NCBI GenBank assembly: GCA_041661665.1
Contig: JBAZTW010000007.1
Coordinates: 961 to 64,960, forward strand
Reading direction: 5' to 3'
Source: Phycisphaerae bacterium
Lineage (GTDB): Bacteria; Planctomycetota; Phycisphaerae; Sedimentisphaerales; UBA12454
Length of the DNA: 64,000 nt
In this document: one piece after another, positions 1 to 64,000 of the stretch
Layout of the letters: each line of letters starts with the position of its first letter
How positions within the stretch are numbered: position 1 is the first letter of the stretch
Position numbers and translations under genes: made by a program
The notes under the pieces: generated by a model
The model's input: the letters and a program-made list of their open reading frames with translations, nothing else
The model's database searches: none
Told to the model about the DNA's origin: nothing

Positions 1-1
1 T

Positions 2-307
2 ATCGCCGCCGCTGGTATGGCCGCTCATCTGGCCGGTGCTATGGCCGCTCGAAGTTCGCTGCCGATTATCGGTGTACCTTTAGCCGCTGCCGAAGGACCT
101 GCCGGCATTGATGCGCTGCTTTCGACCGTTCAGATGCCGCCGGGCGTGCCGGTTGCGAGTATGGCAATTGGCAAGGCCGGCGCTGTGAATGCCGCGGTAT
201 TTGCTGTTCAGATTTTAGCATTGAGTGATGAAAAACTCGCCGCTAAGTTAGCGGATTTCAGAAAATCGCAGAGACAAAAGGTTATCGAAAAAGATTCCGC
301 AATTTAG
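2..307 (+). CDS. purE: N5-carboxyaminoimidazole ribonucleotide mutase PurE, C-terminal part (5' end outside window)
   Basis: The frame is open from the window edge. The translation IAAAGMAAHLAGAMAARSSLPIIGVP...MPPGVPVASMAIGKAGAVNAA matches the conserved PurE core as I recall it. Confidence 0.85.
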   Translation: MAAAGMAAHLAGAMAARSSLPIIGVPLAAAEGPAGIDALLSTVQMPPGVPVASMAIGKAGAVNAAVFAVQILALSDEKLAAKLADFRKSQRQKVIEKDSAI

Positions 308-652
308 AGAATGTGGTTCAGAGCCCAAGCGATAGCGCAGGGAGCAATCAGAGCCGCGAATGTAAATGAGCGGTCATTCTTTTTCGGTTAGTCCCACCAT
401 CACTATGGCAGGGTTCGTTGTCATTCCCGACCTGATCGGGAATCCATCGTATTTAGCCGCCGGTTTCACCGGCGGTTGGTCATTTCGACCGAAGTGGAGA
501 AATCTATTTAAATTCCATCGCCCCCCTGTCATGGCGAAGCATCGCAAAGACAGAAGGCGATTCCTCAATTATTCACTATTCATTATTCATTGAATTATTG
601 TTTTGTGTTTATTCGTGTTCAGTTGTGGCTAATTTCTTTGTGCCTTTGTGGC
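308..652. repeat. Mosaic of intergenic hairpin words
   Basis: Contains CAGAGCCCAAGCGATAGCGCAGGG, CAGAGCCGCGAA, CACTATGGCAGGG and the GTCATTCCCGA..TCGGGAATCC hairpin. Also has core GGCGATTCCTCAA plus a TATTCAT-word arm (556-600) and GTG-periodic words ending TTCTTTGTGCCTTTGTGGC (601-652). The same words recur at 12.8-13.1 kb and 60.2-60.6 kb. Confidence 0.8.
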
Positions 653-786
653 AAAAAAATCAGCCATTTGCGCAAGTAAAAACTTGCGCGCTTTAAAAAA
701 ATAAAAAAATTTGTCTTCATATTCCACAATTACTTAAGAATTCCAGACAAAATTTTCTCGTACAATTTTCGGCAAAAACGCGCAAG

Positions 787-857
787 CTTTAAGGTAATAC
801 AGAGAGTATTACCTTAAAGCCCCCGCACGCTTAGTTTTCGTTAGAAAACTGCGGGGG
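787..857. other. Two adjacent strong hairpins in a convergent spacer (possible terminator pair or small RNA)
   Basis: H1 is CTTTAAGGTAATAC (787-800) / GTATTACCTTAAAG (806-819), a perfect 14-bp stem. H2 is CCCCCGCA (820-827) / TGCGGGGG (850-857) with an inner GTTTTC/GAAAAC stem. Confidence 0.5.
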
Positions 858-896
858 TGTCTTTGAGAGGCATCATTGCTGGTAATACGGAGACTG

Positions 897-1047
897 CAAT
901 ATTGAAGAATGAAAATTGAAAAATGAAGAATTTTAAATAACTTCGCCATAGGCGATTCCATAAATCTTCAATCTACAATCTTCAATTTTAAATTATTTTT
1001 AAGGACCAGCGATTCCAAAACTAAAAACTAAAGACTAAAAACTATTA
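897..1047. repeat. Core-plus-word-arm elements (CTTCAAT words, then CTAAAAA words)
   Basis: ATTGAAGAATGAAAATTGAAAAATGAAGAAT is roughly the reverse complement of CTTCAATCTACAATCTTCAAT. The two arms flank the core CTTCGCCATAGGCGATTCCATAAAT. A second core AGCGATTCCAAAA is followed by CTAAAAACTAAAGACTAAAAACT. Confidence 0.75.
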
Positions 1048-1304
1048 ACTCTCCAACAGACCTTTGGTCTGTTGGAGCATCGTGTCTGCGTAAGAAAGTT
1101 GCCAGCGTGAAAAACCGCCCAACCTCTTTGGCAGAATCGTCCAGTGGCGACGTTGGAGGCCGGCGGCCAAAAGCCGTCTAACGACTTTATAAATGGAGAC
1201 CTTTAAAATGACTTAGTTACTTTTAAAATTCGTTAATTTTAATAATCTGTGTTAATCCGCGGTTTTTATTTTCTTTGTGCCTTTGTGCCTTAGTGGCTTT
1301 ATGG

Positions 1305-2987
1305 CTATCCCGTGAGCAGTTCAAATTCTTCCGGACTAAGGGTTTGACGAAGTTTGCCAAGCGCGATAAGTTCAATCTGGCGGACGCGTTCTTTTGTTAT
1401 GCCCAGTTCGTCGCCGATTTGTTTTAAGGTTTTAAATTTCTTTTTGACCATTGTGCCGGTCAGGCCGAAATGATAACGAATAATATACTGCTCGCGCTCG
1501 GTGAGGTTTTCCTCAATCACCTGCTCAAGACTTCTGCGGGTACTCTCAATCAGCTCAATGCCCGCCGGTTTGCTCTGCTGACGCTCAATATCAACATCAT
1601 CATGCGAAACTGTCCTCTCGGCACGCGCGGACTCGGCAGGTAAAAATTTCGCAAACTCCCTGGCGATAACCCACGAAGCAAACGTACTGAAGCGAAAACC
1701 CTTTACATAATCGAATTTCTCAACCGCTCGGATAAGAGCCATATTTCCTTCGCTTATCAAATCGGAAAGATTCGCCCCTGCGGTATGTTTGCCGGCCACA
1801 CGAACAACCAATTTCAAATTCGCCTCGACAATTAAATTTTTTATTCGCTCTGCCTGTTTCAGATACTGTTCGGCATCATTAGCAGCATTTGCGCAGGGCG
1901 AAATGAGGCTTAAATGATGGATTCGCTCTGCGGTAAGATATTTCAAAAAATTATATCGCCTAAAAAGCTCAAGCTCCTGCTCTCTGTTGAGGGCAGGCAC
2001 TTTTTGTATAGTTTCGATAAATTTATGCCAGTCGGCATCAGGTCGGTTTTTTGTTTTATCGAGAATACCTTTTGGCGTTCTTCTTACCGATGCAGGCGGT
2101 GTTAAAATTTTCTGCTCGGCATCGGGAGCGGTAAATTCATCGCTGGCGACATATTCAATATGAGCGGAGAGCAGTTTCCTGATTCTCTTGCGATTTATAA
2201 CCCTGTATATCGAACTGATGCTCTTATTAAATTTTTCAGCGATTTCATTTATCGCGACACCAGATTCATACATAGCAAAAACGGCTGCCGTCTCGGCGGG
2301 GCCAAGCAGAACGCGCGCTCGATTAAAAATTTGTCTTTTCTGATTCTTTTCAGCGTCCGTCAAAATCAGCCTTATGGTTTCGGCTGCTCTGCCGAAGTAA
2401 GCGGCGATTTTTTTTATTATCGCTGTCCTGCTTGAGCCGCCTTCGCTATCGAGCCGGCCGGCCATTTCAATAATCTGATTTTTGATATCGTTGGGAATGT
2501 TGCTGAATTTTGCCGCGCTTGCTGTAAGTTCGGGATTGGCCGCAATGAATTTTTCAACCATCGGCTCGCTGAAACCAACCCGCAAAATATTGTCATCGAA
2601 AAGATATTTCCTGCAAAGCAATCCTCGCTTTCGCCATCGTTCGATTGTTCGCGTTGAAACATTCAATTTTTCCGAAAGCTCTTCGAGCGAATAAATTTTT
2701 TCACTCTGCTTGCCGGCGGGCAATTTCAGCCTCGCGCTGGACTTGAGAATGTAAATAGGCATATCCCTCAGCAGGTCGGAGCCTTCGATTGTCTGATGGA
2801 TGTTTTGCCCTTTGGAACGATAACCGGTGATTTTGAAGCAGATAAATTCATAAGGGTAGCTTTTGCCCTGCTCAGCGATTCTGTATAACTCCTCAGCAGC
2901 AGCTAACTGCTTTAGCTGCTGGGCCTTAGATACAAAGCCAGTCTCCATAAAAAGCTGAGCAAGAATAGGATTTTTTATCGCCTGCAT
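1305..2987 (-). CDS. Sigma-70 family RNA polymerase sigma factor with ~330-aa N-terminal extension
   Basis: The C-terminal third shows region 2 (LIRAVEKFDYVKGFRFSTFASWVIAREF) and region 4 (LTEREQYIIRYHFGL...LKQIGDELGITKERVRQIELIALGKLR). The N-terminus has extra HTH-like segments (LSEKLNVSTRTIERWRKRG; INEIAEKFNKSISSIYRVINR). Confidence 0.85.
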   Translation of the reverse strand: MQAIKNPILAQLFMETGFVSKAQQLKQLAAAEELYRIAEQGKSYPYEFICFKITGYRSKGQNIHQTIEGSDLLRDMPIYILKSSARLKLPAGKQSEKIYSLEELSEKLNVSTRTIERWRKRGLLCRKYLFDDNILRVGFSEPMVEKFIAANPELTASAAKFSNIPNDIKNQIIEMAGRLDSEGGSSRTAIIKKIAAYFGRAAETIRLILTDAEKNQKRQIFNRARVLLGPAETAAVFAMYESGVAINEIAEKFNKSISSIYRVINRKRIRKLLSAHIEYVASDEFTAPDAEQKILTPPASVRRTPKGILDKTKNRPDADWHKFIETIQKVPALNREQELELFRRYNFLKYLTAERIHHLSLISPCANAANDAEQYLKQAERIKNLIVEANLKLVVRVAGKHTAGANLSDLISEGNMALIRAVEKFDYVKGFRFSTFASWVIAREFAKFLPAESARAERTVSHDDVDIERQQSKPAGIELIESTRRSLEQVIEENLTEREQYIIRYHFGLTGTMVKKKFKTLKQIGDELGITKERVRQIELIALGKLRQTLSPEEFELLTG

Positions 2988-3060
2988 TCCTCTATTTTAA
3001 ACCAAAAACCGCAAAAAAGTCAAGCGATTATGCTGTTTTTATCATATAACCAAATGTCAA

Positions 3061-3942
3061 TTAAAGCATTTCGTTGCAGAGGTTTGCTATCGCGACATAA
3101 TCAACCGCGCTAAGTTCTTCGGGTCTGTGGTGCGGCTCGACGAATGCGCGTTTGAAAATATCGTCCCAGTGATGAATGTTCGCCAGTTTGTCCTCGGCAA
3201 ACTTCACACAGGCTCGAAGCATTTTCCGCCGATGCCCCATAAACAGATTTACCACCTGTTTGAAAATTTCAACATTATGAATCTGCGCAACTTTTTTCTC
3301 ATCCCTGTCGAATCGAACAATCGCAGAATCGATTTGCGGCGCCGGCCAAAAAACGCTCGGCGGCAATTTTCGCAAAATCCGGCAATGCCCCATCGCTGTC
3401 AAAATTATACTAAGGATTCCATAATCATCGCTGCCGGGCTGCGCGGCCATTCTTTGAGCGACTTCCTTCTGCACCGTTACCGTCATCGCATCGGCAACAA
3501 CATCGCCCGTAAGCAAATTAGCCATTACGCTTGAGGCGATGTTATACGGCAGATTTGCAACGAGGAGGAATTTGCCGTCGAATTCCTGTCTTGCCGCGCG
3601 GAGTTTTGCCATAACCTCGTGATTGATAGTATTTTTATTTTCGAGTGCATCGGCGTTGACAAGTTCAAAATTTTTCTCGCCTGCAAACATCCCTGCCGTT
3701 ACTTTCGCCAGGTTGTCATCAAATTCGACAGCGATTACTTTGCCTGCTCTTTTAATGAGTTCGCCGGTAAGCGAGCCTGTGCCTGTGCCGACTTCCAGAA
3801 CGATATCGTTCTGATTTATATGGGCATTTGTGAGCAAAAACTGCATAAGATTCAGGTCGATGAGGAAATTCTGGCCAAGCCGATGGTTGGGTTCAACTCC
3901 CATTGAGGTAAGTATTTTTTGTATGTCGGTTTTTGTCTGCAT
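3061..3942 (-). CDS. rsmA: 16S rRNA (adenine1518/1519-N6)-dimethyltransferase RsmA/KsgA
   Basis: N-terminus LGQNFLIDLNL, SAM motif VLEVGTGTGSLT, NLPYNI motif; 293 aa. Confidence 0.9.
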   Translation of the reverse strand: MQTKTDIQKILTSMGVEPNHRLGQNFLIDLNLMQFLLTNAHINQNDIVLEVGTGTGSLTGELIKRAGKVIAVEFDDNLAKVTAGMFAGEKNFELVNADALENKNTINHEVMAKLRAARQEFDGKFLLVANLPYNIASSVMANLLTGDVVADAMTVTVQKEVAQRMAAQPGSDDYGILSIILTAMGHCRILRKLPPSVFWPAPQIDSAIVRFDRDEKKVAQIHNVEIFKQVVNLFMGHRRKMLRACVKFAEDKLANIHHWDDIFKRAFVEPHHRPEELSAVDYVAIANLCNEML

Positions 3943-4013
3943 TGTTTGGTTTTTAATGGATTAAAATACCGTTTTAAGCCTAATGTGAAATGGTGTGGAT
4001 TTCAAACAAAAAA

Positions 4014-4039
4014 AGGCCTGTCGAAACAGACCTTTTTTT
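4014..4039. terminator. Bidirectional rho-independent terminator-like hairpin
   Basis: AGGCCTG-TCGAAA-CAGACCT is flanked by A7 (4008-4014) and T7 (4033-4039). The single C/A mismatch becomes a G.U pair on the minus-strand RNA, so it is stronger for a leftward transcript. Confidence 0.55.
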
Positions 4040-4441
4040 AAAGCATAGAAACCTCCGCCTGTGCCGATGAAAGGCTATTTAAAGAACCCAGTATTGTCAA
4101 AGTGGGTAGTCGGCTTTTTACCGTCCGAATGTCCTGTCGAGCAGGCTTGTCCGAACCGGCAGGTTCCGACTTCCCTGAATAAGGGTTATAGATTCTTCAA
4201 ATATTTTCCTTCCTGTCGAACACCGCAGGGGAAACCTTGCTATCCTATTATATCGAAAACCAACGGCTATTTCAATGAATTTTTTCAGTTAATATCGCCA
4301 GGCGATTCATAAATACAGTTGCTCTGGACTTTTATGTTTATATTTGATATAATGCTATTGTATATATAAATGCGGCAAGGCTCTTCAAAAATCGGGTCTT
4401 GTTTCTTATTTAGATATTAGAATTTAGTATTTTCTACTGTC

Positions 4442-4790
4442 GGGGGCGAAAGGCTTCGACCGGACGGGTAGAGAAGCAGGTTGCATATCCAGGACGTCGG
4501 TTGGCCTGGCTAATCATCCGACACAAATTTAATTGGCAACTACCAATTACAAATGGCTGCTTAAATAGCGGCCCGTCCTGTGGGATCGCTCCTGCCGGTT
4601 TCACAAGGGCGCCGAAATGCGGGATGGCTTTGCAAGGCCGTTTGTCCAAGCAAAGTAAGAAACTACAAACTGGCTGAGTTGAAAGTCTGTTATTCGACGT
4701 TCAGCGAGGCGAGAACCAAATGAATAACTATGTATGTAGATGCCTGTTTTGAAACGTTTCGGGACGCGGGTTCGAATCCCGCCGCCTCCA
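4442..4790 (+). ncRNA. ssrA: tmRNA (SsrA)
   Basis: 5' GGGGGCG pairs with 3' CGCCTCC, including the G3.U70 alanine identity pair. The T-arm GGGTTCGAATCCC is followed by discriminator A, and CCA is not encoded. An internal tag ORF GGC AAC TAC CAA TTA CAA ATG GCT GCT TAA (4535-4564) gives (A)GNYQLQMAA. Confidence 0.93.
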
Positions 4791-4842
4791 TTTTGCGGCA
4801 TTTGCCGCAAAATGTCCTGAGCAAGCGCAGCGCGTCGAAGGG
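4791..4842 (+). repeat. Perfect 10-bp hairpin followed by an interrupted GTCCTGAGC..TCGAAGG word
   Basis: TTTTGCGGCA tt TGCCGCAAAA (4791-4812), then GTCCTGAGCAAGCGCAGCGCGTCGAAGGG (4814-4842), immediately 5' of the GIY-YIG ORF. Confidence 0.7.
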
Positions 4843-4847
4843 CTGTT

Positions 4848-5123
4848 ATGTGGTATGTATATATCCTCAAATGTTCGGATGGTAGCTATTACGTTGGGCA
4901 TACCGATTCTGTCGAAAGCAGAGTTGAAAGGCACAATGCCGGTCAAGCTGCACAATGGACTGCTTGCAGATTACCAGTCAGATTGGTTTTTAAGGAAGTT
5001 CAACCAACAGAACAGCAGGCGATGAAACGTGAAATCCAAATCAAAAGATGGTCACGGCAAAAAAAAGAGGCTCTTGTTGCCGGCGATTTTTTAACTCTTA
5101 AAGTTTTAAGTAAATCAAGATAA
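4848..5123 (+). CDS. GIY-YIG nuclease superfamily small protein (UPF0213-like)
   Basis: MWYVYILKCSDGSYYVGHT...RVERHN...EIQIKRWSRQKKEAL is the typical GIY...YIG...R..H...E...KxW pattern; 91 aa. Confidence 0.85.
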   Translation: MWYVYILKCSDGSYYVGHTDSVESRVERHNAGQAAQWTACRLPVRLVFKEVQPTEQQAMKREIQIKRWSRQKKEALVAGDFLTLKVLSKSR

Positions 5124-5130
5124 TAAAAAA

Positions 5131-5151
5131 ACCGCCGGTGATGCCGACGGT
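5131..5151. terminator. Hairpin between convergent genes
   Basis: ACCGCCGG-TGATG-CCGACGGT (7 of 8 bp) is flanked by an A-run on the left and TTT on the right. It sits between the GIY-YIG (+) and SGNH hydrolase (-) 3' ends. Confidence 0.5.
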
Positions 5152-5182
5152 TTGGTGTAATAAATTGAGGAGATAAGCAGAA

Positions 5183-5938
5183 CTATTTCTTTTCTTCGCC
5201 CATAAGTTTCACAATAGTCGGCTCCATAGCTTCTGCCCATATCCGATAACCATTTTCATTCGGGTGCAGCAGGTCCGGCATTACCTCTCGAGTAAGCACA
5301 CGCTTCTTGTTCAAAAACTTTTTATTTATATCCAAATAGAATATCATTTTGTTGTCAGCGATTTTCAATACGCGTTGGCTTGCCTTGTTATTCTTTGCCA
5401 CCTGCGGACTGGGTATGATGCCGCCTCGCGGGAAAATCGCAAGTACCAAAACCTTAGTCTGGGGCAGTTTAGTTCTCAACTGGCAAACGACAGCCTTGAT
5501 GCCGTCGGCAATTTGCCTGGCGGTATTATCGTCGCCATTGGAATTATTTGTTCCAATCATTATTACTGCCAGCTTCGGCTTGATGCCGTCAATTTCGCCG
5601 TTTTGCAGCCGCCACAAAACGTGCTGAGTGCGGTCGCCGCTAAAGCCCATATTCACGGCATTGCGCGGAGCATAATATTTATCCCACACATATTTGCCGG
5701 ATGTTTCCCAGCCGTGCGTAATGGAATCGCCAATCATCAATAGGTCAACATTGCCCTGTTTGACTCTGTCAACAACAGCCTGATGACGCGGCATCCACCA
5801 ATCTACATCAGGTCTCGCCACAGGCGTAACCGCGTCATGCGAGCCGATGTTCACATCGCAGGGATTGACTGCTGCCTGACAGATGCTGCCATACAAAATT
5901 GCTGTAACAATTAACGACAAAGACAAAAACTTTTTCAT
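5183..5938 (-). CDS. Secreted SGNH/GDSL-type hydrolase
   Basis: Blocks IGDSITHGW, GFSGDRT, IMIGTNN and DLLHPNENGY (Ser-Gly-Asn-His). Signal peptide MKKFLSLSLIVTAILYGS. Start moved to the second Met; the longest ORF reaches 5968. Confidence 0.8.
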   Translation of the reverse strand: MKKFLSLSLIVTAILYGSICQAAVNPCDVNIGSHDAVTPVARPDVDWWMPRHQAVVDRVKQGNVDLLMIGDSITHGWETSGKYVWDKYYAPRNAVNMGFSGDRTQHVLWRLQNGEIDGIKPKLAVIMIGTNNSNGDDNTARQIADGIKAVVCQLRTKLPQTKVLVLAIFPRGGIIPSPQVAKNNKASQRVLKIADNKMIFYLDINKKFLNKKRVLTREVMPDLLHPNENGYRIWAEAMEPTIVKLMGEEKK

Positions 5939-5976
5939 AACGAATCCTTTCAAAAAATCAAACGACAAAATTGTTA

Positions 5977-6639
5977 TTAATCAACAATTTCCGCACGCAG
6001 AACAAGAAAAAACATATCATCGCCAATTTGCGTCTGCGCAACTATAACAGGTTTTTGAGCGGAAACAATAGTTGTATTTTGATAACTAACGGAACCAGTG
6101 TTCGGCGAATCTTTATCTTTAATCTCGCCGTATACAAAATCGGAACCAAATGACCAATTCACCCGCACCTGTTTGTTGTTTTCCAAAACACCTGACCATG
6201 TACGGAAATTTACTCTTTGCCCATAATTACTCTCATAACCTTTCGAATTGGTAAAATATACTCTGTTACTGAATTCATTTTTAACTTCATTCAGAACCAT
6301 AGCGCGGGTTGTTGCGGAAACCACTACCTTGCCATTATTAGGCTCACCAAGGCACCACAGCAGGTTCATTATCGAAACATTTTCCTTATCCTTTTCCGAA
6401 AGCGGCTTTACACCCGATTCATACAAAGCATCGGCGGATACCCGAACAAGCCAGGCATCGACAATCACACTGCGATTATCCGGCTTTTCCTTCTTCGGCT
6501 CCTCGACGCAGCTTGCAGAAACAGTACTTCTGCAATTATCTGGTTTTACCTCTCTCCCCATATCCCTACTTCTTTCTACTGCTGCAAAAACAATTGAACT
6601 AACCACCAAAACACACAACAAAACAAATAGCTTTTTCAT
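5977..6639 (-). CDS. Hypothetical secreted protein
   Basis: N-terminal signal peptide MKKLFVLLCVLVVSSIVFA. No family recognised. Confidence 0.55.
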   Translation of the reverse strand: MKKLFVLLCVLVVSSIVFAAVERSRDMGREVKPDNCRSTVSASCVEEPKKEKPDNRSVIVDAWLVRVSADALYESGVKPLSEKDKENVSIMNLLWCLGEPNNGKVVVSATTRAMVLNEVKNEFSNRVYFTNSKGYESNYGQRVNFRTWSGVLENNKQVRVNWSFGSDFVYGEIKDKDSPNTGSVSYQNTTIVSAQKPVIVAQTQIGDDMFFLVLRAEIVD

Positions 6640-6661
6640 AATTCGTACCTCTCAAATTAAA

Positions 6662-7108
6662 TTATTTTTTTGTTTGAGCTTGCTTAACTAAACGGGACAA
6701 GGCTCCCTCACACCTAAATGTCTCAAGTTTTTGAATATCCACCAGAGCATCAGTCACTTGAGAAGACATACTTGAATTAGAAGGATAAAGATTTCTATAA
6801 GTTTTAGCTTCCCTTAGAGCATAATAGCAAAAATCATTCTTTGGGAATTTAGAATTTTTGAGACCAAGCAATTCGCTGTCAATTCCTTCCTCCAAAAAAC
6901 TAACCGCATTATCCGATTCGCCAAGACGCAGCTTGCTGGCCAAAACCAGTCGCCAGTTCAAAGTTTCCGCATCTTGCATTGTTAATAGTGAAAATACATG
7001 TTTGTAATATAAATATGATGAACCCAAAAAACCAACAACTCCCCCTAAAATAAATACTGCTACAATTATTATTAACCTCTTTGCCCGCATCGTTAACTCC
7101 TTTATCAC
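6662..7108 (-). CDS. Hypothetical membrane-anchored protein
   Basis: Single N-terminal TM helix (LIIIVAVFILGGVVGFLGSSYLYY). It lies in the same orientation as pdxB and the downstream secreted protein, with 5-22-nt gaps. Confidence 0.5.
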   Translation of the reverse strand: MIKELTMRAKRLIIIVAVFILGGVVGFLGSSYLYYKHVFSLLTMQDAETLNWRLVLASKLRLGESDNAVSFLEEGIDSELLGLKNSKFPKNDFCYYALREAKTYRNLYPSNSSMSSQVTDALVDIQKLETFRCEGALSRLVKQAQTKK

Positions 7109-7113
7109 AATTC

Positions 7114-8244
7114 TTAAATTGTCTTAAAACCCAATCCCTCAAAAACGCTTTTGAGGCTCGCATCATTGACAGAAATAGTCGTATTCTGAAATTCTCTGCG
7201 GACAGGATAATTCTTCCGCAAACCATCAAAAAACGCCCCGCGCTTATCGGCAGGCTCATTTTTCAGCCATCGCAGAGCAGCATCGTCTTTTCTAATATCA
7301 TAGAGACTGCTGACGGCAAAACGTAACGGTTTTTTTTCATTATTTTTAATAAAAATTTCAGAAATCTGCGGCCTCGGCAGAAAATCCCCGATTTTTTGCG
7401 TTATTTCAACGCCAAAGTGCCTGCAAAACGCCTCATAAATCATAATCATACCGGCAACCTTGCCATCATAAGAATAGCCTGCAATATGCGGCGTGGCAAA
7501 ATCAACCATATCGAGCAATTCGGAATCTATATTCGGCTCATTCTCCCAGACATCCAAAACCACCGCAGTAAATTTGCCGCTGCTGATTGCATTTTTCAAT
7601 GCGTTCGTATCGTGAACTTTGCCGCGAGAGGAATTTATAAAAATTGCGCCCTTTTTTAGTGATTTTAAAAACGCCTCATCAGCCAAATGGAAAGTTTTGT
7701 CTATGCCATCAGAAATCAAAGGCGTATGACAGGTTACAATATCGCAATCGAAAATTTCTTTGAGCGTCCGATATTTTTTATCACCCGTTTTTCTCGCTAA
7801 AGGCGGGTCATTCAAAACCACTTTCATTCCGAGAGCTTTTGCTTTTTTCTCCACCCTGCTGCCGACATTGCCGACGCCGATAATGCCGATGGATTTTTTT
7901 GTAACGTCAAAATTATATTTGTCGGCCAAATTTAAAATCGCCGAGGTGATATACTCCGAAACAGAATTAGCGTTTGAACCCGGCGCCGAGGAAAAACCTA
8001 TATTATTTTTCGCCAGATAATCAATATCGATATGCTCAAAGCCTATTGTGGCCGTAGCGACAAATTTTACATTTGTGCCGGCCAGCAATTCTTCGTTCAC
8101 CTTTGTTATACTGCGAACCAGCAGAGCATCGGCGTCTTTTAGGATTTCATTGGAAATTTTCCGCCCGTGACAGGTTTGGCAATCGCCCGCCGAGCTGAAA
8201 CATTCTTTTACAAACGGTATATTTTCATCAGCTATAATCTTCAT
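7114..8244 (-). CDS. pdxB: 4-phosphoerythronate dehydrogenase PdxB
   Basis: N-terminus MKIIADENIPFVKECF resembles the PdxB start. D-2-hydroxyacid dehydrogenase NAD motif GIIGVGNVGSRV, and HIAGYS. Start set at the Met preceding KIIADEN; the longest ORF reaches 8280. Confidence 0.8.
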   Translation of the reverse strand: MKIIADENIPFVKECFSSAGDCQTCHGRKISNEILKDADALLVRSITKVNEELLAGTNVKFVATATIGFEHIDIDYLAKNNIGFSSAPGSNANSVSEYITSAILNLADKYNFDVTKKSIGIIGVGNVGSRVEKKAKALGMKVVLNDPPLARKTGDKKYRTLKEIFDCDIVTCHTPLISDGIDKTFHLADEAFLKSLKKGAIFINSSRGKVHDTNALKNAISSGKFTAVVLDVWENEPNIDSELLDMVDFATPHIAGYSYDGKVAGMIMIYEAFCRHFGVEITQKIGDFLPRPQISEIFIKNNEKKPLRFAVSSLYDIRKDDAALRWLKNEPADKRGAFFDGLRKNYPVRREFQNTTISVNDASLKSVFEGLGFKTI

Positions 8245-8452
8245 AGCCGGCATTATAAACACAGAAAACGCAGAGTTCACGAAGAAATTATAAACTAAGA
8301 GCTTTTAACGCTTGTTCTATTGTCATACATCTTATTCTTATCAGGGGGTACGATGTTCCCTGGCTATGACAAGCCCAATACCCTAATCTTCTTGACTTTA
8401 GTCGTTTATGGACTTAAAGTTAGGCACGCTAAAACTTTAGGAAAGGCTTTCG

Positions 8453-10078
8453 ATGGCACAAACCAGATTCGCACCATCACCAACCGGCTATCTCCACGTC
8501 GGAGGGGCGAGAATCGCTCTGTTCGACCTGATATGGGCGAGAAAAACGGGCGGAAAATTCACCCTCCGAATCGAAGATACCGACCAGACCCGAAACAGTC
8601 CCACAGCGGCTGAGCAGGTTATGGCGGATTTGAAGTGGCTCGGTCTGCAATGGGACTTCGGCCCCAAAGTCGGCGGGCCTGCGGAGCCATACTATCAATC
8701 GCAGCGAAGAGATATTTACGACAAATACATCAACCTGCTCATCGAACAGGGCAAGGCATATTACTGTTTCGACACTTCGGAAGAATTGGAGGCGATGCGG
8801 AAAAAAGCAACAGCGGAGAAGAAAAATTTTCTCTACCTGCGGCCGGAGAAATTCCCAACAGTTGCGGATGTCGAAAAAGCACGCAGCGAAGGCAGGCCGG
8901 TTGTTGTGCGATTCTGTATGACCAACGATGAGATTGTCATCAACGAAATTATACGAGGCGAAGTTAAATTCGCAGGCAGCGACCTCAGCGATTTTATCAT
9001 ACAAAAAAGCGACGGCTTTCCGACTTATCATTTTGCATGTGTTGTCGATGATGAACTGATGGGCGTTGACTGCGTAATCAGAGGGCAGGAACATCTGATG
9101 AACACGCCAGGCCACATTATGCTGCAAAAAGCTCTCGGCTTCAGAACGCCGATTTATGCGCATCTGCCTGTAACGATGAATCAATCGGGCGGAAAAATGT
9201 CAAAACGCGACCGCGCCAAAGTTTTGAAGGAAGCGATAAAGGCAAAACCCCAGCTTGATTTGGAAAAATTAGCTTCTGTCGGCGGAATTTTAAAAACTGA
9301 TATTGAAAGTTTTCTCAAAGGCGACAGCACGCCTGATACTCCCGCGGTGAACGCGATGGCGGAATTTCTCGGCATCGAACTGCCGGAGGTTAATGTTGTT
9401 GATTTCTTTAAAAGCGGCTATCTGCCGGAGGCTCTGATAAATTTCATCGCCCTTTTGGGTTACAATCCCGGATTTGATAAGGAAATTTTAACTATTGATG
9501 AGCTTATCGAAAGTTTCGACCCGGCTCGATTCAATAAGACAAACAGCCTGTTTGACCGTAAGAAACTGCTTGCGTTCAATACCGAACATATAAAACTTTT
9601 GAGCGAAGACAAACTCTTAAGCAGGTATAAGGATTTTCTTAAAGGAACAAATTCAATCGCCGCAAACGCTGACGATAAATTACTTTTGAGGATTTTGAAA
9701 GCTTCAGCAGGCGCAAGAACGCTTGCGGAAATTGAGCATAAGAGCAGATTTATTTTTACCCCAGGCGACAAAATCGCTTATGACCAGAAGGATGTCGAAA
9801 AAGTTCTTTTGAAAAACAATGGCGAAGGTTTGGCGATGCTGGCCGAATTGAAAAATCATTTTGCCAAACTTGAAGTGATAAGCGAGCAGGCGATAGAGAC
9901 AATGCTTCGCGGACTCGCTGAAGCAAAACAGGTTGGTCTTGGTAAAGTTGCTCAGCCTTTGCGAGTCGCAATAAGCGGCACAACTATTTCCCTGCCGATT
10001 TTTGAATCAATTGACATACTTGGAATAAAAGAAACATTAAAAAGAATTGACGGAACTATTCTTAAATTTAGTTTGTAG
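8453..10078 (+). CDS. gltX: Glutamyl-tRNA synthetase
   Basis: RFAPSPTGYLHVGGAR (HIGH region) and KMSKR motifs; 541 aa. Confidence 0.92.
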   Translation: MAQTRFAPSPTGYLHVGGARIALFDLIWARKTGGKFTLRIEDTDQTRNSPTAAEQVMADLKWLGLQWDFGPKVGGPAEPYYQSQRRDIYDKYINLLIEQGKAYYCFDTSEELEAMRKKATAEKKNFLYLRPEKFPTVADVEKARSEGRPVVVRFCMTNDEIVINEIIRGEVKFAGSDLSDFIIQKSDGFPTYHFACVVDDELMGVDCVIRGQEHLMNTPGHIMLQKALGFRTPIYAHLPVTMNQSGGKMSKRDRAKVLKEAIKAKPQLDLEKLASVGGILKTDIESFLKGDSTPDTPAVNAMAEFLGIELPEVNVVDFFKSGYLPEALINFIALLGYNPGFDKEILTIDELIESFDPARFNKTNSLFDRKKLLAFNTEHIKLLSEDKLLSRYKDFLKGTNSIAANADDKLLLRILKASAGARTLAEIEHKSRFIFTPGDKIAYDQKDVEKVLLKNNGEGLAMLAELKNHFAKLEVISEQAIETMLRGLAEAKQVGLGKVAQPLRVAISGTTISLPIFESIDILGIKETLKRIDGTILKFSL

Positions 10079-10127
10079 GGTGGACAGCTTGCCTGCCCTG
10101 AGCTTCGTCGAAGGGGCTGTCCACGCG
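10075..10127. repeat. Nested hairpin words overlapping the gltX stop codon
   Basis: In GTAGGGTGGACAGC...GCTGTCCACGCG, the stem GTGGACAGC/GCTGTCCAC carries the word CCTGAGCTTCGTCGAAGGG in its loop. The TAG inside TGTAGGG (10076-10078) is the gltX stop. Confidence 0.8.
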
Positions 10128-10159
10128 ATTTTATTTTTGATATTAATAAGGAGTACGAT

Positions 10160-11062
10160 ATGTCTTTACTGGTAACCGGTTCGATAGGGATTGATACGGT
10201 AGTAACGCCGTTCGGCAAGAGCGAAAACTGCATCGGCGGCTCGGCGGTTTATTTCAGTATGGCCGCAAGTTTCTTTACTCCTGTACGATTCGTCGGCGTT
10301 ATCGGAGATGACTGCCCATTCGATTTGGCGAAGGTTTTCGCAGGCAGAAACGTCGATTTGGCTGGCCTGGAAGTTCGTCGCGGCAGCAAGACGTTCCGCT
10401 GGAAAGGCTCCTATCAGGGCGATATGAGCCAGGCGATTACCGATTGTCTGGAACTTAATGTTTTGTCGGAACATCCGCCTGTTGTGCCGGAGCAATTCAG
10501 AGACAGCGAATTTGTCTTCCTGGCAAATACGCATCCGACGCTGCAGATTCAGCTTTTGGAACAGTTGAAAAGTCCCAAATTTGTCGTCGCTGATACGATG
10601 AATTGCTGGATTGACAGGCAGACAGATGAATTAAAAAGACTGTTGAGTAAAATTAATGTTCTTATTCTTAATGAGGGTGAGGCGAAAATGCTCACCAGGA
10701 ACGATAACCTGGCGATTGCCGCTGATGAGCTTCGCAAGCTGGGGCCTAAATTTGTGGTTATCAAAAAAGGAGCCGATGGCTCAATGCTCGTTGGCGAAAA
10801 TGAATTTTTTATGCTGCCGGGCTTTCCCTCCAGGGAAGTAAAAGACCCGACCGGCGCGGGCGATTCCTTTGCAGGGGCTTTTATGGGCTATTTAGCCTCA
10901 GTCGGCAAGACCGACGCGAAACTTATGCGAACTGCGATTGCTTACGGAACGGTAACCGCTTCGCTGGTGATTGAAGGGTTTTCAATGTCGTCAATCGCTG
11001 CTATAAGCAAGACTGTCATAGATGCCAGACTTGCGCAGCTTAGAAAAATGACAGAATTTTAA
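10160..11062 (+). CDS. PfkB-family carbohydrate/nucleoside kinase
   Basis: C-terminal DPTGAGDSFAGAF motif typical of the ribokinase/PfkB family. N-terminal GSIGIDT. Confidence 0.8.
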   Translation: MSLLVTGSIGIDTVVTPFGKSENCIGGSAVYFSMAASFFTPVRFVGVIGDDCPFDLAKVFAGRNVDLAGLEVRRGSKTFRWKGSYQGDMSQAITDCLELNVLSEHPPVVPEQFRDSEFVFLANTHPTLQIQLLEQLKSPKFVVADTMNCWIDRQTDELKRLLSKINVLILNEGEAKMLTRNDNLAIAADELRKLGPKFVVIKKGADGSMLVGENEFFMLPGFPSREVKDPTGAGDSFAGAFMGYLASVGKTDAKLMRTAIAYGTVTASLVIEGFSMSSIAAISKTVIDARLAQLRKMTEF

Positions 11063-11092
11063 AAAAGTAATCAGAGCCGCGAAGAATTTATA

Positions 11093-11120
11093 TTTCTTTG
11101 TGCCTTTGTGCCTTTGTGTC
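11093..11120 (+). repeat. CCTTTGTG word run directly upstream of thpR
   Basis: TTTCTTTGTGCCTTTGTGCCTTTGTGTC. Related runs in the same orientation lie at 631-652, 1271-1304, 49005-49040 and 60181-60200. Confidence 0.8.
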
Positions 11121-11130
11121 TGATTGTTTT

Positions 11131-11700
11131 ATGCGATTATTCATTGCCATTGATATTGATGATGCCGTCAAAGCCGCTATTGTAAAATTGCAGCAGCGGA
11201 TGAAGCAAAGCCTGCGGAACGGTAACGGCCTCAAGTGGGTTGAACCAGAGCAGATGCACCTTACGCTGAAATTTTTGGGCGAAGTGAACGATGGCAGACT
11301 CGACGAAATTGCCGAAACAATAAATATAGCCTGTTTGGAAAAAAGGGCATTTGAATTTGAGCTTTCCGCTGTTGGAACTTTCGGCAGACCATCAAAAGTC
11401 TTATGGCTCGGCAGTGAAAAGCAAAGCGGCGAACTCCTCGCCCTTGTCGATTCGGTCGAACTGGCTCTGCAGGAACTTGGATTTGAAAAGGAAAATCGGC
11501 CTTTCAGTGCGCATTTGACTTTGGCAAGGGTTAAAGATAACTGCATTGAAAAAAATCTGCGGCGAGTAGTGAACGAGAATCAGAAAGTGGAAATACCGAT
11601 GGTTTTGGTTGGTTCGGTTTGTCTTTATAAAAGCCAGTTGACATTAACCGGCCCAGTCTATACCCTGTTGAGAAAAATAGAACTAAAAAAGGATTTTTGA
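11131..11700 (+). CDS. thpR: RNA 2',3'-cyclic phosphodiesterase (2H phosphoesterase, ThpR/LigT)
   Basis: MRLFIAIDI start and two H-x-T-x motifs ([15 protein letters not shown]). The longest ORF starts at a TTG (11098) inside the repeat, so ATG 11131 is preferred. Confidence 0.85.
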
Positions 11701-11713
11701 GAGTGATTTACTT

Positions 11714-12787
11714 ATGTTAAAGACAGCAAAAACGAAAAAAGCGGCAGTTGAAAAACCAGAAAAAACCGTAAAAACCGAAAAAGCAGGTGTAAAGACCGAC
11801 GGCGCACTTGAGCGGGCAATCGCTCAAATCGAAAAGCAGTATGGTGCCGGCTCGATTATGCAGATGGACCAGAGCAAATACGCCAAAATCGAAGGCACTC
11901 CGACCGGTTCGCTCTCGTTAGACATCGCTCTTGGCGGTTGCGGCGTTCCCAGAGGCAGGGTTATCGAATTTTTCGGCCCCGAATCCAGCGGAAAAACAAC
12001 CCTCGCTCTGCACGTCATCGCAAACGCACAGAAAAAAGGCGGGGTTGCGGCATTTATAGATGCAGAACACGCCCTGGACACAACCTGGGCGAAAAAACTC
12101 GGCGTTGATGTCAGCGGCCTTCTCGTCAGCCAGCCCGACACAGGCGAACAGGCTCTCGATATCGCGGAAATGCTGATAAAGTCAAACGCCGTCGATGTGA
12201 TTGTTATCGATTCAGTCGCCGCTCTCATACCTGCCGCTGAACTGGCAGGTGAAATGGGGCAGTCTCATATGGGGCTTCAGGCAAGACTTATGAGCCAGGC
12301 AATGAGAAAACTCACCGGCGTTATAAACAAAAGCAAGACCAGTCTCATTTTTATCAATCAAATAAGAATGAAAATCGGCGTTATGTTCGGAAACCCTGAA
12401 ACAACGACCGGCGGAAACGCTTTGAAATTTTACAGCTCTATCAGATTGGATATCAGAAGAATTTCCACAATTAAGGAAGGCACCGACGCGATCGGAAACA
12501 GAGTAAGGGCAAGAGTCGTGAAGAATAAAATCGCCCCGCCTTTCCGTGAAGCTGAGTTCGATATTATGTTCAACGGCGGGATAAGCTACGAAGGCGATTT
12601 AATTGATTTGGGAACAACCCATAATGTCGTTACTAAAAGCGGCGCTTGGCTTCTCTATGGCGATACTAAATTAGGTCAGGGCAGAGAAAACGCCAAAAAG
12701 TTCCTGATTGAAAATCCGAAGTTGACGGAAGAAATAAAAGAAAAAATCCTCCTCGCCGTCGGCGTAAAAGAGGATGCCAAAAAATAA
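11714..12787 (+). CDS. recA: Recombinase RecA
   Basis: [12 protein letters not shown] Walker [45 protein letters not shown]. Confidence 0.97.
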
Positions 12788-12800
12788 TTTTCAAAATGTT

Positions 12801-13140
12801 TAGCCCCCACACCTGTGGTGGGGGTTATTTCGTGGTTAGGGTTAGCCCTGCCATCACTATGGCAGGGTCCGTGGTTAGCCCCGGCCACCTGTCCTGAGCT
12901 TGTCGAAGGAATACTTTGCCGGGGTTCAGAGCCCAAGCGATAGCGCAGGGTGTTATTTAACCCCCAGTTCTACTGGGGGTCGTAGTCAGAGCCGCGACAG
13001 TAATGGAGCGGTCAGTTTTATATAATTTTTTTTCTCTGTGTCTCTGCCCGTCGCGGCGTAGTTTTGTAGGGTGGACAGCTTGCTGTCCACGCGGTTGTTT
13101 TTTTTAATCTGTGAAATCCGCGTAATCCGCGGTTAAAATT
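12801..13140. repeat. Cluster of hairpin words between recA and the R-M cassette
   Basis: Contains TAGCCCCCACACCTGTGGTGGGGGTTA, CACTATGGCAGGG, CCTGTCCTGAGCTTGTCGAAGGA and CAGAGCCCAAGCGATAGCGCAGGG. Also AACCCCCAGTTCTACTGGGGGT, CAGAGCCGCGACAG, TTCTCTGTGTCTCTG, GTAGGGTGGACAGCTTGCTGTCCACGCGG and AATCCGCGGTTA. Confidence 0.85.
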
Positions 13141-13142
13141 AT

Positions 13143-13183
13143 GTCTCTGTGGTGAAAAGTTAAATGTCAAATTCCGCTGAAAA
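13143..13183 (+). repeat. Orphan duplicate of the alaS translation-start region (left direct repeat of the R-M cassette)
   Basis: GTCTCTGTGGTGAAAAGTTAAATGTCAAATTCCGCTGAAA matches 15223-15263 at 38 of 41 positions by manual alignment. The match includes ATG TCA AAT TCC GCT GAA (MSNSAE). Confidence 0.8.
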
Positions 13184-13258
13184 AGTTGTAGGGTGGACTC
13201 TTGACCCATGCGGTTATCTGTTAACATCGACCTGTTTGAATAAGTAGAGAAATAAAAA

Positions 13259-14041
13259 ATGAACTATTGGACAGATTTAAGCATAACGTATGCGAGCCAA
13301 AGAAGTTATTTGGATGATCTTTTTAGGGTGTATCCGACAGTACCGGAAGGGATTCGTGATGTTGATAATTCTTTGTGGAATGAAATTGAAACCGCATTTA
13401 ATGGCAAAAACGATATAGTATTATTGAAAAAATTGCTTAAACTTAAACTGTTTCCGATAAAAGATTCTTATGTTGCCTATCTAAGAAGAGATAAGCATGC
13501 ATTAGAACATAATCCTGCAACCGTTTCAAGGATATGTGGTCGTTTATATGAAATGGGGTTAAGTGAAATTTTCAAAAAGAGTTCTGAGGCAAAGGAAACA
13601 AACAGACAAATTGGCCCACTCTTTAAGAGATGGATTGAAAGCGGAGTATTGGGAGTTCCTATTTTACAGGAACGAGATTTTGTTTTAAATAACAGTAACG
13701 CTATATTGCGTGGCAGTGATAACCAGCTTGCTGATTTTGCTAAGCGGCATTTGTGTTACACAAGAAACAAGGGGCTTGATTTTATAGGTCGCTTTAATGG
13801 AAAATATGTTATAGGAGAATCGAAGTTTTTAACAGATTTCGGCGGCCATCAGAACGCACAGTTTAATGATGCCATAGAATTACTGAAATTAGAGGCGGTT
13901 GCCGCTATGAAGATTGCTATTCTTGATGGCGTACTTTATATAGGAGGCAAAAGCAAAATGCACAATTTTTTGAAAACTTGCCCTTCTGGATATAATATTT
14001 TAAGTGCGCTTGTATTAAGAGAATTTTTATATCAGCTTTAA
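13259..14041 (+). CDS. Probable type II restriction endonuclease (PD-(D/E)XK-like core)
   Basis: It lies 2 nt upstream of a DNA methyltransferase gene. Candidate catalytic core is GLDFIGRFNGKYVIGESKF (D-X12-E-S-K). It is AT-rich relative to recA and alaS. Specificity unknown. Confidence 0.6.
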   Translation: MNYWTDLSITYASQRSYLDDLFRVYPTVPEGIRDVDNSLWNEIETAFNGKNDIVLLKKLLKLKLFPIKDSYVAYLRRDKHALEHNPATVSRICGRLYEMGLSEIFKKSSEAKETNRQIGPLFKRWIESGVLGVPILQERDFVLNNSNAILRGSDNQLADFAKRHLCYTRNKGLDFIGRFNGKYVIGESKFLTDFGGHQNAQFNDAIELLKLEAVAAMKIAILDGVLYIGGKSKMHNFLKTCPSGYNILSALVLREFLYQL

Positions 14042-14043
14042 AT

Positions 14044-15204
14044 ATGTTTTTAGATTACGACAATAAAAAAACTGAACAGGAAATACTTGCTTTAAGAAGC
14101 AATGGCAGATTAAGTCTGCCTTTGGCAGATATTAAAGAAAAGAATTTATTGATGTTCGGCGATAATTTCGAGATTATGCAATGTCTGCTTTGGGATTTGA
14201 ATTTTGCAGGCAAAATAGATATGGTCTATATAGACCCGCCTTTTGCAACAAATAATATCTTCAGAGTAGGTCAGGAAAGAACTAATACAATCAGTTCGAG
14301 TTATTCTGATACCGAAGCATATTGCGATTTGTTGAAAGGGGCTGAATTTCTCGAATTTTTGCGAGAAAGAATTATTCTTATCAGGGAATTAATGTCTGAA
14401 AAAGCGTCCATATATTTGCATATCGATTACAAAATCGGTCATTATGTCAAAGTGATTATGGATGAGATATTCGGAGAAGGTAATTTTAGGGGTGATATAA
14501 CAAGAATAAAATGCAATCCTAAAAATTTTTCAAGAAAAGGATATGGAAATATAAAGGATTTAATCCTGTTTTATTCAAAAACAGATGACTTTATATGGAA
14601 CGAACCGAAAGAATCTATGACGGAAAGTGATGTTGAAAGGCTTTTCAAAAAAATTGATGAAAATGGCAAAAGATACACAACTATTCCTTTACACGCACCA
14701 GGCGAAACCGTTAATGGGGCTACAGGCCAAAGCTGGCGAGGAGTAAATCCGCCGCCCGGGCGACACTGGAGAAGTTCGCCACAAATACTTGAACAGCTCG
14801 ATAAAGATGGGCTTGTAGAATGGTCTTCTAACGGTGTCCCTCGCAAGAAAATATATGCCGATGAATGTGAAGCCAAAGGCAAAAAAGTTCAGGATATCTG
14901 GGAGTACAAAGACCCGCAGTACCCGGCTTATCCGACGGAAAAGAATATCGATATGATTGAGTTCCTCGTAAAAGCATCTTCAAATCCAAATGATACGATT
15001 ATGGATTGCTTTATGGGGTCTGGCACAACTCTTGTTGCGGCAAACAGACTTGGACGAAATTGGATTGGAATAGATAGCTCAGAAGAAGCATTGAAGATAG
15101 CTGAAAACCGTTTGAAGAAAGAAGAATCGGGTTTGTTCGTTGGAAAACCAGAATATCAAAAATTAAAATTGGAAATGTTAATGCCGTCTATAACGGCAAA
15201 ATAA
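14044..15204 (+). CDS. Beta-class N6-adenine/N4-cytosine DNA methyltransferase (Mod/COG2189-like)
   Basis: Motif IV VYIDPPFATN precedes motif I DCFMGSGTTLVAA (beta permutation). LHIDYKIGHYVKVIMDEIFGEGNF is the block typical of Mod-like adenine methylases, as I recall. Confidence 0.85.
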   Translation: MFLDYDNKKTEQEILALRSNGRLSLPLADIKEKNLLMFGDNFEIMQCLLWDLNFAGKIDMVYIDPPFATNNIFRVGQERTNTISSSYSDTEAYCDLLKGAEFLEFLRERIILIRELMSEKASIYLHIDYKIGHYVKVIMDEIFGEGNFRGDITRIKCNPKNFSRKGYGNIKDLILFYSKTDDFIWNEPKESMTESDVERLFKKIDENGKRYTTIPLHAPGETVNGATGQSWRGVNPPPGRHWRSSPQILEQLDKDGLVEWSSNGVPRKKIYADECEAKGKKVQDIWEYKDPQYPAYPTEKNIDMIEFLVKASSNPNDTIMDCFMGSGTTLVAANRLGRNWIGIDSSEEALKIAENRLKKEESGLFVGKPEYQKLKLEMLMPSITAK

Positions 15205-15215
15205 ACAGAAAAAAA

Positions 15216-15252
15216 TCTCTGTGTCTCTGTGGTGAAAAATTCGATGTCAAAT
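15216..15252 (+). promoter_or_regulatory. CTCTGTG-word / GGTGAA / N7 / ATGTCAAAT translation-start module (alaS copy)
   Basis: TCTCTGTGTCTCTGTGGTGAA-AAATTCG-ATGTCAAAT. It is identical apart from the 7-nt spacer to 17926-17962. GGTGA is complementary to the anti-SD region and is the only SD-like sequence. Confidence 0.6.
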
Positions 15253-17919
15253 TCCGCTGAAATTAGAAGTTCGTTTATAAAGTTTTTTGAGGACAAGGGT
15301 CATACCTTTGTGCCGTCCTCGCCGGTGATACCCCTCGGCGATGATACGCTCCTGTTCGCAAACGCCGGTATGAACCAATTTAAGGATGTTTTCCTCGGCA
15401 CAGGCAGCAGAAACTACACGCGCGCCGTCAACAGCCAAAAATGTATCCGCGCAGGCGGCAAACACAACGACCTCGAAGATGTAGGCACAGACACTTACCA
15501 CCACACCTTTTTTGAAATGCTCGGCAACTGGTCGTTTGGCGATTATTTTAAAGCAGAAGCAATCGAATGGGCATGGGAACTTTTAACGCGGGTCTGGAAA
15601 ATCGACGCAAGCCGACTGCACGTTACATATTTTCAGGGCGATTCACATGATGGCCTCGACCCTGACGATGAAGCGAAAAAATTCTGGAGCAAATACCTGC
15701 CCGAAGACAGAATCCACAAGGGCAACAAAAAAGATAACTTCTGGGAAATGGGCGAAACAGGCCCCTGCGGCCCCTGCAGCGAAATACATTACGATGGCAC
15801 GCCCGACAAATCAGGCGGAAAACTTGTCAACGCAGGCAGCCCCGATGTTATTGAAATTTGGAATCTGGTATTTATACAATTCAACCGCGATACCACCGGC
15901 AAACTAACTCCCCTGCCCGCAAACCACGTTGATACCGGTATGGGCTTGGAAAGAATCACGCGCGTTTTACATAATAAAACATCAAATTACGATACCGATG
16001 TTTTCGCCGCGATAATCGGCGCAACTGAAAAACTTACCGGCAAAAAATACACCGCTAAACTCGAAGACAAAACCGACATCGCGTTTCGCGTCATCGCCGA
16101 CCATTTGCGAACGCTCGTTTTTGCTATTACCGATGGTGGCGTTGTCAGCAACGAAGGCAGAGGTTATGTCCTGCGAAGAATTTTGCGCCGAGCCGCAAGG
16201 TTCGGCAGAACCCTCGGTATGCACGAACCGTTTATGTATAAACTTGTCGATGTCGTCGTCGAAACAATGGGACAGGCCTTCGGCGAATTAAAAGAAAGAA
16301 CCGAACTTGTAAAAACGGTTATAAAATCTGAAGAAGAAAGTTTCGGCAGAACTCTCGATAGAGGCCTTGAGATATTCGCCTCTGCCGCCGACAAAGCCGC
16401 CAAGCTCGGCATTATCAGCGGTGCGGATGCCTTTGAACTTTACGATACATTCGGCTTCCCGCTCGATTTAACCGCCCTGATGGCCAGAGAAAAAAATCTC
16501 AAAGTTGATACCGCCGGCTTTGAAGATTTAATGAATCAGCAAAGACAGCGGGCCAGAGCCGCGCAAAAAGCTGCCAGCTTCGCGGCATTTGTTACAGATG
16601 AAAAATTACCCGCCACAGATGATATGGCCAAATACGCGCAGGATAAAATAACAGCGAAAGTTTTAGGCTGGATTGACGAAAAGGGCTGGCACTCGCAGGG
16701 TAATATCACAAATGATGCCGCAATAGTTCTGGACAAGACCTGTTTCTACGCCGAGTCAGGCGGACAAACAGGCGACAGCGGCGCAATAATAACAGCAGAC
16801 GGAATTTTCGCAGTTGAAGCGACCGAAAAAATCGCCGACTGCATTATACACAAAGGTAAATTTAAAAAAGGAACTATCAAGGTCGGCGATGCCGTCGAAG
16901 CCATAGTTGACGCTGCAAGACGCGAAACCAAAAAAAATCACACCGCCACTCACCTGCTCCAATGGGCATTGCAGAAAGTCTGCGGCAGAAGTATCGCCCA
17001 GCAGGGCTCGCTTGTTTCTCCTGAATATCTGCGATTCGACTTCACTTCGCCAAAAGCCCTGACTGATGAACAGACAAAGGAAGTGGAAAAATTAGTTAAC
17101 GAAAAAATCTCACACTCCGTGCCTATTTGCTGTGCGACGCTGCCGATTGAAAAAGCGAAAAAGCTCGGCGCTATGGCGCTCTTCGGCGAAAAATACGGCA
17201 AAACCGTCCGCGTTATAGCCGTCGGTGCTGATAACGAAAATAATCTCGATGATGCCTTCAGCAAGGAATTCTGCGGCGGAACACACGTCGCAAACACCGG
17301 CGCAATAGGCGGTTTCAAAATCATAAAAGAAGAATCCGTCTCCGCAGGCGTTCGCAGAATCACCGCCCTGACCGGCAAAGGACTGAATGAGTACTATAAT
17401 AAGATGGGCGGTATTGTTGAAAACTTAGGTCAACTCCTGAAAGTCCCCGCTGACCAGATTTGCGAAAGAGTAAATAAAATCCTCGACGACAATAAAAATC
17501 TCGCCAAACAATTAAAGACCGCCTCTAAGCAAAGCGGTGCTGATGTAATGAGCAAAGCCAGGCAGCTTTTGGAAAGCTGCGAGAAAATAGGCACAAGTTC
17601 TGTTATTGTAAATGCCCTCGAATCCGCTACAATTGATGAGGCTCGCGAAGCGATTGATATGATAAAGGCAAAGGCAGGCTCCGCAGCAGTCGTCTTCGGA
17701 TTTGCCGAGGGCGATAAAGTTACCCTGCTTGCCGGCGTAAGCGATGACCTTATTAAGAAAGGCCTAAAGGCAGGCGATATCGTCAAGGAAATCGCACCCA
17801 TCGTTGGCGGCGGCGGAGGCGGAAAACCGCAAATGGCTCAGGCAGGCGGCAAAAATCCAAAGAATCTTCCGCAGGCCTTAACTCGTGCAATAGAATACAT
17901 TAAAGATAAAATAGTTTAA
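15244..17919 (+). CDS. alaS: Alanyl-tRNA synthetase
   Basis: MSNSAEIRSSFIKFFEDKGH, FANAGMNQFK, GNWSFGDYFK, editing-domain HTATHLL and CGGTHV motifs. Start at ATG 15244; the longest ORF starts at GTG 15229 inside the repeat. Confidence 0.95.
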   Translation: MSNSAEIRSSFIKFFEDKGHTFVPSSPVIPLGDDTLLFANAGMNQFKDVFLGTGSRNYTRAVNSQKCIRAGGKHNDLEDVGTDTYHHTFFEMLGNWSFGDYFKAEAIEWAWELLTRVWKIDASRLHVTYFQGDSHDGLDPDDEAKKFWSKYLPEDRIHKGNKKDNFWEMGETGPCGPCSEIHYDGTPDKSGGKLVNAGSPDVIEIWNLVFIQFNRDTTGKLTPLPANHVDTGMGLERITRVLHNKTSNYDTDVFAAIIGATEKLTGKKYTAKLEDKTDIAFRVIADHLRTLVFAITDGGVVSNEGRGYVLRRILRRAARFGRTLGMHEPFMYKLVDVVVETMGQAFGELKERTELVKTVIKSEEESFGRTLDRGLEIFASAADKAAKLGIISGADAFELYDTFGFPLDLTALMAREKNLKVDTAGFEDLMNQQRQRARAAQKAASFAAFVTDEKLPATDDMAKYAQDKITAKVLGWIDEKGWHSQGNITNDAAIVLDKTCFYAESGGQTGDSGAIITADGIFAVEATEKIADCIIHKGKFKKGTIKVGDAVEAIVDAARRETKKNHTATHLLQWALQKVCGRSIAQQGSLVSPEYLRFDFTSPKALTDEQTKEVEKLVNEKISHSVPICCATLPIEKAKKLGAMALFGEKYGKTVRVIAVGADNENNLDDAFSKEFCGGTHVANTGAIGGFKIIKEESVSAGVRRITALTGKGLNEYYNKMGGIVENLGQLLKVPADQICERVNKILDDNKNLAKQLKTASKQSGADVMSKARQLLESCEKIGTSSVIVNALESATIDEAREAIDMIKAKAGSAAVVFGFAEGDKVTLLAGVSDDLIKKGLKAGDIVKEIAPIVGGGGGGKPQMAQAGGKNPKNLPQALTRAIEYIKDKIV

Positions 17920-17925
17920 GTTTTT

Positions 17926-17962
17926 TCTCTGTGTCTCTGTGGTGAATTTTTTTATGTCAAAT
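17926..17962 (+). promoter_or_regulatory. CTCTGTG-word / GGTGAA / N7 / ATGTCAAAT translation-start module (mlaE copy)
   Basis: TCTCTGTGTCTCTGTGGTGAA-TTTTTTT-ATGTCAAAT, immediately after the alaS stop. Confidence 0.6.
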
Positions 17963-18790
17963 GGAAATGGTAAAACTTCGCTTCTCGCCAAATTTGGCGC
18001 ATCCGTTATTGAAACCGTATATCACAGCGGCCGTTTTGCTCGCTTCCAATGGTCAGCAATAACCGCTTCCTGCTCCGTCTGCCTAAAACCAGCTATGTAC
18101 CCCCTCATCTTAAACCAAATGCTCGCCATCGGCGTCCGCTCCGTCCCGGTCGTTGCAATAACTGGCGCGTTTGTGGGAATGGTGCTGGCGATACAGGCTT
18201 ACGACCAGCTTGCGGGGTTGGGAATCGAAGAACATTTGGGCGTGCTGATAAATTTGTCGGTTGTTAAGGAGCTTGGGCCGGTGCTGGCGGCAGTGATGCT
18301 TGCGGGTCGAGTCGGCGGAGCTTTGACGGCGGAACTCGGCACAATGAATGTTACCGAACAGATACTGGCGGTTCAGAGTATGGGAACTAATCCAATCCGG
18401 TATTTAGTCGCGCCGCGATGGATAGCCTGTCTGCTTCTTACGCCCGTTTTGATTATCTATGGCGATTTTCTTGGAATGCTCGGCGGGTATCTGATTAGTG
18501 TGCCATACCTCGGTATTAACAACGCGGCATATTGGAATTACAGCGCATCGGGCGTTGAGTTCTGGGATATATCAATAGGAATAATAAAGGGATTTTTCTT
18601 CGGTATCGCGATTGCGGGCGTAAGCTGCTATAAAGGCTTCCACTGCAAAGAAGGTGCGCAAGGCGTAGGCGAAGCCTGCACCGAAGCGTTTGTCGGAAGC
18701 TTTATTATTATTCTGGCAATCGATTTTGTTCTCGTCGTAGTCTCAAAGGCGATATATTCGTCGCTCTGGCCTTTGAGAATGCTGCTTTAA
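17954..18790 (+). CDS. mlaE: MlaE-family ABC transporter permease
   Basis: LGPVLAAVMLAGRVGGALTAELGTMNVTEQILAVQSMGTNPIRYLVAPR is the conserved MlaE/YrbE block. Multi-TM protein. Confidence 0.85.
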   Translation: MSNGNGKTSLLAKFGASVIETVYHSGRFARFQWSAITASCSVCLKPAMYPLILNQMLAIGVRSVPVVAITGAFVGMVLAIQAYDQLAGLGIEEHLGVLINLSVVKELGPVLAAVMLAGRVGGALTAELGTMNVTEQILAVQSMGTNPIRYLVAPRWIACLLLTPVLIIYGDFLGMLGGYLISVPYLGINNAAYWNYSASGVEFWDISIGIIKGFFFGIAIAGVSCYKGFHCKEGAQGVGEACTEAFVGSFIIILAIDFVLVVVSKAIYSSLWPLRMLL

Positions 18791-18832
18791 AAATGTATAA
18801 CCACAGATTACACAGATAACACGGATTAAAAA

Positions 18833-19657
18833 GTGGAAAAAAAAACATCAGCATCTGAAGAGATAATTGCTCTTAAGAATATCAACAAGAGCTTCGGCAG
18901 TAATGTCGTACTTGACGATATTTCGCTTTCTTTCGAGAAGGGCAAAACAACCGTAATCATCGGGCCAAGCGGCTGCGGCAAAACCGTCTTAATCAAACAT
19001 ATTATCGTTCTCCTCCGGCCCGATACGGGCAGAGTTTATTTTCACGATATGAGAATTGATAATATGCAGGAAAAGCAGCTCGATGCGATTCGCACAAGAA
19101 TGGGATTTTTGTTTCAGGGCGGTGCGCTTTTCGACAGTCTGAATGTTTTAGAAAATGTCATCTTTCCGGTCAAGCAGCACGTCAAAATTAAAAATACTGA
19201 AAAACTTCACGAGCTGGGCAGGACAAAATTAGCGATGGTCGGAATGGAAAGTTTTGTGAACGCATATCCCGCTAAACTTTCCGGCGGACAAAAAAAGAGG
19301 GTCGCTTTGGCAAGAGCGATAGCTATGAGTCCGGAAGTGATTTTGTATGATGAGCCTACGACGGGTCTTGACCCGATACGCTCGGATGTGATTAACGAAT
19401 TGATTATAAAATTGCAGAAGGAGCTTGGCATCACGAGCATTGTTGTTACGCACGATATGGCCAGCGCGTATAAAGTCGCTGACCGGATTATAATGCTGCA
19501 CAAGGGCAAAGTTGCCGCCGATGGCAACGCTGATTATATACGCAATCATTCTTCGCCCGTCGTTCAGCAGTTTATCAACGGCCAGGCCGACGATGACGAT
19601 TTAAAAGCCCTGCGGGCTTCAAGTTCTGATATTAAAATTTCGGATATTGAACAGTAG
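18833..19657 (+). CDS. mlaF: MlaF-like ABC transporter ATP-binding protein
   Basis: Walker A GPSGCGKT, signature LSGGQKKRVALARA, Walker B ILYDEPTTGLD. GTG start as given by the ORF track. Confidence 0.85.
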   Translation: MEKKTSASEEIIALKNINKSFGSNVVLDDISLSFEKGKTTVIIGPSGCGKTVLIKHIIVLLRPDTGRVYFHDMRIDNMQEKQLDAIRTRMGFLFQGGALFDSLNVLENVIFPVKQHVKIKNTEKLHELGRTKLAMVGMESFVNAYPAKLSGGQKKRVALARAIAMSPEVILYDEPTTGLDPIRSDVINELIIKLQKELGITSIVVTHDMASAYKVADRIIMLHKGKVAADGNADYIRNHSSPVVQQFINGQADDDDLKALRASSSDIKISDIEQ

Positions 19658-19660
19658 TTT

Positions 19661-19812
19661 TAGCCACAGAGAACACAGAGGGCACAGAGATATAAAATAT
19701 ATAACCGCGGATGATGCTGATTTCGCAGAAAAAAGAAGTAAAGATGTAAAGAAGTGCGGAGGCAATGAAATCTGCTGAAACCAATTCCTTACTTCCTTAT
19801 GGTCCTTTTTTA
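19661..19812. repeat. Word elements after mlaF (reverse CTCTGTG words, then a CCTTACTT-arm hairpin)
   Basis: GCCACAGAGAACACAGAGGGCACAGAGA (19663-19690). AAAAAGAAGTAAAGATGTAAAGAAG ... TTCCTTACTTCCTTATGG forms inverted arms (19730-19812). Confidence 0.75.
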
Positions 19813-19871
19813 TTTGGTTTCTGCGCAAATGCAGTTTTGCAATTTGATAACATGATTTGGAGAAAATTCGG

Positions 19872-20597
19872 ATGAAAGATGTTATTTCAAAAATGACGTT
19901 CAGTTTTTTGATGGCTCAGTTCCTGCCCGGTGCGGTTGTGATGTTCTCCGCCATCTGTGCATTTGGGCGCGTGGCCAATCAGCCAAATAATTCTTGTGGC
20001 ACTAAAATAGCATATATACCCATTGAAGCCGCGAAGAGTTCTCTTGCTTCACCGTTTCACATTATAGGTTTTGTTTTTCTTTCTGTCGCAATAGGTATGT
20101 TGATCCATGGTATTCACTGGGTTACATTGGGAGGTCTGGAGCATTATGCGACAAAGAAAAACAAGGAACATTCAATCAGAGATTTGTGGTGGTACAAAAA
20201 CATTCCAGCATTCCCTTTGATTGCCTTCGCACCAATAATAATGGCCATGGAAGTAATTTGCTTCTTGCTTGTGCGGCGAATTGACAGTTTGACGATGGAT
20301 GAAAATGTTTCAGATATTCCAAAGGATAAGATAGACGCATTTCTTTACCTTCAAGAGTTTTATCTGTCTTTTGGACAGTTCTATGCACATATGGCCTATG
20401 CGTTGGCAATTAGTCTGTTTTTCATACTCAAAGCTCTTAAATTATGCAACTTAAGTTGTGTCCAGCATTATAGCTTTGCGGTTGGACTTTGGTTGTTGGT
20501 AGGAATATTTTTTGTTTTAGGGCGAATCCAACTAAGTTCACTATTCAAGGCGGAAAGAGAAATAGTCAAAAAGACTGACCCAAAACCAAAAGAGTAG
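19872..20597 (+). CDS. Hypothetical multi-pass membrane protein (AT-rich island)
   Basis: About 5-6 hydrophobic segments. GGAG lies 8 nt upstream of ATG 19872; the ORF track starts at TTG 19857. No family recognised. Confidence 0.55.
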   Translation: MKDVISKMTFSFLMAQFLPGAVVMFSAICAFGRVANQPNNSCGTKIAYIPIEAAKSSLASPFHIIGFVFLSVAIGMLIHGIHWVTLGGLEHYATKKNKEHSIRDLWWYKNIPAFPLIAFAPIIMAMEVICFLLVRRIDSLTMDENVSDIPKDKIDAFLYLQEFYLSFGQFYAHMAYALAISLFFILKALKLCNLSCVQHYSFAVGLWLLVGIFFVLGRIQLSSLFKAEREIVKKTDPKPKE

Positions 20598-20717
20598 AGA
20601 ATTGAAAAAAATAATTATTCGTAAAATAAGCAGAATCTACGATTTTTTCTTCGTGCTTTGGTGGCCTTTTGACTCTATTCAGGACAGGTCGATTATCAAT
20701 GAAAAACACTCCAAAAC

Positions 20718-20792
20718 CGTGAAAAGTAGTGCTTTTTAGAAGTGTTTTCACGATTATATTGACAAAAGCGTGAAAATTCGTATAATTTAGTT
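20718..20792 (+). promoter_or_regulatory. Consensus sigma-70-type promoter with three CGTGAAAA boxes, upstream of fic
   Basis: TTGACA (20759-20764), 16-nt spacer, TATAAT (20781-20786), then ATG at 20793 only 6 nt after the -10. CGTGAAAA sits at 20718-20725 and 20769-20776 (inside the spacer), and inverted as TTTTCACG at 20745-20752. Confidence 0.6.
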
Positions 20793-21686
20793 ATGCCAAA
20801 AATATTACAGATATTCAATACAATTACTCGCCTGAGAAAGCGATATTACGCTGCTGTTATCGGCAAGGAATCGCTCATAAAAATATTGAGCGAGACGGAG
20901 GTTGCCGAGCAGGTTTATAACTCCAACGCTATCGAGAACAGTACTCTTACTCTTGAAGAAACGGAGAAAATTCTATTACAAATAGATTTAGACAGATACA
21001 TTTCAGAGCGGGAAATTTTTGAGGCCAGGAATCTTGCGCGAGTAGTTTCTTATATTGATACAAGAGCTAAAGAACAGGAACTTAATCTTGAGGTTATTCT
21101 GTCGCTTCACAAAATGCTTATGGGTAATCTCCGTGAAGACATCGCAGGGAGATTTCGCAAGTCCGGCGAGTATGTTCATGTCGCCGGCCATATAGCTCCG
21201 GCCCCGGAAGAAGTAACAGAAAGATTAGAAAAAATGCTTGCGGCATATAACGCTGCCAGCCATGAAAATATTATAAAGCGTATTGCTTTGCTGCATCTTA
21301 AGTTTGAACAGACGCATCCATTTGTTGATGGTAACGGCAGAATCGGAAGAGTAATAAATAATTATTTGCTGATACGAGAAGGTTTTGTGCCGGTAAATAT
21401 CAAATTTATTGACAGAAAAATGTATTACGAGGCTTTTAATGAGTTTAACGAAAAAGGCGCTGCGAAAATAATGGAGGAAATAGTAGGCAAATCGCTTACG
21501 AACAGTTATCACAGGAGGCTTGCATATTTAGAAGGTGCGCAAATTATGACGCTTGGCGAATACGCAAAAAAATATAAAATATCGCACTCAAATTTGATAA
21601 ATAAAGCGAATCGCCAAACCATAGAGGCTTTTCTTGAAAAAGGGGTTTGGAAAATAGGCGTAAATAAAAAAACAGATAAGTTATGA
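20793..21686 (+). CDS. fic: Fic/DOC family protein (class II, N-terminal inhibitory motif)
   Basis: Fic motif HPFVDGNGRIGR. Upstream SNAIEN fits the (S/T)xxxE(G/N) inhibitory helix. The C-terminal segment LGEYAKKYKISHSNLINKANR looks HTH-like. Confidence 0.88.
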   Translation: MPKILQIFNTITRLRKRYYAAVIGKESLIKILSETEVAEQVYNSNAIENSTLTLEETEKILLQIDLDRYISEREIFEARNLARVVSYIDTRAKEQELNLEVILSLHKMLMGNLREDIAGRFRKSGEYVHVAGHIAPAPEEVTERLEKMLAAYNAASHENIIKRIALLHLKFEQTHPFVDGNGRIGRVINNYLLIREGFVPVNIKFIDRKMYYEAFNEFNEKGAAKIMEEIVGKSLTNSYHRRLAYLEGAQIMTLGEYAKKYKISHSNLINKANRQTIEAFLEKGVWKIGVNKKTDKL

Positions 21687-24538
21687 ATACCAAACAACCC
21701 CAGCGAATTGCAGATGAACTTTTGCCATTGCTCAAAGGTGAATGCTTTGCGGATATTTTCACCCGCGTCGCCTTCAGTACCGACGGCAGCATTTATCAGA
21801 TAATCCCGCTTTGCATTGTCGCACCGGCAAATACGGACGACATTGCTATTGTCGTAAAATACGCAGGGCAAAATAACATTCCTATTTCTCCACGCGGAGC
21901 GGGCAGCGGACTTGGCGGCGAGTCGCTGACGGCTGGCATAATGCTCGATACGACGAGGTTTATGAATAAAATTACCGGCGTATCCGTTGACGGCGGCACA
22001 GTTACCTGCCAGGTCGGCGTTGTGCTTGACGATGTGAATAAATATCTTGCAAAGTTCGGCAAGAAAATCGGGCCTGACCCATCGAGCGGCAACCGCGCGG
22101 TTATAGGCGGAGTTGTGGCGAATAATTCCACCGGCGCTCATTCGCTTAGTTACGGATATATCTCGAATTTTGTAGAAAAGATAAAATACGTTTTGCCGGA
22201 TGGAAGAATCTCTGAATTTGAAAATAATATCGGCAGCGGCGAGAAAAAAATCGCAAAAGACTGCTTCGAGCTTTTAAATTCAAACACCGAGCTAATTGCG
22301 AAAGTTCAGCCATCAACGAAACGAAATCACAGCGGATATAATATCGCCAATGTTGTGCATAACGGCAGAATTGATATGGCCAAAATGCTGGCAGGTTCGG
22401 AAGGAACGCTGGCAATATTCACGGAAGTAACGCTGCGAAGTGTAGATATCCCGAAAGTAACTGCGGTTGTGCAGTTTGAATTTGATTCTTTGGATAAAAT
22501 GGCACACGCGGTTCCGATTATTGTCGATTGCGGCGCGGCAGCCTGCGAACTGATGGGACAGGATTTGATAAAAATCGCAAGAGAAGCATTTGAGCAGTAT
22601 CACGATATTCTCAATCCTGACTCGGTCGCGAGTTTGCTTGTGGAATTTTGCGGCGATACGAATGATGAGGTGAAGGGAAAAATAGAAAAAGCAGTTTCAG
22701 CGGTCAGCGGTCTCTGTTTCGATAAAACAATAGTCTTCGACCCGGCGATTCAAAAGCGGCTGTTTAAATGTCGGAAAGATGCGGTTCCTCTTTTAGCAAG
22801 GAATAAAGGACTCAAGCAGCCTGTGCCTTTTATAGAGGATGTTTCGGTCGATAGCAGGAAATTGGTGGAGTATCTGGCGGGTTTGCAAATAATCGGCGAA
22901 AAGTATAAAGTCGATATGGTTTATTACGGGCACGCGGGCGATGGCGAAATTCATGTTCGGCCTTATCTCGATTTGTCCGACCATGCCGATTTGAAAAAAA
23001 TGACAGAAATAGCGGAAGAAGTTTTTTCGCTTGCGCTGTCGCTGGGCGGTTCGCTGAGCGGAGAACATGCCGATGGGCTGATTCATGCGGCGTTTATGGA
23101 AAAGCATTTTGGCAGGGAATATTGCGATATTCTAAGAAAGCTTAAAAAAATATTCGACCCAAAAAATATTCTCAACCCAGGTAAAATTATCAGCGATAAC
23201 CCCAATGTAATGATTGAAAATCTTCGCACTGAACATAAATTGATTGATGAGCGGATTACGCCGGTGCTGAATTTTAAAAATGACGAATTCAAATTCGAGG
23301 TTATCCAGTGCAGCGGCTGCGGATTGTGCAGAAGTACGGATTCTGTTTTGCGGATGTGTCCGGTGTTTCGCGCAATGGACAGTAATGAGTTGTATTCATC
23401 CCGCGCAAGAGCGAATTTATTAGCGGCGTGGGCAAAGGGGTTAATCAGCGAGCAGGATTTCGAGTCGGAGCAGTTTCGAGAAATTTTGTCTAACTGCATA
23501 AATTGCAAGGCGTGCGTTTTGGATTGCCCATCGGGCGTGGATATCTCAAAAATGATGATGGATGTCCGGGCAAGATTAGCAAAGAAAAAAGGGCTTGCGA
23601 AAACTGCACGGGTTTTGACGTATAGCAGATATATAAGCATTTTAAGTTCGGCCTTTGCACCAATGAGCAATTTTGTTATGAACCTGCCGCTGATGAAGCA
23701 GCTTATGAATGTTTGGTTTGGAATTGATAAACGCAGAGGGATGCCGAAGTTTGGTTTTTCGAGTTTTATTAAAAAAGCGAATAAGTTTTTGGCTGCGGAG
23801 CCAAAGCTCGAAAATCCAAATGATAAGGTGGCGTATTTTACGGACACTTATGTGAATTACAACGACCATGAACTGGGTTTTGCGGCAATAAAATTTTTGC
23901 GGGCAAATAATATCGAAGTAATTATTCCTGCACAGAGACCTGCTCCGCTGCCGGCGGTGGTCTATGGCGATATCGCGACAAGTAGAAAAGATTTACAATA
24001 CAATGTTGAGCAGTTGGCGAAGGTGATTAAGAAGGGCTATAAAATTATTTGTTCCGAACCGAGTGCGGCGTTATGCTTGAAAGAAGATTTAAGATTTTTT
24101 GTAGATAGCGATGATGCGAGATTAGTTTCTGGAAACGTATTTGAGTTTTTTGAATATTTAAAAACGGTTGAGATTGCCGCGGCCGCAACAAGCGGCCTCG
24201 CAATGACAAGTTATGTTCATCATACGCCCTGCCATTTGCTGGTATTGGAAAAGAAGCCTGCTTCGGTGGAAGTTTTGAAACAATTATGCGGTATTGAAGT
24301 TGAGGAATTAAACGCAGGCTGCTGCGGAATCGCGGGCACATTCGGAATGCAGAAGAAAAATTATGATATGTCGATAAAAATCGGCAAGGGGCTGGCTGAA
24401 AAGATACGGCTGTCAAACGCCGATGTGATTTTGACCGAATGTTCGACCTGCAAAATGCAGATTGAACATTTGACCGGCAAAAAAGTCGAACATCCAATAA
24501 AATTATTGTGGGATGTTTATGGAAACAGACAACCTTAA
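21683..24538 (+). CDS. FAD-binding oxidase fused to Fe-S (CCG/4Fe-4S) oxidoreductase domains (GlcD/GlcF- or D-lactate dehydrogenase-like)
   Basis: N-terminal FAD-binding PCMH-type region (PRGAGSGLGGES). Two ferredoxin-like Cys clusters (CSGCGLCRSTDSVLRMCP, CINCKACVLDCP). C-terminal Cys-rich repeats (CCGIAG, ECSTCK). The ATG overlaps the fic stop (ATGA). Confidence 0.8.
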   Translation: MNTKQPQRIADELLPLLKGECFADIFTRVAFSTDGSIYQIIPLCIVAPANTDDIAIVVKYAGQNNIPISPRGAGSGLGGESLTAGIMLDTTRFMNKITGVSVDGGTVTCQVGVVLDDVNKYLAKFGKKIGPDPSSGNRAVIGGVVANNSTGAHSLSYGYISNFVEKIKYVLPDGRISEFENNIGSGEKKIAKDCFELLNSNTELIAKVQPSTKRNHSGYNIANVVHNGRIDMAKMLAGSEGTLAIFTEVTLRSVDIPKVTAVVQFEFDSLDKMAHAVPIIVDCGAAACELMGQDLIKIAREAFEQYHDILNPDSVASLLVEFCGDTNDEVKGKIEKAVSAVSGLCFDKTIVFDPAIQKRLFKCRKDAVPLLARNKGLKQPVPFIEDVSVDSRKLVEYLAGLQIIGEKYKVDMVYYGHAGDGEIHVRPYLDLSDHADLKKMTEIAEEVFSLALSLGGSLSGEHADGLIHAAFMEKHFGREYCDILRKLKKIFDPKNILNPGKIISDNPNVMIENLRTEHKLIDERITPVLNFKNDEFKFEVIQCSGCGLCRSTDSVLRMCPVFRAMDSNELYSSRARANLLAAWAKGLISEQDFESEQFREILSNCINCKACVLDCPSGVDISKMMMDVRARLAKKKGLAKTARVLTYSRYISILSSAFAPMSNFVMNLPLMKQLMNVWFGIDKRRGMPKFGFSSFIKKANKFLAAEPKLENPNDKVAYFTDTYVNYNDHELGFAAIKFLRANNIEVIIPAQRPAPLPAVVYGDIATSRKDLQYNVEQLAKVIKKGYKIICSEPSAALCLKEDLRFFVDSDDARLVSGNVFEFFEYLKTVEIAAAATSGLAMTSYVHHTPCHLLVLEKKPASVEVLKQLCGIEVEELNAGCCGIAGTFGMQKKNYDMSIKIGKGLAEKIRLSNADVILTECSTCKMQIEHLTGKKVEHPIKLLWDVYGNRQP

Positions 24539-25550
24539 AGAAGCGGTTTTGTATCGGCCTATTGAAGGACGCAAAGTACAGTGCGAGCTTTGTAATTGGC
24601 GATGCGTGATTGCGGCGGACGGTTTGGGATATTGCAGGGTTCGCAAAAATATCGACGGCAAATTATATTCGCTCAACTATCATAAACTTTGCGCGGCGAA
24701 TCCCGACCCGATAGAAAAAAAACCACTGTTTCATTTTTTGCCGGGCAGTAAAAGCTTTTCAATATCGGCGCCGGGCTGCAATTTTCAATGCGTGTTTTGC
24801 CAGAACTGGCACATCAGTCAGACAACAGGCCAAATCAGCGGAAAACCATTTGAGCCGAGAGATGTTGTCGAGCTGGCGATTAGGTCGGATTGCAAAAGCA
24901 TCGCTTATACATATACAGAGCCGACGGTGTTTATGGAGATTGCGGCGGATGTGGGAAAAATCGCGAAACAAAAAGGGCTTGCCAATATTTTTGTTTCCAA
25001 CGGGTTTATGACGAAAGAGGCTCTCGATTTTTCCGCTGATTGGTTAGATGGAATAAATGTCGACCTCAAAGCATTTACGGAAGATTACTATAAAAATCTG
25101 TGCAAGGCGAAATTGAAGCCTGTGCTTGAGACGATAGATTATATTGCGAACCATACGAAAATATGGATGGAAATTACGACGCTTGTTGTGCCGGGAGAAA
25201 ATGATTCCGACGGCGAGCTGAAACAAATCGCGGAATTTATTTTCAATACCTGCGGGGCTGATACGCCCTGGCACATCAGCAGATTTTATCCACAATATAA
25301 ACTTACCGATACTCAGCCAACGCCGGAGGCAACGCTTCGGCGGGCATTCGATATCGCAAAGTCGGCGGGATTAAAATATGTGTATATAGGTAATCTGCGG
25401 ACGCAAAATGCCGAGAACACCTGCTGTCCGAAATGTAAAGAACTGCTGATTGAACGGGAGGGATTTTGCGTAATAAAAAACAGGATAATAAATAACCAAT
25501 GTCCTGATTGCGGCGAAAAAATCGCAGGGTTTAACATTTCCAACCGCTAA
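24513..25550 (+). CDS. AmmeMemoRadiSam-system-type radical SAM enzyme (PflA-like activase family)
   Basis: Radical SAM cluster CNFQCVFCQNW, N-terminal CELCNWRCVI...GYCRVR and C-terminal CPKC...CPDC zinc-ribbon-like pairs. It overlaps the upstream gene by 26 nt. Confidence 0.75.
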   Translation: MFMETDNLKEAVLYRPIEGRKVQCELCNWRCVIAADGLGYCRVRKNIDGKLYSLNYHKLCAANPDPIEKKPLFHFLPGSKSFSISAPGCNFQCVFCQNWHISQTTGQISGKPFEPRDVVELAIRSDCKSIAYTYTEPTVFMEIAADVGKIAKQKGLANIFVSNGFMTKEALDFSADWLDGINVDLKAFTEDYYKNLCKAKLKPVLETIDYIANHTKIWMEITTLVVPGENDSDGELKQIAEFIFNTCGADTPWHISRFYPQYKLTDTQPTPEATLRRAFDIAKSAGLKYVYIGNLRTQNAENTCCPKCKELLIEREGFCVIKNRIINNQCPDCGEKIAGFNISNR

Positions 25551-25643
25551 CATCTACCATAACTACCTTAATATAAATAAGTTATATTAAACGCTTTGTA
25601 GAATATATTTTTTTATTGAATATTACGCCCAATCCTTGATAAT

Positions 25644-25669
25644 AATGGGCTTATAATATTAAGCCCATT
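25644..25669. promoter_or_regulatory. 10-bp perfect inverted repeat around a TATAAT-like hexamer
   Basis: AATGGGCTTA-TAATAT-TAAGCCCATT lies 15 nt upstream of the AAGGAG SD of the 25684 gene. A related half-site GCCCAAT is at 25627-25633. Confidence 0.4.
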
Positions 25670-25683
25670 CAAAAGGAGCGTCC

Positions 25684-26418
25684 ATGGGACCGTTGCTTAA
25701 TGCTCTGGTAAAACTTCAAAGTGTAGAAAATAATTTGAGAGCGGCCAAGGCCAAGCTTGCCCGCTGTCGCAGAAATGTTATCCTCAAGGAAAATCAACTC
25801 CGCGCACTGCAAAATACCCTCGAAGCAAAAAAGGAAGAGATTCAGCTAACCAGAATACAGGTTGACCGACTCGAACTGGAAGTCAAAAGCACAGAGGATA
25901 CGCTTGCCAAATACAGAGCGGCGCTTAACTCGGCAAAAAGCAATAAGGAATATGCCGCGATTCTAACAGAACTGAACACCACAAAGGCTGACAGCAGCAA
26001 GGTTGAATCGCAGACCCTGGAAATGATGAAAAACGTTGAAGCTGACCAGACTCAGTGCAAGCAAATAGAAGAAGAGATAGAAAAAGAGAAAATTGAGCTT
26101 GGCGAAATTCGCAAACAGACCGAGGAGTTGGCGAAAAAGTTTGAGGCGGAAATCGCTGCGGTTGAACTGCAATGGCAGGCGGCGGCAAAAGATGTTCAGG
26201 CCGATGCGATGGAAACATTTAAAAGAGTTGCTGAAACTTATGACGGCGAAGCAATCGCCGAGATTGAAATACATGACAGCAGAAGCGGCATTTATACCTG
26301 CGGCGGATGTTTTATGAGCCTGACAACGGAGACGGCAAATACGCTTCTGAGCCGCGATGAAATTATCAGATGTCCGAATTGTACCCGCATTTTATATTTC
26401 AAAGACAGCGAAATCTAA
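25684..26418 (+). CDS. Coiled-coil / C4 zinc-ribbon protein (COG1579, DUF164-like)
   Basis: Long heptad-rich region, then CGGCFMSL...RCPNCTRILY. Confidence 0.75.
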   Translation: MGPLLNALVKLQSVENNLRAAKAKLARCRRNVILKENQLRALQNTLEAKKEEIQLTRIQVDRLELEVKSTEDTLAKYRAALNSAKSNKEYAAILTELNTTKADSSKVESQTLEMMKNVEADQTQCKQIEEEIEKEKIELGEIRKQTEELAKKFEAEIAAVELQWQAAAKDVQADAMETFKRVAETYDGEAIAEIEIHDSRSGIYTCGGCFMSLTTETANTLLSRDEIIRCPNCTRILYFKDSEI

Positions 26419-26439
26419 AGGCTGCTTACTTAAACCTTT

Positions 26440-27501
26440 ATGCGGAACTTAACAATTTACACAGATGGTGGAAGCAGAGGCAACCCCGGACAAGCGGCGG
26501 GTGCGTTTGTTATTCTTGATGAAAATAACAAACAAATTTATGCCGGGGCAAAATTTCTCACCGAAGCAACAAACAATATCGCTGAATATACAGGCCTTGT
26601 GGCTGCGCTCAAAAAGGCAGTTTCACTCAAAGCGGAAAATATAAAAATTTTCAGCGACAGCGAACTGATGGTTAAACAGCTCAAAGGCGAGTACAAGGTC
26701 AAAAACGAGGGGCTTAGAGAATTATTCAGCGATGCTAACGAACTGCTCGAAAAAATTAAAAACTGGAAAATAACTCACGTTCGACGTGAAAAAAATGAAA
26801 TTGCGGATACATTAGTCAACCGCTGCATAGATGCCCGCAGAGACATCGAACAAAACGCAGCTTCTTCAGGAAGCAATAAAAAAACAAAACACATAAAAAT
26901 AGGCCTTCTGCTCAGCGGCGGCGGCAGGACAATGACAAACATCCTCGACCAGATAAAGCGGAATAACCTCGAAGCTGAAATATCGGTGGTAATTTCATCA
27001 AGGTCTGATGCAGCAGGCGTTGACAAAGCAAAGGCCGCCGGGATACCTGTGGAAATTATCAGGAAAAAAGATTATCCGGATATTGAAGGGTTCAGCGGAC
27101 AAATTAAAAAAATTCTTGTCGCGGCAAAAGTTGACCTTGTTGTTCAGGCCGGTTGGCTGTGCCTGTGGAATATACCTGCCGAATTTGAAAACAGGGTAAT
27201 GAATATCCATCCCGCTCTTCTGCCGGCGTTTGGCGGACAGGGAATGTGGGGGCATCACGTTCACGAAGCGGTATTAAAGGCTGGTTGCAAAATCAGCGGC
27301 TGCACGGTACACTTTTGTACGAATGAATACGACAAGGGACCGATTATAGTCCAAAAGACCTGTCCGGTTTTGGAAAATGACGACCCTGATACGCTGGCTG
27401 CAAGAGTTTTCCAGCAGGAATGTATTGCTTACCCGGAAGCGATAAAACTTTTTTCGCAGGGCAAAATCAGCATTCGAGATAACAAAACAATTATAAAATA
27501 A
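26440..27501 (+). CDS. Fusion protein: RNase HI domain + phosphoribosylglycinamide formyltransferase (PurN) domain
   Basis: Residues ~1-130: IYTDGGSRGNPGQAAGAFVI, NNIAEYTGLVAAL, FSDSELMVKQL, REKNEIADTLVN (RNase H DEDD pattern). Residues ~155-353: IGLLLSGGGRTMTNIL, NIHPALLPAFGG, HEAVLKAGCKISGCTVHF (PurN). Confidence 0.85.
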   Translation: MRNLTIYTDGGSRGNPGQAAGAFVILDENNKQIYAGAKFLTEATNNIAEYTGLVAALKKAVSLKAENIKIFSDSELMVKQLKGEYKVKNEGLRELFSDANELLEKIKNWKITHVRREKNEIADTLVNRCIDARRDIEQNAASSGSNKKTKHIKIGLLLSGGGRTMTNILDQIKRNNLEAEISVVISSRSDAAGVDKAKAAGIPVEIIRKKDYPDIEGFSGQIKKILVAAKVDLVVQAGWLCLWNIPAEFENRVMNIHPALLPAFGGQGMWGHHVHEAVLKAGCKISGCTVHFCTNEYDKGPIIVQKTCPVLENDDPDTLAARVFQQECIAYPEAIKLFSQGKISIRDNKTIIK

Positions 27502-27508
27502 GCCTCCA

Positions 27509-27982
27509 ATGGACAGACGACAGAAAAAACTTGTTACAAATATCGTGGTTGTCATAGGGTTCACCATAGCTACGGTGGCGGGGTTTGCAAATGTGAAAAA
27601 CCTCATCAATCGCTCCGAAGCTATGCGGGCAATGGAACTGCTCAGCAAAGAAGTTATGTCGTACAAAAAAACTTATGGTTCGCTTCCGAGCGAAAATTAC
27701 GTCAGACAATTCGCTGAACAAATCGGAGCTGTAAGGCTCAGCGATTTTAAATACAGAGCGCAATGGATAGAATTCGGCTGCGATCCCAACGCGACCATAC
27801 TTGCTTACGCTGAAAAAAATTATATTGGACTTGTAAAGTCAGGCACTGCTGTGCTGTGGCTCGGAGGCAAGGTCGAATGGATAGACAAAAAACACTTTTA
27901 CGAAATAATGAAAGCACAGCAAAAGAAGCAGGAACTCCGGTGGATACAGGAACATCTGCGAGACGATAAAAACCAGCCCTAA
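27509..27982 (+). CDS. Hypothetical membrane-anchored protein
   Basis: One N-terminal TM helix (LVTNIVVVIGFTIATVAGFA). No family recognised. Confidence 0.5.
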   Translation: MDRRQKKLVTNIVVVIGFTIATVAGFANVKNLINRSEAMRAMELLSKEVMSYKKTYGSLPSENYVRQFAEQIGAVRLSDFKYRAQWIEFGCDPNATILAYAEKNYIGLVKSGTAVLWLGGKVEWIDKKHFYEIMKAQQKKQELRWIQEHLRDDKNQP

Positions 27983-29412
27983 TTTTCCAAATAAAGCATA
28001 TCGCCGGAATTTATCCTACTGGCCTGTGCAGCCTTTAAAATTATATCCTCTCTATGCAGTGCGAAAGATGCCGCCATTTCGATTGTGCAATCTGGAGAAC
28101 CATCCGGCTTTGTCGGAATTTTAATGCCTGCGGCTTTCAGCCAGTTAGCCGCTCTTGTGGTCATCATTTTTTTTGTTACAGCGGGGCTGTCGATGCCATC
28201 GGCGTTTTTCACCGGCGCAAATTCCTCGCTGCGAAGCGTTTCAAGAATTATTGATTTTTCCGCCAGAGACAGCGCATCAAAAACAAAAGTTTCAAGTTTT
28301 ATGCCATTTGGTTTTCCCGGGGAGATTTTTTCGCCGGTGTTTAAATCCACGTGCGATATTTTTTTCACAGCGCGATGATAAGGCAAAGCAAACCCCTTGG
28401 CGTTGAGCTGCTCAATAAATGTGCGATTGATAATATGAATCGCAATGCTGCCGAACGAGAACAGCAGCGAGCCGTCAGCGTTTTTCATTTGCGCCTGTTC
28501 ATCGGACAAGTCGCTGTATTCAATTACGGTAACCTTGCCGTCAATCATACAAAAGTTGCCGACCTTTTCCAGAGGATGCGCCTTTGTCAGAGCCTTTGAT
28601 GACATCTGCGAATTGTCAATCGCGTGCAAACCAACAAACAGCGGGTCAAAGATATTTATCAGCGGATTATCAACCTGAAAATAACTTATATATTCGATGC
28701 CGCGGGTTTTCATATCGGCAGCAGCGCCATTTTTATAAATCGCTTTTAAACTCCCGCCGTGGCCGTCAGGTGATGCGGCAAGCTCGTCTTTTTCGGCAAG
28801 AAGAATTTTGCCATCCGCAGAATAATTGACTTCAGTGCCCTGCTGAAAGAAAAAGATATTTGTTTTTTTCAGGCCGAAGAAATTATCTCGTTTGAAAATC
28901 TCCAGCGTCTGATTATGATTGAGCGGACTTGTCATTATGTACCAGGCAGGCTCGAATTTATATTTCGTCCCTGCCGCAGCAATCTGCTCGGCAAAAAGCC
29001 TGAACAGTGTTTTGTTTTTAATCGGGCTTATGGCAAAATCGCCTTTTGGCCCATCAAAACCGAGCCTCGTCCCCTGCCCGCCGGCAACCACAAAGGCGGC
29101 AACCTTTCCAGACGATATAATTTTCTGCCCAAGCGCGATTGCTTTGGCGTATTTTTCTTTTTGCTCGGCAGTCTTCGGCAAAGCTGGATAGACCGGCGCC
29201 GCTGAAAAATTCTTCGGCAATTCAAAAGGTGAAGCATTCACCGCATATTTCTGAATCTTATTATTAAGATTATCAAATTCAATCTCATCAATCTGATTTA
29301 ACAGTTTTATTTTTCCTGTGTCATCAAGCTGATTGAAAAAATTTAGAAGGTGAGCCTGATTAAATTTTTTTAATAACTGCAAAGTTGAATTGTATCTTTG
29401 CTGAATGTCCAT
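27979..29412 (-). CDS. UDP-sugar pyrophosphorylase of the UDPGP/UAP1 (eukaryote-type) family
   Basis: VVAGGQGTRLGFDGPKG nucleotide-binding loop, YFQVDNPL and PDGHGG motifs; 477 aa. Confidence 0.8.
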   Translation of the reverse strand: MDIQQRYNSTLQLLKKFNQAHLLNFFNQLDDTGKIKLLNQIDEIEFDNLNNKIQKYAVNASPFELPKNFSAAPVYPALPKTAEQKEKYAKAIALGQKIISSGKVAAFVVAGGQGTRLGFDGPKGDFAISPIKNKTLFRLFAEQIAAAGTKYKFEPAWYIMTSPLNHNQTLEIFKRDNFFGLKKTNIFFFQQGTEVNYSADGKILLAEKDELAASPDGHGGSLKAIYKNGAAADMKTRGIEYISYFQVDNPLINIFDPLFVGLHAIDNSQMSSKALTKAHPLEKVGNFCMIDGKVTVIEYSDLSDEQAQMKNADGSLLFSFGSIAIHIINRTFIEQLNAKGFALPYHRAVKKISHVDLNTGEKISPGKPNGIKLETFVFDALSLAEKSIILETLRSEEFAPVKNADGIDSPAVTKKMMTTRAANWLKAAGIKIPTKPDGSPDCTIEMAASFALHREDIILKAAQASRINSGDMLYLEN

Positions 29413-29452
29413 AACGTATATATCGTCCTAAAAATCAAAAATAACCACAGCA

Positions 29453-29551
29453 AAAAGGAAGTAAGGAAGTATTGAGGCAAGGATGCAAGGAAATCCTCAG
29501 CGATTGGCTGACTATCCTTACTTCTTGCTTCTTTGCTTCCTTACTTCTTTT
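29453..29551. repeat. CCTTACTT-word inverted-arm element downstream of leuB
   Basis: Left arm AAAAAGGAAGTAAGGAAGTATTGAGGCAAGGATGCAAGGAAA. Central hairpin TCAGC-GATTG-GCTGA. Right arm TCCTTACTTCTTGCTTCTTTGCTTCCTTACTTCTTTTT. Confidence 0.8.
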
Positions 29552-29558
29552 TATATTC

Positions 29559-30644
29559 TTATTCAGCCACCTTTTCGGCAACTAAATCGCCAACCTGCGA
29601 AGTTGAATAGCCCATCTTGCCTGCGGCCATACTTTTCATTTTGTTTGCGGTAACAAACTTCACTGCGGCATCGATTTTCTTCGCGGCTTTTTCTTCGCCG
29701 AGAGTGTCGAGCATCATTTCCGCTGCGCAGATTGCGGCAAGCGGATTGATAACGCCCATACCTGTATATTTCGGTGCGCTTCCGCCGATTGGCTCAAACA
29801 TCGAAACGCCCTCTGGATTAAGGTTGCCGCCTGCGGCGATGCCCATACCGCCCTGCGTTATAGCGCCGAGGTCGGTGATGATGTCGCCGAACAGATTACC
29901 GGTAACGAGAACATCGAACCATTCAGGACTCTTGACCATCCACATACACGTTGCGTCAACGTGATAATAATCTCTGCGGATATCGGGATATTCTTTTTGT
30001 CCCATTTCGTGGAACGCTCTTTCCCAGAGGTCATAAATAAATGTAAGCACGTTTGTCTTGCCGACGAGAGCGAGAGTATTTTCTTTACCTACTCCGCGAG
30101 CTTTTTTGCCGTACTTCCTTGCGTATTCAAATGCGTATTTCAAACATCTGTCAACCTGAAAACGATTGTAGACGGCAGACTGAACGGCAACTTCGTTTGG
30201 TGTGCCTTTCATTGTGAAGCCGCCTGTGCCGGTGTATGCATCGCCGGAGTTTTCGCGAATTACAACGTAATCAATTTCCTTCGGGCCTTTATCCTTTAGT
30301 GGACATTCAACACCGGGAAAAAGTCTGACCGGACGCAGATTGATATACTGGTCAAGCTCAAATCTTGCCTTGAGCAAAATTCCTTTTTCGAGAATGCCGG
30401 GCTTTACATCAGGATGGCCGATTGCGCCAAGCAGAATCGCATCGAACTTGCGGAATTCCGCAATTGCGCTGTCCGGCAGAGTTTCGCCGGTGCGTTTATA
30501 TCTTTCGCCGCCGAAATCGAAATTTGTCAAATCGGTTTTGAAACCGAATTTCGCTTCTGCCACTTTTAAAACTTTTACCGCTTCAGCCGTTACTTCCGGC
30601 CCTGTGCCGTCGCCGCCCATTACGGCAATCTTGTAAGTCTTCAT
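29559..30644 (-). CDS. leuB: 3-isopropylmalate dehydrogenase
   Basis: Isocitrate/isopropylmalate dehydrogenase family (YKIAVMGGDGTGPEV, NLFGDIITDLGA). Last gene of a leuA-leuC-leuD-leuB array. Start at MKTYKIAV; the longest ORF reaches 30695. Confidence 0.85.
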   Translation of the reverse strand: MKTYKIAVMGGDGTGPEVTAEAVKVLKVAEAKFGFKTDLTNFDFGGERYKRTGETLPDSAIAEFRKFDAILLGAIGHPDVKPGILEKGILLKARFELDQYINLRPVRLFPGVECPLKDKGPKEIDYVVIRENSGDAYTGTGGFTMKGTPNEVAVQSAVYNRFQVDRCLKYAFEYARKYGKKARGVGKENTLALVGKTNVLTFIYDLWERAFHEMGQKEYPDIRRDYYHVDATCMWMVKSPEWFDVLVTGNLFGDIITDLGAITQGGMGIAAGGNLNPEGVSMFEPIGGSAPKYTGMGVINPLAAICAAEMMLDTLGEEKAAKKIDAAVKFVTANKMKSMAAGKMGYSTSQVGDLVAEKVAE

Positions 30645-30680
30645 TTTACCCTTTCTCAAATTTAGTTGTGAGTTTAATTC

Positions 30681-30738
30681 TATATCAAAAATCAAAAATT
30701 AAATATCAAAATTATGGAATGCCTTCGGCATAACTATT
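30681..30738. repeat. 58-nt TTGATTTT-word arm plus GGAATGCCTTCGGCAT core (copy 1)
   Basis: TATATCAAAAATCAAAAATTAAATATCAAAATTATGGAATGCCTTCGGCATAACTATT. It is 56/58 identical to 31494-31551 by manual alignment. Confidence 0.85.
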
Positions 30739-30761
30739 AAATTGGCTTGTTTTGGTGTTTT

Positions 30762-30950
30762 TTATGCTTGTCCTTTCATTTTTGAAAGTTTAAGACTCGA
30801 AATAATTATCCCTGCAATAGAAAGTATCCATACATAAGGAAGATTTAAGACAATACCGACAGGAAGTCCTACGCAGGATACGACCAATGAATAGGTCAGT
30901 GTCCTTTTTCTAAACGCTCGAAATTCTGGCTCACTGTTCTGTCTTTCCAT
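30762..30950 (-). CDS. Possible small two-TM membrane protein inside the leu operon
   Basis: 62-aa ORF with two hydrophobic stretches. It sits in ~220 bp that separate the arm and core (30681-30738) from the matching right arm (30961-30991). Weak RBS. Confidence 0.3.
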   Translation of the reverse strand: MERQNSEPEFRAFRKRTLTYSLVVSCVGLPVGIVLNLPYVWILSIAGIIISSLKLSKMKGQA

Positions 30951-30960
30951 TATCTTTCCA

Positions 30961-30991
30961 TTTTTGAATTTTAATTTGTCATTTTGCTTTT
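30961..30991. repeat. Detached right arm of the leuD-leuB spacer element
   Basis: TTTTTGAATTTTAATTTGTCATTTTGCTTTT resembles TAAATTTTGATTTGTCATTTTGCATTTTAATTTTT at 31552-31586. Confidence 0.65.
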
Positions 30992-31474
30992 TTATTTTTT
31001 ATTTTTTATATGATTTAGCAGTCCGCCATCGTTGATAATTTCAATCGCGAAATCTGGCAGAGGCTTAAACTTTATTTCTTTTTTCTGCGTTTTATTGTTT
31101 ATCACGCCTTTTTTATAGTCGATTTCGATTTCATCGCCATCGGCAATGGCCTCGGTAGCGTTTGCCATTTCAATCGGATAGAAGCCGCAGTTGATGCAGT
31201 TGCGATAGAAAATCCGAGCAAAATTCTTTGCGATAACCGCACCGACTTTCGCGCCCTGCAATGCCCAGACAGCGTGTTCTCGACTTGAGCCGCAGCCGAA
31301 GTCATCGCCCGCGACGATACAGTCGCCGGGTTTACATTTTTTTATAAAACCCATATCAAGGTCTTCCATACAATGCGTCGCCAGTTCAGCAGTATCATCG
31401 GTATTCAAATACCTTGCCGGAATAATTTCGTCCGTATTTATATGGTCTCTTTTATAAACGTGAGCTGTTGACAT
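30992..31474 (-). CDS. leuD: 3-isopropylmalate dehydratase small subunit
   Basis: [27 protein letters not shown]; 160 aa archaeal-type short LeuD. Confidence 0.9.
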
Positions 31475-31493
31475 TAAAAACTCCTTTAAGTTT

Positions 31494-31586
31494 TATATCA
31501 AAAATCAAAGATTAAATATCAAAATTGTGGAATGCCTTCGGCATAACTATTTTTAAATTTTGATTTGTCATTTTGCATTTTAATTT
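31494..31586. repeat. Complete TTGATTTT-word inverted-arm element (copy 2) in the leuC-leuD spacer
   Basis: Left arm plus core 31494-31551 (see 30681). Right arm 31552-31586. It abuts the leuC stop and the leuD SD (AAGGAG on the minus strand). Confidence 0.85.
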
Positions 31587-32852
31587 TTATAAGTATTTTC
31601 TACAATCTACCAACTTACCTTCAATTGCCGAAGCTGCCGCTGTCGCCGGACTTGCCAGATATACTTCGCTCTTTGGACTTCCCATTCTGCCGACAAAGTT
31701 TCTGTTGGTCGTGCTTACGCATTTTTCTGTGGCAGCAAGGATTCCCATAAATCCGCCAAGGCATGCCCCGCAGGTCGGTGCGCTAATCACGCAGTTGGCA
31801 GCGTAGAATACATCGAACAGACCTTCATCCATCGCCTGTTTCCAAATCTCAGGCGTTGCGGGAACAATGATTGTCCGTATCGCAACTTTTTTGCCTTTCA
31901 TTATCGCAGCGGCAATTCTTAAATCTTCAATTCTGCCGTTTGTGCAGCTTCCGATATAGGATTGATTCATTTTTAATCCTGCACAGTCGCCGATTTTCTT
32001 GCCGCCGCTTGGCAGATGCGGAAACGCAACCATCGGCTCTAATTTCGAGCAGTCAATTTCAAGAACACTTTCATATTTCGCGTCAGCATCGGATTGATAA
32101 ACCTTGTAATCAGTTTTTCTTTCCTTGAGATGCGCATCGAGATATTGCTTTGTCGTATCATCGAAACCGATAATTCCATTTTTGCCGCCGGCCTCGATTG
32201 CCATATTCGTTATGGTCATTCGAGCTTCCATCGACATATCCTTTAACGCCGGGCCGACAAATTCCATCGCTTTGTACAGCGCGCCGTCGGTGCCGATTTT
32301 CGCAATCACATCGAGTATCACGTCTTTGCTGTAGACGCCTTTTGAAAGTTTGCCGTTAAGAACAAATTTCATTGATGCAGGCACTTTGAACCACAGATTG
32401 CCTGTCGCAATAGCAGCGGCCAAATCGGTTGAACCAATACCTGTTGAAAATGCCGCAAAAGCTCCGTAAGTGCAGGTATGACTGTCGCCGCCGACGATTA
32501 CTTCGCCCGGACGAATATGCCCCTGTTCGGGCAGAAGCGCATGGCAAACGCCGGCTTTGCCGAGCGGATAATAATTTTTAATTTTCTTTTCTCTTGCCCA
32601 ATCGTCGAGCCGTTTATGCAGCTCTGCGGATTTTATATCCTTTGCAGGCTGAAAGTGGTCTGGCGTAACGACAATTTTTTCATTGTCGAAAACTTTATCA
32701 ACGCCCTTTTCCTTCAGCATTGAAATCGCCGCCGGCGTAGTTACATCGTGGCACATTATACAATCGATTTTCGCATCGATTATATCGCCGGGCTCAACGG
32801 TTTTCTTTCCTGCCGAAGCAGCAAGAATCTTTTCTGTTATTGTCATTCCCAT
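31587..32852 (-). CDS. leuC: 3-isopropylmalate dehydratase large subunit
   Basis: Aconitase family: [33 protein letters not shown], Cys ligands. Confidence 0.92.
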
Positions 32853-32870
32853 TTTTTTAATATCCTTTAA

Positions 32871-32981
32871 TCACTGATTACGCTGATTCCACTGATAGGA
32901 AGCAAGGAAACAAGAAGTAAGGATGTAAGGAACGGCATCGTTGGCTTTCCTTACTTCTTTGCCTCTTTACATCTTTGCTTC
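32871..32981. repeat. CTGAT words followed by a CCTTACTT-word inverted-arm element in the leuA-leuC spacer
   Basis: TCACTGATTACGCTGATTCCACTGATA, then GGAAGCAAGGAAACAAGAAGTAAGGATGTAAGGAA - CGGCATCGTTGGC - TTTCCTTACTTCTTTGCCTCTTTACATCTTTGCTTC. Confidence 0.8.
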
Positions 32982-32984
32982 AAT

Positions 32985-34541
32985 TTATTTTTTGTTTGCC
33001 GCGGCCATTCTGTTAATCGCGTCAACATACGCTTTTGCGGAGGCTTCGATAATATCCGTCGAAATGCCTCTGCCGGTAAATCTTACGCCATCTTCATCAA
33101 GAACTTTTACGGTTGCTTCGCCGAGGGCGTCTTTTCCGCCTGTCACGGCCTTAATCGAATAATGGTCAACCTTCGGCGAAAGACCCGTAGCGATTCTTAT
33201 CGCTTCATACGCGGCATCAACCGGACCATCGCCGCAGGCAGCAGCGATAATAGGCTCAGCCTTACCTTTAATTTTCATTTTGACGCTTGCCGTCGGCAGA
33301 GTTCCAGTTCCGCAGGCAACGTGAAGATACTGAAGTTCAAAGGTTTGTTCAACACTTCGTCTTTCGTCGCCGACAAGAGCGGCTATATCTTCGTCAAACA
33401 CTTCTGTTTTTTTATCAGCAACTTCGAGAAACCGCTGATAAATCGTCTCAAGTTCGGTATCGGAAACTTCATAGCCAAGTTCAGCCAGCCTGTGCTTTAC
33501 ACCGTGTCTGCCTGTACGCGCAGTCAGCACAACCGCGCTCTTCGGCGAGCCTACATCTTCCGGCCTGATAATTTCGTAAGTGAGCGGATTTTTCAGGAAG
33601 CCGTCAACGTGAATTCCGCTGCTGTGTGCAAATGCGTTTGCGCCGATAATCGCCTTGTTCGGCGGAACAACGATGCCGAGCATTTCGGAAACCATTCTGC
33701 TGGTTTTGTAAAGCTCTTTGGCGTTTATTCCCGTATCGAGTTTGAAGAAATCTTTTCGCGTTCTAATCGCCATAATCGATTCTTCAAGTGAAGCATTGCC
33801 CGCTCGTTCACCAACGCCGTTAATCGTGCATTCAATCTGTCGCGCGCCATTTGCAACGCCGGCAAGCGTATTTGCAACCGACATTCCTAAATCATCGTGG
33901 CAGTGAACGCTGAACACCGCTTTTTTAGAGTTCGGCACATTCTTAATAATATCCGCAATCAATTTTCCGTATTGTTCCGGTATCGAGTAGCCGGTCGTAT
34001 CGGGAATATTAACCGTCGTCGCGCCTGCCGCGATTACCGCCTCGACAACTTTATACAGATATTCCCTGTCCGCCCTGCCGGAGTCTTCGCAGTAAAATTC
34101 GACATCATTAGTATATTCTTTGGCACGCTTGACAGCCTTTACGCCCATATCGAGAGCTTTTGCCTTTTTCGCTTCAAGAGTTTTGCCGTATTTATCATCC
34201 TTGAATTTGCTTGCGATGTGAATATCGCTTATTCCAAGGCCGGTATGAATTCGACCGCGCTTGGCTTTTTTCAAAGCAGCGCCGGCAGAATCAATATCCT
34301 TTTCAACCGCGCGTGAAAGTGCGCAGATTGTCGCCGTGCTTATCTCCTTTGCGATAAGCTGAACCGACTCAAAATCCTGCGGCGAGGAAATCGGAAAACC
34401 CGCTTCAATTACATCAACGCCGAGCCGGGCAAGCTGAACTGCCAGTTCGAGCTTTTCCCGAACGCCGAGCCGAGTACCCGCCGCCTGTTCGCCGTCTCTT
34501 AATGTTGTATCAAAAACTATCACTTTTTCTTCAGCAGACAT
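32985..34541 (-). CDS. leuA: 2-isopropylmalate synthase
   Basis: FDTTLRDGEQ, HCHDDLGMSVANTLAG, C-terminal LeuA dimerisation/regulatory domain; 518 aa. Confidence 0.93.
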   Translation of the reverse strand: MSAEEKVIVFDTTLRDGEQAAGTRLGVREKLELAVQLARLGVDVIEAGFPISSPQDFESVQLIAKEISTATICALSRAVEKDIDSAGAALKKAKRGRIHTGLGISDIHIASKFKDDKYGKTLEAKKAKALDMGVKAVKRAKEYTNDVEFYCEDSGRADREYLYKVVEAVIAAGATTVNIPDTTGYSIPEQYGKLIADIIKNVPNSKKAVFSVHCHDDLGMSVANTLAGVANGARQIECTINGVGERAGNASLEESIMAIRTRKDFFKLDTGINAKELYKTSRMVSEMLGIVVPPNKAIIGANAFAHSSGIHVDGFLKNPLTYEIIRPEDVGSPKSAVVLTARTGRHGVKHRLAELGYEVSDTELETIYQRFLEVADKKTEVFDEDIAALVGDERRSVEQTFELQYLHVACGTGTLPTASVKMKIKGKAEPIIAAACGDGPVDAAYEAIRIATGLSPKVDHYSIKAVTGGKDALGEATVKVLDEDGVRFTGRGISTDIIEASAKAYVDAINRMAAANKK

Positions 34542-34849
34542 ATTATGTCTCCTTTTTTAGCCTGAAACTGGAATTATGCAGCAAAAGTTAGAAAAATTCT
34601 ACTATTAAACTAAAAAAACAATATGGGAGATAGGGGAAAATTTTATGTGCGCCTTAGCGGCGCAAAATAAGGGCGAGCAGGCCGATAATTGCCTGTGAAT
34701 TGAAGCCGACATTTTTTGTCTGATTAACCATACGCCATAATGATACAATATCTGGAGGGTAAATACAAGAAAATTATTTGGGTAAAACTCCAAGCCGGGC
34801 TTGCAACTTACTTTTTAGATGTTAGTGTCGTGATTTTCGAGGCCATTTT

Positions 34850-35821
34850 ATGCCGAGCCAACTTGGTACAATATATGGTAATCTGGCTTGTTTAATTGAG
34901 GCCGGAGTGCCAATCGTCAGGGTTTTCAAGACCGTTGCCGCAGGACTTAAAGGCAAATATCGTTCTATAATCGAACAGATGACGCTTGATGTAAGTAGCG
35001 GCCAGTCCATCGCGGACAGTATGGCTAATTGTCATAACGTCTTTTCCAAACTGGACATAACGACTATTCGTGCAAGTGAGACCGCCGGAATGGTTGACCA
35101 GGCCTTTAAAAAACTGGCACGCTGGCATGAATTTCAGTACCGTATGAAACGAAGCTTAATCAATGGTATGTTAATGCCGGTGATGCTTATTCATTTGGCA
35201 GCTATTTTAGGGCCGTTCCCGGCATACATACTCGGCGCCCGCAACTTCGGCGAATACCTGTTATCTGCAATGCTTACCCTTACAACATTTTACATACCAT
35301 TAGCTATCATAGTTTTTATATGTAAATTTACGCCTGAAAAAGGCTCGGCAAGAATAGTGCTGGACTGGATAACCCTAAGAATTCCGGTATTAGGTGCTGC
35401 CGTAAAAGCCCTCAACATCGCCCGATTTACAAGAGCGTTTTCGATGCTATCTTCAGCGGCGGTACCGCCGGCCCAGGCTGCTGAACAGGCAGTGCTGGCA
35501 ACGGAAAACTATTTTGTCGCTTCCTGGTTTGCTCCGATGGCAAATTCCGCCCGCAACGGCAATCCGCTATCGGAAGGTCTTTCACCTAAAAATCTGGACG
35601 ATTATTATTTTCACAGTTGGCTCATCGGTGAAGAAACCGGCAGTATAGACAATGTAACCAACCGTCTGGCAGAGGTTTATCTTGAAAAGGCGGAAGAGCT
35701 TTTCTCGCATTTTTACACCTGGCTGCCCCGTTTGATATATTTTTATGCCGCAATTATAACCATAATCGGGATTTTCAAGGGATATGGAAAAATTTTAGAG
35801 TCCACTGGGGCTGGTTTTTAG
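34850..35821 (+). CDS. Type II secretion system F-family (GspF/PilC-like) membrane protein, short form
   Basis: Two T2SSF-like repeats (LIEAGVPIVRVFKTV...SGQSIADSM...ASETAGMVDQAF and FSMLSSAAVP...NGNPLSEGL...IGEETGSIDNV) with TM segments. It is 323 aa, with no neighbouring GspE/PilB ATPase. Confidence 0.7.
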   Translation: MPSQLGTIYGNLACLIEAGVPIVRVFKTVAAGLKGKYRSIIEQMTLDVSSGQSIADSMANCHNVFSKLDITTIRASETAGMVDQAFKKLARWHEFQYRMKRSLINGMLMPVMLIHLAAILGPFPAYILGARNFGEYLLSAMLTLTTFYIPLAIIVFICKFTPEKGSARIVLDWITLRIPVLGAAVKALNIARFTRAFSMLSSAAVPPAQAAEQAVLATENYFVASWFAPMANSARNGNPLSEGLSPKNLDDYYFHSWLIGEETGSIDNVTNRLAEVYLEKAEELFSHFYTWLPRLIYFYAAIITIIGIFKGYGKILESTGAGF

Positions 35822-35957
35822 CCTATTCCTAATTTCTTTGCCGCTCAATCACCTTATACGGATTCCAAAAATAACTCGTGTTGTTCTCCGCGGGCAAGCG
35901 AAGCTGGTATAAATCTTTCCAAATCATCCGACGCGTGAGTAATTATGCCAATTGGTA

Positions 35958-37295
35958 TTATTTGTCCCGCAACTGTTCTTCTTTCCTTCTCGGGCGGACA
36001 AAAAGCCTTATCGGCACTTCGGAAAAACTGAGAATATCGCGAAGTTTGCTGATGAAAAATCTCTTATAATTCTCATCGAACAAATCGACATTATTTACAA
36101 ACAGCAATATCGTAACCGGCTTGACGGCAATTTGCGTAGCGTAATAAACCTTGGGCAACTGTGAAGTTTTGTTTCTTCCGCCGATGCGCTGAGTGTTTAT
36201 CTCCTCGACAGCCTTATTCATTTTCGCAGTCGAAATTTTCGTTGCCGACTGCTTGTAAAGTTCGCAGGCTAAATCGAGAACGGACTGGATATTTTTAGAT
36301 TCGGTAGCGGTCGTAAAAGCTATCGGGGCATAACTCAACTGCGGGAAAATTTTGCCGATATAATCCGCATAATCATCGCTGCTTGCTTTGCCCACGGCCA
36401 AATCCCATTTATTCACAACCAAAATGCAGGGCTTGTATTCCTCGCCGATAAACGATGCGAGCTTTTTATCAATATTCGACAACGGCTCAGTCGCATCTAT
36501 AAGCAAAAGCACGACATCGGCTCTGCGAATAGACCTTTCCGCGCGAACGGAACTGTAAAACTCTATGCTGTCCGAGAGCTGGCTTTTTCTGCGAACGCCC
36601 GCCGTATCAATTACGACAAAAGTTTTGCCGTCTTTTTCAAATCTCACATCGACGGAATCGCGGGTCGTTCCGGGTATCTCGCTTACAATAACCCGCTCTT
36701 CGCCTGCGATTGCGTTTGTAAAGGTGCTTTTGCCGGCGTTGCGCTTGCCGACAATCGCGATTTTCATTTCGACCTCTTTTGGTTTTTCGCCGGTCGAACC
36801 CTCGAGCGTCTCAAGAATTTTTTCGACGAGAATACTTTTATTAAGATTGTTTGTTACTGAAATGCAGAACGCGTCGCCGAAGCCTAATTTTGCAAAATCC
36901 GCTGCCGCTGGAAACATTTTAACTTCATCAGCTTTGTTGGCGACAAGAATAACTTTGAGATTATTTTTGCGAAGCAGTTTGGCGATTTGCTGGTCGAGAG
37001 GCGTTAATCCGTCACGAATATCAACAACGAACAAAACTAAGCTTGCTGACCCCATAGCCTGTTTGATTTGATTTTCGACGTGTTCTTTCAACTGGTCGCT
37101 GTCAACGATGCCCCATCCGCCGGTGTCAACAAGCTCGAAAAATCGCTCGTTGTTTTCGATGATGACGCTCACGCGGTCGCGCGTAACGCCCGCAGTCGGC
37201 TCAACAATGCTTATCATTTGACCGGCAAGAGCATTGAGCAAAGAGCTTTTGCCCACATTCGGTCGGCCTATTATCGCTACTATCGGCAATGCCAT
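35958..37295 (-). CDS. der: Ribosome-associated GTPase Der (EngA)
   Basis: Two tandem G domains (GRPNVGKSSL, DTGG, NKAD; GKRNAGKST, DTAG, NKWD) plus a KH-like C-terminus. Confidence 0.93.
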   Translation of the reverse strand: MALPIVAIIGRPNVGKSSLLNALAGQMISIVEPTAGVTRDRVSVIIENNERFFELVDTGGWGIVDSDQLKEHVENQIKQAMGSASLVLFVVDIRDGLTPLDQQIAKLLRKNNLKVILVANKADEVKMFPAAADFAKLGFGDAFCISVTNNLNKSILVEKILETLEGSTGEKPKEVEMKIAIVGKRNAGKSTFTNAIAGEERVIVSEIPGTTRDSVDVRFEKDGKTFVVIDTAGVRRKSQLSDSIEFYSSVRAERSIRRADVVLLLIDATEPLSNIDKKLASFIGEEYKPCILVVNKWDLAVGKASSDDYADYIGKIFPQLSYAPIAFTTATESKNIQSVLDLACELYKQSATKISTAKMNKAVEEINTQRIGGRNKTSQLPKVYYATQIAVKPVTILLFVNNVDLFDENYKRFFISKLRDILSFSEVPIRLFVRPRRKEEQLRDK

Positions 37296-37329
37296 TTAAT
37301 ATCCCGTCGTTTAAAACTGCTTCTAAAAT

Positions 37330-37566
37330 TTACCGCTGTGAATTTACATCAGCCGTAATTTCCTTTTCCATTTTATCAAGCTCGGCATCCATATTTTTTT
37401 CTGTAATCTGCTCAGCTGCTTCTTTCTGTATATCTGTTATAACAGATTTCGGCGGAGGAGGAGATGCCTGCTGCCGCCTGTGTTTGCAGCCAAAAGAAAA
37501 AATTAAAATACTGGAAACTGCTATCATTAAAATGCTCTTAATCATTTTTGCTCCCGATTTTTCCAT
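37330..37566 (-). CDS. Small putative lipoprotein/secreted protein
   Basis: N-terminal hydrophobic segment ending FSFGC (lipobox-like); 78 aa. Located 2 nt after the upstream ORF. Confidence 0.45.
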   Translation of the reverse strand: MEKSGAKMIKSILMIAVSSILIFSFGCKHRRQQASPPPPKSVITDIQKEAAEQITEKNMDAELDKMEKEITADVNSQR

Positions 37567-37568
37567 AA

Positions 37569-38033
37569 CTATTTATTATTGGGTTCGATATTCTCTAATC
37601 TTGTTGCCGGAGATGCGGGTCTGGTCTGAAGCCCGAGAATTTTTTTATGGTGTCTCTTATTTTCCATCTGAATTAGCGAATCGGCTTTTTGTGCTTTTTC
37701 CGGCTGGTTTGTCGCTATGGCAAGTTCTTTAATGCGAGTCAGAACAGCTATTCGCCTTTTGTTTTTTAAGTACTCATCGCCCATCTGCTTTTCACGAGCC
37801 TGCTGCCGCTGAGTATATTCCTCACCGCTTACAGCCCGCTGGTTTGCGTCAGACCGTGAATAATTCATTCGCCGCCTTAGGCGCTGCTGCCTTCGCTCGT
37901 TTTGCTGCGAATTCTGCTGTTGGCCCAGAATATTCGGGTCGCCGACCGCCCTGCCGCTCGCCTGGTTCGGCTCTGCCGATAAAACCGGACAAAATATACA
38001 CACCATCAGAAATACTTTGACTATTTTTTTCAT
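37569..38033 (-). CDS. Hypothetical secreted Gln/Arg-rich protein
   Basis: Signal peptide MKKIVKVFLMVCIFCPVLSA. Low-complexity Q/R-rich mature part. Confidence 0.5.
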   Translation of the reverse strand: MKKIVKVFLMVCIFCPVLSAEPNQASGRAVGDPNILGQQQNSQQNERRQQRLRRRMNYSRSDANQRAVSGEEYTQRQQAREKQMGDEYLKNKRRIAVLTRIKELAIATNQPEKAQKADSLIQMENKRHHKKILGLQTRPASPATRLENIEPNNK

Positions 38034-38196
38034 TTTTTATCTCCAGATTTTATTTTCTCGTTATTGCCCTTATTTTTCACTTTAATCGCAATAAGTCAAT
38101 ACAAATCGGCATATAAGCGGCTTAACTTTCACTTGCAAACGGTCGATTTTATGTAATAGTTATATAGAGTCCGGATTTTCCGACTGGAAAAACAAA

Positions 38197-40476
38197 ATGC
38201 CGACAACACCGACAAACACTGAAAGAATGAAACGACTGCCCTGGTGGTTTGCCGCCGGTATGCTGGACAACGTCCGAATATCGCTGGTTTTTGGGCCGGT
38301 CTTCGTCTTGTTTCTCGATGCCATTAAAATAGGAAAAGCCGGTATCGGTGTGCTTTTGGCAATGCCCCTGCTCTTCCAGGCGGTATCCATTTTTGCCGTC
38401 CCGTTAGTCGAAAGACTCGGCTATAAAAAATCCTGCCTGATTTTTTTCAGCGTAAGAACTTCAATTTTATTCGGCCTGCTGCTCACGCCGCTGTTTTTGC
38501 AAATGTTTGGAATCGGTGGAGCGTTTCTATGGGTCGCTTTTATTATGCTGGTCTTTTCAATATCGTTCGCCATAGGCCTTACTGCGGGTGGCCCATGGGG
38601 GCTGGAGGTGCTGCCGACAAATATCCGCAGCAAAATTATTGCCATTAACACATTTCTTTGCGGCGCAGTCGTAATACTCGGAACATGGTTTGCCGGTTTC
38701 TGGCTGAGCAAATCGAAGGGACTGCCGGGCTTTATGTTCCTGATTGCGACAGGTGCATTTGTCGGACTATTCGCCGTTGCAAGCCATGCAATGTTCCCAG
38801 GCGGCGGCAAAATTAAAAAACAAACACACAGCACAGAACACCTGAAAAATATGCTCGATGCTCTCAAAGACGGCGACTTTCTCCGCCTTCTGGTCGGTAT
38901 TGGAGTTTTCATTTTTATCGTTCAGGGCGTAGCGTCATTTATTCCGCTGTATATGAAAAACCTCGTCGGGATAGACAACTCAAGAGTCGTTTATCTGGGC
39001 ATCTGGCAGAACGCCGGAATTTTATTAGCTGTCTATTTTTGGGGCTGGTGCGCCGACAGATTCGGAGGCAAACCGGTCTTTATCACTGGCATAATGTTCC
39101 ATATATTTCTGCCGGTTCTATGGTATCTGATTCCAAGACATCACGGAGACACAAGTTATTATATCGCCGCTGTTGTCTCTTTTCTCACAGGCCTGATGTG
39201 CGTAGCGTATTTGATAGGCATTGACCGATACTTCTTTCTTACAGCGATGCCGCACGATAAAAAAACATCTTATTACGCGGTGTGGTTCGGTTGGACGGGG
39301 CTTCTGGCGGGGCTTGGCCCCATAGTCGTCGGTTTGGCTCTCAAATGGTGCGCCCCGCTCGATAACATCGCCGCAAATCTCCATATCAGAGTCGATTCAT
39401 TTCTGCCGGTATTTCTGGCGCATATGCTCCTGCCGGCAATTGGAATGTATATCTTCCGCAATATCAAGCGGGACAGCGAACTGACAACGACGCAGTTTGT
39501 CGGCCAGTTATTCCAGTCTATGCCTTTTGGCCTCTTCGGCTCTATCAGCTCCATAATGCGTTATAGAATGGCAGGCGAAGAAAACGAAAGAATTGTTACA
39601 ACGCGAAATCTCGGCCGCTCGGACAGCCCTTTTAATACCGATGAACTTATTGAAGCGCTCAGCGACCCCAGTTTCGATGTCCGCTACGAAGCTGTCCTGG
39701 CAATGGCGCTGCGAAAACCGGACCAAAAAATTGTAGCCGCCCTGCTGGGAGTATTGGAAGGTGAGGATATCGAACTAAGTGCAACAGCATCGTGGGCTCT
39801 TGGCCAAATCGGCGACAAATCCGCCGTCGCTGCCCTGAAAAAACAACTCACCGCGCCATATCGAATACTTCGCGCAAGAAGCGCAAGAGCGCTCGGCAGC
39901 ATCGGCGACAAAGAAACCGCGGATATTATTTTAGAACTCTTAAAAATTGAAACCGACTCGGTATTGAGAGTTGCTTACGCCTCGGCGCTTGGCGCAATGC
40001 GATATGTCCCCGCAATCGAATATGTGCTTTCTCTGCTGGCTGATGTCCAGAACGAAACTTTCCGCGGAGAAGTCGCCCTTGCCGCTGCAAGAATCGTAGG
40101 CAGCGAAAAAAGCTACATCAAACTGCTTCGCTCGAGCGCAGCCGAATGGTCAACGACGCTCAGCGGAGCGATATTGAAATTAAAAAAGCCGATGGTTCGA
40201 TTAAACCTCGACCCTGCGCTGATTGACTCTGTTGGTGCCTGCGCCGAAAGTTTCGCCGCCGAGCAGCATGGCTGGGCAATCGAACTGCTCTGGCCTATTC
40301 TCGAAGCGATGCCGAAAGATTTAATTGATACCGAATACAGAAAAGCTCTCGCCGAGTGCGGCAGGAGAATCGAACAGTTCGGCAGCCAGAGAAAAGAATA
40401 TATCATCCTTGCCGTCCACACCTGCGATGTCTGGCTTAGGGCAAGATGCGCCGCTAAAGCATACCAGGCCGAATAA
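38197..40476 (+). CDS. MFS-type transporter fused to a C-terminal HEAT-repeat domain
   Basis: About 12 hydrophobic helices in residues 1-450. Then repeated HEAT/PBS-lyase-like units (DPSFDVRYEAVLAMA, ATASWALGQIGDKSAVAAL, RARSARALGSIGDKETADII, LRVAYASALGAM). Confidence 0.7.
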   Translation: MPTTPTNTERMKRLPWWFAAGMLDNVRISLVFGPVFVLFLDAIKIGKAGIGVLLAMPLLFQAVSIFAVPLVERLGYKKSCLIFFSVRTSILFGLLLTPLFLQMFGIGGAFLWVAFIMLVFSISFAIGLTAGGPWGLEVLPTNIRSKIIAINTFLCGAVVILGTWFAGFWLSKSKGLPGFMFLIATGAFVGLFAVASHAMFPGGGKIKKQTHSTEHLKNMLDALKDGDFLRLLVGIGVFIFIVQGVASFIPLYMKNLVGIDNSRVVYLGIWQNAGILLAVYFWGWCADRFGGKPVFITGIMFHIFLPVLWYLIPRHHGDTSYYIAAVVSFLTGLMCVAYLIGIDRYFFLTAMPHDKKTSYYAVWFGWTGLLAGLGPIVVGLALKWCAPLDNIAANLHIRVDSFLPVFLAHMLLPAIGMYIFRNIKRDSELTTTQFVGQLFQSMPFGLFGSISSIMRYRMAGEENERIVTTRNLGRSDSPFNTDELIEALSDPSFDVRYEAVLAMALRKPDQKIVAALLGVLEGEDIELSATASWALGQIGDKSAVAALKKQLTAPYRILRARSARALGSIGDKETADIILELLKIETDSVLRVAYASALGAMRYVPAIEYVLSLLADVQNETFRGEVALAAARIVGSEKSYIKLLRSSAAEWSTTLSGAILKLKKPMVRLNLDPALIDSVGACAESFAAEQHGWAIELLWPILEAMPKDLIDTEYRKALAECGRRIEQFGSQRKEYIILAVHTCDVWLRARCAAKAYQAE

Positions 40477-40568
40477 AAAACAGTAACTCCCCTATCAGTA
40501 ATCCATCTCCAGTACCACCACCAAATCTTATTTATATCATTGGTACATTATGGAAGCGTCATTCGTAA

Positions 40569-40775
40569 TTATTCATTTTTATAAAAAAATCGTTTCACAA
40601 TGGCCATAACCGCCGCCATTGTAAGTGCTATAAAAGCTCCCATTAAAACAGATAACAAGAAATGATGTTGCTCTTCATACTTTTGCAGAAAAATACTACG
40701 AAGTATCGCTGCAAAGAAACCGGAAAACCCGGCTATTAAACCCAAAACTCCTGCCCCTATTTGTTTTGCTGCCAT
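40569..40775 (-). CDS. Small two-TM membrane protein (hypothetical)
   Basis: 68-aa ORF, two hydrophobic helices. No family recognised. Confidence 0.4.
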   Translation of the reverse strand: MAAKQIGAGVLGLIAGFSGFFAAILRSIFLQKYEEQHHFLLSVLMGAFIALTMAAVMAIVKRFFYKNE

Positions 40776-40863
40776 TATATACTCCTGCTAAATAATTCTA
40801 AATTATTATCAACATCAAGAATATCACCAGTGCCGCTGTAAAGCATATCAGGCGGAATAAAAG

Positions 40864-41628
40864 CTATTCCACCGTCCAACGAATCGAGGCTGAGTTAGGG
40901 TCCCATTCATATTTACAATAACCATCAGCATATAAAATATTACAGCCTTCACCTTGATGGTTTTGTGTGCTTATTAATTCTTTTCCGCCAACCATATTCC
41001 AACCCGGAGTATTTGTTTCAAAAATCAGTACCATATCAGGTGGGAGTTCTGATGCTTTTTTGCCCACTGCATTGACATTGAAGACATAATAACTCATATT
41101 AACTTTAGCTTTATTGCTTGGACAAGAAAAAGATTGTTTTGGTACATCAGCTTTTTCAACGAGCAAATCACACCATTTATCAGCAGATGGATAAGTATCA
41201 TTATAATCGTTGGCATAAACCATCATTGCCTTGCCAAGGCCGGAAAGGTTAGTGCCGCAAAGCTGTCTTTGAGCCAGACATCTTACTTTGCCAAGTGCGG
41301 GCATCAATATAGCCAACTGAATTGGCACAAGAAGAAAAATGCTGACAGCGGGTATGACTATTCCTGTTATCGCAAGGCCGCTGCCTTTTAATTGCCCATT
41401 GCTTTTGCTGATTTTAACTAATCCGCAAATTCCGCAAATCAGCGCAGGAATGGAGGTAATCATACAAGTAAAGAAGCCAACTATCGAAAGGACAAGAGAC
41501 CATATCGCAAGTTTGCTTGTTTTTGGTTTGCCCTCCGGTATTTGCGGTGGGGCTGATATTGGCTGGCCGCAAGATTGACATAGATTTGCGTTTTCGAGAT
41601 TGTCTTTTCCGCATTTTGGGCAATACAT
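40864..41628 (-). CDS. Zinc-ribbon / membrane / pseudopilin-like (DUF1559-type H-X(9-10)-DG) protein
   Basis: N-terminus CPKCGKDN...CQSCGQ, then two to three TM helices. Next comes a segment resembling the type IV pilin helix continuation (LAILMPALGKVRCLAQRQLCGTNLSGLGKAMMVYANDY). C-terminal HQGEGCNILYADG. Confidence 0.6.
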   Translation of the reverse strand: MYCPKCGKDNLENANLCQSCGQPISAPPQIPEGKPKTSKLAIWSLVLSIVGFFTCMITSIPALICGICGLVKISKSNGQLKGSGLAITGIVIPAVSIFLLVPIQLAILMPALGKVRCLAQRQLCGTNLSGLGKAMMVYANDYNDTYPSADKWCDLLVEKADVPKQSFSCPSNKAKVNMSYYVFNVNAVGKKASELPPDMVLIFETNTPGWNMVGGKELISTQNHQGEGCNILYADGYCKYEWDPNSASIRWTVE

Positions 41629-41683
41629 TTACATCTCCTTTTAAATAAAATTGGTATTGTTGTGATAATCATATTCATTTTGG

Positions 41684-41779
41684 AAAAAAAGGAAATAAAG
41701 AAGTAAAAAAATAAGGGAAATTGACTAACAGCATTAAAAATCCTTATATCTTTACTTCCCTGCTTCCTTACTTCTTTTT
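41684..41779. repeat. CCTTACTT-word inverted-arm element
   Basis: AAAAAAAGGAAATAAAGAAGTAAAAAAATAAGGGAAA ... AAAAATCCTTATATCTTTACTTCCCTGCTTCCTTACTTCTTTTT. Confidence 0.75.
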
Positions 41780-41863
41780 CATTTGAAAACCACAGGAGCT
41801 TCTGATAATATCCTGCCATCGTTGTTATTTTTTTAACAGCCGCAGGAATCTCAGGAAATTCCA

Positions 41864-43162
41864 ATGGAAATCAAGGCTTTTAAGGCTTACAGGTTTAACT
41901 CCGCTGTCGCCGGCGACACGGGCAGGTGCATAGCCCCGCCGTATGATGTGATAAATGATATCCAACAGGAAGAACTATATCAGCAAAGTCCATATAATAT
42001 CGTCAGAATCGACAAGGGCAAAACCAAAACCGGCGACAACGAAACCCAAAATCAATACACTCGCGCCGCGGAATACCTCATTGATTGGCTAAAAAGAGGC
42101 ATTTTGACTCAGGAAGCCAAAGATTCACTGTACGCTTATGTCCAGAATTTCGATGTGGCGGGCAAAAATTACCAGCGCAGCGGCATTATCGCATTAGGCA
42201 AACTTGTCGAATTCGGCTCAGGCGTTCAGCCTCACGAAAAAACCCTCGACGGCCCGAAAGCCGACAGGCTTAAACTGACACTGGCAACCAATGCTCAATT
42301 CGGCCAGATTTTTATGCTCTATGATGACTCGCAAAAAGTCGCTGATAAAATCATAGATAAGACTGTCGCCGGCAAAGAGGCCGCTGTTGATTTTACCGAT
42401 ACCGACGGCATAAGACACAGGCTCTTTATAATAGATGATGCCAAAGACATCGCCGCAGTCGTCGAAACGATGAAAACCAAAGAAGCCCTCATCGCTGACG
42501 GCCATCACAGATATGAAACCGCTCTGAACTATCGCAAAATTACGAAAAAGCCGACCGCCGACTGGCAAATGATGACCTTTATAAATATGCAGAATGAAGG
42601 CCTGATTGTTCTGCCGACACACAGGCTCATCGGTGCTTTGAAAATTTTTGATATTGACGAAATTATTAAAAAACTTCAGGAAGATTTTAAGGTAACGGAA
42701 TTTACTTACACCAATGAAAAGGAAAAAGCAAAAGGCCTGATGTTCAAGCGAATGAAAAAGGCTTTTGAAGAAAGTAAAAACGCTTTCGGCATTTATGATG
42801 GCGCAAAATTTTATTTCATCGTTTTGAAAAGCCATAAGCACGTTGAGCCTTTGAAAATCAGCGCAGCGTCAAAATCGCTCGATGTCGTCGTTCTGCACAA
42901 GGTAATTCTCGAAAGACTCCTCGGCATTGGCGATGCGCAACTGGCGAGCGAAACGAATATTGAATATATAAAGGATATAGGCAATGCCGTTGACGAAGGA
43001 ATTGCCGCTGTCGATAAAAAAGAAAAACAAATTCTGTTCTTTATGAATCCGACAAAGGTGGAGCAGGTAAAGGCCGTCGCTGCGGAAAATGAAAAAATGC
43101 CGCAGAAATCGACGTTCTTCCACCCGAAGATTTTTACCGGCCTGACAATAAATAAACTGTAA
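41864..43162 (+). CDS. DUF1015 family protein
   Basis: N-terminus AFKAYRFN...IAPPYDVI and ADGHHRYETAL match my memory of the DUF1015 family; 432 aa. Confidence 0.7.
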   Translation: MEIKAFKAYRFNSAVAGDTGRCIAPPYDVINDIQQEELYQQSPYNIVRIDKGKTKTGDNETQNQYTRAAEYLIDWLKRGILTQEAKDSLYAYVQNFDVAGKNYQRSGIIALGKLVEFGSGVQPHEKTLDGPKADRLKLTLATNAQFGQIFMLYDDSQKVADKIIDKTVAGKEAAVDFTDTDGIRHRLFIIDDAKDIAAVVETMKTKEALIADGHHRYETALNYRKITKKPTADWQMMTFINMQNEGLIVLPTHRLIGALKIFDIDEIIKKLQEDFKVTEFTYTNEKEKAKGLMFKRMKKAFEESKNAFGIYDGAKFYFIVLKSHKHVEPLKISAASKSLDVVVLHKVILERLLGIGDAQLASETNIEYIKDIGNAVDEGIAAVDKKEKQILFFMNPTKVEQVKAVAAENEKMPQKSTFFHPKIFTGLTINKL

Positions 43163-43237
43163 GGTATGCCGACTTGTCCTCCGCAGGAGGAAGGCATTTA
43201 ATAATTTTTTAAATTTAACTTTTTTATGGAGGTTAGT

Positions 43238-44326
43238 ATGGTTGACTGGAAAAATCCGCCGAAGCTCTTTATTCCCGGGCCTGTACACGTACTGCCCGAA
43301 GTCCTGCAGCAATTGAGCAGGCCGACTCTTGGCCACAGGGGCAAGGAGTACGCGCAACTGCACAAGGAAACTATTGATATGCTCAAGAAAATTCTGTTCA
43401 CAGAACAGAGCGTTTTTCTGAGCACATCAAGCGCATCAGGCGTTTGGGAAGGCAGTATTCGCAATTGCGTTGACCACAACGAAACGGTTCTTTGTACGAT
43501 GTGCGGTGCGTTCAGCGATAAATTCGCCGATGTTGCCAGAGCCTGCGACAGAAAAGTCGAAGAGCTGAAAGTTGACTGGGGCAAGGCGACCACCGTCGAA
43601 ATGATTGACAAAAAACTGGCCGAGGGCAAATACTCGGCTGTTACGATTGTTTATAACGAAACCAGCACAGGCGTTACAAATCCGGTTTATGAAATCAGCG
43701 AAATGATGAAGAAAAAATATCCTGACGTTATCGTGCTTGTCGATGCTGTCAGCGGTATGATTGGTCTGCCTCTGCATTTTGACAAACTTGGCTGGGACGT
43801 TGTTTTCGCTTCTGTTCAAAAGGCTTTCGCTATTCCGCCGGGAATGGCCGTCTTTGCCGTCAGCAATCGCGCGTTGGAAAAGAGCAAAAAAATTACAGGC
43901 CGCGGATATTATTTCGACTTCCAGGAATTTGCAAAGAGCGCTGCCAAAGACCAGACCCCGACAACGCCGTCAATTCCGCACATTATGGCCATCAACTACC
44001 AGTGCAAACGATTCCTCGAAGAAGGAATGGAAAACGTCTGGGCAAGACACAAAAAAATGGCTGACTTTGTCAGAAGCTGGGCGAAAGAAAAATTCGGTCT
44101 TCTCTGCGAAGAAAAATACGCGTCGAACACCCTCACCTGCGTCAAGAATACTCGTGGCATAGTTGTCGGCGATGTTATTAAAGCCGTCCAGGCAAAACAC
44201 AATGTCGCTTTCGGCAACGGCTACGGCAAGTTGAAAGATTTGACCTTCAGAATCGCGCATATGGGCGACATCACTATGGCCGATTTGAAAGAACTCCTCG
44301 GCTGGATTGACGATGAGTTGAAGTAA
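43238..44326 (+). CDS. Class V pyridoxal-phosphate aminotransferase (serine-pyruvate/AGXT or archaeal-type phosphoserine aminotransferase)
   Basis: LFIPGPV start, VDAVSG, FASVQKAF (PLP-lysine SxQK context). GGAGG SD lies before ATG 43238; the ORF track starts at 43226. Confidence 0.8.
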   Translation: MVDWKNPPKLFIPGPVHVLPEVLQQLSRPTLGHRGKEYAQLHKETIDMLKKILFTEQSVFLSTSSASGVWEGSIRNCVDHNETVLCTMCGAFSDKFADVARACDRKVEELKVDWGKATTVEMIDKKLAEGKYSAVTIVYNETSTGVTNPVYEISEMMKKKYPDVIVLVDAVSGMIGLPLHFDKLGWDVVFASVQKAFAIPPGMAVFAVSNRALEKSKKITGRGYYFDFQEFAKSAAKDQTPTTPSIPHIMAINYQCKRFLEEGMENVWARHKKMADFVRSWAKEKFGLLCEEKYASNTLTCVKNTRGIVVGDVIKAVQAKHNVAFGNGYGKLKDLTFRIAHMGDITMADLKELLGWIDDELK

Positions 44327-44352
44327 ATCTGCTCCGCTGTTTTGAACCCCAA

Positions 44353-44382
44353 AGGCCGGAAATTATCTCCGGCCTTTTTTAT
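44353..44382 (+). terminator. Rho-independent terminator
   Basis: AGGCCGGA-aattatc-TCCGGCCT, a perfect 8-bp GC-rich stem followed by TTTTTTATTTT. Confidence 0.8.
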
Positions 44383-44603
44383 TTTATCATGGTGTTTTTG
44401 TCAGCAATGACTTTTACAGCATCGGCTATCTGCTGCTGAGAGTCTGCAATTCTTCCAAGTCGTTTAGTCATTATAATCAGGCAGATAAGAGGCACTAAAA
44501 TTATTGTCAGCCACACACAGGCTATGAAAAAAATTAACAGCAACTCGATAAAAACCGGTCTTCCTGTCCCTATAATACATGCATCCATATTAAACCTTTC
44601 CAA
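44379..44603 (-). CDS. Small membrane protein (hypothetical)
   Basis: 74-aa ORF with one long hydrophobic stretch (PVFIELLLIFFIACVWLTIILVPLICLIIM). Confidence 0.4.
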   Translation of the reverse strand: MERFNMDACIIGTGRPVFIELLLIFFIACVWLTIILVPLICLIIMTKRLGRIADSQQQIADAVKVIADKNTMIK

Positions 44604-44677
44604 ACAAGTTCCGAAAATTATTTCTCCTTGTCAGTTAGATAATTCTAAAACACTAATGTTACACAAAAAATAAAAAA

Positions 44678-44956
44678 TTATTCAAAATTATAGTGTTTTC
44701 TTACCGGCTCTGTTACCTGCCAAACACATTTTAGGCCGGTAGGAAAAATCACAAGGTCGCCGGCGACAAATGACACTGCCCCGCTGCCGTGACGGTCTTT
44801 GACAGTTACCTTTCCCTCAAGAATCAGACAGGTCTCGGTTTCGGTATAATCCCAGTCGAAAGTACTCTTCGGGCACGTCCAAATCGGCCAGGCAGAACAG
44901 GTTTTTTTCTCCGCATCCGTCGGCTTTCTTACTATAACATCTTTTGCTGTGGGCAT
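44678..44956 (-). CDS. Cupin-fold protein (DUF861/cupin_3-like)
   Basis: ETCLILEGKVTV...AGDLVIFPTGLKCVWQVTEPVRKHY; 92 aa. Confidence 0.7.
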   Translation of the reverse strand: MPTAKDVIVRKPTDAEKKTCSAWPIWTCPKSTFDWDYTETETCLILEGKVTVKDRHGSGAVSFVAGDLVIFPTGLKCVWQVTEPVRKHYNFE

Positions 44957-45106
44957 TTAAAACTCCTTAACTTTAGAGTAAAAGCATAAAATGCAAAAAC
45001 TAAACCCTATCCCCTATACCCTATACCCCGCGGCTTTTCAAGTTAAACTGTGGAACGAAGAGCGTTTTTATAGTAGAATGCCCACCTTATTTATGGAACA
45101 GAAATA

Positions 45107-45898
45107 ATGAACGATAAGCAGCTCGAACAATTTGAAAAATGGTTTTACGACTATGTGGCGACTTTTTACATCGGCCAAACGCTGCACGATGACAACATCA
45201 GACTAAAAGAATGTCATACCCGCAGAGTTTGCGGCGACATCCTGATGCTGGCGGACAAGCTCGGCCTCAACGAACACCAAAAACTTATCGCCCAGACAAC
45301 AGGCCTGTTCCACGATGTCGGCAGGTTCGAACAATATAAGAGATTCAATTCCTATAACGACGTTGGTACAACCAATCACGCCCTGCTCGGATTGGAAATT
45401 ATGGCGGAAAATAAAATCCTCGATTGTCTCAACCCTCACGAAAAAAATCTGATAGAGTCCGCTGTCAGATTACACGGCGAAAAAGACCTGCCGAAAAATC
45501 TCGACAAAGAAACCGAATTCTTCGCGAAACTCATCCGCGACTTCGACAAGCTCGACATTTATTTTGTAATAGTGGAAAGACTCGACGATATGAAAAAAAA
45601 TCCCGAAAAATATATGACTACTCTGGGCTATCCGATGCGAAATGATTGCTCGCCGGAAATTGTTCGGGCTGTGCTTGAAAATAGAACCATTGACTATAAG
45701 GATTTTAAGTCGATTAACGATATGTTCATTGGCATTATCGGCTGGTTATCTGATATAAATTTTGTGCCCGTGCTTGCCGAAATAAAAAATCGCGGGCATA
45801 TAAAAAAAATTGTTAAGTTTCTGCCTGATACCGATGATATTCGCAACATCGAAAAACACGCTGAAAATTTGATTGAGAAAAAAATCAAATTGGGCTAA
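45107..45898 (+). CDS. HD-domain phosphohydrolase
   Basis: H...HD motif (ECHTRRV ... GLFHDVGRFEQ) and a downstream H (AVRLHGEKD). Confidence 0.75.
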   Translation: MNDKQLEQFEKWFYDYVATFYIGQTLHDDNIRLKECHTRRVCGDILMLADKLGLNEHQKLIAQTTGLFHDVGRFEQYKRFNSYNDVGTTNHALLGLEIMAENKILDCLNPHEKNLIESAVRLHGEKDLPKNLDKETEFFAKLIRDFDKLDIYFVIVERLDDMKKNPEKYMTTLGYPMRNDCSPEIVRAVLENRTIDYKDFKSINDMFIGIIGWLSDINFVPVLAEIKNRGHIKKIVKFLPDTDDIRNIEKHAENLIEKKIKLG

Positions 45899-45947
45899 TG
45901 GCTTTTTTTAAAATGTAACTAAAAAAATATGAAATCACACTGCCAGT

Positions 45948-46150
45948 GTCATTCCCGCGACCTGTGGCGAGATTGCCTGTCCTGAGTGCAATCGAAGGAG
46001 TCGAACCGAGGCGGGAATCTATTTCTATCCCTTTAATCCGCTGCTCGGCATTTTTTTGCTTCTTTACTTCCTTACATCCTTATTTCCTTATCTCTTTTTA
46101 TCTGTGTCCTCTGCCTGCCCTCCGCAGCTTTAGCGAAGGAGGGTGAGCTC
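45948..46150. repeat. Hairpin-word mosaic
   Basis: GTCATTCCCGCG...CGAGGCGGGAATC encloses CCTGTCCTGAGTGCAATCGAAGGAG. Then the CCTTACTT words TTGCTTCTTTACTTCCTTACATCCTTATTTCCTTATC, then the CCCTCC..GGAGGG hairpin. Confidence 0.8.
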
Positions 46151-46155
46151 TGTGG

Positions 46156-47232
46156 CTATATCAGAGAAAATTTTTCATTTTCAGACATCTCAAATATCTT
46201 TCGCAGCGTCTCCGGCATCCCTGTCTTCACGCTTAAATACGCCGCCTCAATCAACGCCATTGTGCCGAGGTCAAGCCTGCTGCTGGTTCGCAGTTTATAT
46301 TGCTTCGGCTCAAGAATCGCCCTGCCCGTATCGATAAACATCTCCGTAATACACTTTTCAGGCTTGAGCGGATATTTGTGTTCGTCAATCAGCAGGCCGG
46401 CGTTGTCGTAAATCGCAAGCCTGTTAGGCGTTACTACAATATTATTTTCCACGCCGTAAATTCTTATCGGCGCAACTGCGCCTGTGCCCGTCTGCTGCGA
46501 TGCGAGAAATGTGCCTATCAGGCCTTCCTTAAAAATCAGCGATGCGGTTACCGTGTCTTCGCCGAAAAACTGCCGGGCTTTTTTATTGCTGCTTTTGTTT
46601 GTCAGGAGAGCGTATATCTGCTGCGGCAAAAGAAAATTCGACACCACAAGACCGAGCAGCTCAAAGCAGTCGTTTATCAGCGCTCCCCCGCCGTTGAGTT
46701 TGGGATCCGCCAGCGAATCGGAAATAATCGGCTGAAAAAATTCATCCCCGAACGCCGCGCAGATATTCACAAAATAATATTGTTTTATATCGATACTTTT
46801 TAAATAATCCGCCAATCGTTCAAAACCAGGCGCGAATTTATACGGACTTGCCGTAATATATTTTACATCGTTTTTCTGCGCAAGATTTATTAGTTCAGTC
46901 GCCTGCTCAAAATTTGACGCGGTCGGAGGCAGTTTGAGAATGTGACATTTTTTGTTTATCGCCGCTCGGATATGCTCGACGCATTTATACAAAGGCTCGG
47001 CAACTATCAAAATTTCAATATTATTTTGCAGCGTGAATTGTCTGTAATCATCAAAAGCGGTGCAGTTAAACTGACGGGCGACTTTTTCGGCGGCGGCCAA
47101 ATCGCTATCCGAAACAGAAACAATTTCATAAAGCCCGGTATCCTGTGCAAGCGTAAGCAGCTGCCCCATCCCCCTGCCAAGTCCCAGACAGGCGGTTTTC
47201 AATTTGCGATTGTTTTGCTGCTCAGTCGTCAT
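46156..47232 (-). CDS. Gfo/Idh/MocA-family oxidoreductase
   Basis: N-terminal Rossmann region (LKTACLGLGRGMG ... IVSVSDSDLAAAEKVARQF) and family-typical layout; 358 aa. Confidence 0.65.
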   Translation of the reverse strand: MTTEQQNNRKLKTACLGLGRGMGQLLTLAQDTGLYEIVSVSDSDLAAAEKVARQFNCTAFDDYRQFTLQNNIEILIVAEPLYKCVEHIRAAINKKCHILKLPPTASNFEQATELINLAQKNDVKYITASPYKFAPGFERLADYLKSIDIKQYYFVNICAAFGDEFFQPIISDSLADPKLNGGGALINDCFELLGLVVSNFLLPQQIYALLTNKSSNKKARQFFGEDTVTASLIFKEGLIGTFLASQQTGTGAVAPIRIYGVENNIVVTPNRLAIYDNAGLLIDEHKYPLKPEKCITEMFIDTGRAILEPKQYKLRTSSRLDLGTMALIEAAYLSVKTGMPETLRKIFEMSENEKFSLI

Positions 47233-47269
47233 ACAAATTTATTCTTACTGATAACTGATAACTGCGTTT

Positions 47270-48529
47270 CTACTTTTTTGGTATTATAAAATGTTCCGGC
47301 ACGGGAAATTCCGAACAAAGCAGCAGCGATTCTTTGCCAATCTGCGCAATCGCTTCTTCGTTATCAATATTCTCAGCAACCCTGCTTATCAGAGAAGCGA
47401 CTATTTTCATTTGCTCTTCCTTCATTCCTCGCGTCGTAATCGCCGGCGTCCCGATTCGCAGACCGTTCGGATTAAACGGTTTTGCCGGGTCGCCTGGAAT
47501 CGTATTATAATTTGTTTCAATCCTTGCGCGGTCGAGAGCCTTTGCTAATTTTTTGCCTGGTATATTTTTATTGCGAAGGTCAATTAAAATTAAATGATTG
47601 TCTGTGCCGCCGGTGAAAAGTTTAAAACCTTTTTCCATCAGAGTTTCAGCAAGCACCTTCGCGTTTTTAACAACCTGCTTGGCGTAAGAAACAAACTCAG
47701 GCGAATCCGCCTCTTTCAATGCGACTGCAAGAGCGCTGATTGTGTGCATATGAGGCCCGCCCTGCAATCCGGGGAACACGGCTTTATCAATCGCTTCAGC
47801 CAATTCTTTTTTACATAGCAGCATTCCGCCGCGAGGTCCTCGTAATGTTTTGTGCGTAGTTGTCGAAACAACATCAGCATAAGGCACAGGACTTGGATGA
47901 ATTCCAGCTACAACAAGACCGCTGATGTGCGCGATGTCGCTAAGGTGATATGCTCCGACAGACTTTGCTATTTCGCCAAAAGTTTTGAAATCTATTATTC
48001 GCGGATATGCGCTTGCACCTGTGATAATCACTTTTGGTTTGTGCTTTTTCGCAAGCTCTTCGATTTTATCAAAATCAAATTTTCCTGTTTCTGGGTTCAC
48101 TTCATAGCTGACCGAATTATAAAATTTGCTCGTAAAACTCACCTTCCACCCATGGCTCAAATGTCCGCCGTAAGGAAGTGCCAATCCCATAATCGTGTCC
48201 CCTACCGCACAGAGCGCGCCATAAGCCGCCAGATTTGCCACAGCGCCGGAGTGAGACTGCACATTTGCATGGTCAGCCTTGAAAAGTTTAATCGCCCTTT
48301 CGAGCGCGATTGTCTCGACAAGGTCTGTTACCTGCTGGCCTTCGTAGTATCTTTTGCCGGGATAACCCTCGGCATATTTATTCGTAAGACAGCTTCCGGT
48401 AGCAGCCATAACTGCTTTAGAGACATAGTTTTCTGATGGAATCAGACGAATGCACCCGCTCTGCCTTGCTGCTTCCTGCCGCAAAAGTTCAAACATCTGC
48501 GGGTCATACTGTTCAAGTGGCGTTATCAT
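47270..48529 (-). CDS. glyA: Serine hydroxymethyltransferase
   Basis: IRLIPSENYVS, YAEGYPGKRYY, TTTHKTLRGPRGG (PLP lysine). Confidence 0.95.
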   Translation of the reverse strand: MITPLEQYDPQMFELLRQEAARQSGCIRLIPSENYVSKAVMAATGSCLTNKYAEGYPGKRYYEGQQVTDLVETIALERAIKLFKADHANVQSHSGAVANLAAYGALCAVGDTIMGLALPYGGHLSHGWKVSFTSKFYNSVSYEVNPETGKFDFDKIEELAKKHKPKVIITGASAYPRIIDFKTFGEIAKSVGAYHLSDIAHISGLVVAGIHPSPVPYADVVSTTTHKTLRGPRGGMLLCKKELAEAIDKAVFPGLQGGPHMHTISALAVALKEADSPEFVSYAKQVVKNAKVLAETLMEKGFKLFTGGTDNHLILIDLRNKNIPGKKLAKALDRARIETNYNTIPGDPAKPFNPNGLRIGTPAITTRGMKEEQMKIVASLISRVAENIDNEEAIAQIGKESLLLCSEFPVPEHFIIPKK

Positions 48530-48980
48530 ATTCTTACTCCTTAAGAAAATTAAAAAACAAAATGAAATCAGTTATCAGTAAAAACAGAATTTTATGCCAT
48601 TCACAGATAACTGATAATTGCGTTTCTGTCTAATAATTTTTCCATCAAATTTATATAGTGAATTCATTAGCGTAGTATGTTATGTACAGAACTAAATATG
48701 AAATTATGGTTAAATTATATGTTTTTAATTAACTGAACACTTAAATTCGAGTACGATTTAAAATTGAAATCGAAAACTTACCAATGGCGTTCACCTCTGT
48801 ATTTTTTAATTTTGATTTGTATTTTTGATATTTAATCTTTGCTTTTTGATTTAGCTTTTTAGCTTCTGCTTTTGTTTTCAAATTTTATTTTTACCTGCCA
48901 AACAGGCCGTTTTACGGCCTTTTCAGGCTAAAAGGGCGGTAAACCGGCATTTTTAAGCCCCAAAGCACCCTTTTTAGGCC

Positions 48981-48996
48981 TGTTCCACATGAAACA
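48981..48996. promoter_or_regulatory. parS: parS-like site (one mismatch)
   Basis: TGTTCCACATGAAACA versus the canonical TGTTNCACGTGAAACA. Confidence 0.65.
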
Positions 48997-49047
48997 TTTT
49001 TGCCCATTTGTTCTTCGTGCCTTTGCGTCTTCGTGGCTACATTCTAT

Positions 49048-49063
49048 TGTTTCACGTGAAACA
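49048..49063. promoter_or_regulatory. parS: parS site (perfect 16-bp palindrome)
   Basis: TGTTTCACGTGAAACA, 140 nt upstream of parB. Confidence 0.85.
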
Positions 49064-49202
49064 TTAAAAAAACATTGGCAAATAATAATGGTTTTGGTAC
49101 TCTGCTAAAAATTCAATTAGCTATCCACCGTTAGGTGGATTCCACAATTTTGATTTTTAATTTTTGATATTTTTACTATAAGCCTATAAGAAAGGATTTA
49201 AA

Positions 49203-50147
49203 ATGAACGCTCCAAAAAAAGATAAACCAAAACATCTCGGCAGGGGACTTGAATCTCTAATGGGTTCTATAATCAATACTGGACAGGAATTGTCCAATAA
49301 CCCTGTTGCGGAAAAGCAACATAACTTTCCTGTTGACAAGGACTTACAGAAAAATAGGGCGGAAATATCGGTAAGTGAGATTGTGCCTAATCCATTTCAG
49401 CCCCGTCAAACCTGGAACGATGACCAGCTTAAAGACCTGTCTAATTCTATAAGAGAAAATGGAATCATTCAGCCGATTATCGTTCGCCAGAAGGGGGTTA
49501 ATAAATACGAAATCATAGCAGGGGAGCGGCGGTTCAGAGCCGCTCAATTAGTGGGACTTGATAAAGTACCTGCTATGGTGAGGGAGACCACCGACACAGA
49601 AATGCTTGCACTGGCGTTGATTGAAAATATCCATCGCGCCGATTTGAACCCGATGGAAAGGGCGGGGGCATATCAGAAATTCCTCGAAACCTTCAGCCTT
49701 ACACAAGAACAGGCTGCTCAAAAACTCGGCGAAGACCGCTCGGTAATCGCCAACCATATTCGCCTGCTGAGTCTGCCGAATGAAATAAAACAAATGCTTG
49801 TTGATGGCTCTTTGAGTATGGGACACGCAAGAGCGATACTTGCATTGCCGACAGAGGACTTGAAAAAGAAACTCGCCAATCGCGCACTGGCAGGGCGGCT
49901 AAGTGTCCGCGAAGTTGAACGATTAGTTAGAATCGCTCTCACACAAAAAGACGGCAATGCCGCCAAAGCAGTCATTGAAAAGCCTGCGCACATAAAAGAC
50001 CTCGAAGCAAAAATCAGAGGCCGACTCGGCACGAACGTAAAAATCATCGCAGGCAAGAAGGGCAGCAGGGGGAAAATTATTATCGAATACTATTCGCTCG
50101 ATGAATTCGATAGTATCGCTGAAAAACTCGGCGTAAATTCTGACTAA
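49203..50147 (+). CDS. parB: Chromosome partitioning protein ParB/Spo0J
   Basis: IVPNPFQPR, GIIQPIIVR, YEIIAGERRFRAAQL, HTH region LTQEQAAQKLGEDRSVIANHIRLL. Confidence 0.92.
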   Translation: MNAPKKDKPKHLGRGLESLMGSIINTGQELSNNPVAEKQHNFPVDKDLQKNRAEISVSEIVPNPFQPRQTWNDDQLKDLSNSIRENGIIQPIIVRQKGVNKYEIIAGERRFRAAQLVGLDKVPAMVRETTDTEMLALALIENIHRADLNPMERAGAYQKFLETFSLTQEQAAQKLGEDRSVIANHIRLLSLPNEIKQMLVDGSLSMGHARAILALPTEDLKKKLANRALAGRLSVREVERLVRIALTQKDGNAAKAVIEKPAHIKDLEAKIRGRLGTNVKIIAGKKGSRGKIIIEYYSLDEFDSIAEKLGVNSD

Positions 50148-50164
50148 ATTTTTAGTTACATAGT

Positions 50165-51376
50165 TCACATAATCTGAAAAGGCAATGCGAGCGTATTTGC
50201 CCCCAATGGCAGGGCAGTATCTCCTGAATGTATCAGATAGCCTTTGTGCGAATCCGGAAAATCTTTTCTGAAAGCATCTATGCCGTCTGCCATTTTTTGT
50301 CTTGGCGTAGAAGATAGTTTTATCTCTATCGGAATACAGTTTCCATTTGCTTCGACAATAATATCAACTTCATTTCCAAAAGATGTTCGCCAGAAATAAG
50401 TATTAGGCTCCATTCCCTGATTTCTGTAATACTTTATAATTTCCAGTAAAACCGCCGCTTCAAACAAACCTCCTCCAAATGTGCCGGCTGTTATAAGCTC
50501 TCTTGTTTTGATTCCAGCCAAATAGCAAAGCGTACCGGTATCGGTTAAATAAATTTTGGGCGTTTTGACCAAACGTTTTCCTGCATTTTTATAGTAAGGC
50601 CGTAAAATTATTATTTGATAACTTGCCTCAAGAACAGACAACCACGCTTTAATGGTGTTCACCGCCAGTCCAAGTTCTCTGGACACTTCTGTCATATTGA
50701 ATAGCTGACCGTTGCGAGCGGCTATTGTTCTGATGAAAATTTGAAATTGCGTCAGGTCTCCAACCTGTCGTAGAGTTCGAAGGTCTTTTTCAAGATATGA
50801 GTGCATATAACCAGCGTGCCACAAACTCTCATCTCTGTCAGGCTCAGCATTCAGTTCAGGGTATCCCCCTCTAATCAGATACCGCCACAGAGATTCATCA
50901 GCATTTGTATTTTTGCCTGGCACAAAATTTTCATTTTCCCAGGGCATTGCGGAATTAATCCTGCCGGTAATTTCCTTAAATGATAACGGCAGAAGGCAGA
51001 GAATAGCTACTCGTCCGGCAAGCGTTTCTGATATATGCTGCGATAGTAATAAATTTTGAGAGCCTGACAAAATAAACTGTCCCTTGAGCGAACGGTTTTC
51101 GTCGATATATTCTTTGATATATGACAGCAGTTCAGGGGCATATTGAACCTCATCGAAAATCACAGGCGGTTTATAGTAGGCCAAAAAACCTCGCGGGTCT
51201 GAAACAGCGGCTGACCGAACATCGGGCAATTCAAGCGAAACATATTTATGTGTATTGGCGAAAAGTTTTTTCAGAAGAGTGGTTTTGCCGGATTGTCTCG
51301 GCCCTGTCAGGACAACAGAAGGAAACTGGATAGCCGCTTTTTCTAATGTTGGCTCCAATTGTCTATGTATATACAT
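50165..51376 (-). CDS. AAA+ ATPase with C-terminal DUF4143-like domain
   Basis: Walker A GPRQSGKTTLL and Walker B VIFDEVQYAP. The C-terminal half resembles the AAA_14/DUF4143 family. Start at MYIHRQLEP; the longest ORF reaches 51418. Confidence 0.75.
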   Translation of the reverse strand: MYIHRQLEPTLEKAAIQFPSVVLTGPRQSGKTTLLKKLFANTHKYVSLELPDVRSAAVSDPRGFLAYYKPPVIFDEVQYAPELLSYIKEYIDENRSLKGQFILSGSQNLLLSQHISETLAGRVAILCLLPLSFKEITGRINSAMPWENENFVPGKNTNADESLWRYLIRGGYPELNAEPDRDESLWHAGYMHSYLEKDLRTLRQVGDLTQFQIFIRTIAARNGQLFNMTEVSRELGLAVNTIKAWLSVLEASYQIIILRPYYKNAGKRLVKTPKIYLTDTGTLCYLAGIKTRELITAGTFGGGLFEAAVLLEIIKYYRNQGMEPNTYFWRTSFGNEVDIIVEANGNCIPIEIKLSSTPRQKMADGIDAFRKDFPDSHKGYLIHSGDTALPLGANTLALPFQIM

Positions 51377-51479
51377 TTTTGCACTCCATTTTCTTGCAAT
51401 TATGCATTTAAAATGCACAATTGCAAGCGTTTTTTTGGATATTATGATGAAATGTGGGATTGTATGCGTTTTCAGTATT

Positions 51480-51521
51480 AAAAATGCGGTTTTTTGAAAA
51501 ATTTTTATTTTACCTGTAACA
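51480..51521 (+). repeat. Shared ~42-nt upstream module, copy 1
   Basis: AAAAATGCGGTTTTTTGAAAAATTTTTATTTTACCTGTAACA. It is roughly 80% identical to 52069-52108 by eye. Confidence 0.65.
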
Positions 51522-51608
51522 CAAACATAATTTTTATACCTATATAAAGTAGCGATAAAATGTTTTGCTATGCTGTGTGTATTTGGACGTTTTTGAAAGG
51601 ATTATATT

Positions 51609-51992
51609 ATGTGCATAGCGTTTCTTGTTAAAATTATAGGAATTGTGATTTTTGCCTTCGGCTTGGGCGGAGTTGTCAAGAGCAGCAATTTCAAAAAAAT
51701 GCTGAAATCCTTTTCCGCCAGTTTTGCTGATATTTACATTGTCGGCATCTTGTACATCATTACCGGTTTTTCCCTGCGGGGGACAAAAATGCCTTTGCTG
51801 ATGCAAATCTTCGGCTGGGCATTGCTTGTCAAAGGAACAATAATGCTCGTTCTGCCGGAGACGGTTTCTAAAATTATGGACAGGATGGCAGACTCTGCTA
51901 CGATTGTAAAAATATACCCCTGGATACTTTTAGTTACCGGCATTGTGCTAATATATTTAGGGTTTTTTGTCTGCATCTGCACCTGCCGCTAA
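51609..51992 (+). CDS. Small four-TM membrane protein (hypothetical)
   Basis: 127 aa with four hydrophobic helices. No family recognised. Confidence 0.5.
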   Translation: MCIAFLVKIIGIVIFAFGLGGVVKSSNFKKMLKSFSASFADIYIVGILYIITGFSLRGTKMPLLMQIFGWALLVKGTIMLVLPETVSKIMDRMADSATIVKIYPWILLVTGIVLIYLGFFVCICTCR

Positions 51993-52068
51993 TTTCAAAA
52001 ATTTTTGCAATCCCGACAGTTTCCAAAGGCTGACTTTAAAATCGGCTTTTTTCCGTATTTTAACCCCC

Positions 52069-52108
52069 AAAAACGCGGTTTTATAAAAAAATTATTTTCC
52101 CTGTAACA
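52069..52108 (+). repeat. Shared ~42-nt upstream module, copy 2
   Basis: AAAAACGCGGTTTTATAAAAAAATTATTTTCCCTGTAACA, followed by CTCTGTG words (52141-52207) and the next gene. Confidence 0.65.
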
Positions 52109-52236
52109 TAATTGCGAAATGGTCGTCTATAAGTTAGATTTTTCTCTGTGTCTTTGTGATTTTGTGGCTAAAATGATGCCTCTGTGAACTCTGTGTTCTC
52201 TGTGGCCAAAAACGATAACTTTTGTGGAGATTTAAA

Positions 52237-53205
52237 ATGAAAACAGCAAAAATTTTAACAATCCTTGCAATCACAGCAATCATTTCGGCAGCCTGTTTGG
52301 CCGAAGCGGAAAAAGTCGATTTGAAGCTCCGCCTCAAAGCCGGCGATTCGCACGAAATGAAAATGTCGCAGACCCAAAACATCACGCAATCTATCAACGG
52401 TCAGGAAATGAAAATGACCCAGGTAATGGAAATGCTCTTCGGCCTCGATTGCAAAAGCGTCGATGCCAACGGTATAATGTTCGTCGAGATGACCTATAAA
52501 GCCGTGAAGATGACGATGGACGGCATGGGGCAAAAAATGGATTTCGACTCTGCCAATCCCAAACCTGCTGACCCCAACAAACCCCAGGAAAAAATGATGG
52601 CAGCTATATTTTCGGCTATGGTAGGCTGTAAATTCGGTATGAACGTAAGCCCGACCGGCGAAACTGCCGGCGTTAGCGGCGTAAAAGAAATGATGACGAA
52701 AATGAGAGAAAAAATGGGAGACTCAAACGAAGCAAAAATGATTGATGCTCTTTTGGGTAAAATGTTCGACGAAAAAGAAATGAAAAATATGGCCGGCAGT
52801 TTAATGGTTGTCTTTCCAAAAGCTCCCGCCGCTGTCGGCGACACCTGGTACGACACTATGAGTATGAATATTATGGTGCCGATTGATGTTGAAACGACTT
52901 ATATTTTCAAGAGCCGAAAAGATGGAATCGCTTACATTGATGCCGTCGCAAAAATGGATATGGGCGATGCCGCGAAACCGATTGAAATGGGCCCCGCAAA
53001 AATGTCGATGCAATTAGCAGGCACAATGAACGCAAAAAATCAGGTTGACGAAAAAACCGGCTTAGTTAAGAAAAGCGAAGCAACTATGAATTTCTCCGGC
53101 ATAGTCAAAATGCAGGGGCAGGGCGAACCGAATACACCAATGGCACAGGGTATGAATATTCCGATGACAATGACCGGCACCGCAACAGTCGAACTAATTA
53201 AATAA
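52237..53205 (+). CDS. Secreted methionine-rich protein (hypothetical)
   Basis: Signal peptide MKTAKILTILAITAIISAACLA. About 40 Met by manual count in ~320 aa, mostly as KM/EM/MxM. GGAG SD lies before ATG 52237. Confidence 0.6.
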   Translation: MKTAKILTILAITAIISAACLAEAEKVDLKLRLKAGDSHEMKMSQTQNITQSINGQEMKMTQVMEMLFGLDCKSVDANGIMFVEMTYKAVKMTMDGMGQKMDFDSANPKPADPNKPQEKMMAAIFSAMVGCKFGMNVSPTGETAGVSGVKEMMTKMREKMGDSNEAKMIDALLGKMFDEKEMKNMAGSLMVVFPKAPAAVGDTWYDTMSMNIMVPIDVETTYIFKSRKDGIAYIDAVAKMDMGDAAKPIEMGPAKMSMQLAGTMNAKNQVDEKTGLVKKSEATMNFSGIVKMQGQGEPNTPMAQGMNIPMTMTGTATVELIK

Positions 53206-53219
53206 AAAACGTCAGTTAG

Positions 53220-53244
53220 CCCCCAACTTTATGTTGGGGGTTTT
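53220..53244 (+). terminator. Rho-independent terminator formed by a CCCCC..GGGGG word
   Basis: CCCCCAAC-tttat-GTTGGGGG followed by TTTT. Confidence 0.7.
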
Positions 53245-53301
53245 GTCATTGCGAGGCCGCCGAGGCCGCGGCAATCTATGAAAAAAAATGTTGCTGCTCC
53301 T

Positions 53302-53467
53302 GTTCCTAATGCGTTGCCGCTGCTAAGGCTGTCTGCTTCTTCGCGACTGGCAGTTTTGTAGGGTGGGCTCTTCCTGTCCGCCATAGCCGGTTTCTTCGCA
53401 GCCTTGCGAAGTAGAATGGCGACGGCGGAAGCCCACGCGGTTCCTAATGTGCTGCCGCAGATGCTAA
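53302..53467. repeat. Three-level nested hairpin element bracketed by imperfect ~25-nt direct repeats
   Basis: GTTCCTAATGCGTTGCCGCTGCTAA (53302-53326) and GTTCCTAATGTGCTGCCGCAGATGCTAA (53440-53467) are the direct repeats. They flank GTAGGGTGGGC...GCCCACGCGG, whose loop holds TTCCTGTCCGCCAT..ATGGCGACGGCGGAA and CTTCGCA-gcc-TGCGAAG. Confidence 0.7.
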
Positions 53468-55681
53468 TACAGCCGATTGTTTTGCAACCGGCACAGTGAA
53501 CCAGAATGTCGAACCTTTGCCAGGCTCGGACTCCACGCCGATTTTCCCGCCGTGGCGTTCAACGATTTTTTTACACACGGCAAGACCAATTCCCGTCCCT
53601 TCATATTCATTTCGCAAATGAAGCCGTTTGAACATAACAAAAATCGCCTGCTGAAATTCCGGCGCTACGCCGATGCCGTTATCGGTTATGTTGATTCTGA
53701 CCATTTCATCAGCGGCGGGCCTGCTGGTTATCGTTATGTGAGGCACGTTGCCTTTGGCCTGATACTTCATACCGTTGGCGATTAGATTCTGCATCAGTTG
53801 TCGAATTTGAACGGGGTCAACTTTAATATCGGGCAGCGGCTGCGGAATATCTATCGTCGTATGTTTTTCTTCGAGCAGCACGGAAAGCTCAAACTGGCGA
53901 AGCTGCTCGACTATGTCATTGAGATTCACTTTTTCCACAGAGTGAGTTTTTGAGCTTATTCTGGAATACGCGAGAAGACCCTCAATCATCTTTGTCATAC
54001 GATTTGAGCCTTCTATCATAAAGCCAAGATTCTCTGCGTCGTCTTCAACTATTTTATCCTTTAGAGATTTTTGCAGCATAGCGCCGAAAGTTGATATTTT
54101 TCTCATCGGCTCCCTGAGGTCGTGCGAGGCAATATAGACAAAGTTCTTAAGTTCCTGATTCGTCTCTTCCAGTTTTCTTACTGCCTGCTCAAGCTCGCAA
54201 TTAAGCTCCTTCATACCTTCTTCCGCTAATTTGCGGTCGGTGATGTCGCGGTCAACGCCTATATAACCTGTTAGCTCGCCATTTTTGTCCAGCACCGGCA
54301 CCGCGGTAGTTTCAATAATCACATTTTTGCCGTCTTTTCTTATATTACGATTCTGAAAATTCGTAATCTCTTTTTTGGCGACAAACGTCTGATGCGCGCC
54401 TTTTTTAAGTTCGTCCGCATCGTCCGGATGGAAAAAATCGTAAAAATGTTTTCCGATGATTTCGTCTGATGTATAACCCAAAACCTTTTCCACGGCATCG
54501 CTGGAATATGTATATCTGCCCTCGTTGTCGGTTTCCCAAATCCAGTCGCCGCTGCTCTCGGCAACATCTTTGAATCGTGTTTGTTCTTTCTGTAATGCCC
54601 CTATCGAAACGGTCGTCTTTTGTAAGTCCTCGGCCATAGCGTTAATGGAAACTGCCAGTTGACCGATTTCATCGTCGGATACCACAGGCACTCTGTAGTC
54701 CAAATCGCCCTTTCCTATAATTGATGCTCCATCCATAAGCTTTTTCATCGGCCTGGTTATCATTCCCGAAAAACGCCAGCTCACAACCGTAATAACAAAA
54801 AACAAAATTGAAGCGAAAATTGTTACCTGCCACTTAATCTGTCCAAGTCCCGCGAATACCTCTTTTTCATTTTGAACGATAACAACTTTCCAATCCAACT
54901 CATTATCCGACCTTTTAAACTGCCGCTTGATATCAGTGCATGGAAAATAATTGCCAAGAAGTTTTTCGCCGTTGCCGTCTTTGAAACTTAAATACTCCCT
55001 GTTTTCATTTATTTGACGAATAACCGACTCATCCGGCTGTGTCAGTATTAGTTCGCCGCTGCGATGTGCTATTATCCGGTCGTGAGAATCCAGCAGAAAA
55101 GCCAAACCGCTCTGGTCAATTTTCATATGATTAACTATGTCGGCAACACAGGACATATTAAGCTGGGCGGAAATGACAGCGATTATCTTTCCATTGTTGC
55201 CGTAGACCGGCGCATTAAATGAGATTATCGTCTTAATCGGCTCCGGTATAATATGAACGCTGGATATCGCAACATTACCCTTTAAAGCATCTAAAAAATA
55301 TCTGCTGTGTTTCCAGTCGACTCTGAAATTATAGTCCGTGGAAGTAATAACGCAGCCGTTAGGGTCTATTAGTGTAATATCTTCATAAGCCTTGAGTATG
55401 GTCTTTAATTCGGTCAGCGTTTTTCTTTTTTCATCGCCGCTGATTTTTTCTGATTTGATAACCGGATGCATAGCAATCATTTCTACGTCCTGACTGCCGC
55501 TTATCCGTATTTTGTTGACGTTATGATACAATTCCTCTGCCACTTTTTTGAAACCGTTCACCGTTTGTTGTTTAAGAGCAATTTTTGCCTGTACGACCGC
55601 CAACAGCGAAACACTGATTATGCAAACGAAAGCCGTTGCGAACAAATGGTACAAAAATGTTCTTTTAATGCTTTTTTTCAT
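53444..55681 (-). CDS. Sensor histidine kinase (Cache-like periplasmic domain, HAMP, PAS, HisKA, HATPase_c)
   Basis: N-terminal TM, ~270-aa extracytoplasmic domain, second TM. HAMP (ITRPMKKLMDGASIIGKGDLDYRV), PAS (GDWIWETD...), H-box ASHDLREP, N/G boxes NLIANGMKY, DNGIGV, GTGIGLAV. Confidence 0.88.
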   Translation of the reverse strand: MKKSIKRTFLYHLFATAFVCIISVSLLAVVQAKIALKQQTVNGFKKVAEELYHNVNKIRISGSQDVEMIAMHPVIKSEKISGDEKRKTLTELKTILKAYEDITLIDPNGCVITSTDYNFRVDWKHSRYFLDALKGNVAISSVHIIPEPIKTIISFNAPVYGNNGKIIAVISAQLNMSCVADIVNHMKIDQSGLAFLLDSHDRIIAHRSGELILTQPDESVIRQINENREYLSFKDGNGEKLLGNYFPCTDIKRQFKRSDNELDWKVVIVQNEKEVFAGLGQIKWQVTIFASILFFVITVVSWRFSGMITRPMKKLMDGASIIGKGDLDYRVPVVSDDEIGQLAVSINAMAEDLQKTTVSIGALQKEQTRFKDVAESSGDWIWETDNEGRYTYSSDAVEKVLGYTSDEIIGKHFYDFFHPDDADELKKGAHQTFVAKKEITNFQNRNIRKDGKNVIIETTAVPVLDKNGELTGYIGVDRDITDRKLAEEGMKELNCELEQAVRKLEETNQELKNFVYIASHDLREPMRKISTFGAMLQKSLKDKIVEDDAENLGFMIEGSNRMTKMIEGLLAYSRISSKTHSVEKVNLNDIVEQLRQFELSVLLEEKHTTIDIPQPLPDIKVDPVQIRQLMQNLIANGMKYQAKGNVPHITITSRPAADEMVRINITDNGIGVAPEFQQAIFVMFKRLHLRNEYEGTGIGLAVCKKIVERHGGKIGVESEPGKGSTFWFTVPVAKQSAVLASAAAH

Positions 55682-55785
55682 TCATTACGCCAGGATTAAT
55701 TTAATATTTCCCGATAATCCGCAAGTAAGACCTTTTTAAAACAAAATTTACTGTTCAACGCGGAAGTTTATTACCCTTAAGGGTA

Positions 55786-56841
55786 TTATTTTGACTTTAT
55801 AAGATAAAAAATCCTTTGATGCTCGTTGCGCATTTCGTCGAAACCTGAAAGGTTCACCGCCGATTTAAGCATTTCTTCCGATGGAAAAATCGTTTCGCTG
55901 TTAAGGCAGGTTTTGTCTATGTATTTATCCGCGCCTTCTATAGGCGCAACATAATGAAACTTATTTGCGCTGCGTGCGGCAATCTCCGGCCTAAGAAAAA
56001 AATTGACCAGTTTATGAGCCCCATCGACATTTTTTGCGTTCGCACAAAGCATAAAATAATCTGTCCATTTACTGATGCCGCCTTGGGGAAGGATATATTT
56101 TATGTTCTTTCTGTCGCCTGCTTTTAATGCCACATCGCCGCTGTAAACGTGTACTATCCATTTTTCGCCGGACAAAAGTTTATCAAGATTACCGAAAGTT
56201 TCTCCGAAATAAGGTTCGTTTTCCTTCAGGAGAATTGCATATTTTTCAACTAACTTCAGGTTGTCCGGCTGCTCAACTCCAGACAACGGTATTCCTATAT
56301 AAAAACATATTGCGCCGATTACCTCGGGCGGGCTTTCAAGCAACGCGATTTTACCCTTGTATTTTTTGTCCCACAGCACGCTCCAGCTATCGGTATCTGC
56401 GGGCACAAAATCTGTGTTTATGGCAAGACCGGTTGTGCCGTAGAGATATGGTATGGCCTTTTCAAGACCGACGTAAGCAGGTAAAACATTTTTTATATTT
56501 GGAATTTTTGTCAGGTCAAACGGCTTGGCGAGTTTGAGTTTTTCCAAACCTCGCGCGCTTGTTATCACCACATCATACTGGCCGGTATCAGATTGAAGTT
56601 CCGCTATACATTCGCTTTCTAATGTGTATTCTTTGAGAACTACTTTAATGCCGGTCTCTTTTTTAAAGTCTTCCAGAATCGATGGGTCTGTGTAGCCTTC
56701 CCAGTTATAGAGAACGACTTCTTTGTTGTCCGAATGGTCTGCGGGCTGAACAGCGTTATTTTTTTTCGTCATAAAAACATACGCCGCCGCGACAACTGCC
56801 AAACACAATAAAAATATAAAAACAGATGCTATCTTTTTCAT
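55786..56841 (-). CDS. PotD/PotF-like periplasmic solute-binding protein (polyamine-type SBP)
   Basis: Signal/anchor MKKIASVFIFLLCLAVVAAA. Then VLYNWEGYTDP and overall PotD-like pattern. No ABC permease or ATPase nearby; it is adjacent to the sensor kinase. Confidence 0.7.
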   Translation of the reverse strand: MKKIASVFIFLLCLAVVAAAYVFMTKKNNAVQPADHSDNKEVVLYNWEGYTDPSILEDFKKETGIKVVLKEYTLESECIAELQSDTGQYDVVITSARGLEKLKLAKPFDLTKIPNIKNVLPAYVGLEKAIPYLYGTTGLAINTDFVPADTDSWSVLWDKKYKGKIALLESPPEVIGAICFYIGIPLSGVEQPDNLKLVEKYAILLKENEPYFGETFGNLDKLLSGEKWIVHVYSGDVALKAGDRKNIKYILPQGGISKWTDYFMLCANAKNVDGAHKLVNFFLRPEIAARSANKFHYVAPIEGADKYIDKTCLNSETIFPSEEMLKSAVNLSGFDEMRNEHQRIFYLIKSK

Positions 56842-56847
56842 TTTATT

Positions 56848-57000
56848 TTACTCTCTTTCTTTAAAAGAGACTTTTAATTCGGTATCTTCATTTCGCGAAT
56901 GAAGTCGTTTAAGCATTACAAAAATCGCCTGCTGAAATTCCGGTGTGGCGCCGCTGCCTCTCTGGATGAGCGATGCCTTAACTCTCACATCTTTCCTGTC
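56848..57000 (-). pseudogene. Relic of a histidine-kinase HATPase_c segment
   Basis: 56887-56943 is about 89% identical by manual alignment to 53607-53662 inside the intact kinase. It translates GATPEFQQAIFVMLKRLHSRNE versus GVAPEFQQAIFVMFKRLHLRNE. The frame is closed by stops at both ends (51 codons). Confidence 0.65.
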
Positions 57001-57139
57001 TTACGGCGGTATCATCAGGACAAACAATTCCCAACACCTTCTATACTTTTCGTCCAAATACTGTTGTAGATTAAGTGGTTTTGACGATAACCCGATTATA
57101 GTGTGATGTTTTAATGTCTTTTGGTTGGAGATTGTCAAA

Positions 57140-57925
57140 ATGAAACTTGCAGCAATACTTGTTATCGGACTAATCTGCGCAGGAACTTTCGCGTTTGCCC
57201 AAACTGACCCGCTTCCGAAAGAATCTCCAAAACTCGGCATTACTCTTGATGCCACATGGGTCAGCAAATATATCTGGCATGGACAGGATTTATACGATGA
57301 CCACGCCGCTTTTCAGCCAAGCATCGACCTGGATTTATTCGGTACAGGTTTCAGCGTCAATGTCTGGGAGTCGTCCGCCTGCAGCGACGGCTTCGTTGAC
57401 AGCGAGGAACTCGATTATTCCGTAGCCTATGAAAACAGCTTCTTCAAAGATTCAGCCTTCAAAACCGACTACGAAATAAGATGGTTATATTATGATTACT
57501 TCCGTATTTCCTCGGATAAGGCCGATGCGCAGGAATTCGATTTCTCGTTCTCCTGGCCTGAAATTCTTCCATTTGGCCTGACTCCGACTTATATGCTCAG
57601 CTATCTTTATGCCGCCACAGACAACAGTCCCGCCTCCCAGCTTGAAATGGAAGGCGCTGCTCACACAGTAGGCTTCACTTGGGACGTTAATGAACCACAG
57701 ACAAAACTGCCTCTGACTTTCATTTGGAACATCACATACAACGATGGGCAGGGCGGTTCGGAATTCGCCCACGACTGGTCATACATCACATGGGGACTTT
57801 CAACAAGTTTCAACGTCGGCCCCGGTTCGTTCACCCCCGCGATATACTATCAAACCTCTATGGAGAATTCTCTTAATACAGAAGACGAACTCTGGACTTC
57901 GCTTTCATACTCCCTTAGCTTCTAA
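57140..57925 (+). CDS. Outer-membrane beta-barrel protein (hypothetical)
   Basis: Signal peptide MKLAAILVIGLICAGTFAFA, alternating aromatic/hydrophilic strands, C-terminal ...LSYSLSF. Confidence 0.6.
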   Translation: MKLAAILVIGLICAGTFAFAQTDPLPKESPKLGITLDATWVSKYIWHGQDLYDDHAAFQPSIDLDLFGTGFSVNVWESSACSDGFVDSEELDYSVAYENSFFKDSAFKTDYEIRWLYYDYFRISSDKADAQEFDFSFSWPEILPFGLTPTYMLSYLYAATDNSPASQLEMEGAAHTVGFTWDVNEPQTKLPLTFIWNITYNDGQGGSEFAHDWSYITWGLSTSFNVGPGSFTPAIYYQTSMENSLNTEDELWTSLSYSLSF

Positions 57926-58002
57926 AAAAAATATCCGCAAACATTTGTTAAGTGTTTGCGGATATCTATCATTCTACTGCCTATTGGCTATTGACTACCG
58001 TT

Positions 58003-59214
58003 TTATATCTTCGGCTTATTGCCTAAATAACCTGTCTTCGGCAGCCCGCCCGTCAAAGGCATCGCGTAATCGACAAACGCCTGCGTTATCCCGTTGCCTT
58101 CTTTATTGATATACTCATCAGCAAGCGACTTTGTCTTTTCCGCAACGTTTGCAAGTTCTGTTCTGAAAAGTTCAACGGCGTAATTTTTGCCGTTGCCGAT
58201 TCGCTTTATCGCCACCGAACCGTTTAAATTCGTCATCGAAAGTTTCACTGCTTCAATGCCGCAGCGACGAGCTTCAGATACATCAGTCGCCGATTGCAGT
58301 CCCGCAAAACTTCTCTGCAGATAACCGAAAGTATCCGCGCGTACTCGTTTGATTTTCAAACTGCCCTTAATCTGACCGGCCAGAAAATCTGCCAAAGCGC
58401 CCGTGCCGGACAACTGAACGTTGCCGTGCGCATCGTGTTCAGCGTTTGCGGCTATCTTTTCCGCCCACGTCTTATGGTCAACATCGCCGATGCCTTCGCT
58501 CACCGCGATTACGCATCTGCCGAGTTTTTTATAAACCGCGTCAACATCGGAAAGAAATTTGTCCATCGAGATTGGCCTTTCAGGCAGATAAACCAAATGC
58601 GGCCCATCATCGTCTCTCTGTTTTCCCAAAGCCGCAGCCGCAGTCAAAAATCCCGCGTGCCTGCCCATAATCACATCAATCTTAATGCCCGGCAACGCCC
58701 TGTTATCAAGGTCGTCGCCCATAAGCGCACAGGAAACAAACTTCGCCGCCGTGCCGAACCCCGGACAATGGTCTGTTACCAAAAGGTCGTTGTCGATTGT
58801 CTTGGGAACATGAAACGCCCGCAGCTCATAGCCCGCCTTAATCGCCATATTATTTATGATATAGCAGGTATTCGCCGAATCGTTTCCGCCTATATAGAAA
58901 AAGTATCGAATATCGCGCTTCTTGAAAACATCTAAAATCTTTTGGCAATATTCCGCGTCTGGCTTATCTCTGCTTGAACCAAGCGCGGATGATGGGCTTG
59001 CCGCAACGATTTCAAGTTCATCTGAAGAAATTTTCTTCAAATCCACGAAATTTTCCTTCACCACTCCGCTCACCGCATGAACTGCTCCGTAAAGGTTCAG
59101 AATTTCGGAATGTTTTTTTGCTTCTTCAATTACACCGACCAACGAAGCGTTGATTACGCCGGTTGGCCCGCCGGATTGACTTACCACCGCATTTGCTTTT
59201 GGTGCAGATGCCAT
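58003..59214 (-). CDS. pfp: Pyrophosphate-dependent 6-phosphofructokinase (PfkA family)
   Basis: SGGPTGVINAS, IGGNDS (Asp at the position that is Gly in ATP-PFKs) and PKTIDNDL (Lys instead of Gly) are the PPi-type signatures as I recall them. Confidence 0.8.
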   Translation of the reverse strand: MASAPKANAVVSQSGGPTGVINASLVGVIEEAKKHSEILNLYGAVHAVSGVVKENFVDLKKISSDELEIVAASPSSALGSSRDKPDAEYCQKILDVFKKRDIRYFFYIGGNDSANTCYIINNMAIKAGYELRAFHVPKTIDNDLLVTDHCPGFGTAAKFVSCALMGDDLDNRALPGIKIDVIMGRHAGFLTAAAALGKQRDDDGPHLVYLPERPISMDKFLSDVDAVYKKLGRCVIAVSEGIGDVDHKTWAEKIAANAEHDAHGNVQLSGTGALADFLAGQIKGSLKIKRVRADTFGYLQRSFAGLQSATDVSEARRCGIEAVKLSMTNLNGSVAIKRIGNGKNYAVELFRTELANVAEKTKSLADEYINKEGNGITQAFVDYAMPLTGGLPKTGYLGNKPKI

Positions 59215-59321
59215 ATTTACGACCTTTCAAATAGACTTTCTATCTTAATTTTGAAACTGAGGACTGGGATTATAATAATTTGAAATTTTATCACAAGCCT
59301 ATAATTTCCCCGCCGGCTATC

Positions 59322-60035
59322 TCATCGGGCCTGTTCTATATTCTGTTTGGCTTTATGTTCCATTATTTTTACGGAAGTTTCGACGAATTGCTTAGCCATA
59401 ATTATCTGGATTATCACAACCGCGATGGATACTGGTATTCCGATATAAGGAATGCACGAAACTATCGTGGTAATGTACTGGGCAAGGGCAAGGCCTTTGC
59501 TGGGCATTGGCCCTTCGATATTTCGTTCCTGACAATATAAGTTCATATCCTCCGCAAGTCCGACGATTGCGATATACATCCAGTAAATGTTAAAAAACGG
59601 AATAAAGCAAAAGCCGACCGCTTTGCCCGGCGATGTGCGGGCTTTGCCATCCTGTATCAGCTGCCAGAATCTATAAAGCAGAATGTAGTTAATTACCGTT
59701 CCTGCGATAATAGCCGGTATGCCTATAAATATAAATGCCAGAGGCAAACCTGCGCCCATGAGCCAGGCGAACCAAAGCCAGAGGTTTCGTAGCGATTCAG
59801 GCGGGAAGTTAATTTGATTGTCGGAATATGGTGTAATTGCGAAAGAGCTCGGCGGTATCGGAGCGATATCGGAAAACTTATCGGCAAGCTCCGTCACGCC
59901 CGCCTGCTTCCAGTCGCTCATCGGCGATTTCCAGACAAGAGTTTGCCTAACTATTGTGCCGTTGTGAATCAGCTCTGCAATAACGCTTTCTTCAACAGGA
60001 CCTATCCGCTGACTGTTCCGAACATAATACCACAT
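59322..60035 (-). CDS. GYF_2 (DUF4339)-domain membrane protein
   Basis: MWYYVRNSQRIGPVEESVIAELIHNGTIVRQTLVWKSPMSDWKQAG is the GYF_2 pattern. It is followed by four to five TM helices. Confidence 0.7.
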   Translation of the reverse strand: MWYYVRNSQRIGPVEESVIAELIHNGTIVRQTLVWKSPMSDWKQAGVTELADKFSDIAPIPPSSFAITPYSDNQINFPPESLRNLWLWFAWLMGAGLPLAFIFIGIPAIIAGTVINYILLYRFWQLIQDGKARTSPGKAVGFCFIPFFNIYWMYIAIVGLAEDMNLYCQERNIEGPMPSKGLALAQYITTIVSCIPYIGIPVSIAVVIIQIIMAKQFVETSVKIMEHKAKQNIEQAR

Positions 60036-60149
60036 ATATTTTTCCCTGATAAATTAGATTCGTAGTGTGGGTCTGCTGCTCTGCAAATAGTTTTTAGACC
60101 AACGCAGGGGCTGGACTCCGCAAATTTTCACTGTCTCTCATTCTACTCG

Positions 60150-60609
60150 CTAATCTTCATTCTTCAATCTTCAATATTTTTTCTTTGTGCCTATGCCTGC
60201 CATGAGCTTATCGAATGGGTAAACGCAGGGTGTTTTATTTAGCCCCCTGGCCTGCCAGGGGGTTCGTCATTCCAACCGCATTCAGAGCCCAAGCGATAGC
60301 GCAGGGAGAAACAGAGCCCAAGCGACAGCGCAGGGAGTTTCGTAGGGGCAGACCTATGTGTCTGCCCACTGTCATTCCTCGAAGACCCCTTTGGGGAGCG
60401 CAGGCGGGAATCCATTGTATTTAGCCCCCTGGCCAGCCAGGGGGTTCATAATTCCAATCGCATCAGAGCCACAAGCGTAAGCGCGTGGTCATAAAAATAG
60501 CGTAGGGTGGGCTCACCTGTCCTGAGCTTGCCGAATGGGTAGCCCACGCAGTTATAAAAAAAATTGTAGGGGCAGACCTATGTGTCTGCCCACTGTCATT
60601 CCCGGGAAG
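60150..60609. repeat. Dense hairpin-word mosaic with internal direct repeats
   Basis: A ~70-nt direct repeat lies at 60237-60306 / 60419-60488 (TATTTAGCCCCCTGGCC.GCCAGGGGGTTC...CAGAGCC.AAGCG..AGCGC..GG). A 37-nt identical repeat GTAGGGGCAGACCTATGTGTCTGCCCACTGTCATTCC lies at 60342-60378 / 60566-60602. A nested GTAGGGTGGGCT[CCTGTCCTGAGCTTGCCGAATGGG]AGCCCACGC lies at 60502-60549. Confidence 0.85.
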
Positions 60610-60777
60610 TCACTCCTTTGGAATTACAGCAGGGAACCAGTAATCATCATAATCCAGAACGTCCGGATTAAGGTCTTTTGTCAGCAGCGGCCCGGATGTA
60701 TTAACAACCCTGCCTTTGCCGTCAGTTTCTATCGCAAAAACATCTCCGGATTTCTTATGCTTGTATAGAGCTTTCAT
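60610..60777 (-). CDS. Possible 55-aa protein downstream of the methyltransferase (below the ORF-track length cut-off)
   Basis: My own translation of the minus strand gives MKALYKHKKSGDVFAIETDGKGRVVNTSGPLLTKDLNPDVLDYDDYWFPAVIPKE*. It lies 21 nt after the MTase stop. No clear SD. Confidence 0.3.
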   Translation of the reverse strand: MKALYKHKKSGDVFAIETDGKGRVVNTSGPLLTKDLNPDVLDYDDYWFPAVIPKE

Positions 60778-60798
60778 AGGTTTTTGCCATCTCTTATT

Positions 60799-61809
60799 TT
60801 ATTGACCAGCCATAGCGAGCAGAGGAAAGAGGGGTTGGTGATGAATTTCATTTTGCAAAACACCTTTTTTACATTTTGTAATATTTTTACTTTCGTTTGG
60901 TATTTTAAACTCTTTTTTTAATTTAATTTTCTCGAAATCTATTTTTTTTATAGGTTTTGGTACTTCAAAACATTGCTTTAAAGTTTCCCAGTCGTTATTC
61001 CTTATAGTAACTATTTCATTTAAATAAAAGCCCACCCAAACATCATTTATTTTAAAATTTGGTTTAACCTCTTTTAGTTTTTCTTTAGATATTTCTACAT
61101 ACTTTTCATCAAGTTCAAATCCAATATATCTTCTACCTAGTCTCTTTGCAGAAATGGCTGTTGTCCCAGTTCCTGAAAAAGGATCTAATACAATATCATT
61201 TTCATCGGTAGTCATTAAAATTAACCTGTCCAATAGATGCAACGGCAATTGACAAGGGTGAAGGTCGCGTTTGTTATTATGCTTTATCCTATGTATATCT
61301 GTCCAAACATCTGAAACAAGCGGTCCAAAAGGATGCAAGTCTGCTTTTTTTCCACCATAATCTTTAAGTAAATAATCACATTTTCGGCATCGTTTGTGTG
61401 GATGTCTAATTTCATAAAACTTATTTTCTCCCTTATTTTTTGCATAAAAGAGAATTCCATATTGAGATGGCTGCAAACTTTTTCCCATAGGTGCTGTAGG
61501 TGCATCCCATGCAATCCAATGCTTGAAATCAGCCATCTTATTTAAATAAAAAGTATAGTATGTCAACCATTTGGGAATATTATGCAAAAGTATTGATCCA
61601 GTTGGCTTTGTCACCCTGACCATTTCCGCAATCCACTGTTCACACCATTTCAAATAGTCTTGAAACTCTAAACTGTCCTTGTAGCCATTATATTTTTTCT
61701 TCAAATTAAATGGTGGATCGGCAAATGTTACATCAACGCTATTGTCCGGAATATCCTGAAATAGCTTTAAACAGTCGCCTTGTATAATATTGTTCAAATA
61801 GTTTTTCAT
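60799..61809 (-). CDS. Beta-class N6-adenine/N4-cytosine DNA methyltransferase
   Basis: Motif IV VTFADPPFNL precedes motif I LDPFSGTGTTAISA, plus a ~100-aa C-terminal extension. ATG 61809 lies 2 nt after the upstream stop. The alternative ATG 61833 would overlap it by 22 nt. Confidence 0.85.
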   Translation of the reverse strand: MKNYLNNIIQGDCLKLFQDIPDNSVDVTFADPPFNLKKKYNGYKDSLEFQDYLKWCEQWIAEMVRVTKPTGSILLHNIPKWLTYYTFYLNKMADFKHWIAWDAPTAPMGKSLQPSQYGILFYAKNKGENKFYEIRHPHKRCRKCDYLLKDYGGKKADLHPFGPLVSDVWTDIHRIKHNNKRDLHPCQLPLHLLDRLILMTTDENDIVLDPFSGTGTTAISAKRLGRRYIGFELDEKYVEISKEKLKEVKPNFKINDVWVGFYLNEIVTIRNNDWETLKQCFEVPKPIKKIDFEKIKLKKEFKIPNESKNITKCKKGVLQNEIHHQPLFPLLAMAGQ

Positions 61810-61811
61810 TA

Positions 61812-63482
61812 TTAACTTATCGTTAAATTCCATATTTTTAATGCTTTTTCCGCAAAATCAGCCTGTCTTTTTTTTATTGTATCTGGCGACCATTCTTTAC
61901 AACTTATTAAACTTTGTGTAATTTGTATGTCAGATTTTTTGTATTCATTTTTTTTGCTTTCAAAACTACCACTCTTCAAATCCGAATTTAGTTTGGTTTT
62001 TGATAATGTTAAATTACCAATTTTTTTATAGAATGATTTATGATCGTCTTCATTGAATTTTGGCCAATCTTTGCTATCAATAACTGTTTGCGGTAATATA
62101 TGTTCCAAATTTACATTGTCGAAATTTTTAACTACTGCTTTCTCTTCATTTTTGCTATAAATCTTTTCAAGTTCTATCAAATAATATTGAGCAAGAGTAT
62201 TTTTTGTAACGGTAGCCATTGAAAAAGCTTCTTTAAATTGAATATCTGTAGGAATCAATTTTTTAGCAGACTCCAATAACCCCTTTGTATCGTTAATTTC
62301 ACCAGCATTTATTTTTCTTGCTTGATTTGAGAATTCCCTTTCTAATGTACCACCTGGAATAGATCCAGTAATTAAATTTCTAACACTCCAAGATAAAATT
62401 AACTTAAAAGCTTTTTCAACTTCATTTTTATGAAACTGATTTAATATTGCCAGCAAGAGAGGTCTATTTTGATGTAAGCCTAAATCGTTAAGTTTTTCGA
62501 TATATTCTTTTGTTGTTTTTGAATACTCATCCCAAAAAACATGATTTTGATTTAGTAATGCTAAATATTTATTGGTTGAAGACTTCAGGTCGCTCAAAAT
62601 TGTAACTGATAAATTTTGATTAGTAGTTTTGTTTTTAATTTCTAAAAACAAATCTTTTTCACGGGTTAAGCCATTACGAGATGACCAAAAATATCTTATA
62701 TACTTTATTATTTCTTCCTCGTCTTGTGCAGCCTCTATAGCTCCAGACATCTCTGACCAGCAACTTTGTGCTTCCTTAATACGTCCACCTGCTTTGTTAA
62801 AAAGGTGATTTTTTATTAAATCTGCCTGAGACAAAGCCAATCCTCTATCATTTAATGTTTCGAAAACAGTAAATGCATTTGATTCGTCAGGAACTTTTAC
62901 AATTATTATTTTTACCTTATCTTTTATAAAGTCATTTAGATTAAAAATAAAATCATGCTTGCCTCCATCAAGCCTAACCTTATCTTTTATAAATTTATAT
63001 GCAACTATGTAAGCTTTATCTATTCTTTCATGTGACTCTTTAGTTTTTTTCTTGGTCTCACTTTTAATGATTCTGGAAAGAAAATAATCATTATCGTCAT
63101 TACCTAAGCTTAATTTGGGTACGGGTTGCTTTGAACGAATATCAGTTTTGCATATATAGTCTGTTTCAATTATGTCTGCTGCCTTTTTATCATTATTTTC
63201 TTTTAAAAAATCTCTAATTGCCGAATATATAATTGTAATAGTGGCTAACCTTTGTTGTCCGTCAACCACTTCCCAATGCCCTTCATCTTTTGTTTGATTT
63301 ATCACAACGGAGCCAATAAAATAGTCGTGTGGATGTGATTGGTCAATATCGAGAAGTAATTCTTCTACATTTTTTTCTTCCCAAGCATATGCTCTTTGGT
63401 AAATGGGTACAGCAATTTGATGGTCTGATATAAACTTACCAATACCCAATATATCAAATTTTATTTCTTTAAGACTACTCAT
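61812..63482 (-). CDS. DUF262 + DUF1524 (GmrSD/SspE/BrxU-like) two-domain nuclease-family protein
   Basis: N-terminal domain IYQRAYAWEEKNV and DGQQRLATI (DUF262 signatures). C-terminal NLEHILPQ (His-Me finger/DUF1524 signature). ATG 63482 is preceded by GAGGTG. The alternative ATG 63494 overlaps the upstream stop as ATGA. Confidence 0.8.
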   Translation of the reverse strand: MSSLKEIKFDILGIGKFISDHQIAVPIYQRAYAWEEKNVEELLLDIDQSHPHDYFIGSVVINQTKDEGHWEVVDGQQRLATITIIYSAIRDFLKENNDKKAADIIETDYICKTDIRSKQPVPKLSLGNDDNDYFLSRIIKSETKKKTKESHERIDKAYIVAYKFIKDKVRLDGGKHDFIFNLNDFIKDKVKIIIVKVPDESNAFTVFETLNDRGLALSQADLIKNHLFNKAGGRIKEAQSCWSEMSGAIEAAQDEEEIIKYIRYFWSSRNGLTREKDLFLEIKNKTTNQNLSVTILSDLKSSTNKYLALLNQNHVFWDEYSKTTKEYIEKLNDLGLHQNRPLLLAILNQFHKNEVEKAFKLILSWSVRNLITGSIPGGTLEREFSNQARKINAGEINDTKGLLESAKKLIPTDIQFKEAFSMATVTKNTLAQYYLIELEKIYSKNEEKAVVKNFDNVNLEHILPQTVIDSKDWPKFNEDDHKSFYKKIGNLTLSKTKLNSDLKSGSFESKKNEYKKSDIQITQSLISCKEWSPDTIKKRQADFAEKALKIWNLTIS

Positions 63483-63490
63483 GTTACACC

Positions 63491-64000
63491 TCATTTTTTT
63501 GCAAATGTATTTACGAGAAGGGTTTCAAATCTTTTCATTTCTTCTTTATGAAAAGTAAAGACATCTTCATAGGCAGTAACCATTCTTTTTAAATCACCTT
63601 TACGCACATACCAACCAATACCATCCACAAAACCTATAAAAACGGCCTTGGGATAATGTTGCTTTAACAGCGTATCAATCGAAATTTCTGTTTTGGACTT
63701 ATCCCCTTGCCCCGAAGATGTTGTTGCCAAAAATGAACTTTCAGCAATTATTAATGGGTTCTTTTTGTTTGGAATAATAAAATCCATTGTTCGTTTATTA
63801 TCTGGAGCATTATCAATTAATTCTGTCAAATCTCCTCGTTCATACGTTATTCCCAACCTTTCTAAAATCTCTTCAACAACAGTCTCTGGATTGTTGCCAG
63901 CCATTCCTGAATAGCTACCCTTTTCTTTGTATCTAATGAGCGTATCGATCAATTCTGGAATTTCAAACTTCAATTTTGATATACTTAATTTTTTTAATTC
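63491..64000 (-). CDS. PD-(D/E)XK-like protein, candidate restriction endonuclease; 5' end probably outside the window
   Basis: The frame stays open to the window edge, because the ORF-track start at 63973 is a TTG. Core MDFIIPNKKNPLIIAESSFLATTSSGQGDKSK resembles the core of the 13259 ORF (LDFIGRFNGKYVIGESKFLTDFGGHQN). First gene of the operon. Confidence 0.5.
   Translation of the reverse strand, partial: ELKKLSISKLKFEIPELIDTLIRYKEKGSYSGMAGNNPETVVEEILERLGITYERGDLTELIDNAPDNKRTMDFIIPNKKNPLIIAESSFLATTSSGQGDKSKTEISIDTLLKQHYPKAVFIGFVDGIGWYVRKGDLKRMVTAYEDVFTFHKEEMKRFETLLVNTFAKK

What the first reader, a model, noticed from the sequence alone, without database searches (positions are those of the whole stretch)
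13143..15263. R-M cassette inserted at the 5' end of alaS, bracketed by a ~41-nt direct duplication of the alaS start
The sequence GTCTCTGTGGTGAAAA.TT..ATGTCAAATTCCGCTGAAA occurs twice, at 13143-13183 and 15223-15263. The two copies match at 38 of 41 positions by manual alignment.

The right copy contains the real alaS start (ATG 15244, MSNSAE...). The left copy is a decapitated duplicate: ATG 13164 gives MSNSAEKVVGWTLDPCGYLLTSTCLNK*.

Between them lie only a degenerate GTAGGGTGG word and the AT-rich endonuclease-methyltransferase pair (13259-15204). This looks like a footprint of how the ~2-kb cassette entered the recA-alaS spacer. Possible routes are target duplication or recombination through the repeat module.

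The cassette has no integrase or transposase, so the mechanism of R-M mobility here is not obvious.
Basis: seen in the sequence. Interest (0 to 1): 0.6.

Follow-up and report, generated by a model that had tools for sequence, protein, structure and literature searches.

The report
R-M cassette with duplicated alaS start
A 2-kb restriction-modification gene pair was inserted at the start of the essential alaS gene of a Sedimentisphaerales bacterium, duplicating 41 bases of that start; this is a clear new example, in a new phylum, of the known but mechanistically unexplained "insertion with long target duplication".

Summary
TGTCTCTGTGGTGAAAA-N5-ATGTCAAATTCCGCTGAAA occurs at 13142-13182 and 15222-15262 (38/41). 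The two copies bracket a 2039-nt, 36% GC insert that holds only a Tsp45I-family endonuclease and an N4/N6 methyltransferase.

Same-genus genomes have recA-96 nt-alaS with one copy of the leader and start, so an empty site exists. The structure meets every published criterion of "R-M insertion with long target duplication" (Nobusato 2000; Furuta 2010). I class it as a new member of a known kind, in Planctomycetota.

Three nuances:
- The left 17 nt of the repeat belong to a generic leader word found about 13 times in the genome. Only the 3' 24 nt are unique.
- The same cassette sits in the same spacer in two related lineages without the duplication, and it has been exchanged laterally (92-99% identical against about 87% for alaS). 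The repeat therefore records the event in this lineage, not every entry of the cassette.
- The alaS start is hit repeatedly. An unrelated AccI-type R-M in another genus is bracketed by duplicated alaS starts (16 and 21 nt), and a third lineage keeps a decayed alaS-start remnant.

Across phyla, 9 of 68 Tsp45I-type cassettes carry 30-168-nt bracketing repeats (control 1 of 53). The mechanism remains inferred.

The parts
11714..12787 (+). recA, the upstream flank of the insertion site
   Evidence: PF00154 2.3e-133. recA->alaS adjacency is nearly universal in the order.
12806..13015 (.). Array of AGCCC...GGGT-type hairpin repeats, specific to this lineage's recA-alaS spacer and absent from the 96-nt G001 spacer
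   Evidence: Read from the sequence. Not part of the cassette.
13064..13105 (+). Intact GTAGGGTGGAC hairpin followed by a T-run; terminator-like, probably ends recA transcription
   Evidence: Terminator-like site at 13071-13090 plus T-run. The element family has 91 copies in G000 and 126 in G001, and 11 or fewer elsewhere.
13105..13141 (+). Ancestral alaS leader (AATCTGTGAAATCCGCGTAATCCGCGGTTAAAATTA) with a sigma70-like GTGAAA-17-TAAAAT at 13111-13139. Present only upstream of the left repeat copy, so it was not duplicated.
   Evidence: Aligns with the G001 empty-site leader AATCAGTGAAATCCACGTAATCCGCGGTTAGAATTT. Promoter-like match; this is a consensus match only.
13142..13182 (+). Left copy of the 41-nt direct repeat: alaS 5'UTR (including the CTCTGTG word) plus ATG and the first 19 nt of alaS
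   Evidence: The native leader is shown by comparison with L245 (GTATGGTGATAATTAAGTGTCAAATTC) and G001.
13164..13247 (+). Decapitated alaS-start ORF (27 aa). Its stop lies 11 nt before the REase ATG, so it is a possible coupling or leader ORF.
   Evidence: The coupling function is inferred.
13183..15221 (+). Inserted DNA (2039 nt, GC about 0.36)
   Evidence: Bounded by the repeat. Absent from G001, L242-245, L246 and the P0121 contig. GC.
13186..13215 (+). Degenerate GTAGGGTGGAC element (stem broken, no T-run) at the left end of the insert
   Evidence: The element family is restricted to the G000/G001 clade.
13259..14041 (+). Type II restriction endonuclease, Tsp45I family, full length
   Evidence: PF06300 2.3e-115, residues 2-260 on model positions 1-260. 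4581 homologues at E<=1e-40.
14044..15204 (+). DNA methyltransferase (N6_N4_Mtase), the cognate partner
   Evidence: PF01555 4.1e-46. The R>M> order is conserved in 80 of 80 related loci.
15210..15238 (+). Complete CTCTGTG leader word (AAAAAAATCTCTGTGTCTCTGTGGTGAAAA) at the right junction. Its last 17 nt are the start of the right repeat copy.
   Evidence: The same word follows M in lineage B.
15222..15262 (+). Right copy of the 41-nt direct repeat; holds the functional alaS start
15244..17919 (+). alaS (alanyl-tRNA synthetase), intact, co-oriented with R and M
   Evidence: PF01411 3.7e-214, PF07973, PF02272.
17926..17962 (+). mlaE leader with the same CTCTGTG word + N7 + ATGTCAAAT; a third, partial look-alike that is ancestral at this position
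   Evidence: G001 has the same module at mlaE.

Best explanation
A promoterless, recombinase-free, roughly 2-kb type II R-M unit (Tsp45I-family REase followed by an N4/N6 MTase) was inserted into the 5' end of the alaS transcription unit in the lineage of this genome. It probably arrived from a close relative, because its left end carries a clade-specific GTAGGGTGG element.

During the insertion a 41-nt stretch of the target was copied to both sides of the insert. This stretch is the alaS 5'UTR, including a native CTCTGTG-type leader word, plus the ATG and the first 19 nt of coding sequence. This is the 'R-M insertion with long target duplication' described by Nobusato (2000) and Furuta (2010).

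The right copy keeps alaS intact with its own translation start. The left copy is a decapitated start that now opens a 27-codon ORF ending 11 nt before the REase ATG.

Shown here:
- the duplication;
- the empty site in relatives;
- the insert content;
- the absence of mobility genes;
- recurrence of long bracketing repeats in this cassette family.

Inferred:
- The event was a host repair or replication accident with no element-encoded enzyme. Two routes are possible: breaks on the two strands 41 nt apart that were filled in after capture of the foreign fragment, or a template switch that re-copied 41 nt.
- The arrangement survived because the duplication preserves an essential gene while placing the cassette behind a working promoter and translation start. 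R-M-alaS are then read as one unit, with the leader ORF coupling translation into R.
For: - Repeat: 38/41, with a unique 19/19 alaS part.
- Empty sites: G001 (= L242-244), L245, L246 and the closest RecA relative have recA-3 to 113 nt-alaS. G001's leader aligns with 13105-13182 and continues directly into alaS.
- Native left copy: L245's leader GTATGGTGATAATTAAGTGTCAAATTC shows that the window's left copy is native alaS leader with an 8-nt expansion.
- Insert content: only R and M, low GC, no terminal inverted repeats.
- Class criteria: the published criteria (R and M inside, insert under 20 kb, duplication over 30 bp, repeat single in the empty genome, no mobile-element genes) are quoted and are all met.
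- Family-wide survey: 9 of 68 Tsp45I-type R>M> cassettes from unrelated phyla, including Helicobacter pylori, are bracketed by 30-168-nt repeats of local sequence. The shifted pseudo-insert control gives 1 of 53. Lengths are variable and no ends are conserved.
- Repeat position: in 6 of those 9, the right copy lies at or just upstream of the start of a co-oriented downstream ORF.
- Independent events at alaS: in G006 an unrelated AccI-type R-M is bracketed by exact 16-nt and 21-nt duplications of that genome's own alaS start, and a 13-codon decapitated ORF overlaps the REase ATG by 8 nt.
- Tight abutment elsewhere: the same cassette starts 3 nt after the recA stop in lineage B and overlaps the release-factor stop in the 71% homologues.
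Against: - Lineages B and C carry the same core cassette in the same spacer without a left copy. Either they lost it, or the duplication is not tied to entry of the cassette as such.
- B's cassette is followed by the same CTCTGTG word as in the window. So the word may be cassette-borne rather than native, in which case the left copy's word would have to be a secondary copy.
- The left 17 nt of the repeat are a generic word.
- The three mismatches are clustered, which fits allelic difference (donor against recipient) as well as decay.
- The empty-site comparators are other species (83-87% nt identity), not strains of the same species. No same-species empty allele of the window's own lineage was found.
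- The promoter and coupling roles rest on consensus matches and spacing only. In most relatives alaS follows recA by 25-75 nt and is probably co-transcribed with it, so a dedicated alaS promoter is uncertain.
- No direct evidence for any molecular mechanism exists here or in the literature.
Confidence: 0.62

Rival explanations
1. Campbell-type integration of a circle. The cassette excised from a donor relative as a circle that carried one copy of the neighbouring alaS leader and start. It then integrated into the window's lineage by a single crossover within that 20-40-nt homology, which automatically produces direct repeats at both ends. On this reading the repeat acts as a 'portable homology' (like attP/attB) rather than being a target duplication made by repair synthesis.
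For: - The cassette has moved laterally among relatives and always lands in the recA-alaS spacer.
- The insert's left end carries a clade-specific GTAGGGTGG element, so the donor was a close relative.
- The three clustered mismatches between the copies could be differences between donor and recipient alleles.
- It would explain why the alaS start is hit repeatedly.
- Furuta et al. propose a cycle of excision and re-invasion through the flanking repeats.
Against: - Both copies share lineage-specific states (TCAAAT rather than TCAAGT, and the 8-nt TCTCTGTG expansion), so no donor or recipient hybrid structure is visible.
- 16-41 nt is at or below the usual minimum for efficient RecA recombination.
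- G006's cassette is unrelated, and its repeats are that genome's own sequence with 100% identity.
- In the 9 cross-phylum cases the repeats are different local sequences, which would require each cassette to have picked up local DNA first.
Confidence: 0.17
2. Secondary duplication. The cassette first sat in the spacer without any repeat, as in lineage B, with its own CTCTGTG word joined to the alaS leader. Later the block [cassette + word + alaS start] was tandemly duplicated, as in R-M amplification. Most of the first copy was then deleted, leaving the 41-nt left copy. On this reading the repeat is a scar of amplification and collapse, not of entry.
For: - B and C lack the left copy.
- B shares the cassette-adjacent CTCTGTG word.
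- The left edge of the left copy (TTATG|TCTCTG) and B's right junction (AAAAA|TATGG) map to the same TATG of the ancestral leader.
- Amplification of R-M units flanked by repeats is documented (cited).
Against: - It needs three events where one suffices.
- It does not explain the clean 16- and 21-nt duplications around an unrelated R-M in G006, or the 9 of 68 bracketed cassettes elsewhere.
- Lineage C's cassette ends at CAGAAAAAA without the word, which suggests the word is not part of the core cassette.
- L245's native leader already contains GTGATAATTAA, homologous to the GTGAAAAGTTAA of the left copy.
Confidence: 0.14
3. No duplication event. The two copies are independent instances of a portable leader or translation-start module that this genome places in front of many genes. 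The left one is merely an orphan module.
For: - The CTCTGTG word occurs about 13 times, usually 3-9 nt before a start codon.
Against: - The match continues 10 nt beyond ATGTCAAAT (TCCGCTGAAA) only in the two alaS-type copies.
- ATGTCAA(G/A)TTCC...GCTGAAAT is native alaS coding sequence in G001, B, C and L245.
- The mlaE module is ancestral at mlaE in G001.
- The left copy is contiguous with the ancestral alaS leader.
Confidence: 0.02

Closest known systems
R-M gene insertion with long target duplication (Nobusato et al. 2000, Gene 259:99; Furuta, Abe & Kobayashi 2010, NAR 38:2428, PMC2853133)
   Same: - R and M genes alone in a roughly 2-kb, low-GC insert.
- Direct repeats longer than 30 bp that correspond to a single copy in a genome lacking the insert.
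- No transposase, integrase or inverted repeats.
- Repeat length is variable between events.
- The published H. influenzae type II case is close in scale: 46-bp repeat, insert 32% GC against a 38% genome.
   Different: - Host phylum: Planctomycetota (Sedimentisphaerales) is not among the taxa listed in that survey.
- The duplicated segment spans the start codon of an essential gene.
- Its 5' third is a dispersed leader word, so it is not fully unique as in the published H. influenzae cases.
- The empty-site comparison is between species of one genus, not within a species.
- The same cassette also exists at the same locus without the duplication.
Genomic hot spots or defence islets between conserved core genes, filled by homologous exchange through the flanks
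   Same: - The recA-alaS spacer holds different cargo in different relatives: Tsp45I-type R-M (window, B, C), AccI-type R-M (G006), an EcoRV-like fragment plus C-protein-like HTH (G002), and unrelated genes (G010, G068, G076, G079, G246).
- B's recA 3' end is L245-like rather than G001-like, which suggests a crossover in recA.
   Different: Exchange through the flanks does not create a duplication of the target. Here and in G006 the junctions lie within a few nucleotides of the alaS ATG and are duplicated.
Transposon or IS insertion with target-site duplication
   Same: Direct repeats of target sequence at both ends of an insert.
   Different: - Transposon target duplications are short and of fixed length (typically 2-14 bp). 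Here the repeat is 41 nt, and 16-168 nt in related events.
- No terminal inverted repeats and no transposase.
Integrase-mediated islands with attL/attR repeats (for example tRNA-targeting R-M islands, Furuta 2010 Fig. 3d)
   Same: Direct repeats of tens of nucleotides flanking an R-M island at the end of a conserved gene.
   Different: - No integrase in or next to the insert.
- The target is the 5' end of a protein-coding gene, not a tRNA or tmRNA 3' end.
- No conserved core sequence among events.

Membership tests
R-M insertion with long target duplication (Furuta 2010 criteria) | Both an R gene and an M gene homologue lie inside the inserted sequence | tested here: met
   PF06300 Tsp45I (2.3e-115) and PF01555 N6_N4_Mtase (4.1e-46), both inside 13183-15221. 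The criterion is quoted.
R-M insertion with long target duplication (Furuta 2010 criteria) | Inserted sequence shorter than 20 kb | tested here: met
   2039 nt lie between the repeat copies.
R-M insertion with long target duplication (Furuta 2010 criteria) | Target duplication longer than 30 bp | tested here: met
   41 nt with 38 identical. Caveat: the 5' 17 nt are a dispersed word, and the unique part is 24 nt.
R-M insertion with long target duplication (Furuta 2010 criteria) | A related genome lacks the insert and has the repeated sequence once, with both flanks aligned | tested here: met
   G001 (= L242-244) has recA-96 nt-alaS. Its leader aligns with 13105-13182 and then with alaS. L245, L246 and the P0121 contig are also empty. 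The comparators are other species of the genus (83-87% nt).
R-M insertion with long target duplication (Furuta 2010 criteria) | No other mobile element or mobility gene accounts for the insertion | tested here: met
   The only ORFs in the insert are R and M. The neighbours are ligT, recA, alaS and mlaE. No terminal inverted repeats and no tRNA-like or Rfam match.
Tsp45I-family type II restriction endonucleases (Pfam PF06300) | Full-length match above the gathering threshold, with an adjacent cognate methyltransferase | tested here: met
   385 bits against a cut-off of 25, residues 2-260 on model positions 1-260. R>M> order in 80 of 80 related loci. The recognition sequence (GTSAC for Tsp45I, from general knowledge) and enzyme activity were not tested.
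Classical transposon or IS with target-site duplication | Transposase gene, or terminal inverted repeats with a short duplication of fixed length | tested here: not met
   No transposase. No inverted repeat at the insert ends. Repeat length varies from 16 to 168 nt among related events.
Integrase-mediated island (attL/attR) | Tyrosine or serine recombinase gene in or beside the island, with a conserved att core | tested here: not met
   No recombinase in 10000-19000. No conserved junction sequence across 11 events.

The most novel reading that the evidence does not exclude
Long target duplications at gene starts are not just scars. They are what allows promoterless, RBS-poor R-M cassettes to establish. 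By copying a resident gene's 5'UTR and start codon, the event hands the cassette a working promoter and translation start, through a short decapitated leader ORF that ends at the REase ATG. It also leaves the essential resident gene intact and locks the R-M into its transcription unit. In Sedimentisphaerales the alaS start would then be a recurrent, mechanistically or selectively preferred landing site. At least four independent events are seen: the window, two in G006, and the L248 remnant.
Probability: 0.25. Interest if true: 0.6.

Novelty: new member of a known kind. Interest (0 to 1): 0.42.

Why it matters
The mechanism of R-M mobility without a recombinase has been open since 2000. This locus gives an unusually well-resolved case, because the following forms are all available for comparison:
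- an occupied allele with a duplication;
- occupied alleles of the same cassette without a duplication;
- several empty alleles;
- an unrelated R-M inserted at the same nucleotide positions in another genus.

It extends the phenomenon to Planctomycetota. It shows that one cassette family (Tsp45I type) carries such duplications in about 13% of species sampled across phyla.

It also suggests a testable functional reason for the duplication: it may supply expression signals to the incoming cassette while sparing an essential gene. That could explain why such events are retained.

For genome annotation, it warns that short 'MSNSAE...' ORFs upstream of R-M genes are decapitated copies of the neighbouring gene.

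Tried and rejected
- **Chance or generic-word explanation.** Rejected. The 19-nt alaS part is unique to the two copies, although the 5' 17 nt are a dispersed word.
The mlaE look-alike is real. It is ancestral at mlaE in G001, and alaS's ATGTCAA is native to alaS. So it does not explain the alaS-specific part.
- **Repeat as a property of the cassette.** Rejected. B, C, the 71% homologues and four family-level Tsp45I-type cassettes at other loci have no bracketing repeat.
- **Search for more close copies.** The metagenome scan with M found only lineage B above 66% identity. The exact-RecA look-up found only the same strain.
- **Rfam.** Nothing in 12500-15500.
- **Restriction-site involvement.** No GTSAC site lies in or at the edges of the repeat by reading. 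G006's repeat contains GTTAAC, which is not an AccI site (GTMKAC, from general knowledge). This was not pursued.
- **Conserved insert termini or junction microhomology across 11 events.** None were found. B's left junction does show an imperfect match of about 10 nt (AGAAATA-R-AAA) between the recA end and the cassette 5'UTR.
- **Genome-wide scan for other repeat-bracketed AT-rich inserts.** This gave two further candidates, on C24 and C31. They were only partly followed up.
- **Closest RecA relatives (P0121, P0123).** Their DNA could not be fetched because the sample file was too large.

Full report
**1. The observation**

The repeat is real. The repeat finder reports one two-copy family of 41 nt at 13142-13182 and 15222-15262, with 38 of 41 positions identical. 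The three differences cluster in the 5 nt before the ATG.

The coding part ATGTCAAATTCCGCTGAAA is identical in both copies. It is found nowhere else in the window even with 3 mismatches allowed (0.05 expected). The right ATG (15244) opens an 891-aa alanyl-tRNA synthetase.

Between the copies lie:
- a degenerate GTAGGGTGGAC element;
- a full-length Tsp45I-family endonuclease (PF06300, 2.3e-115);
- an N6_N4 methyltransferase (PF01555, 4.1e-46).

GC is 0.31-0.39 in the cassette, against 0.44 for the genome. No integrase- or transposase-like ORF lies within 10000-19000.

One qualification applies. The first 17 nt of the repeat (TGTCTCTGTGGTGAAAA) belong to a dispersed leader word. The pattern (A/T)n-TCTCTGTG-TCTCTGTGGTGAAA is followed 3-9 nt later by a start codon. 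It occurs 13 times at up to 1 mismatch in the 2.3-Mb genome.

**2. Empty sites**

The window is contig C7 of a 2.3-Mb MAG. Its relatives are named Phycisphaerae, Sedimentisphaerales or Anaerohalosphaeraceae by their sources.

The order ligT-recA-alaS-mlaE is conserved through the family and order. In about 100 genomes where both genes were listed, alaS follows recA, mostly by 25-75 nt (spacers computed by hand from the listed coordinates).

Same-genus G001 has a 96-nt spacer. Its leader AATCAGTGAAATCCACGTAATCCGCGGTTAGAATTTTATGGTGTTAG aligns with window 13105-13163. It then runs directly into ATGTCAAGTTCCGCTGAAATACGAAG.

Further empty alleles:
- L245, about a 48-nt spacer;
- L246/L247, 3 nt;
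- the contig with the closest RecA (92%), 113 nt, for which no DNA was available.

L245's native leader GTATGGTGATAATTAAGTGTCAAATTC shows that the window's left copy, TTATG[TCTCTGTG]GTGAAAAGTTAAATGTCAAATTCC, is native alaS leader with an 8-nt expansion.

**3. What it is**

The structure meets every criterion that Furuta, Abe and Kobayashi used for 'R-M insertion with long target duplication':
- R and M inside the insert;
- an insert under 20 kb;
- a duplication over 30 bp;
- repeats that align with one copy in a genome lacking the insert;
- no other mobile element (PMC2853133).

That paper lists cases in Helicobacter, Haemophilus, Campylobacter, Neisseria, Microcystis and others. It states that the mechanism is unknown and suggests that double-strand breakage is involved.

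**4. A family-wide check**

A scan of species-representative genomes with the REase returned 80 loci at 69% identity or less, from many phyla. All have the R>M> order.

Of 68 loci with enough flank, 9 have direct repeats of 30-168 nt (91-100% identical) bracketing a 2.0-2.5-kb insert. One of these is in H. pylori. Same-length pseudo-inserts shifted into the left flank gave 1 of 53.

The repeats are different local sequences. Their lengths vary, and the insert ends share nothing. In 6 of the 9, the downstream copy lies at or just before the start of a co-oriented ORF. So this cassette family is prone to exactly this mode of insertion.

**5. Complications: the same cassette without the repeat**

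The exact REase occurs only in re-assemblies of the same strain, with the same structure (L066-68). Two other lineages carry the same core cassette in the same spacer.

*Lineage B (L070-73).* Its flanks are 96-97% identical to the empty G001, so this is a presence/absence pair within roughly one species.
- R starts 3 nt after the recA stop.
- 81 nt of spacer are replaced, and nothing is duplicated.
- M is followed by the same CTCTGTG word and then by G001's own TATGGTGTTAGATGTCAAG.
- B's last 20 nt of recA match L245 rather than G001, which suggests a crossover inside recA.

*Lineage C (L069).* It has recA-128 nt of hairpins-R-M-about 60 nt-alaS, with neither the word nor a repeat.

Between the window and B, most 100-nt windows of the cassette are 92-99% identical. 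A patch inside R (13577-13976) is only 46-77% identical. alaS averages about 87% and recA about 84%.

So the cassette has moved laterally among these species since they diverged. The 41-nt repeat belongs to the event in the window's lineage. Both copies share lineage-specific states: TCAAAT rather than TCAAGT, and the 8-nt expansion.

I could not decide whether the CTCTGTG word is native to the window's leader or was cassette-borne.
- If it is native, a one-step duplication explains the window, and B later acquired the cassette together with 18 nt of the right copy.
- If it was cassette-borne, the left copy's word would be secondary. This is the amplification-and-collapse rival.

Two observations favour a native word. 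C's cassette ends at CAGAAAAAA without the word, and L245's leader already has GTGATAATTAA.

**6. The alaS start is hit repeatedly**

In G006, another genus of the family, the recA-alaS spacer is 3.1 kb and 36% GC. It holds an unrelated pair: an AccI-family REase (PF09545, 2.7e-114) and an Eco57I-like N6 MTase.
- This pair is bracketed by an exact 16-nt repeat, GTGTCCTATGTTAACA, that contains G006's own alaS ATG.
- 220 nt further upstream lies a second exact copy (21 nt, CTATGTTAACAACAGAAATTA) on the far side of a block of hairpin repeats.
- That makes three alaS starts, which implies two successive insertions with duplication.

In L248 (RecA 90%) recA is followed by hairpins and then kdsA. 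The spacer keeps a decayed alaS 5' remnant. It matches at 24 of 32 positions with a local score of 29, against 15.5 +/- 2.2 for shuffles. None of 2000 shuffles reached that score.

G002's spacer holds an EcoRV-like REase fragment, a C-protein-like HTH and an unknown 259-aa ORF, with no repeat. Other enlarged spacers (G010, G068, G076, G079, G246) hold unrelated genes without repeats.

**7. How it probably works (inferred)**

The ancestral leader just upstream of the left copy contains GTGAAA-17-TAAAAT at 13111-13139. G001 has GTGAAA...TAGAAT at the same place. It is preceded by an intact GTAGGGTGG hairpin with a T-run.

If that is the alaS promoter, the duplicated 41 nt correspond roughly to the alaS 5'UTR plus six codons, and the promoter was not duplicated. 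R, M and alaS would then be read as one unit. A second promoter-like site lies inside the 3' end of M (15140-15169).

The positions of the REase start fit tight coupling to an upstream ORF:
- In the window, the decapitated 27-codon ORF stops 11 nt before the REase ATG.
- In G006, the 13-codon equivalent overlaps the REase ATG by 8 nt.
- In B, R starts 3 nt after recA.
- In the 71% homologues, R overlaps the release-factor stop.

The GTAGGGTGG element at the insert's left end has a broken stem and no T-run, as read-through would require. It belongs to a family expanded only in G000 (91 copies) and G001 (126), so the DNA came from this clade.

My reading is as follows. A repair or replication accident inserted a promoterless cassette, through staggered breaks filled in or through a template switch. 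The duplication let the essential alaS keep its start while giving the cassette expression signals. These steps are inference. They rest on consensus matches and spacing, and in most relatives alaS is probably co-transcribed with recA.

**8. Verdict**

- The locus is a new member of a known kind.

Its value lies in the set of alleles that can be compared, the extension to Planctomycetota, the repeated use of one gene start by unrelated R-M systems, and a testable functional rationale.

- The DNA of the two closest sister contigs could not be fetched.

Noticed in passing
L049 (G006:C17) 1323-1343, 1565-1580, 4212-4237; R 1606-2661, M 2654-4192: An unrelated AccI-family REase plus Eco57I-like MTase lies in the recA-alaS spacer of another genus. 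It is bracketed by exact 16-nt and 21-nt duplications of that genome's own alaS start, giving three alaS starts in all. A 13-codon decapitated ORF overlaps the REase ATG by 8 nt.
   Followed up: yes
L248 (JGI 3300062534 contig) about 1344-1375: A lineage with 90% RecA has recA-hairpin array-kdsA instead of alaS. The spacer keeps a decayed 32-nt remnant of the alaS 5' end (24/32; none of 2000 shuffles reached the score). This points to another rearrangement with a breakpoint in the first roughly 35 nt of alaS.
   Followed up: partly
G000 contig C24:15265-19845 (outside the window): A 1266-aa type IIG-like R-M fusion (NPPY motif; 15595-19395, minus strand) lies in a 4.5-kb low-GC block. The block is bracketed by repeated leader modules (70/73, 30/31 and 21/21 nt at slightly different offsets). 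This is a second R-M in the same genome flanked by long direct repeats.
   Followed up: partly
G000 contig C31:5366-5409 and 6909-6952 (outside the window): A perfect 44-nt direct repeat brackets a 1.5-kb, 37% GC insert with two membrane-protein ORFs (195 and 269 aa, minus strand). The same kind of long duplication therefore occurs around cargo that is not an R-M system.
   Followed up: partly
L048 (G002:C22), recA-alaS spacer (1884 nt, GC 0.34): The spacer holds a 103-aa N-terminal fragment of an EcoRV-like REase (PF09233, model positions 2-71 of 244), a 69-aa HTH_3 protein like an R-M controller, and a 259-aa ORF with no Pfam match. It looks like a decayed or replaced R-M system at the same hot spot.
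   Followed up: partly
window 13577-13976 (inside the REase gene): Between the window and lineage B the cassette is 92-99% identical, except for a central patch of the REase gene at 46-77%. Lineage C stays at 79-89% there. This suggests a mosaic or recombined segment within R.
   Followed up: no
window 12806-13015: An array of six AGCCC...GGGT-type hairpins, often separated by GTGGTTAG-like spacers, fills the recA-alaS spacer upstream of the alaS leader. It is absent from G001's 96-nt spacer. Similar arrays occur in G006, L069 and L248.
   Followed up: no
window 13064-13097, and genome-wide: GTAGGGTGG(G/A)C-loop-G(C/T)CCACGCGGTT(T)n hairpins look like intrinsic terminators. The family is expanded only in G000 (91 copies) and G001 (126), with 11 or fewer in 29 other relatives. 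Some copies have other hairpin words nested in the loop.
   Followed up: partly
window 15210-15238, 17926-17948; G000 genome-wide: A leader word, (A/T)n-TCTCTGTG-TCTCTGTGGTGAAA, sits 3-9 nt before the start codons of about a dozen unrelated genes. It is often preceded by other short tandem words such as TTCATTC..., GTTATCAG... and AATCCGCGT.... Its function is unknown; it could be an RBS substitute or a 5'UTR element.
   Followed up: partly
L155-L160 (JGI 3300035659 and others): The 71%-identical Tsp45I-type cassettes lie between a peptide-chain release factor gene and pepA. The REase start overlaps the release-factor stop by 4 or 17 nt, so here too the cassette rides as a passenger in a housekeeping operon, without bracketing repeats.
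   Followed up: partly
L246 (ENA ERZ27297441 contig) 9801-11047: In a relative with recA-3 nt-alaS, two DNA methyltransferase genes (MethyltransfD12, then N6_N4_Mtase) follow mlaE. This is another R-M-type insertion in the same conserved gene row.
   Followed up: no

Follow-up and report, generated by a model that had tools for sequence, protein, structure and literature searches.

A GmrSD-like nuclease gene within a predicted type II restriction-modification cassette of a Phycisphaerae bacterium

GmrSD-family nucleases nested in other defence systems

Nucleases of the GmrSD family are known from the interior of several defence systems. BrxU is encoded inside the pEFER BREX locus, where the two give complementary cover against phages with modified and unmodified DNA (Picton et al. 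2021, PMC8565348). HEC-05 and HEC-06 are located inside Hma, and GmrSD-like genes are located inside type I restriction-modification (R-M) systems (Payne et al., bioRxiv 10.1101/2024.01.29.577857). According to the same study, the HEC-06 representative tested there protects, on its own, an E. coli strain lacking R-M, and this protection requires its DGQQR and EH residues. It has long been known that R-M genes are enriched in the neighbourhood of GmrSD homologues (Machnicka et al. 2015, PMC4619093); that paper, citing Miller et al. 2005, describes RloF as a GmrSD homologue inside type I R-M loci of Campylobacter. The premise of the original prediction for the locus described here, namely that GmrSD-like proteins stand alone, is outdated in view of BrxU, RloF, HEC-05 and HEC-06.

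We analyzed a 64,000-nucleotide stretch of DNA (the window) from a Phycisphaerae bacterium, in which a GmrSD-like gene (G) lies between an endonuclease gene (R) and a DNA methyltransferase gene (M2). HEC-06 (PADLOC models PDLC04154-04157) and G share the same two-domain architecture and length, and both are nested, in the same orientation, in a DNA-modification-based defence system. HEC-06 has Hma as its host system, whereas G is hosted by a type II R-M cassette of two or three genes, to which its clade is nearly confined; G is likened to HEC-06 by profile match. A methylation-based operon, BREX, likewise encloses the GmrSD-family nuclease BrxU, and the logic proposed for BrxU is like that for G. 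However, G is far from BrxU (HEC-06 itself is only 23.7% identical to BrxU over 11% coverage), and BREX genes are absent at the G locus, whose host system is type II R-M. RloF and G are both DUF262/DUF1524 genes located between genes of an R-M system, but RloF lies between hsdS and hsdR of a type I system, whereas G lies between a type II endonuclease gene and a methyltransferase gene with stop/start coupling. SspE also combines DUF262 and DUF1524, and uses its NTPase to sense a DNA mark that the host makes. Unlike SspABCD-SspE, which has phosphorothioate genes, the G locus showed no ssp or dnd genes, nor did the contig that extends it (L001) or the related cassettes, and the SspE models fit G only partially.

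DpnII/MboI systems, which have GATC specificity, possess two methyltransferases and an endonuclease (dpnM-dpnA-dpnB and mboA-mboB-mboC). The R family resembles them in pairing two methyltransferases with an endonuclease, R being a putative distant member of the DpnII/BanI clan, and DpnA and M2 are both beta-class. The first methyltransferase of DpnII/MboI is a Dam-like D12 enzyme, whereas its counterpart in the related cassettes, M1, is of a permuted N6_N4/UPF0020 type with an SPPY motif and not MethyltransfD12; the window copy is without M1.

The locus and its three genes

Reading of the sequence revealed three tightly packed minus-strand genes in the order R, G and M2. The features of the locus are as follows (window coordinates).

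About 60196-60602, no strand: host repeat mosaic of three hairpin/word families, with two copies of each unit, bordering the cassette side of the locus.
60610-60777, minus strand: ORF of 55 aa in the same orientation, 21 nt past M2 and outside the acquired cassette.
60799-61809, minus strand: M2, beta-class N6_N4 DNA methyltransferase of 336 aa (a longer ORF of 344 aa starts from ATG 61833).
61807-61814, minus strand: G/M2 junction, with the G stop TAA (61812-61814), 2 nt and the M2 ATG (61809).
61812-63482, minus strand: G, GmrSD-like protein of 556 aa of the HEC-06 family, with DUF262 (DGQQR) and DUF1524 (EHILP); alternative start at 63494.
63482-63494, minus strand: R/G junction, where the R stop TGA is part of ATGA and also of the Shine-Dalgarno sequence GAGGTG that precedes the G start at 63482.
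63491-64000, minus strand: R, C-terminal 169 codons and stop (residues 158-326 of 326 aa), putative type II endonuclease of the DpnII/BanI clan.

As originally predicted, the triplet has no real spacers. The stop codon of R (63491-63493) lies within an ATGA that includes the ATG at 63494, and the GAGGTG sequence stands before another ATG, at 63482. The start at 63482 is favoured by gene callers and homologues. At the other junction, the spacing of 2 nt between G and M2 compares with 1-5 nt or a short overlap in other G-containing cassettes. In a related locus without G (L003), the R stop and the M2 start overlap as ATGA, and the same ATGA is kept at the R/G junction of the window. R, G and M2 seem to be a single operon with translational coupling.

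The window edge truncates R, whose reading frame runs up to the edge without an upstream stop and whose N-terminal 157 codons lie outside the window. Extension of the contig, which had been proposed together with the claim of a composite defence locus truncated at its first gene, bore this out by recovering the full R gene of 326 aa from a Logan contig (L001:217-1197; 100% identity over the overlap). By profile comparison, R belongs to a small DpnII/BanI-clan family of predicted type II restriction endonucleases, with a borderline match to Pfam DpnII (PF04556; 22.7 bits for the full length and 25.7 for the window fragment against a cutoff of 23). Among 38 diverse members of the R family, 30 matched DpnII (best 6e-12) and 26 matched RE_BanI (best 3.6e-13), and some close homologues are named “DpnII family type II restriction endonuclease” by NCBI. 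The PADLOC REase models gave no match for full-length R. An AlphaFold2 model of R (pLDDT 92.2) was compared with the PDB using Foldseek. The structural comparison suggested in the original prediction gave type II REases as top matches (BstEII, Ecl18kI, BbvCI and EcoO109I), but with TM-scores of only 0.14-0.30; the best fold match was BstEII (E = 6.7e-4, probability 0.98), also at a low TM-score. In the model, D230 and E244 on consecutive strands and K258 on the next helix would be candidate catalytic residues. R keeps every invariant or near-invariant residue of its family, such as D230, T250, T251, D283, G284, W287 and R290.

The domains named in the original prediction were recovered by Pfam in both G and M2. 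The N-terminus of G matched GmrSD_N, a ParB/Srx-like NTPase domain (PF03235; E = 9e-40, residues 19-232), and its C-terminus GmrSD_C, a His-Me finger nuclease domain (PF07510; E = 2.9e-23, residues 416-549). The PADLOC HEC-06 model PDLC04157 matched G with E = 5.5e-185. This match runs from residue 5 to residue 556 of the ORF that was scanned (560 aa, from ATG 63494) and spans positions 1-556 of the 558 in the profile. Other PADLOC profiles matched only partially, with SspE no better than 3e-19 (residues 459-519) and mREase_IV at 5e-15. G contains VDGQQR, a form of the (I/V)DGQQR motif, and NLEHILP, in which D74, G75, Q76, Q77 and R78 as well as E460, H461, L463 and P464 are invariant among 25 homologues. 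The acidic-His motif is DHIYP in GmrSD and BrxU, EHICP in HEC-06 and EHILP in G. A Phycisphaerae MAG at NCBI carries an annotated protein identical to G.

M2 matched N6_N4_Mtase (PF01555; E = 1.3e-49, 169.6 bits against a cutoff of 26.7) and PADLOC MTase_II (9e-73), and its nearest solved structures are M.MboIIA and CcrM. Motif IV (FADPPFNL, including DPPF) precedes motif I (LDPFSGTGTT), hence the beta-class arrangement. Because of the DPPF motif, M2 is probably an N6-adenine (m6A) enzyme. The M2 proteins of 78 related cassettes share 58-80% identity with the window M2, and their alignments begin at residue 8-9 of the 344 aa ORF, which supports 61809 as the M2 start.

The GC content is 0.30-0.33 in R, 0.30 in G and 0.33 in M2, against 0.44 in the rest of the window. 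This composition agrees with the AT-rich, horizontally acquired block proposed before. A lower GC than the surroundings was also seen across 59 compared loci (mean 0.315 in the cassette and 0.382 in the flanks). Judged by its foreign composition and by the spread of the cassette over many phyla (below), the block is a horizontal acquisition. Its extent in the original prediction was right as to the bordering mosaic, but the start at 60610 was placed too far out. The 55 aa ORF has a host-like GC of 0.44, against 0.30-0.33 in the cassette, and it had no match in Pfam, PADLOC or NCBIfam and no counterpart in any related cassette compared. Therefore, the acquired block begins at about 60799. Besides this ORF, the neighbours beyond R and M2 include a GYF-domain protein and a pyrophosphate-type phosphofructokinase-like gene. 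The three families of the mosaic have 2-3 copies each, with about zero expected by chance. Directly following the 55 aa ORF, the mosaic includes a GC hairpin with a T8 run 6 nt past the stem on the minus strand (fold z-score of -2.75); a terminator scan called none here. One word of the mosaic is also found at 12888, and a related word is found upstream of R in L001.

The cassette family across genomes

We compared 80 species genomes with relatives of R (73-86% identity), of which 79 were informative for the R|M2 junction. Many phyla have this cassette, in which R and M2 form a constant core and R is 73-89% identical. The hosts belong to Bacteroidota, Ignavibacteria, Patescibacteria, Campylobacterota, Planctomycetota and Nitrospinota, and include one Altiarchaeales archaeon. 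R abuts M2 without G, through a direct overlap (ATGA), in 69 of the 79 informative loci (about 87%), which indicates that R-M2 does not need G. In the other ten, G is located exactly at the R|M2 junction, so that the co-occurrence test proposed for the triad found it elsewhere. G is on the same strand as the cassette in every case that contains it, with G-less cassettes also observed, and no gene other than G was found in the slot among the informative loci.

Eight relatives of G (49-82% identity) were sampled, and seven of them lie in this same slot. One relative, 70% identical, lies outside the cassette next to a methyltransferase that shares 36% identity with M2 in its catalytic half. Outgroup relatives (37% identity) stand alone in non-R-M contexts. 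In the R tree, the G-containing cassettes are scattered and include the deepest branches (L171 and L174). The R tree agrees only in part with the G tree (Mantel r = 0.41, a value reached in 0 of 2000 permutations), and distances correlate at 0.53 between G and M2 and at 0.55 between R and M2. The window copy pairs an R closest to those of L008/L035 with a G closest to those of L163/L169, and by these affinities it is a recombinant of cassette lineages. On the same comparative grounds, G is a specific but exchangeable passenger of the cassette.

Interpretation of the embedded gene

We consider that the locus is, with a probability of roughly 0.68, a horizontally acquired type II R-M cassette in which the gene of an independent GmrSD-like nuclease is embedded, that is, a stack. 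Among the readings offered by the original prediction, a stack of type II and type IV systems is the one supported by the evidence, through the optional G slot beside the R-M2 core. R, as a putative PD-(D/E)XK endonuclease, would cut DNA without the methyl mark of the cassette, and M2 would mark and protect the host chromosome. In G, the DUF262 NTPase domain would control the DUF1524 His-Me nuclease domain. By analogy with GmrSD and BrxU, G would most likely attack modified-base phage DNA refractory to R. With R acting on unmodified DNA and G on modified DNA, the pair would cover both types of invader. G variants may move into and out of the R|M2 slot by homologous recombination within the conserved genes on either side, R and M2. 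We infer these enzymatic activities, as well as the modification-dependence of G and its independence from R and M2. The novelty of such a stack would be modest: it would add a new host system to a known embedding phenomenon. It would be a well-documented and fairly ordinary case, since other defence systems are known to be stacked as well.

Nearly all of the G clade is found in the cassette, always with the same coupled junction, and therefore G may not be fully independent. A functionally integrated system, in which G depends on the R-M pair, is unlikely. It could take two forms. PrrC, an anticodon nuclease, is functionally tied to its host type I system EcoprrI. Like PrrC, G could be a latent back-up effector restrained by R/M2 and freed by a phage anti-restriction factor. 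Alternatively, G could take the methyl mark of M2 as a self signal, as SspE does with phosphorothioate. The occupation of one junction by nearly all sampled relatives of G, in a slot that holds no other gene, is consistent with integration, and the stop/start coupling suggests co-translation. The association is also old, because it reaches the deepest R branches, and the partial congruence of the R and G trees points in the same direction, as does the methyltransferase beside the one relative outside the cassette. In addition, Payne et al. (bioRxiv 10.1101/2024.01.29.577857) expected independent systems to be found often outside the host system, and reported PrrC almost only embedded in type I R-M. 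However, most cassettes are without G, HEC-06 works as a single-gene defence in an R-M-free host, and the outgroup relatives stand alone. A narrow clade confined to a mobile cassette is also what co-inheritance and recombination would produce, and the G-M2 correlation does not exceed that of R-M2. Reading of the M2 mark by G, as originally suggested, gained no positive support, given the solitary defence by HEC-06 and the 70%-identical relative outside the cassette, but it keeps some plausibility because the G clade is so nearly restricted to this cassette.

Still less probable is that the locus is a decaying or domesticated remnant, in which M1 was lost when the cassette inserted between host repeats, R has fallen silent or lost its activity, and only the methyltransferase and the type IV-like nuclease function. 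The absence of M1 from the 216 nt upstream of R and the host repeat words there would fit such a remnant, and promoter-like matches were no commoner than in shuffled sequence, none being convincing. Against this, all three ORFs are full length, the invariant and near-invariant residues of the R and G families are all kept, the identical sequence occurs in independent assemblies, and R-M2 loci without M1 exist elsewhere. Finally, an obligate three-component R-M system with G as a required restriction subunit that serves R, for instance, as an NTP-driven motor or an additional nuclease, was among the original suggestions and would suit the tight packing and coupling of the genes and the recurrence of the triad in many lineages, but it is very improbable, since R and M2 are both intact in the many cassettes without G, and G has its own complete NTPase and nuclease domains like stand-alone GmrSD-like enzymes.

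The usual form of the cassette is M1-R-M2, with the second methyltransferase upstream of R in most copies. This usual partner was invisible to the original prediction, as the gene is missing from the window copy; in the 216 nt upstream of R in L001, no M1 was found. If M1 and M2 each guarded one strand of an asymmetric site, a copy without M1 but with an intact R would be puzzling, a point that would count against the stack. About seven other loci have R-M2 without M1 directly among housekeeping genes, and, as judged from these loci, the absence of M1 is tolerated.

A probable type II restriction-modification pair and its embedded GmrSD-like gene

Three closely spaced ORFs were read from the sequence at 60799-64000 on the minus strand:

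63491-64000, minus: R, predicted type II restriction endonuclease gene, cut by the window edge
61812-63482, minus: G, GmrSD-like gene of the HEC-06 family, 556 aa (alternative start at 63494)
60799-61809, minus: M2, beta-class N6_N4 DNA methyltransferase gene, 336 aa

The gene junctions were as described in the original prediction. The TGA of R (63491-63493) lies inside an ATGA, a second ATG at 63482 is preceded by a GAGGTG Shine-Dalgarno sequence, and 2 nt separate the stop codon of G (61812-61814) from the ATG of M2 at 61809. The 556 aa form of G was present on two Logan contigs that were 100% identical to the window across the overlap. Neither the 560 aa G ORF nor the 336 aa M2 ORF had an exact match on record; for G, only the 556 aa start variant did. 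Identical R and G proteins were annotated in one NCBI Phycisphaerae MAG (locus tag WC770_03140 for R), which makes the host a planctomycete. No in-frame stop codon was found between the first in-window codon of R and the window edge. Therefore, R is truncated, as had been claimed, and extension beyond 64000 recovered the complete gene of 326 aa on the Logan contig L001 (L001:217-1197).

Full-length R (P0001; L001:217-1197) scored 22.7 bits against the Pfam DpnII model, for which the cutoff is 23 (the window fragment scored 25.7 bits), and had no match in PADLOC at E ≤ 0.01. Searches of the PDB with the R sequence, as a single sequence and as a profile, gave nothing meaningful, and no NCBIfam model matched R or G. 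Among 38 diverse full-length members of the R family, DpnII matched 30 and RE_BanI matched 26, and the family was placed between DpnII and BanI, whose recognition sites are GATC and GGYRCC, respectively. The AlphaFold2 model of R built on the 38-member alignment was confident (pLDDT 92.2); a model from a shallow alignment restricted to sequences of ≥85% identity (pLDDT 48) was set aside. The best PDB matches of the confident model were type II endonucleases, namely BstEII (E = 6.7e-4) followed by Ecl18kI, BbvCI and EcoO109I, with low TM-scores. Given the family Pfam matches, the confident model and these structural matches, R is probably a PD-(D/E)XK restriction enzyme of type II and belongs with the DpnII/BanI clan. 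The family is small, as 1.84 billion representative proteins yielded only 266 clusters, and many close homologues are labelled 'hypothetical protein' by NCBI. With such labels and no PADLOC match for full-length R, the type II R-M character of the cassette would escape automated defence finders, and its loci are now scored as HEC-06 plus a methyltransferase on its own. The cassette exposes a poorly annotated endonuclease family.

The DUF262/DUF1524 architecture proposed for G was borne out by matches to GmrSD_N (9e-40) and GmrSD_C (2.9e-23). The PADLOC HEC-06 model covered G end to end (E = 5.5e-185), and the SspE and classical type IV models gave partial matches only. In G, both the NTPase motif DGQQR and the His-Me motif E-H-x-x-P are intact, and they were invariant in 25 homologues. 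It is known that HEC-06 protects R-M-deleted E. coli as a single gene, and that mutation of its NTPase and His-Me motifs abolishes this protection (Payne et al., bioRxiv 10.1101/2024.01.29.577857). M2 was likewise assigned as predicted, to the beta-class N6_N4 methyltransferases (1.3e-49). Among solved structures, M.MboIIA and CcrM come closest to it and have unrelated specificities, and its DPPF motif suggests an N6-adenine methyltransferase.

Distribution of the R-M2 core and its slot

A scan of one genome per species yielded 228 loci with an R relative, of which the best 80 (R 73-86% identical) were analysed. Their sources included Bacteroidota, Ignavibacteria, Patescibacteria, Campylobacterota, Cloacimonadota, Desulfobacterota, Nitrospinota, Omnitrophota, Planctomycetota and one Altiarchaeales archaeon. 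M2 lay directly 3′ of R in 69 of the 79 informative loci among these best 80, and in L003 the R stop and M2 start form an ATGA overlap. G lay between R and M2, with coupled junctions, in 10 of the 79. R-M2 is the constant core, and the full R-G-M2 triad recurs in a minority of loci. No occupant of the slot (the R/M2 junction) other than G was found among the 79 informative loci.

Almost all loci also carry M1, a permuted N6_N4/UPF0020-type methyltransferase gene ending about 10 nt 5′ of R, and the usual form of the family is therefore M1-R-M2. M1 is absent from the window copy and from about seven other loci in which R-M2 lies directly among housekeeping genes; in an eighth locus without M1 (L072), an unrelated methyltransferase lies upstream instead. 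Motif IV of M1 is SPPY and is placed after motif I, unlike in M2. In L003-L082, M1, about 1.2 kb upstream of R, fell into two lineages, one with 71-81% and the other with 41-47% identity to its counterpart in L163, a G-bearing locus.

The cassettes were consistently AT-rich (mean GC 0.315 versus 0.382 in the flanks; 59 loci). Many public contigs bearing R or G have roughly the length of the cassette, which fits a unit shared between genomes. No close relative of R was found on PLSDB plasmids and R relatives occurred on only two IMG/VR contigs, so that a vehicle for the spread of R was not identified. On one viral-classed contig (L177, IMG/VR UViG_3300003892_000002; 4761-8610 and 12567-12956) the cassette is rearranged. 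There, M1 precedes an R (84% identical) whose stop codon is lost, so that the reading frame runs on into the first ~170 aa of a DUF262 domain and then into ~400 aa of HEAT/LRV-like repeats ('HPDLF...VEKLANDED'). The total ORF is 874 aa, and an inverted M2 fragment lies 4 kb distant.

Seven of eight sampled G relatives at 49-82% identity have a DpnII-like R on one side and M2 on the other, in cassettes that may or may not include M1. One of the seven, 51% identical to the window G, is from a cultured isolate:

L179, Thermodesulfatator autotrophicus GCA_001642325.1, contig LSFI01000094.1, 4986 nt: the whole contig is M1-R-G-M2

The exception (L167:1846-7697 and L168; 70% identity) lies outside the slot, in the order ASCH-domain gene, G, unknown 230 aa protein, convergent 580 aa N6_N4 methyltransferase and serine recombinase. 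The C-terminal half of this methyltransferase is 36% identical to M2, and the locus may represent another R-M pair, carried by a mobile element. Distant G relatives (≤39% identity) showed no linkage to R or M2; a metagenome scan with the G alignment, keyed on motifs common to the whole GmrSD superfamily, returned only relatives at ≤39% identity.

G-bearing cassettes were dispersed across the R tree and occurred on its deepest branches too. Mean pairwise distances were 0.29 for R, 0.38 for M2 and 0.49 for G, and the R and G trees were partly congruent (Mantel r = 0.41, reached by 0 of 2000 permutations). Disagreements between the two trees were also clear, and the window cassette is itself mosaic: its R groups with those of L008 and L035 (distance 0.17-0.19), while its G groups with those of L163 and L169 (0.18 and 0.34), whose R is 0.25 from the window R. 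The simplest account is that the association of G with R and M2 is old, and that G is a presence/absence and allelic polymorphism swapped by recombination in the flanking R and M2.

Independent nuclease or dedicated partner

Of the arrangements raised in the original prediction, the stack of a type II and a type IV system is favoured here, on an R-M2 core with an optional HEC-06-type G. We consider it about 70% probable that the locus combines a type II R-M pair with an independent HEC-06-type GmrSD-like nuclease embedded in the same operon. We infer that R would cut unmarked DNA, that M2 would shield the host, and that G, acting on its own, would widen protection to invaders escaping R, most plausibly phages with modified bases as for BrxU within BREX. 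Embedding would ensure joint transfer and joint expression of the modules.

It seems unlikely that, instead of being free-standing type IV enzymes, members of the G clade are dedicated partners of the type II cassette. As a guard, G would be kept latent by R or M2 and would fire once phage anti-restriction factors disable them, by analogy with PrrC/EcoprrI; here, however, the system is type II and the effector a DNA nuclease. As a reader, G would recognise self by the pattern of M1/M2 methylation, by analogy with SspE. Such a partnership would agree with the near-exclusive embedding of G (seven of the eight relatives), with a slot that never holds another gene, and with an association reaching the deepest R branches, but ordinary co-inheritance in a mobile cassette yields the same pattern. 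The G-less majority of cassettes, the stand-alone action of HEC-06 and the one relative outside the cassette argue against it. A decaying remnant is also unlikely, as the conserved residues are all retained. An SspE-type system was rejected on the absence of phosphorothioation genes and the weak, partial SspE matches, and a BREX/BrxU context on the absence of BREX genes. The G-less cassettes (69 of 79 informative loci) all but refute the proposed three-component R-M variant, taken as an obligate enzyme.

The nesting of GmrSD-like genes in modification-based systems is already documented. RloF is cited by Machnicka et al. (2015, PMC4619093) as lying in Campylobacter type I loci, and R-M genes are generally enriched around GmrSD homologues (Machnicka et al. 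2015, PMC4619093). BrxU is nested in BREX (Picton et al. 2021, PMC8565348), HEC-05 and HEC-06 in Hma, and GmrSD-like genes in type I R-M (Payne et al., bioRxiv 10.1101/2024.01.29.577857). Type II operons are not among the host systems covered by the embedding analyses cited here, and R is unrecognised by PADLOC. Therefore, the cassette is a new host context with a newly delineated R family, and the principle is not new; the finding is useful and, for a specialist, not surprising. If the stack reading is right, type II R-M operons join Hma, BREX, DISARM and type I R-M as hosts of embedded GmrSD-like nucleases. The family is also a natural experiment, in which the same R-M2 core occurs with or without G and with or without M1 in many phyla, and its four-gene form is present in at least one cultured isolate, T. 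autotrophicus, practical for methylome and restriction tests. Together these make the independence or coupling of embedded type IV-like enzymes easily testable.

Boundaries, repeats and a candidate terminator

The AT-richness reported for the block was reproduced: the genes on its flanks have a GC of ~0.44-0.50, and within the block GC drops to 0.27-0.36. Each cassette gene has a GC of 0.30-0.33, versus 0.44 in the remainder of the window, a foreign composition. The following features lie 3′ of M2:

60610-60777, minus: 55 aa ORF, 21 nt 3′ of M2, predicted as a gene by public gene callers
60555-60592, minus: hairpin, GGGCAGAC-N6-GTCTGCCC, then CTACAA, then T8; directly 3′ of the 55 aa ORF
60196-60602: hairpin-word mosaic
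59322-60035, minus: GYF_2 host gene, N-terminal GYF_2 domain (E = 1e-13)

The block had been taken to start at 60610. Its three genes stand, and the 55 aa ORF does not belong to it. The ORF has a host-like GC (0.44), matched nothing in Pfam, PADLOC or NCBIfam, and had no homologue among the other cassette loci compared. Therefore, the acquired block begins at the M2 stop (~60799), and the 55 aa ORF is probably a host gene or no gene at all. At the other end, no coding remnant was found in the 216 nt upstream of R on L001. No tRNA genes were found near the cassette.

The repeat mosaic noticed at 60196-60602 was confirmed, its repetition far exceeding chance expectation. It contains GCCCCCTGGCCNGCCAGGGGG, GTAGGGGCAGACCTATGTGTCTGCCCACTGTCATTCC in two identical copies, and CCTGYCNTGAGCTTNYCGAATGGGTA, and had no match in Rfam. 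One of its words recurs at 12888-12907, 47 kb off, and a related one is present 5′ of R (L001:150-180). With repeat words both 3′ of the cassette and upstream of R, the cassette is flanked by copies of a dispersed host repeat. Public assemblies break at repeat-word points.

The hairpin at 60555-60592 looks like the intrinsic terminator of the operon. It was not called by a consensus terminator scan because its T run begins 6 nt past the stem. The GYF_2 gene beyond the mosaic appears unrelated to the cassette; its product includes a hydrophobic segment, apparently membrane-spanning, and has weak DUF4328-like similarity.
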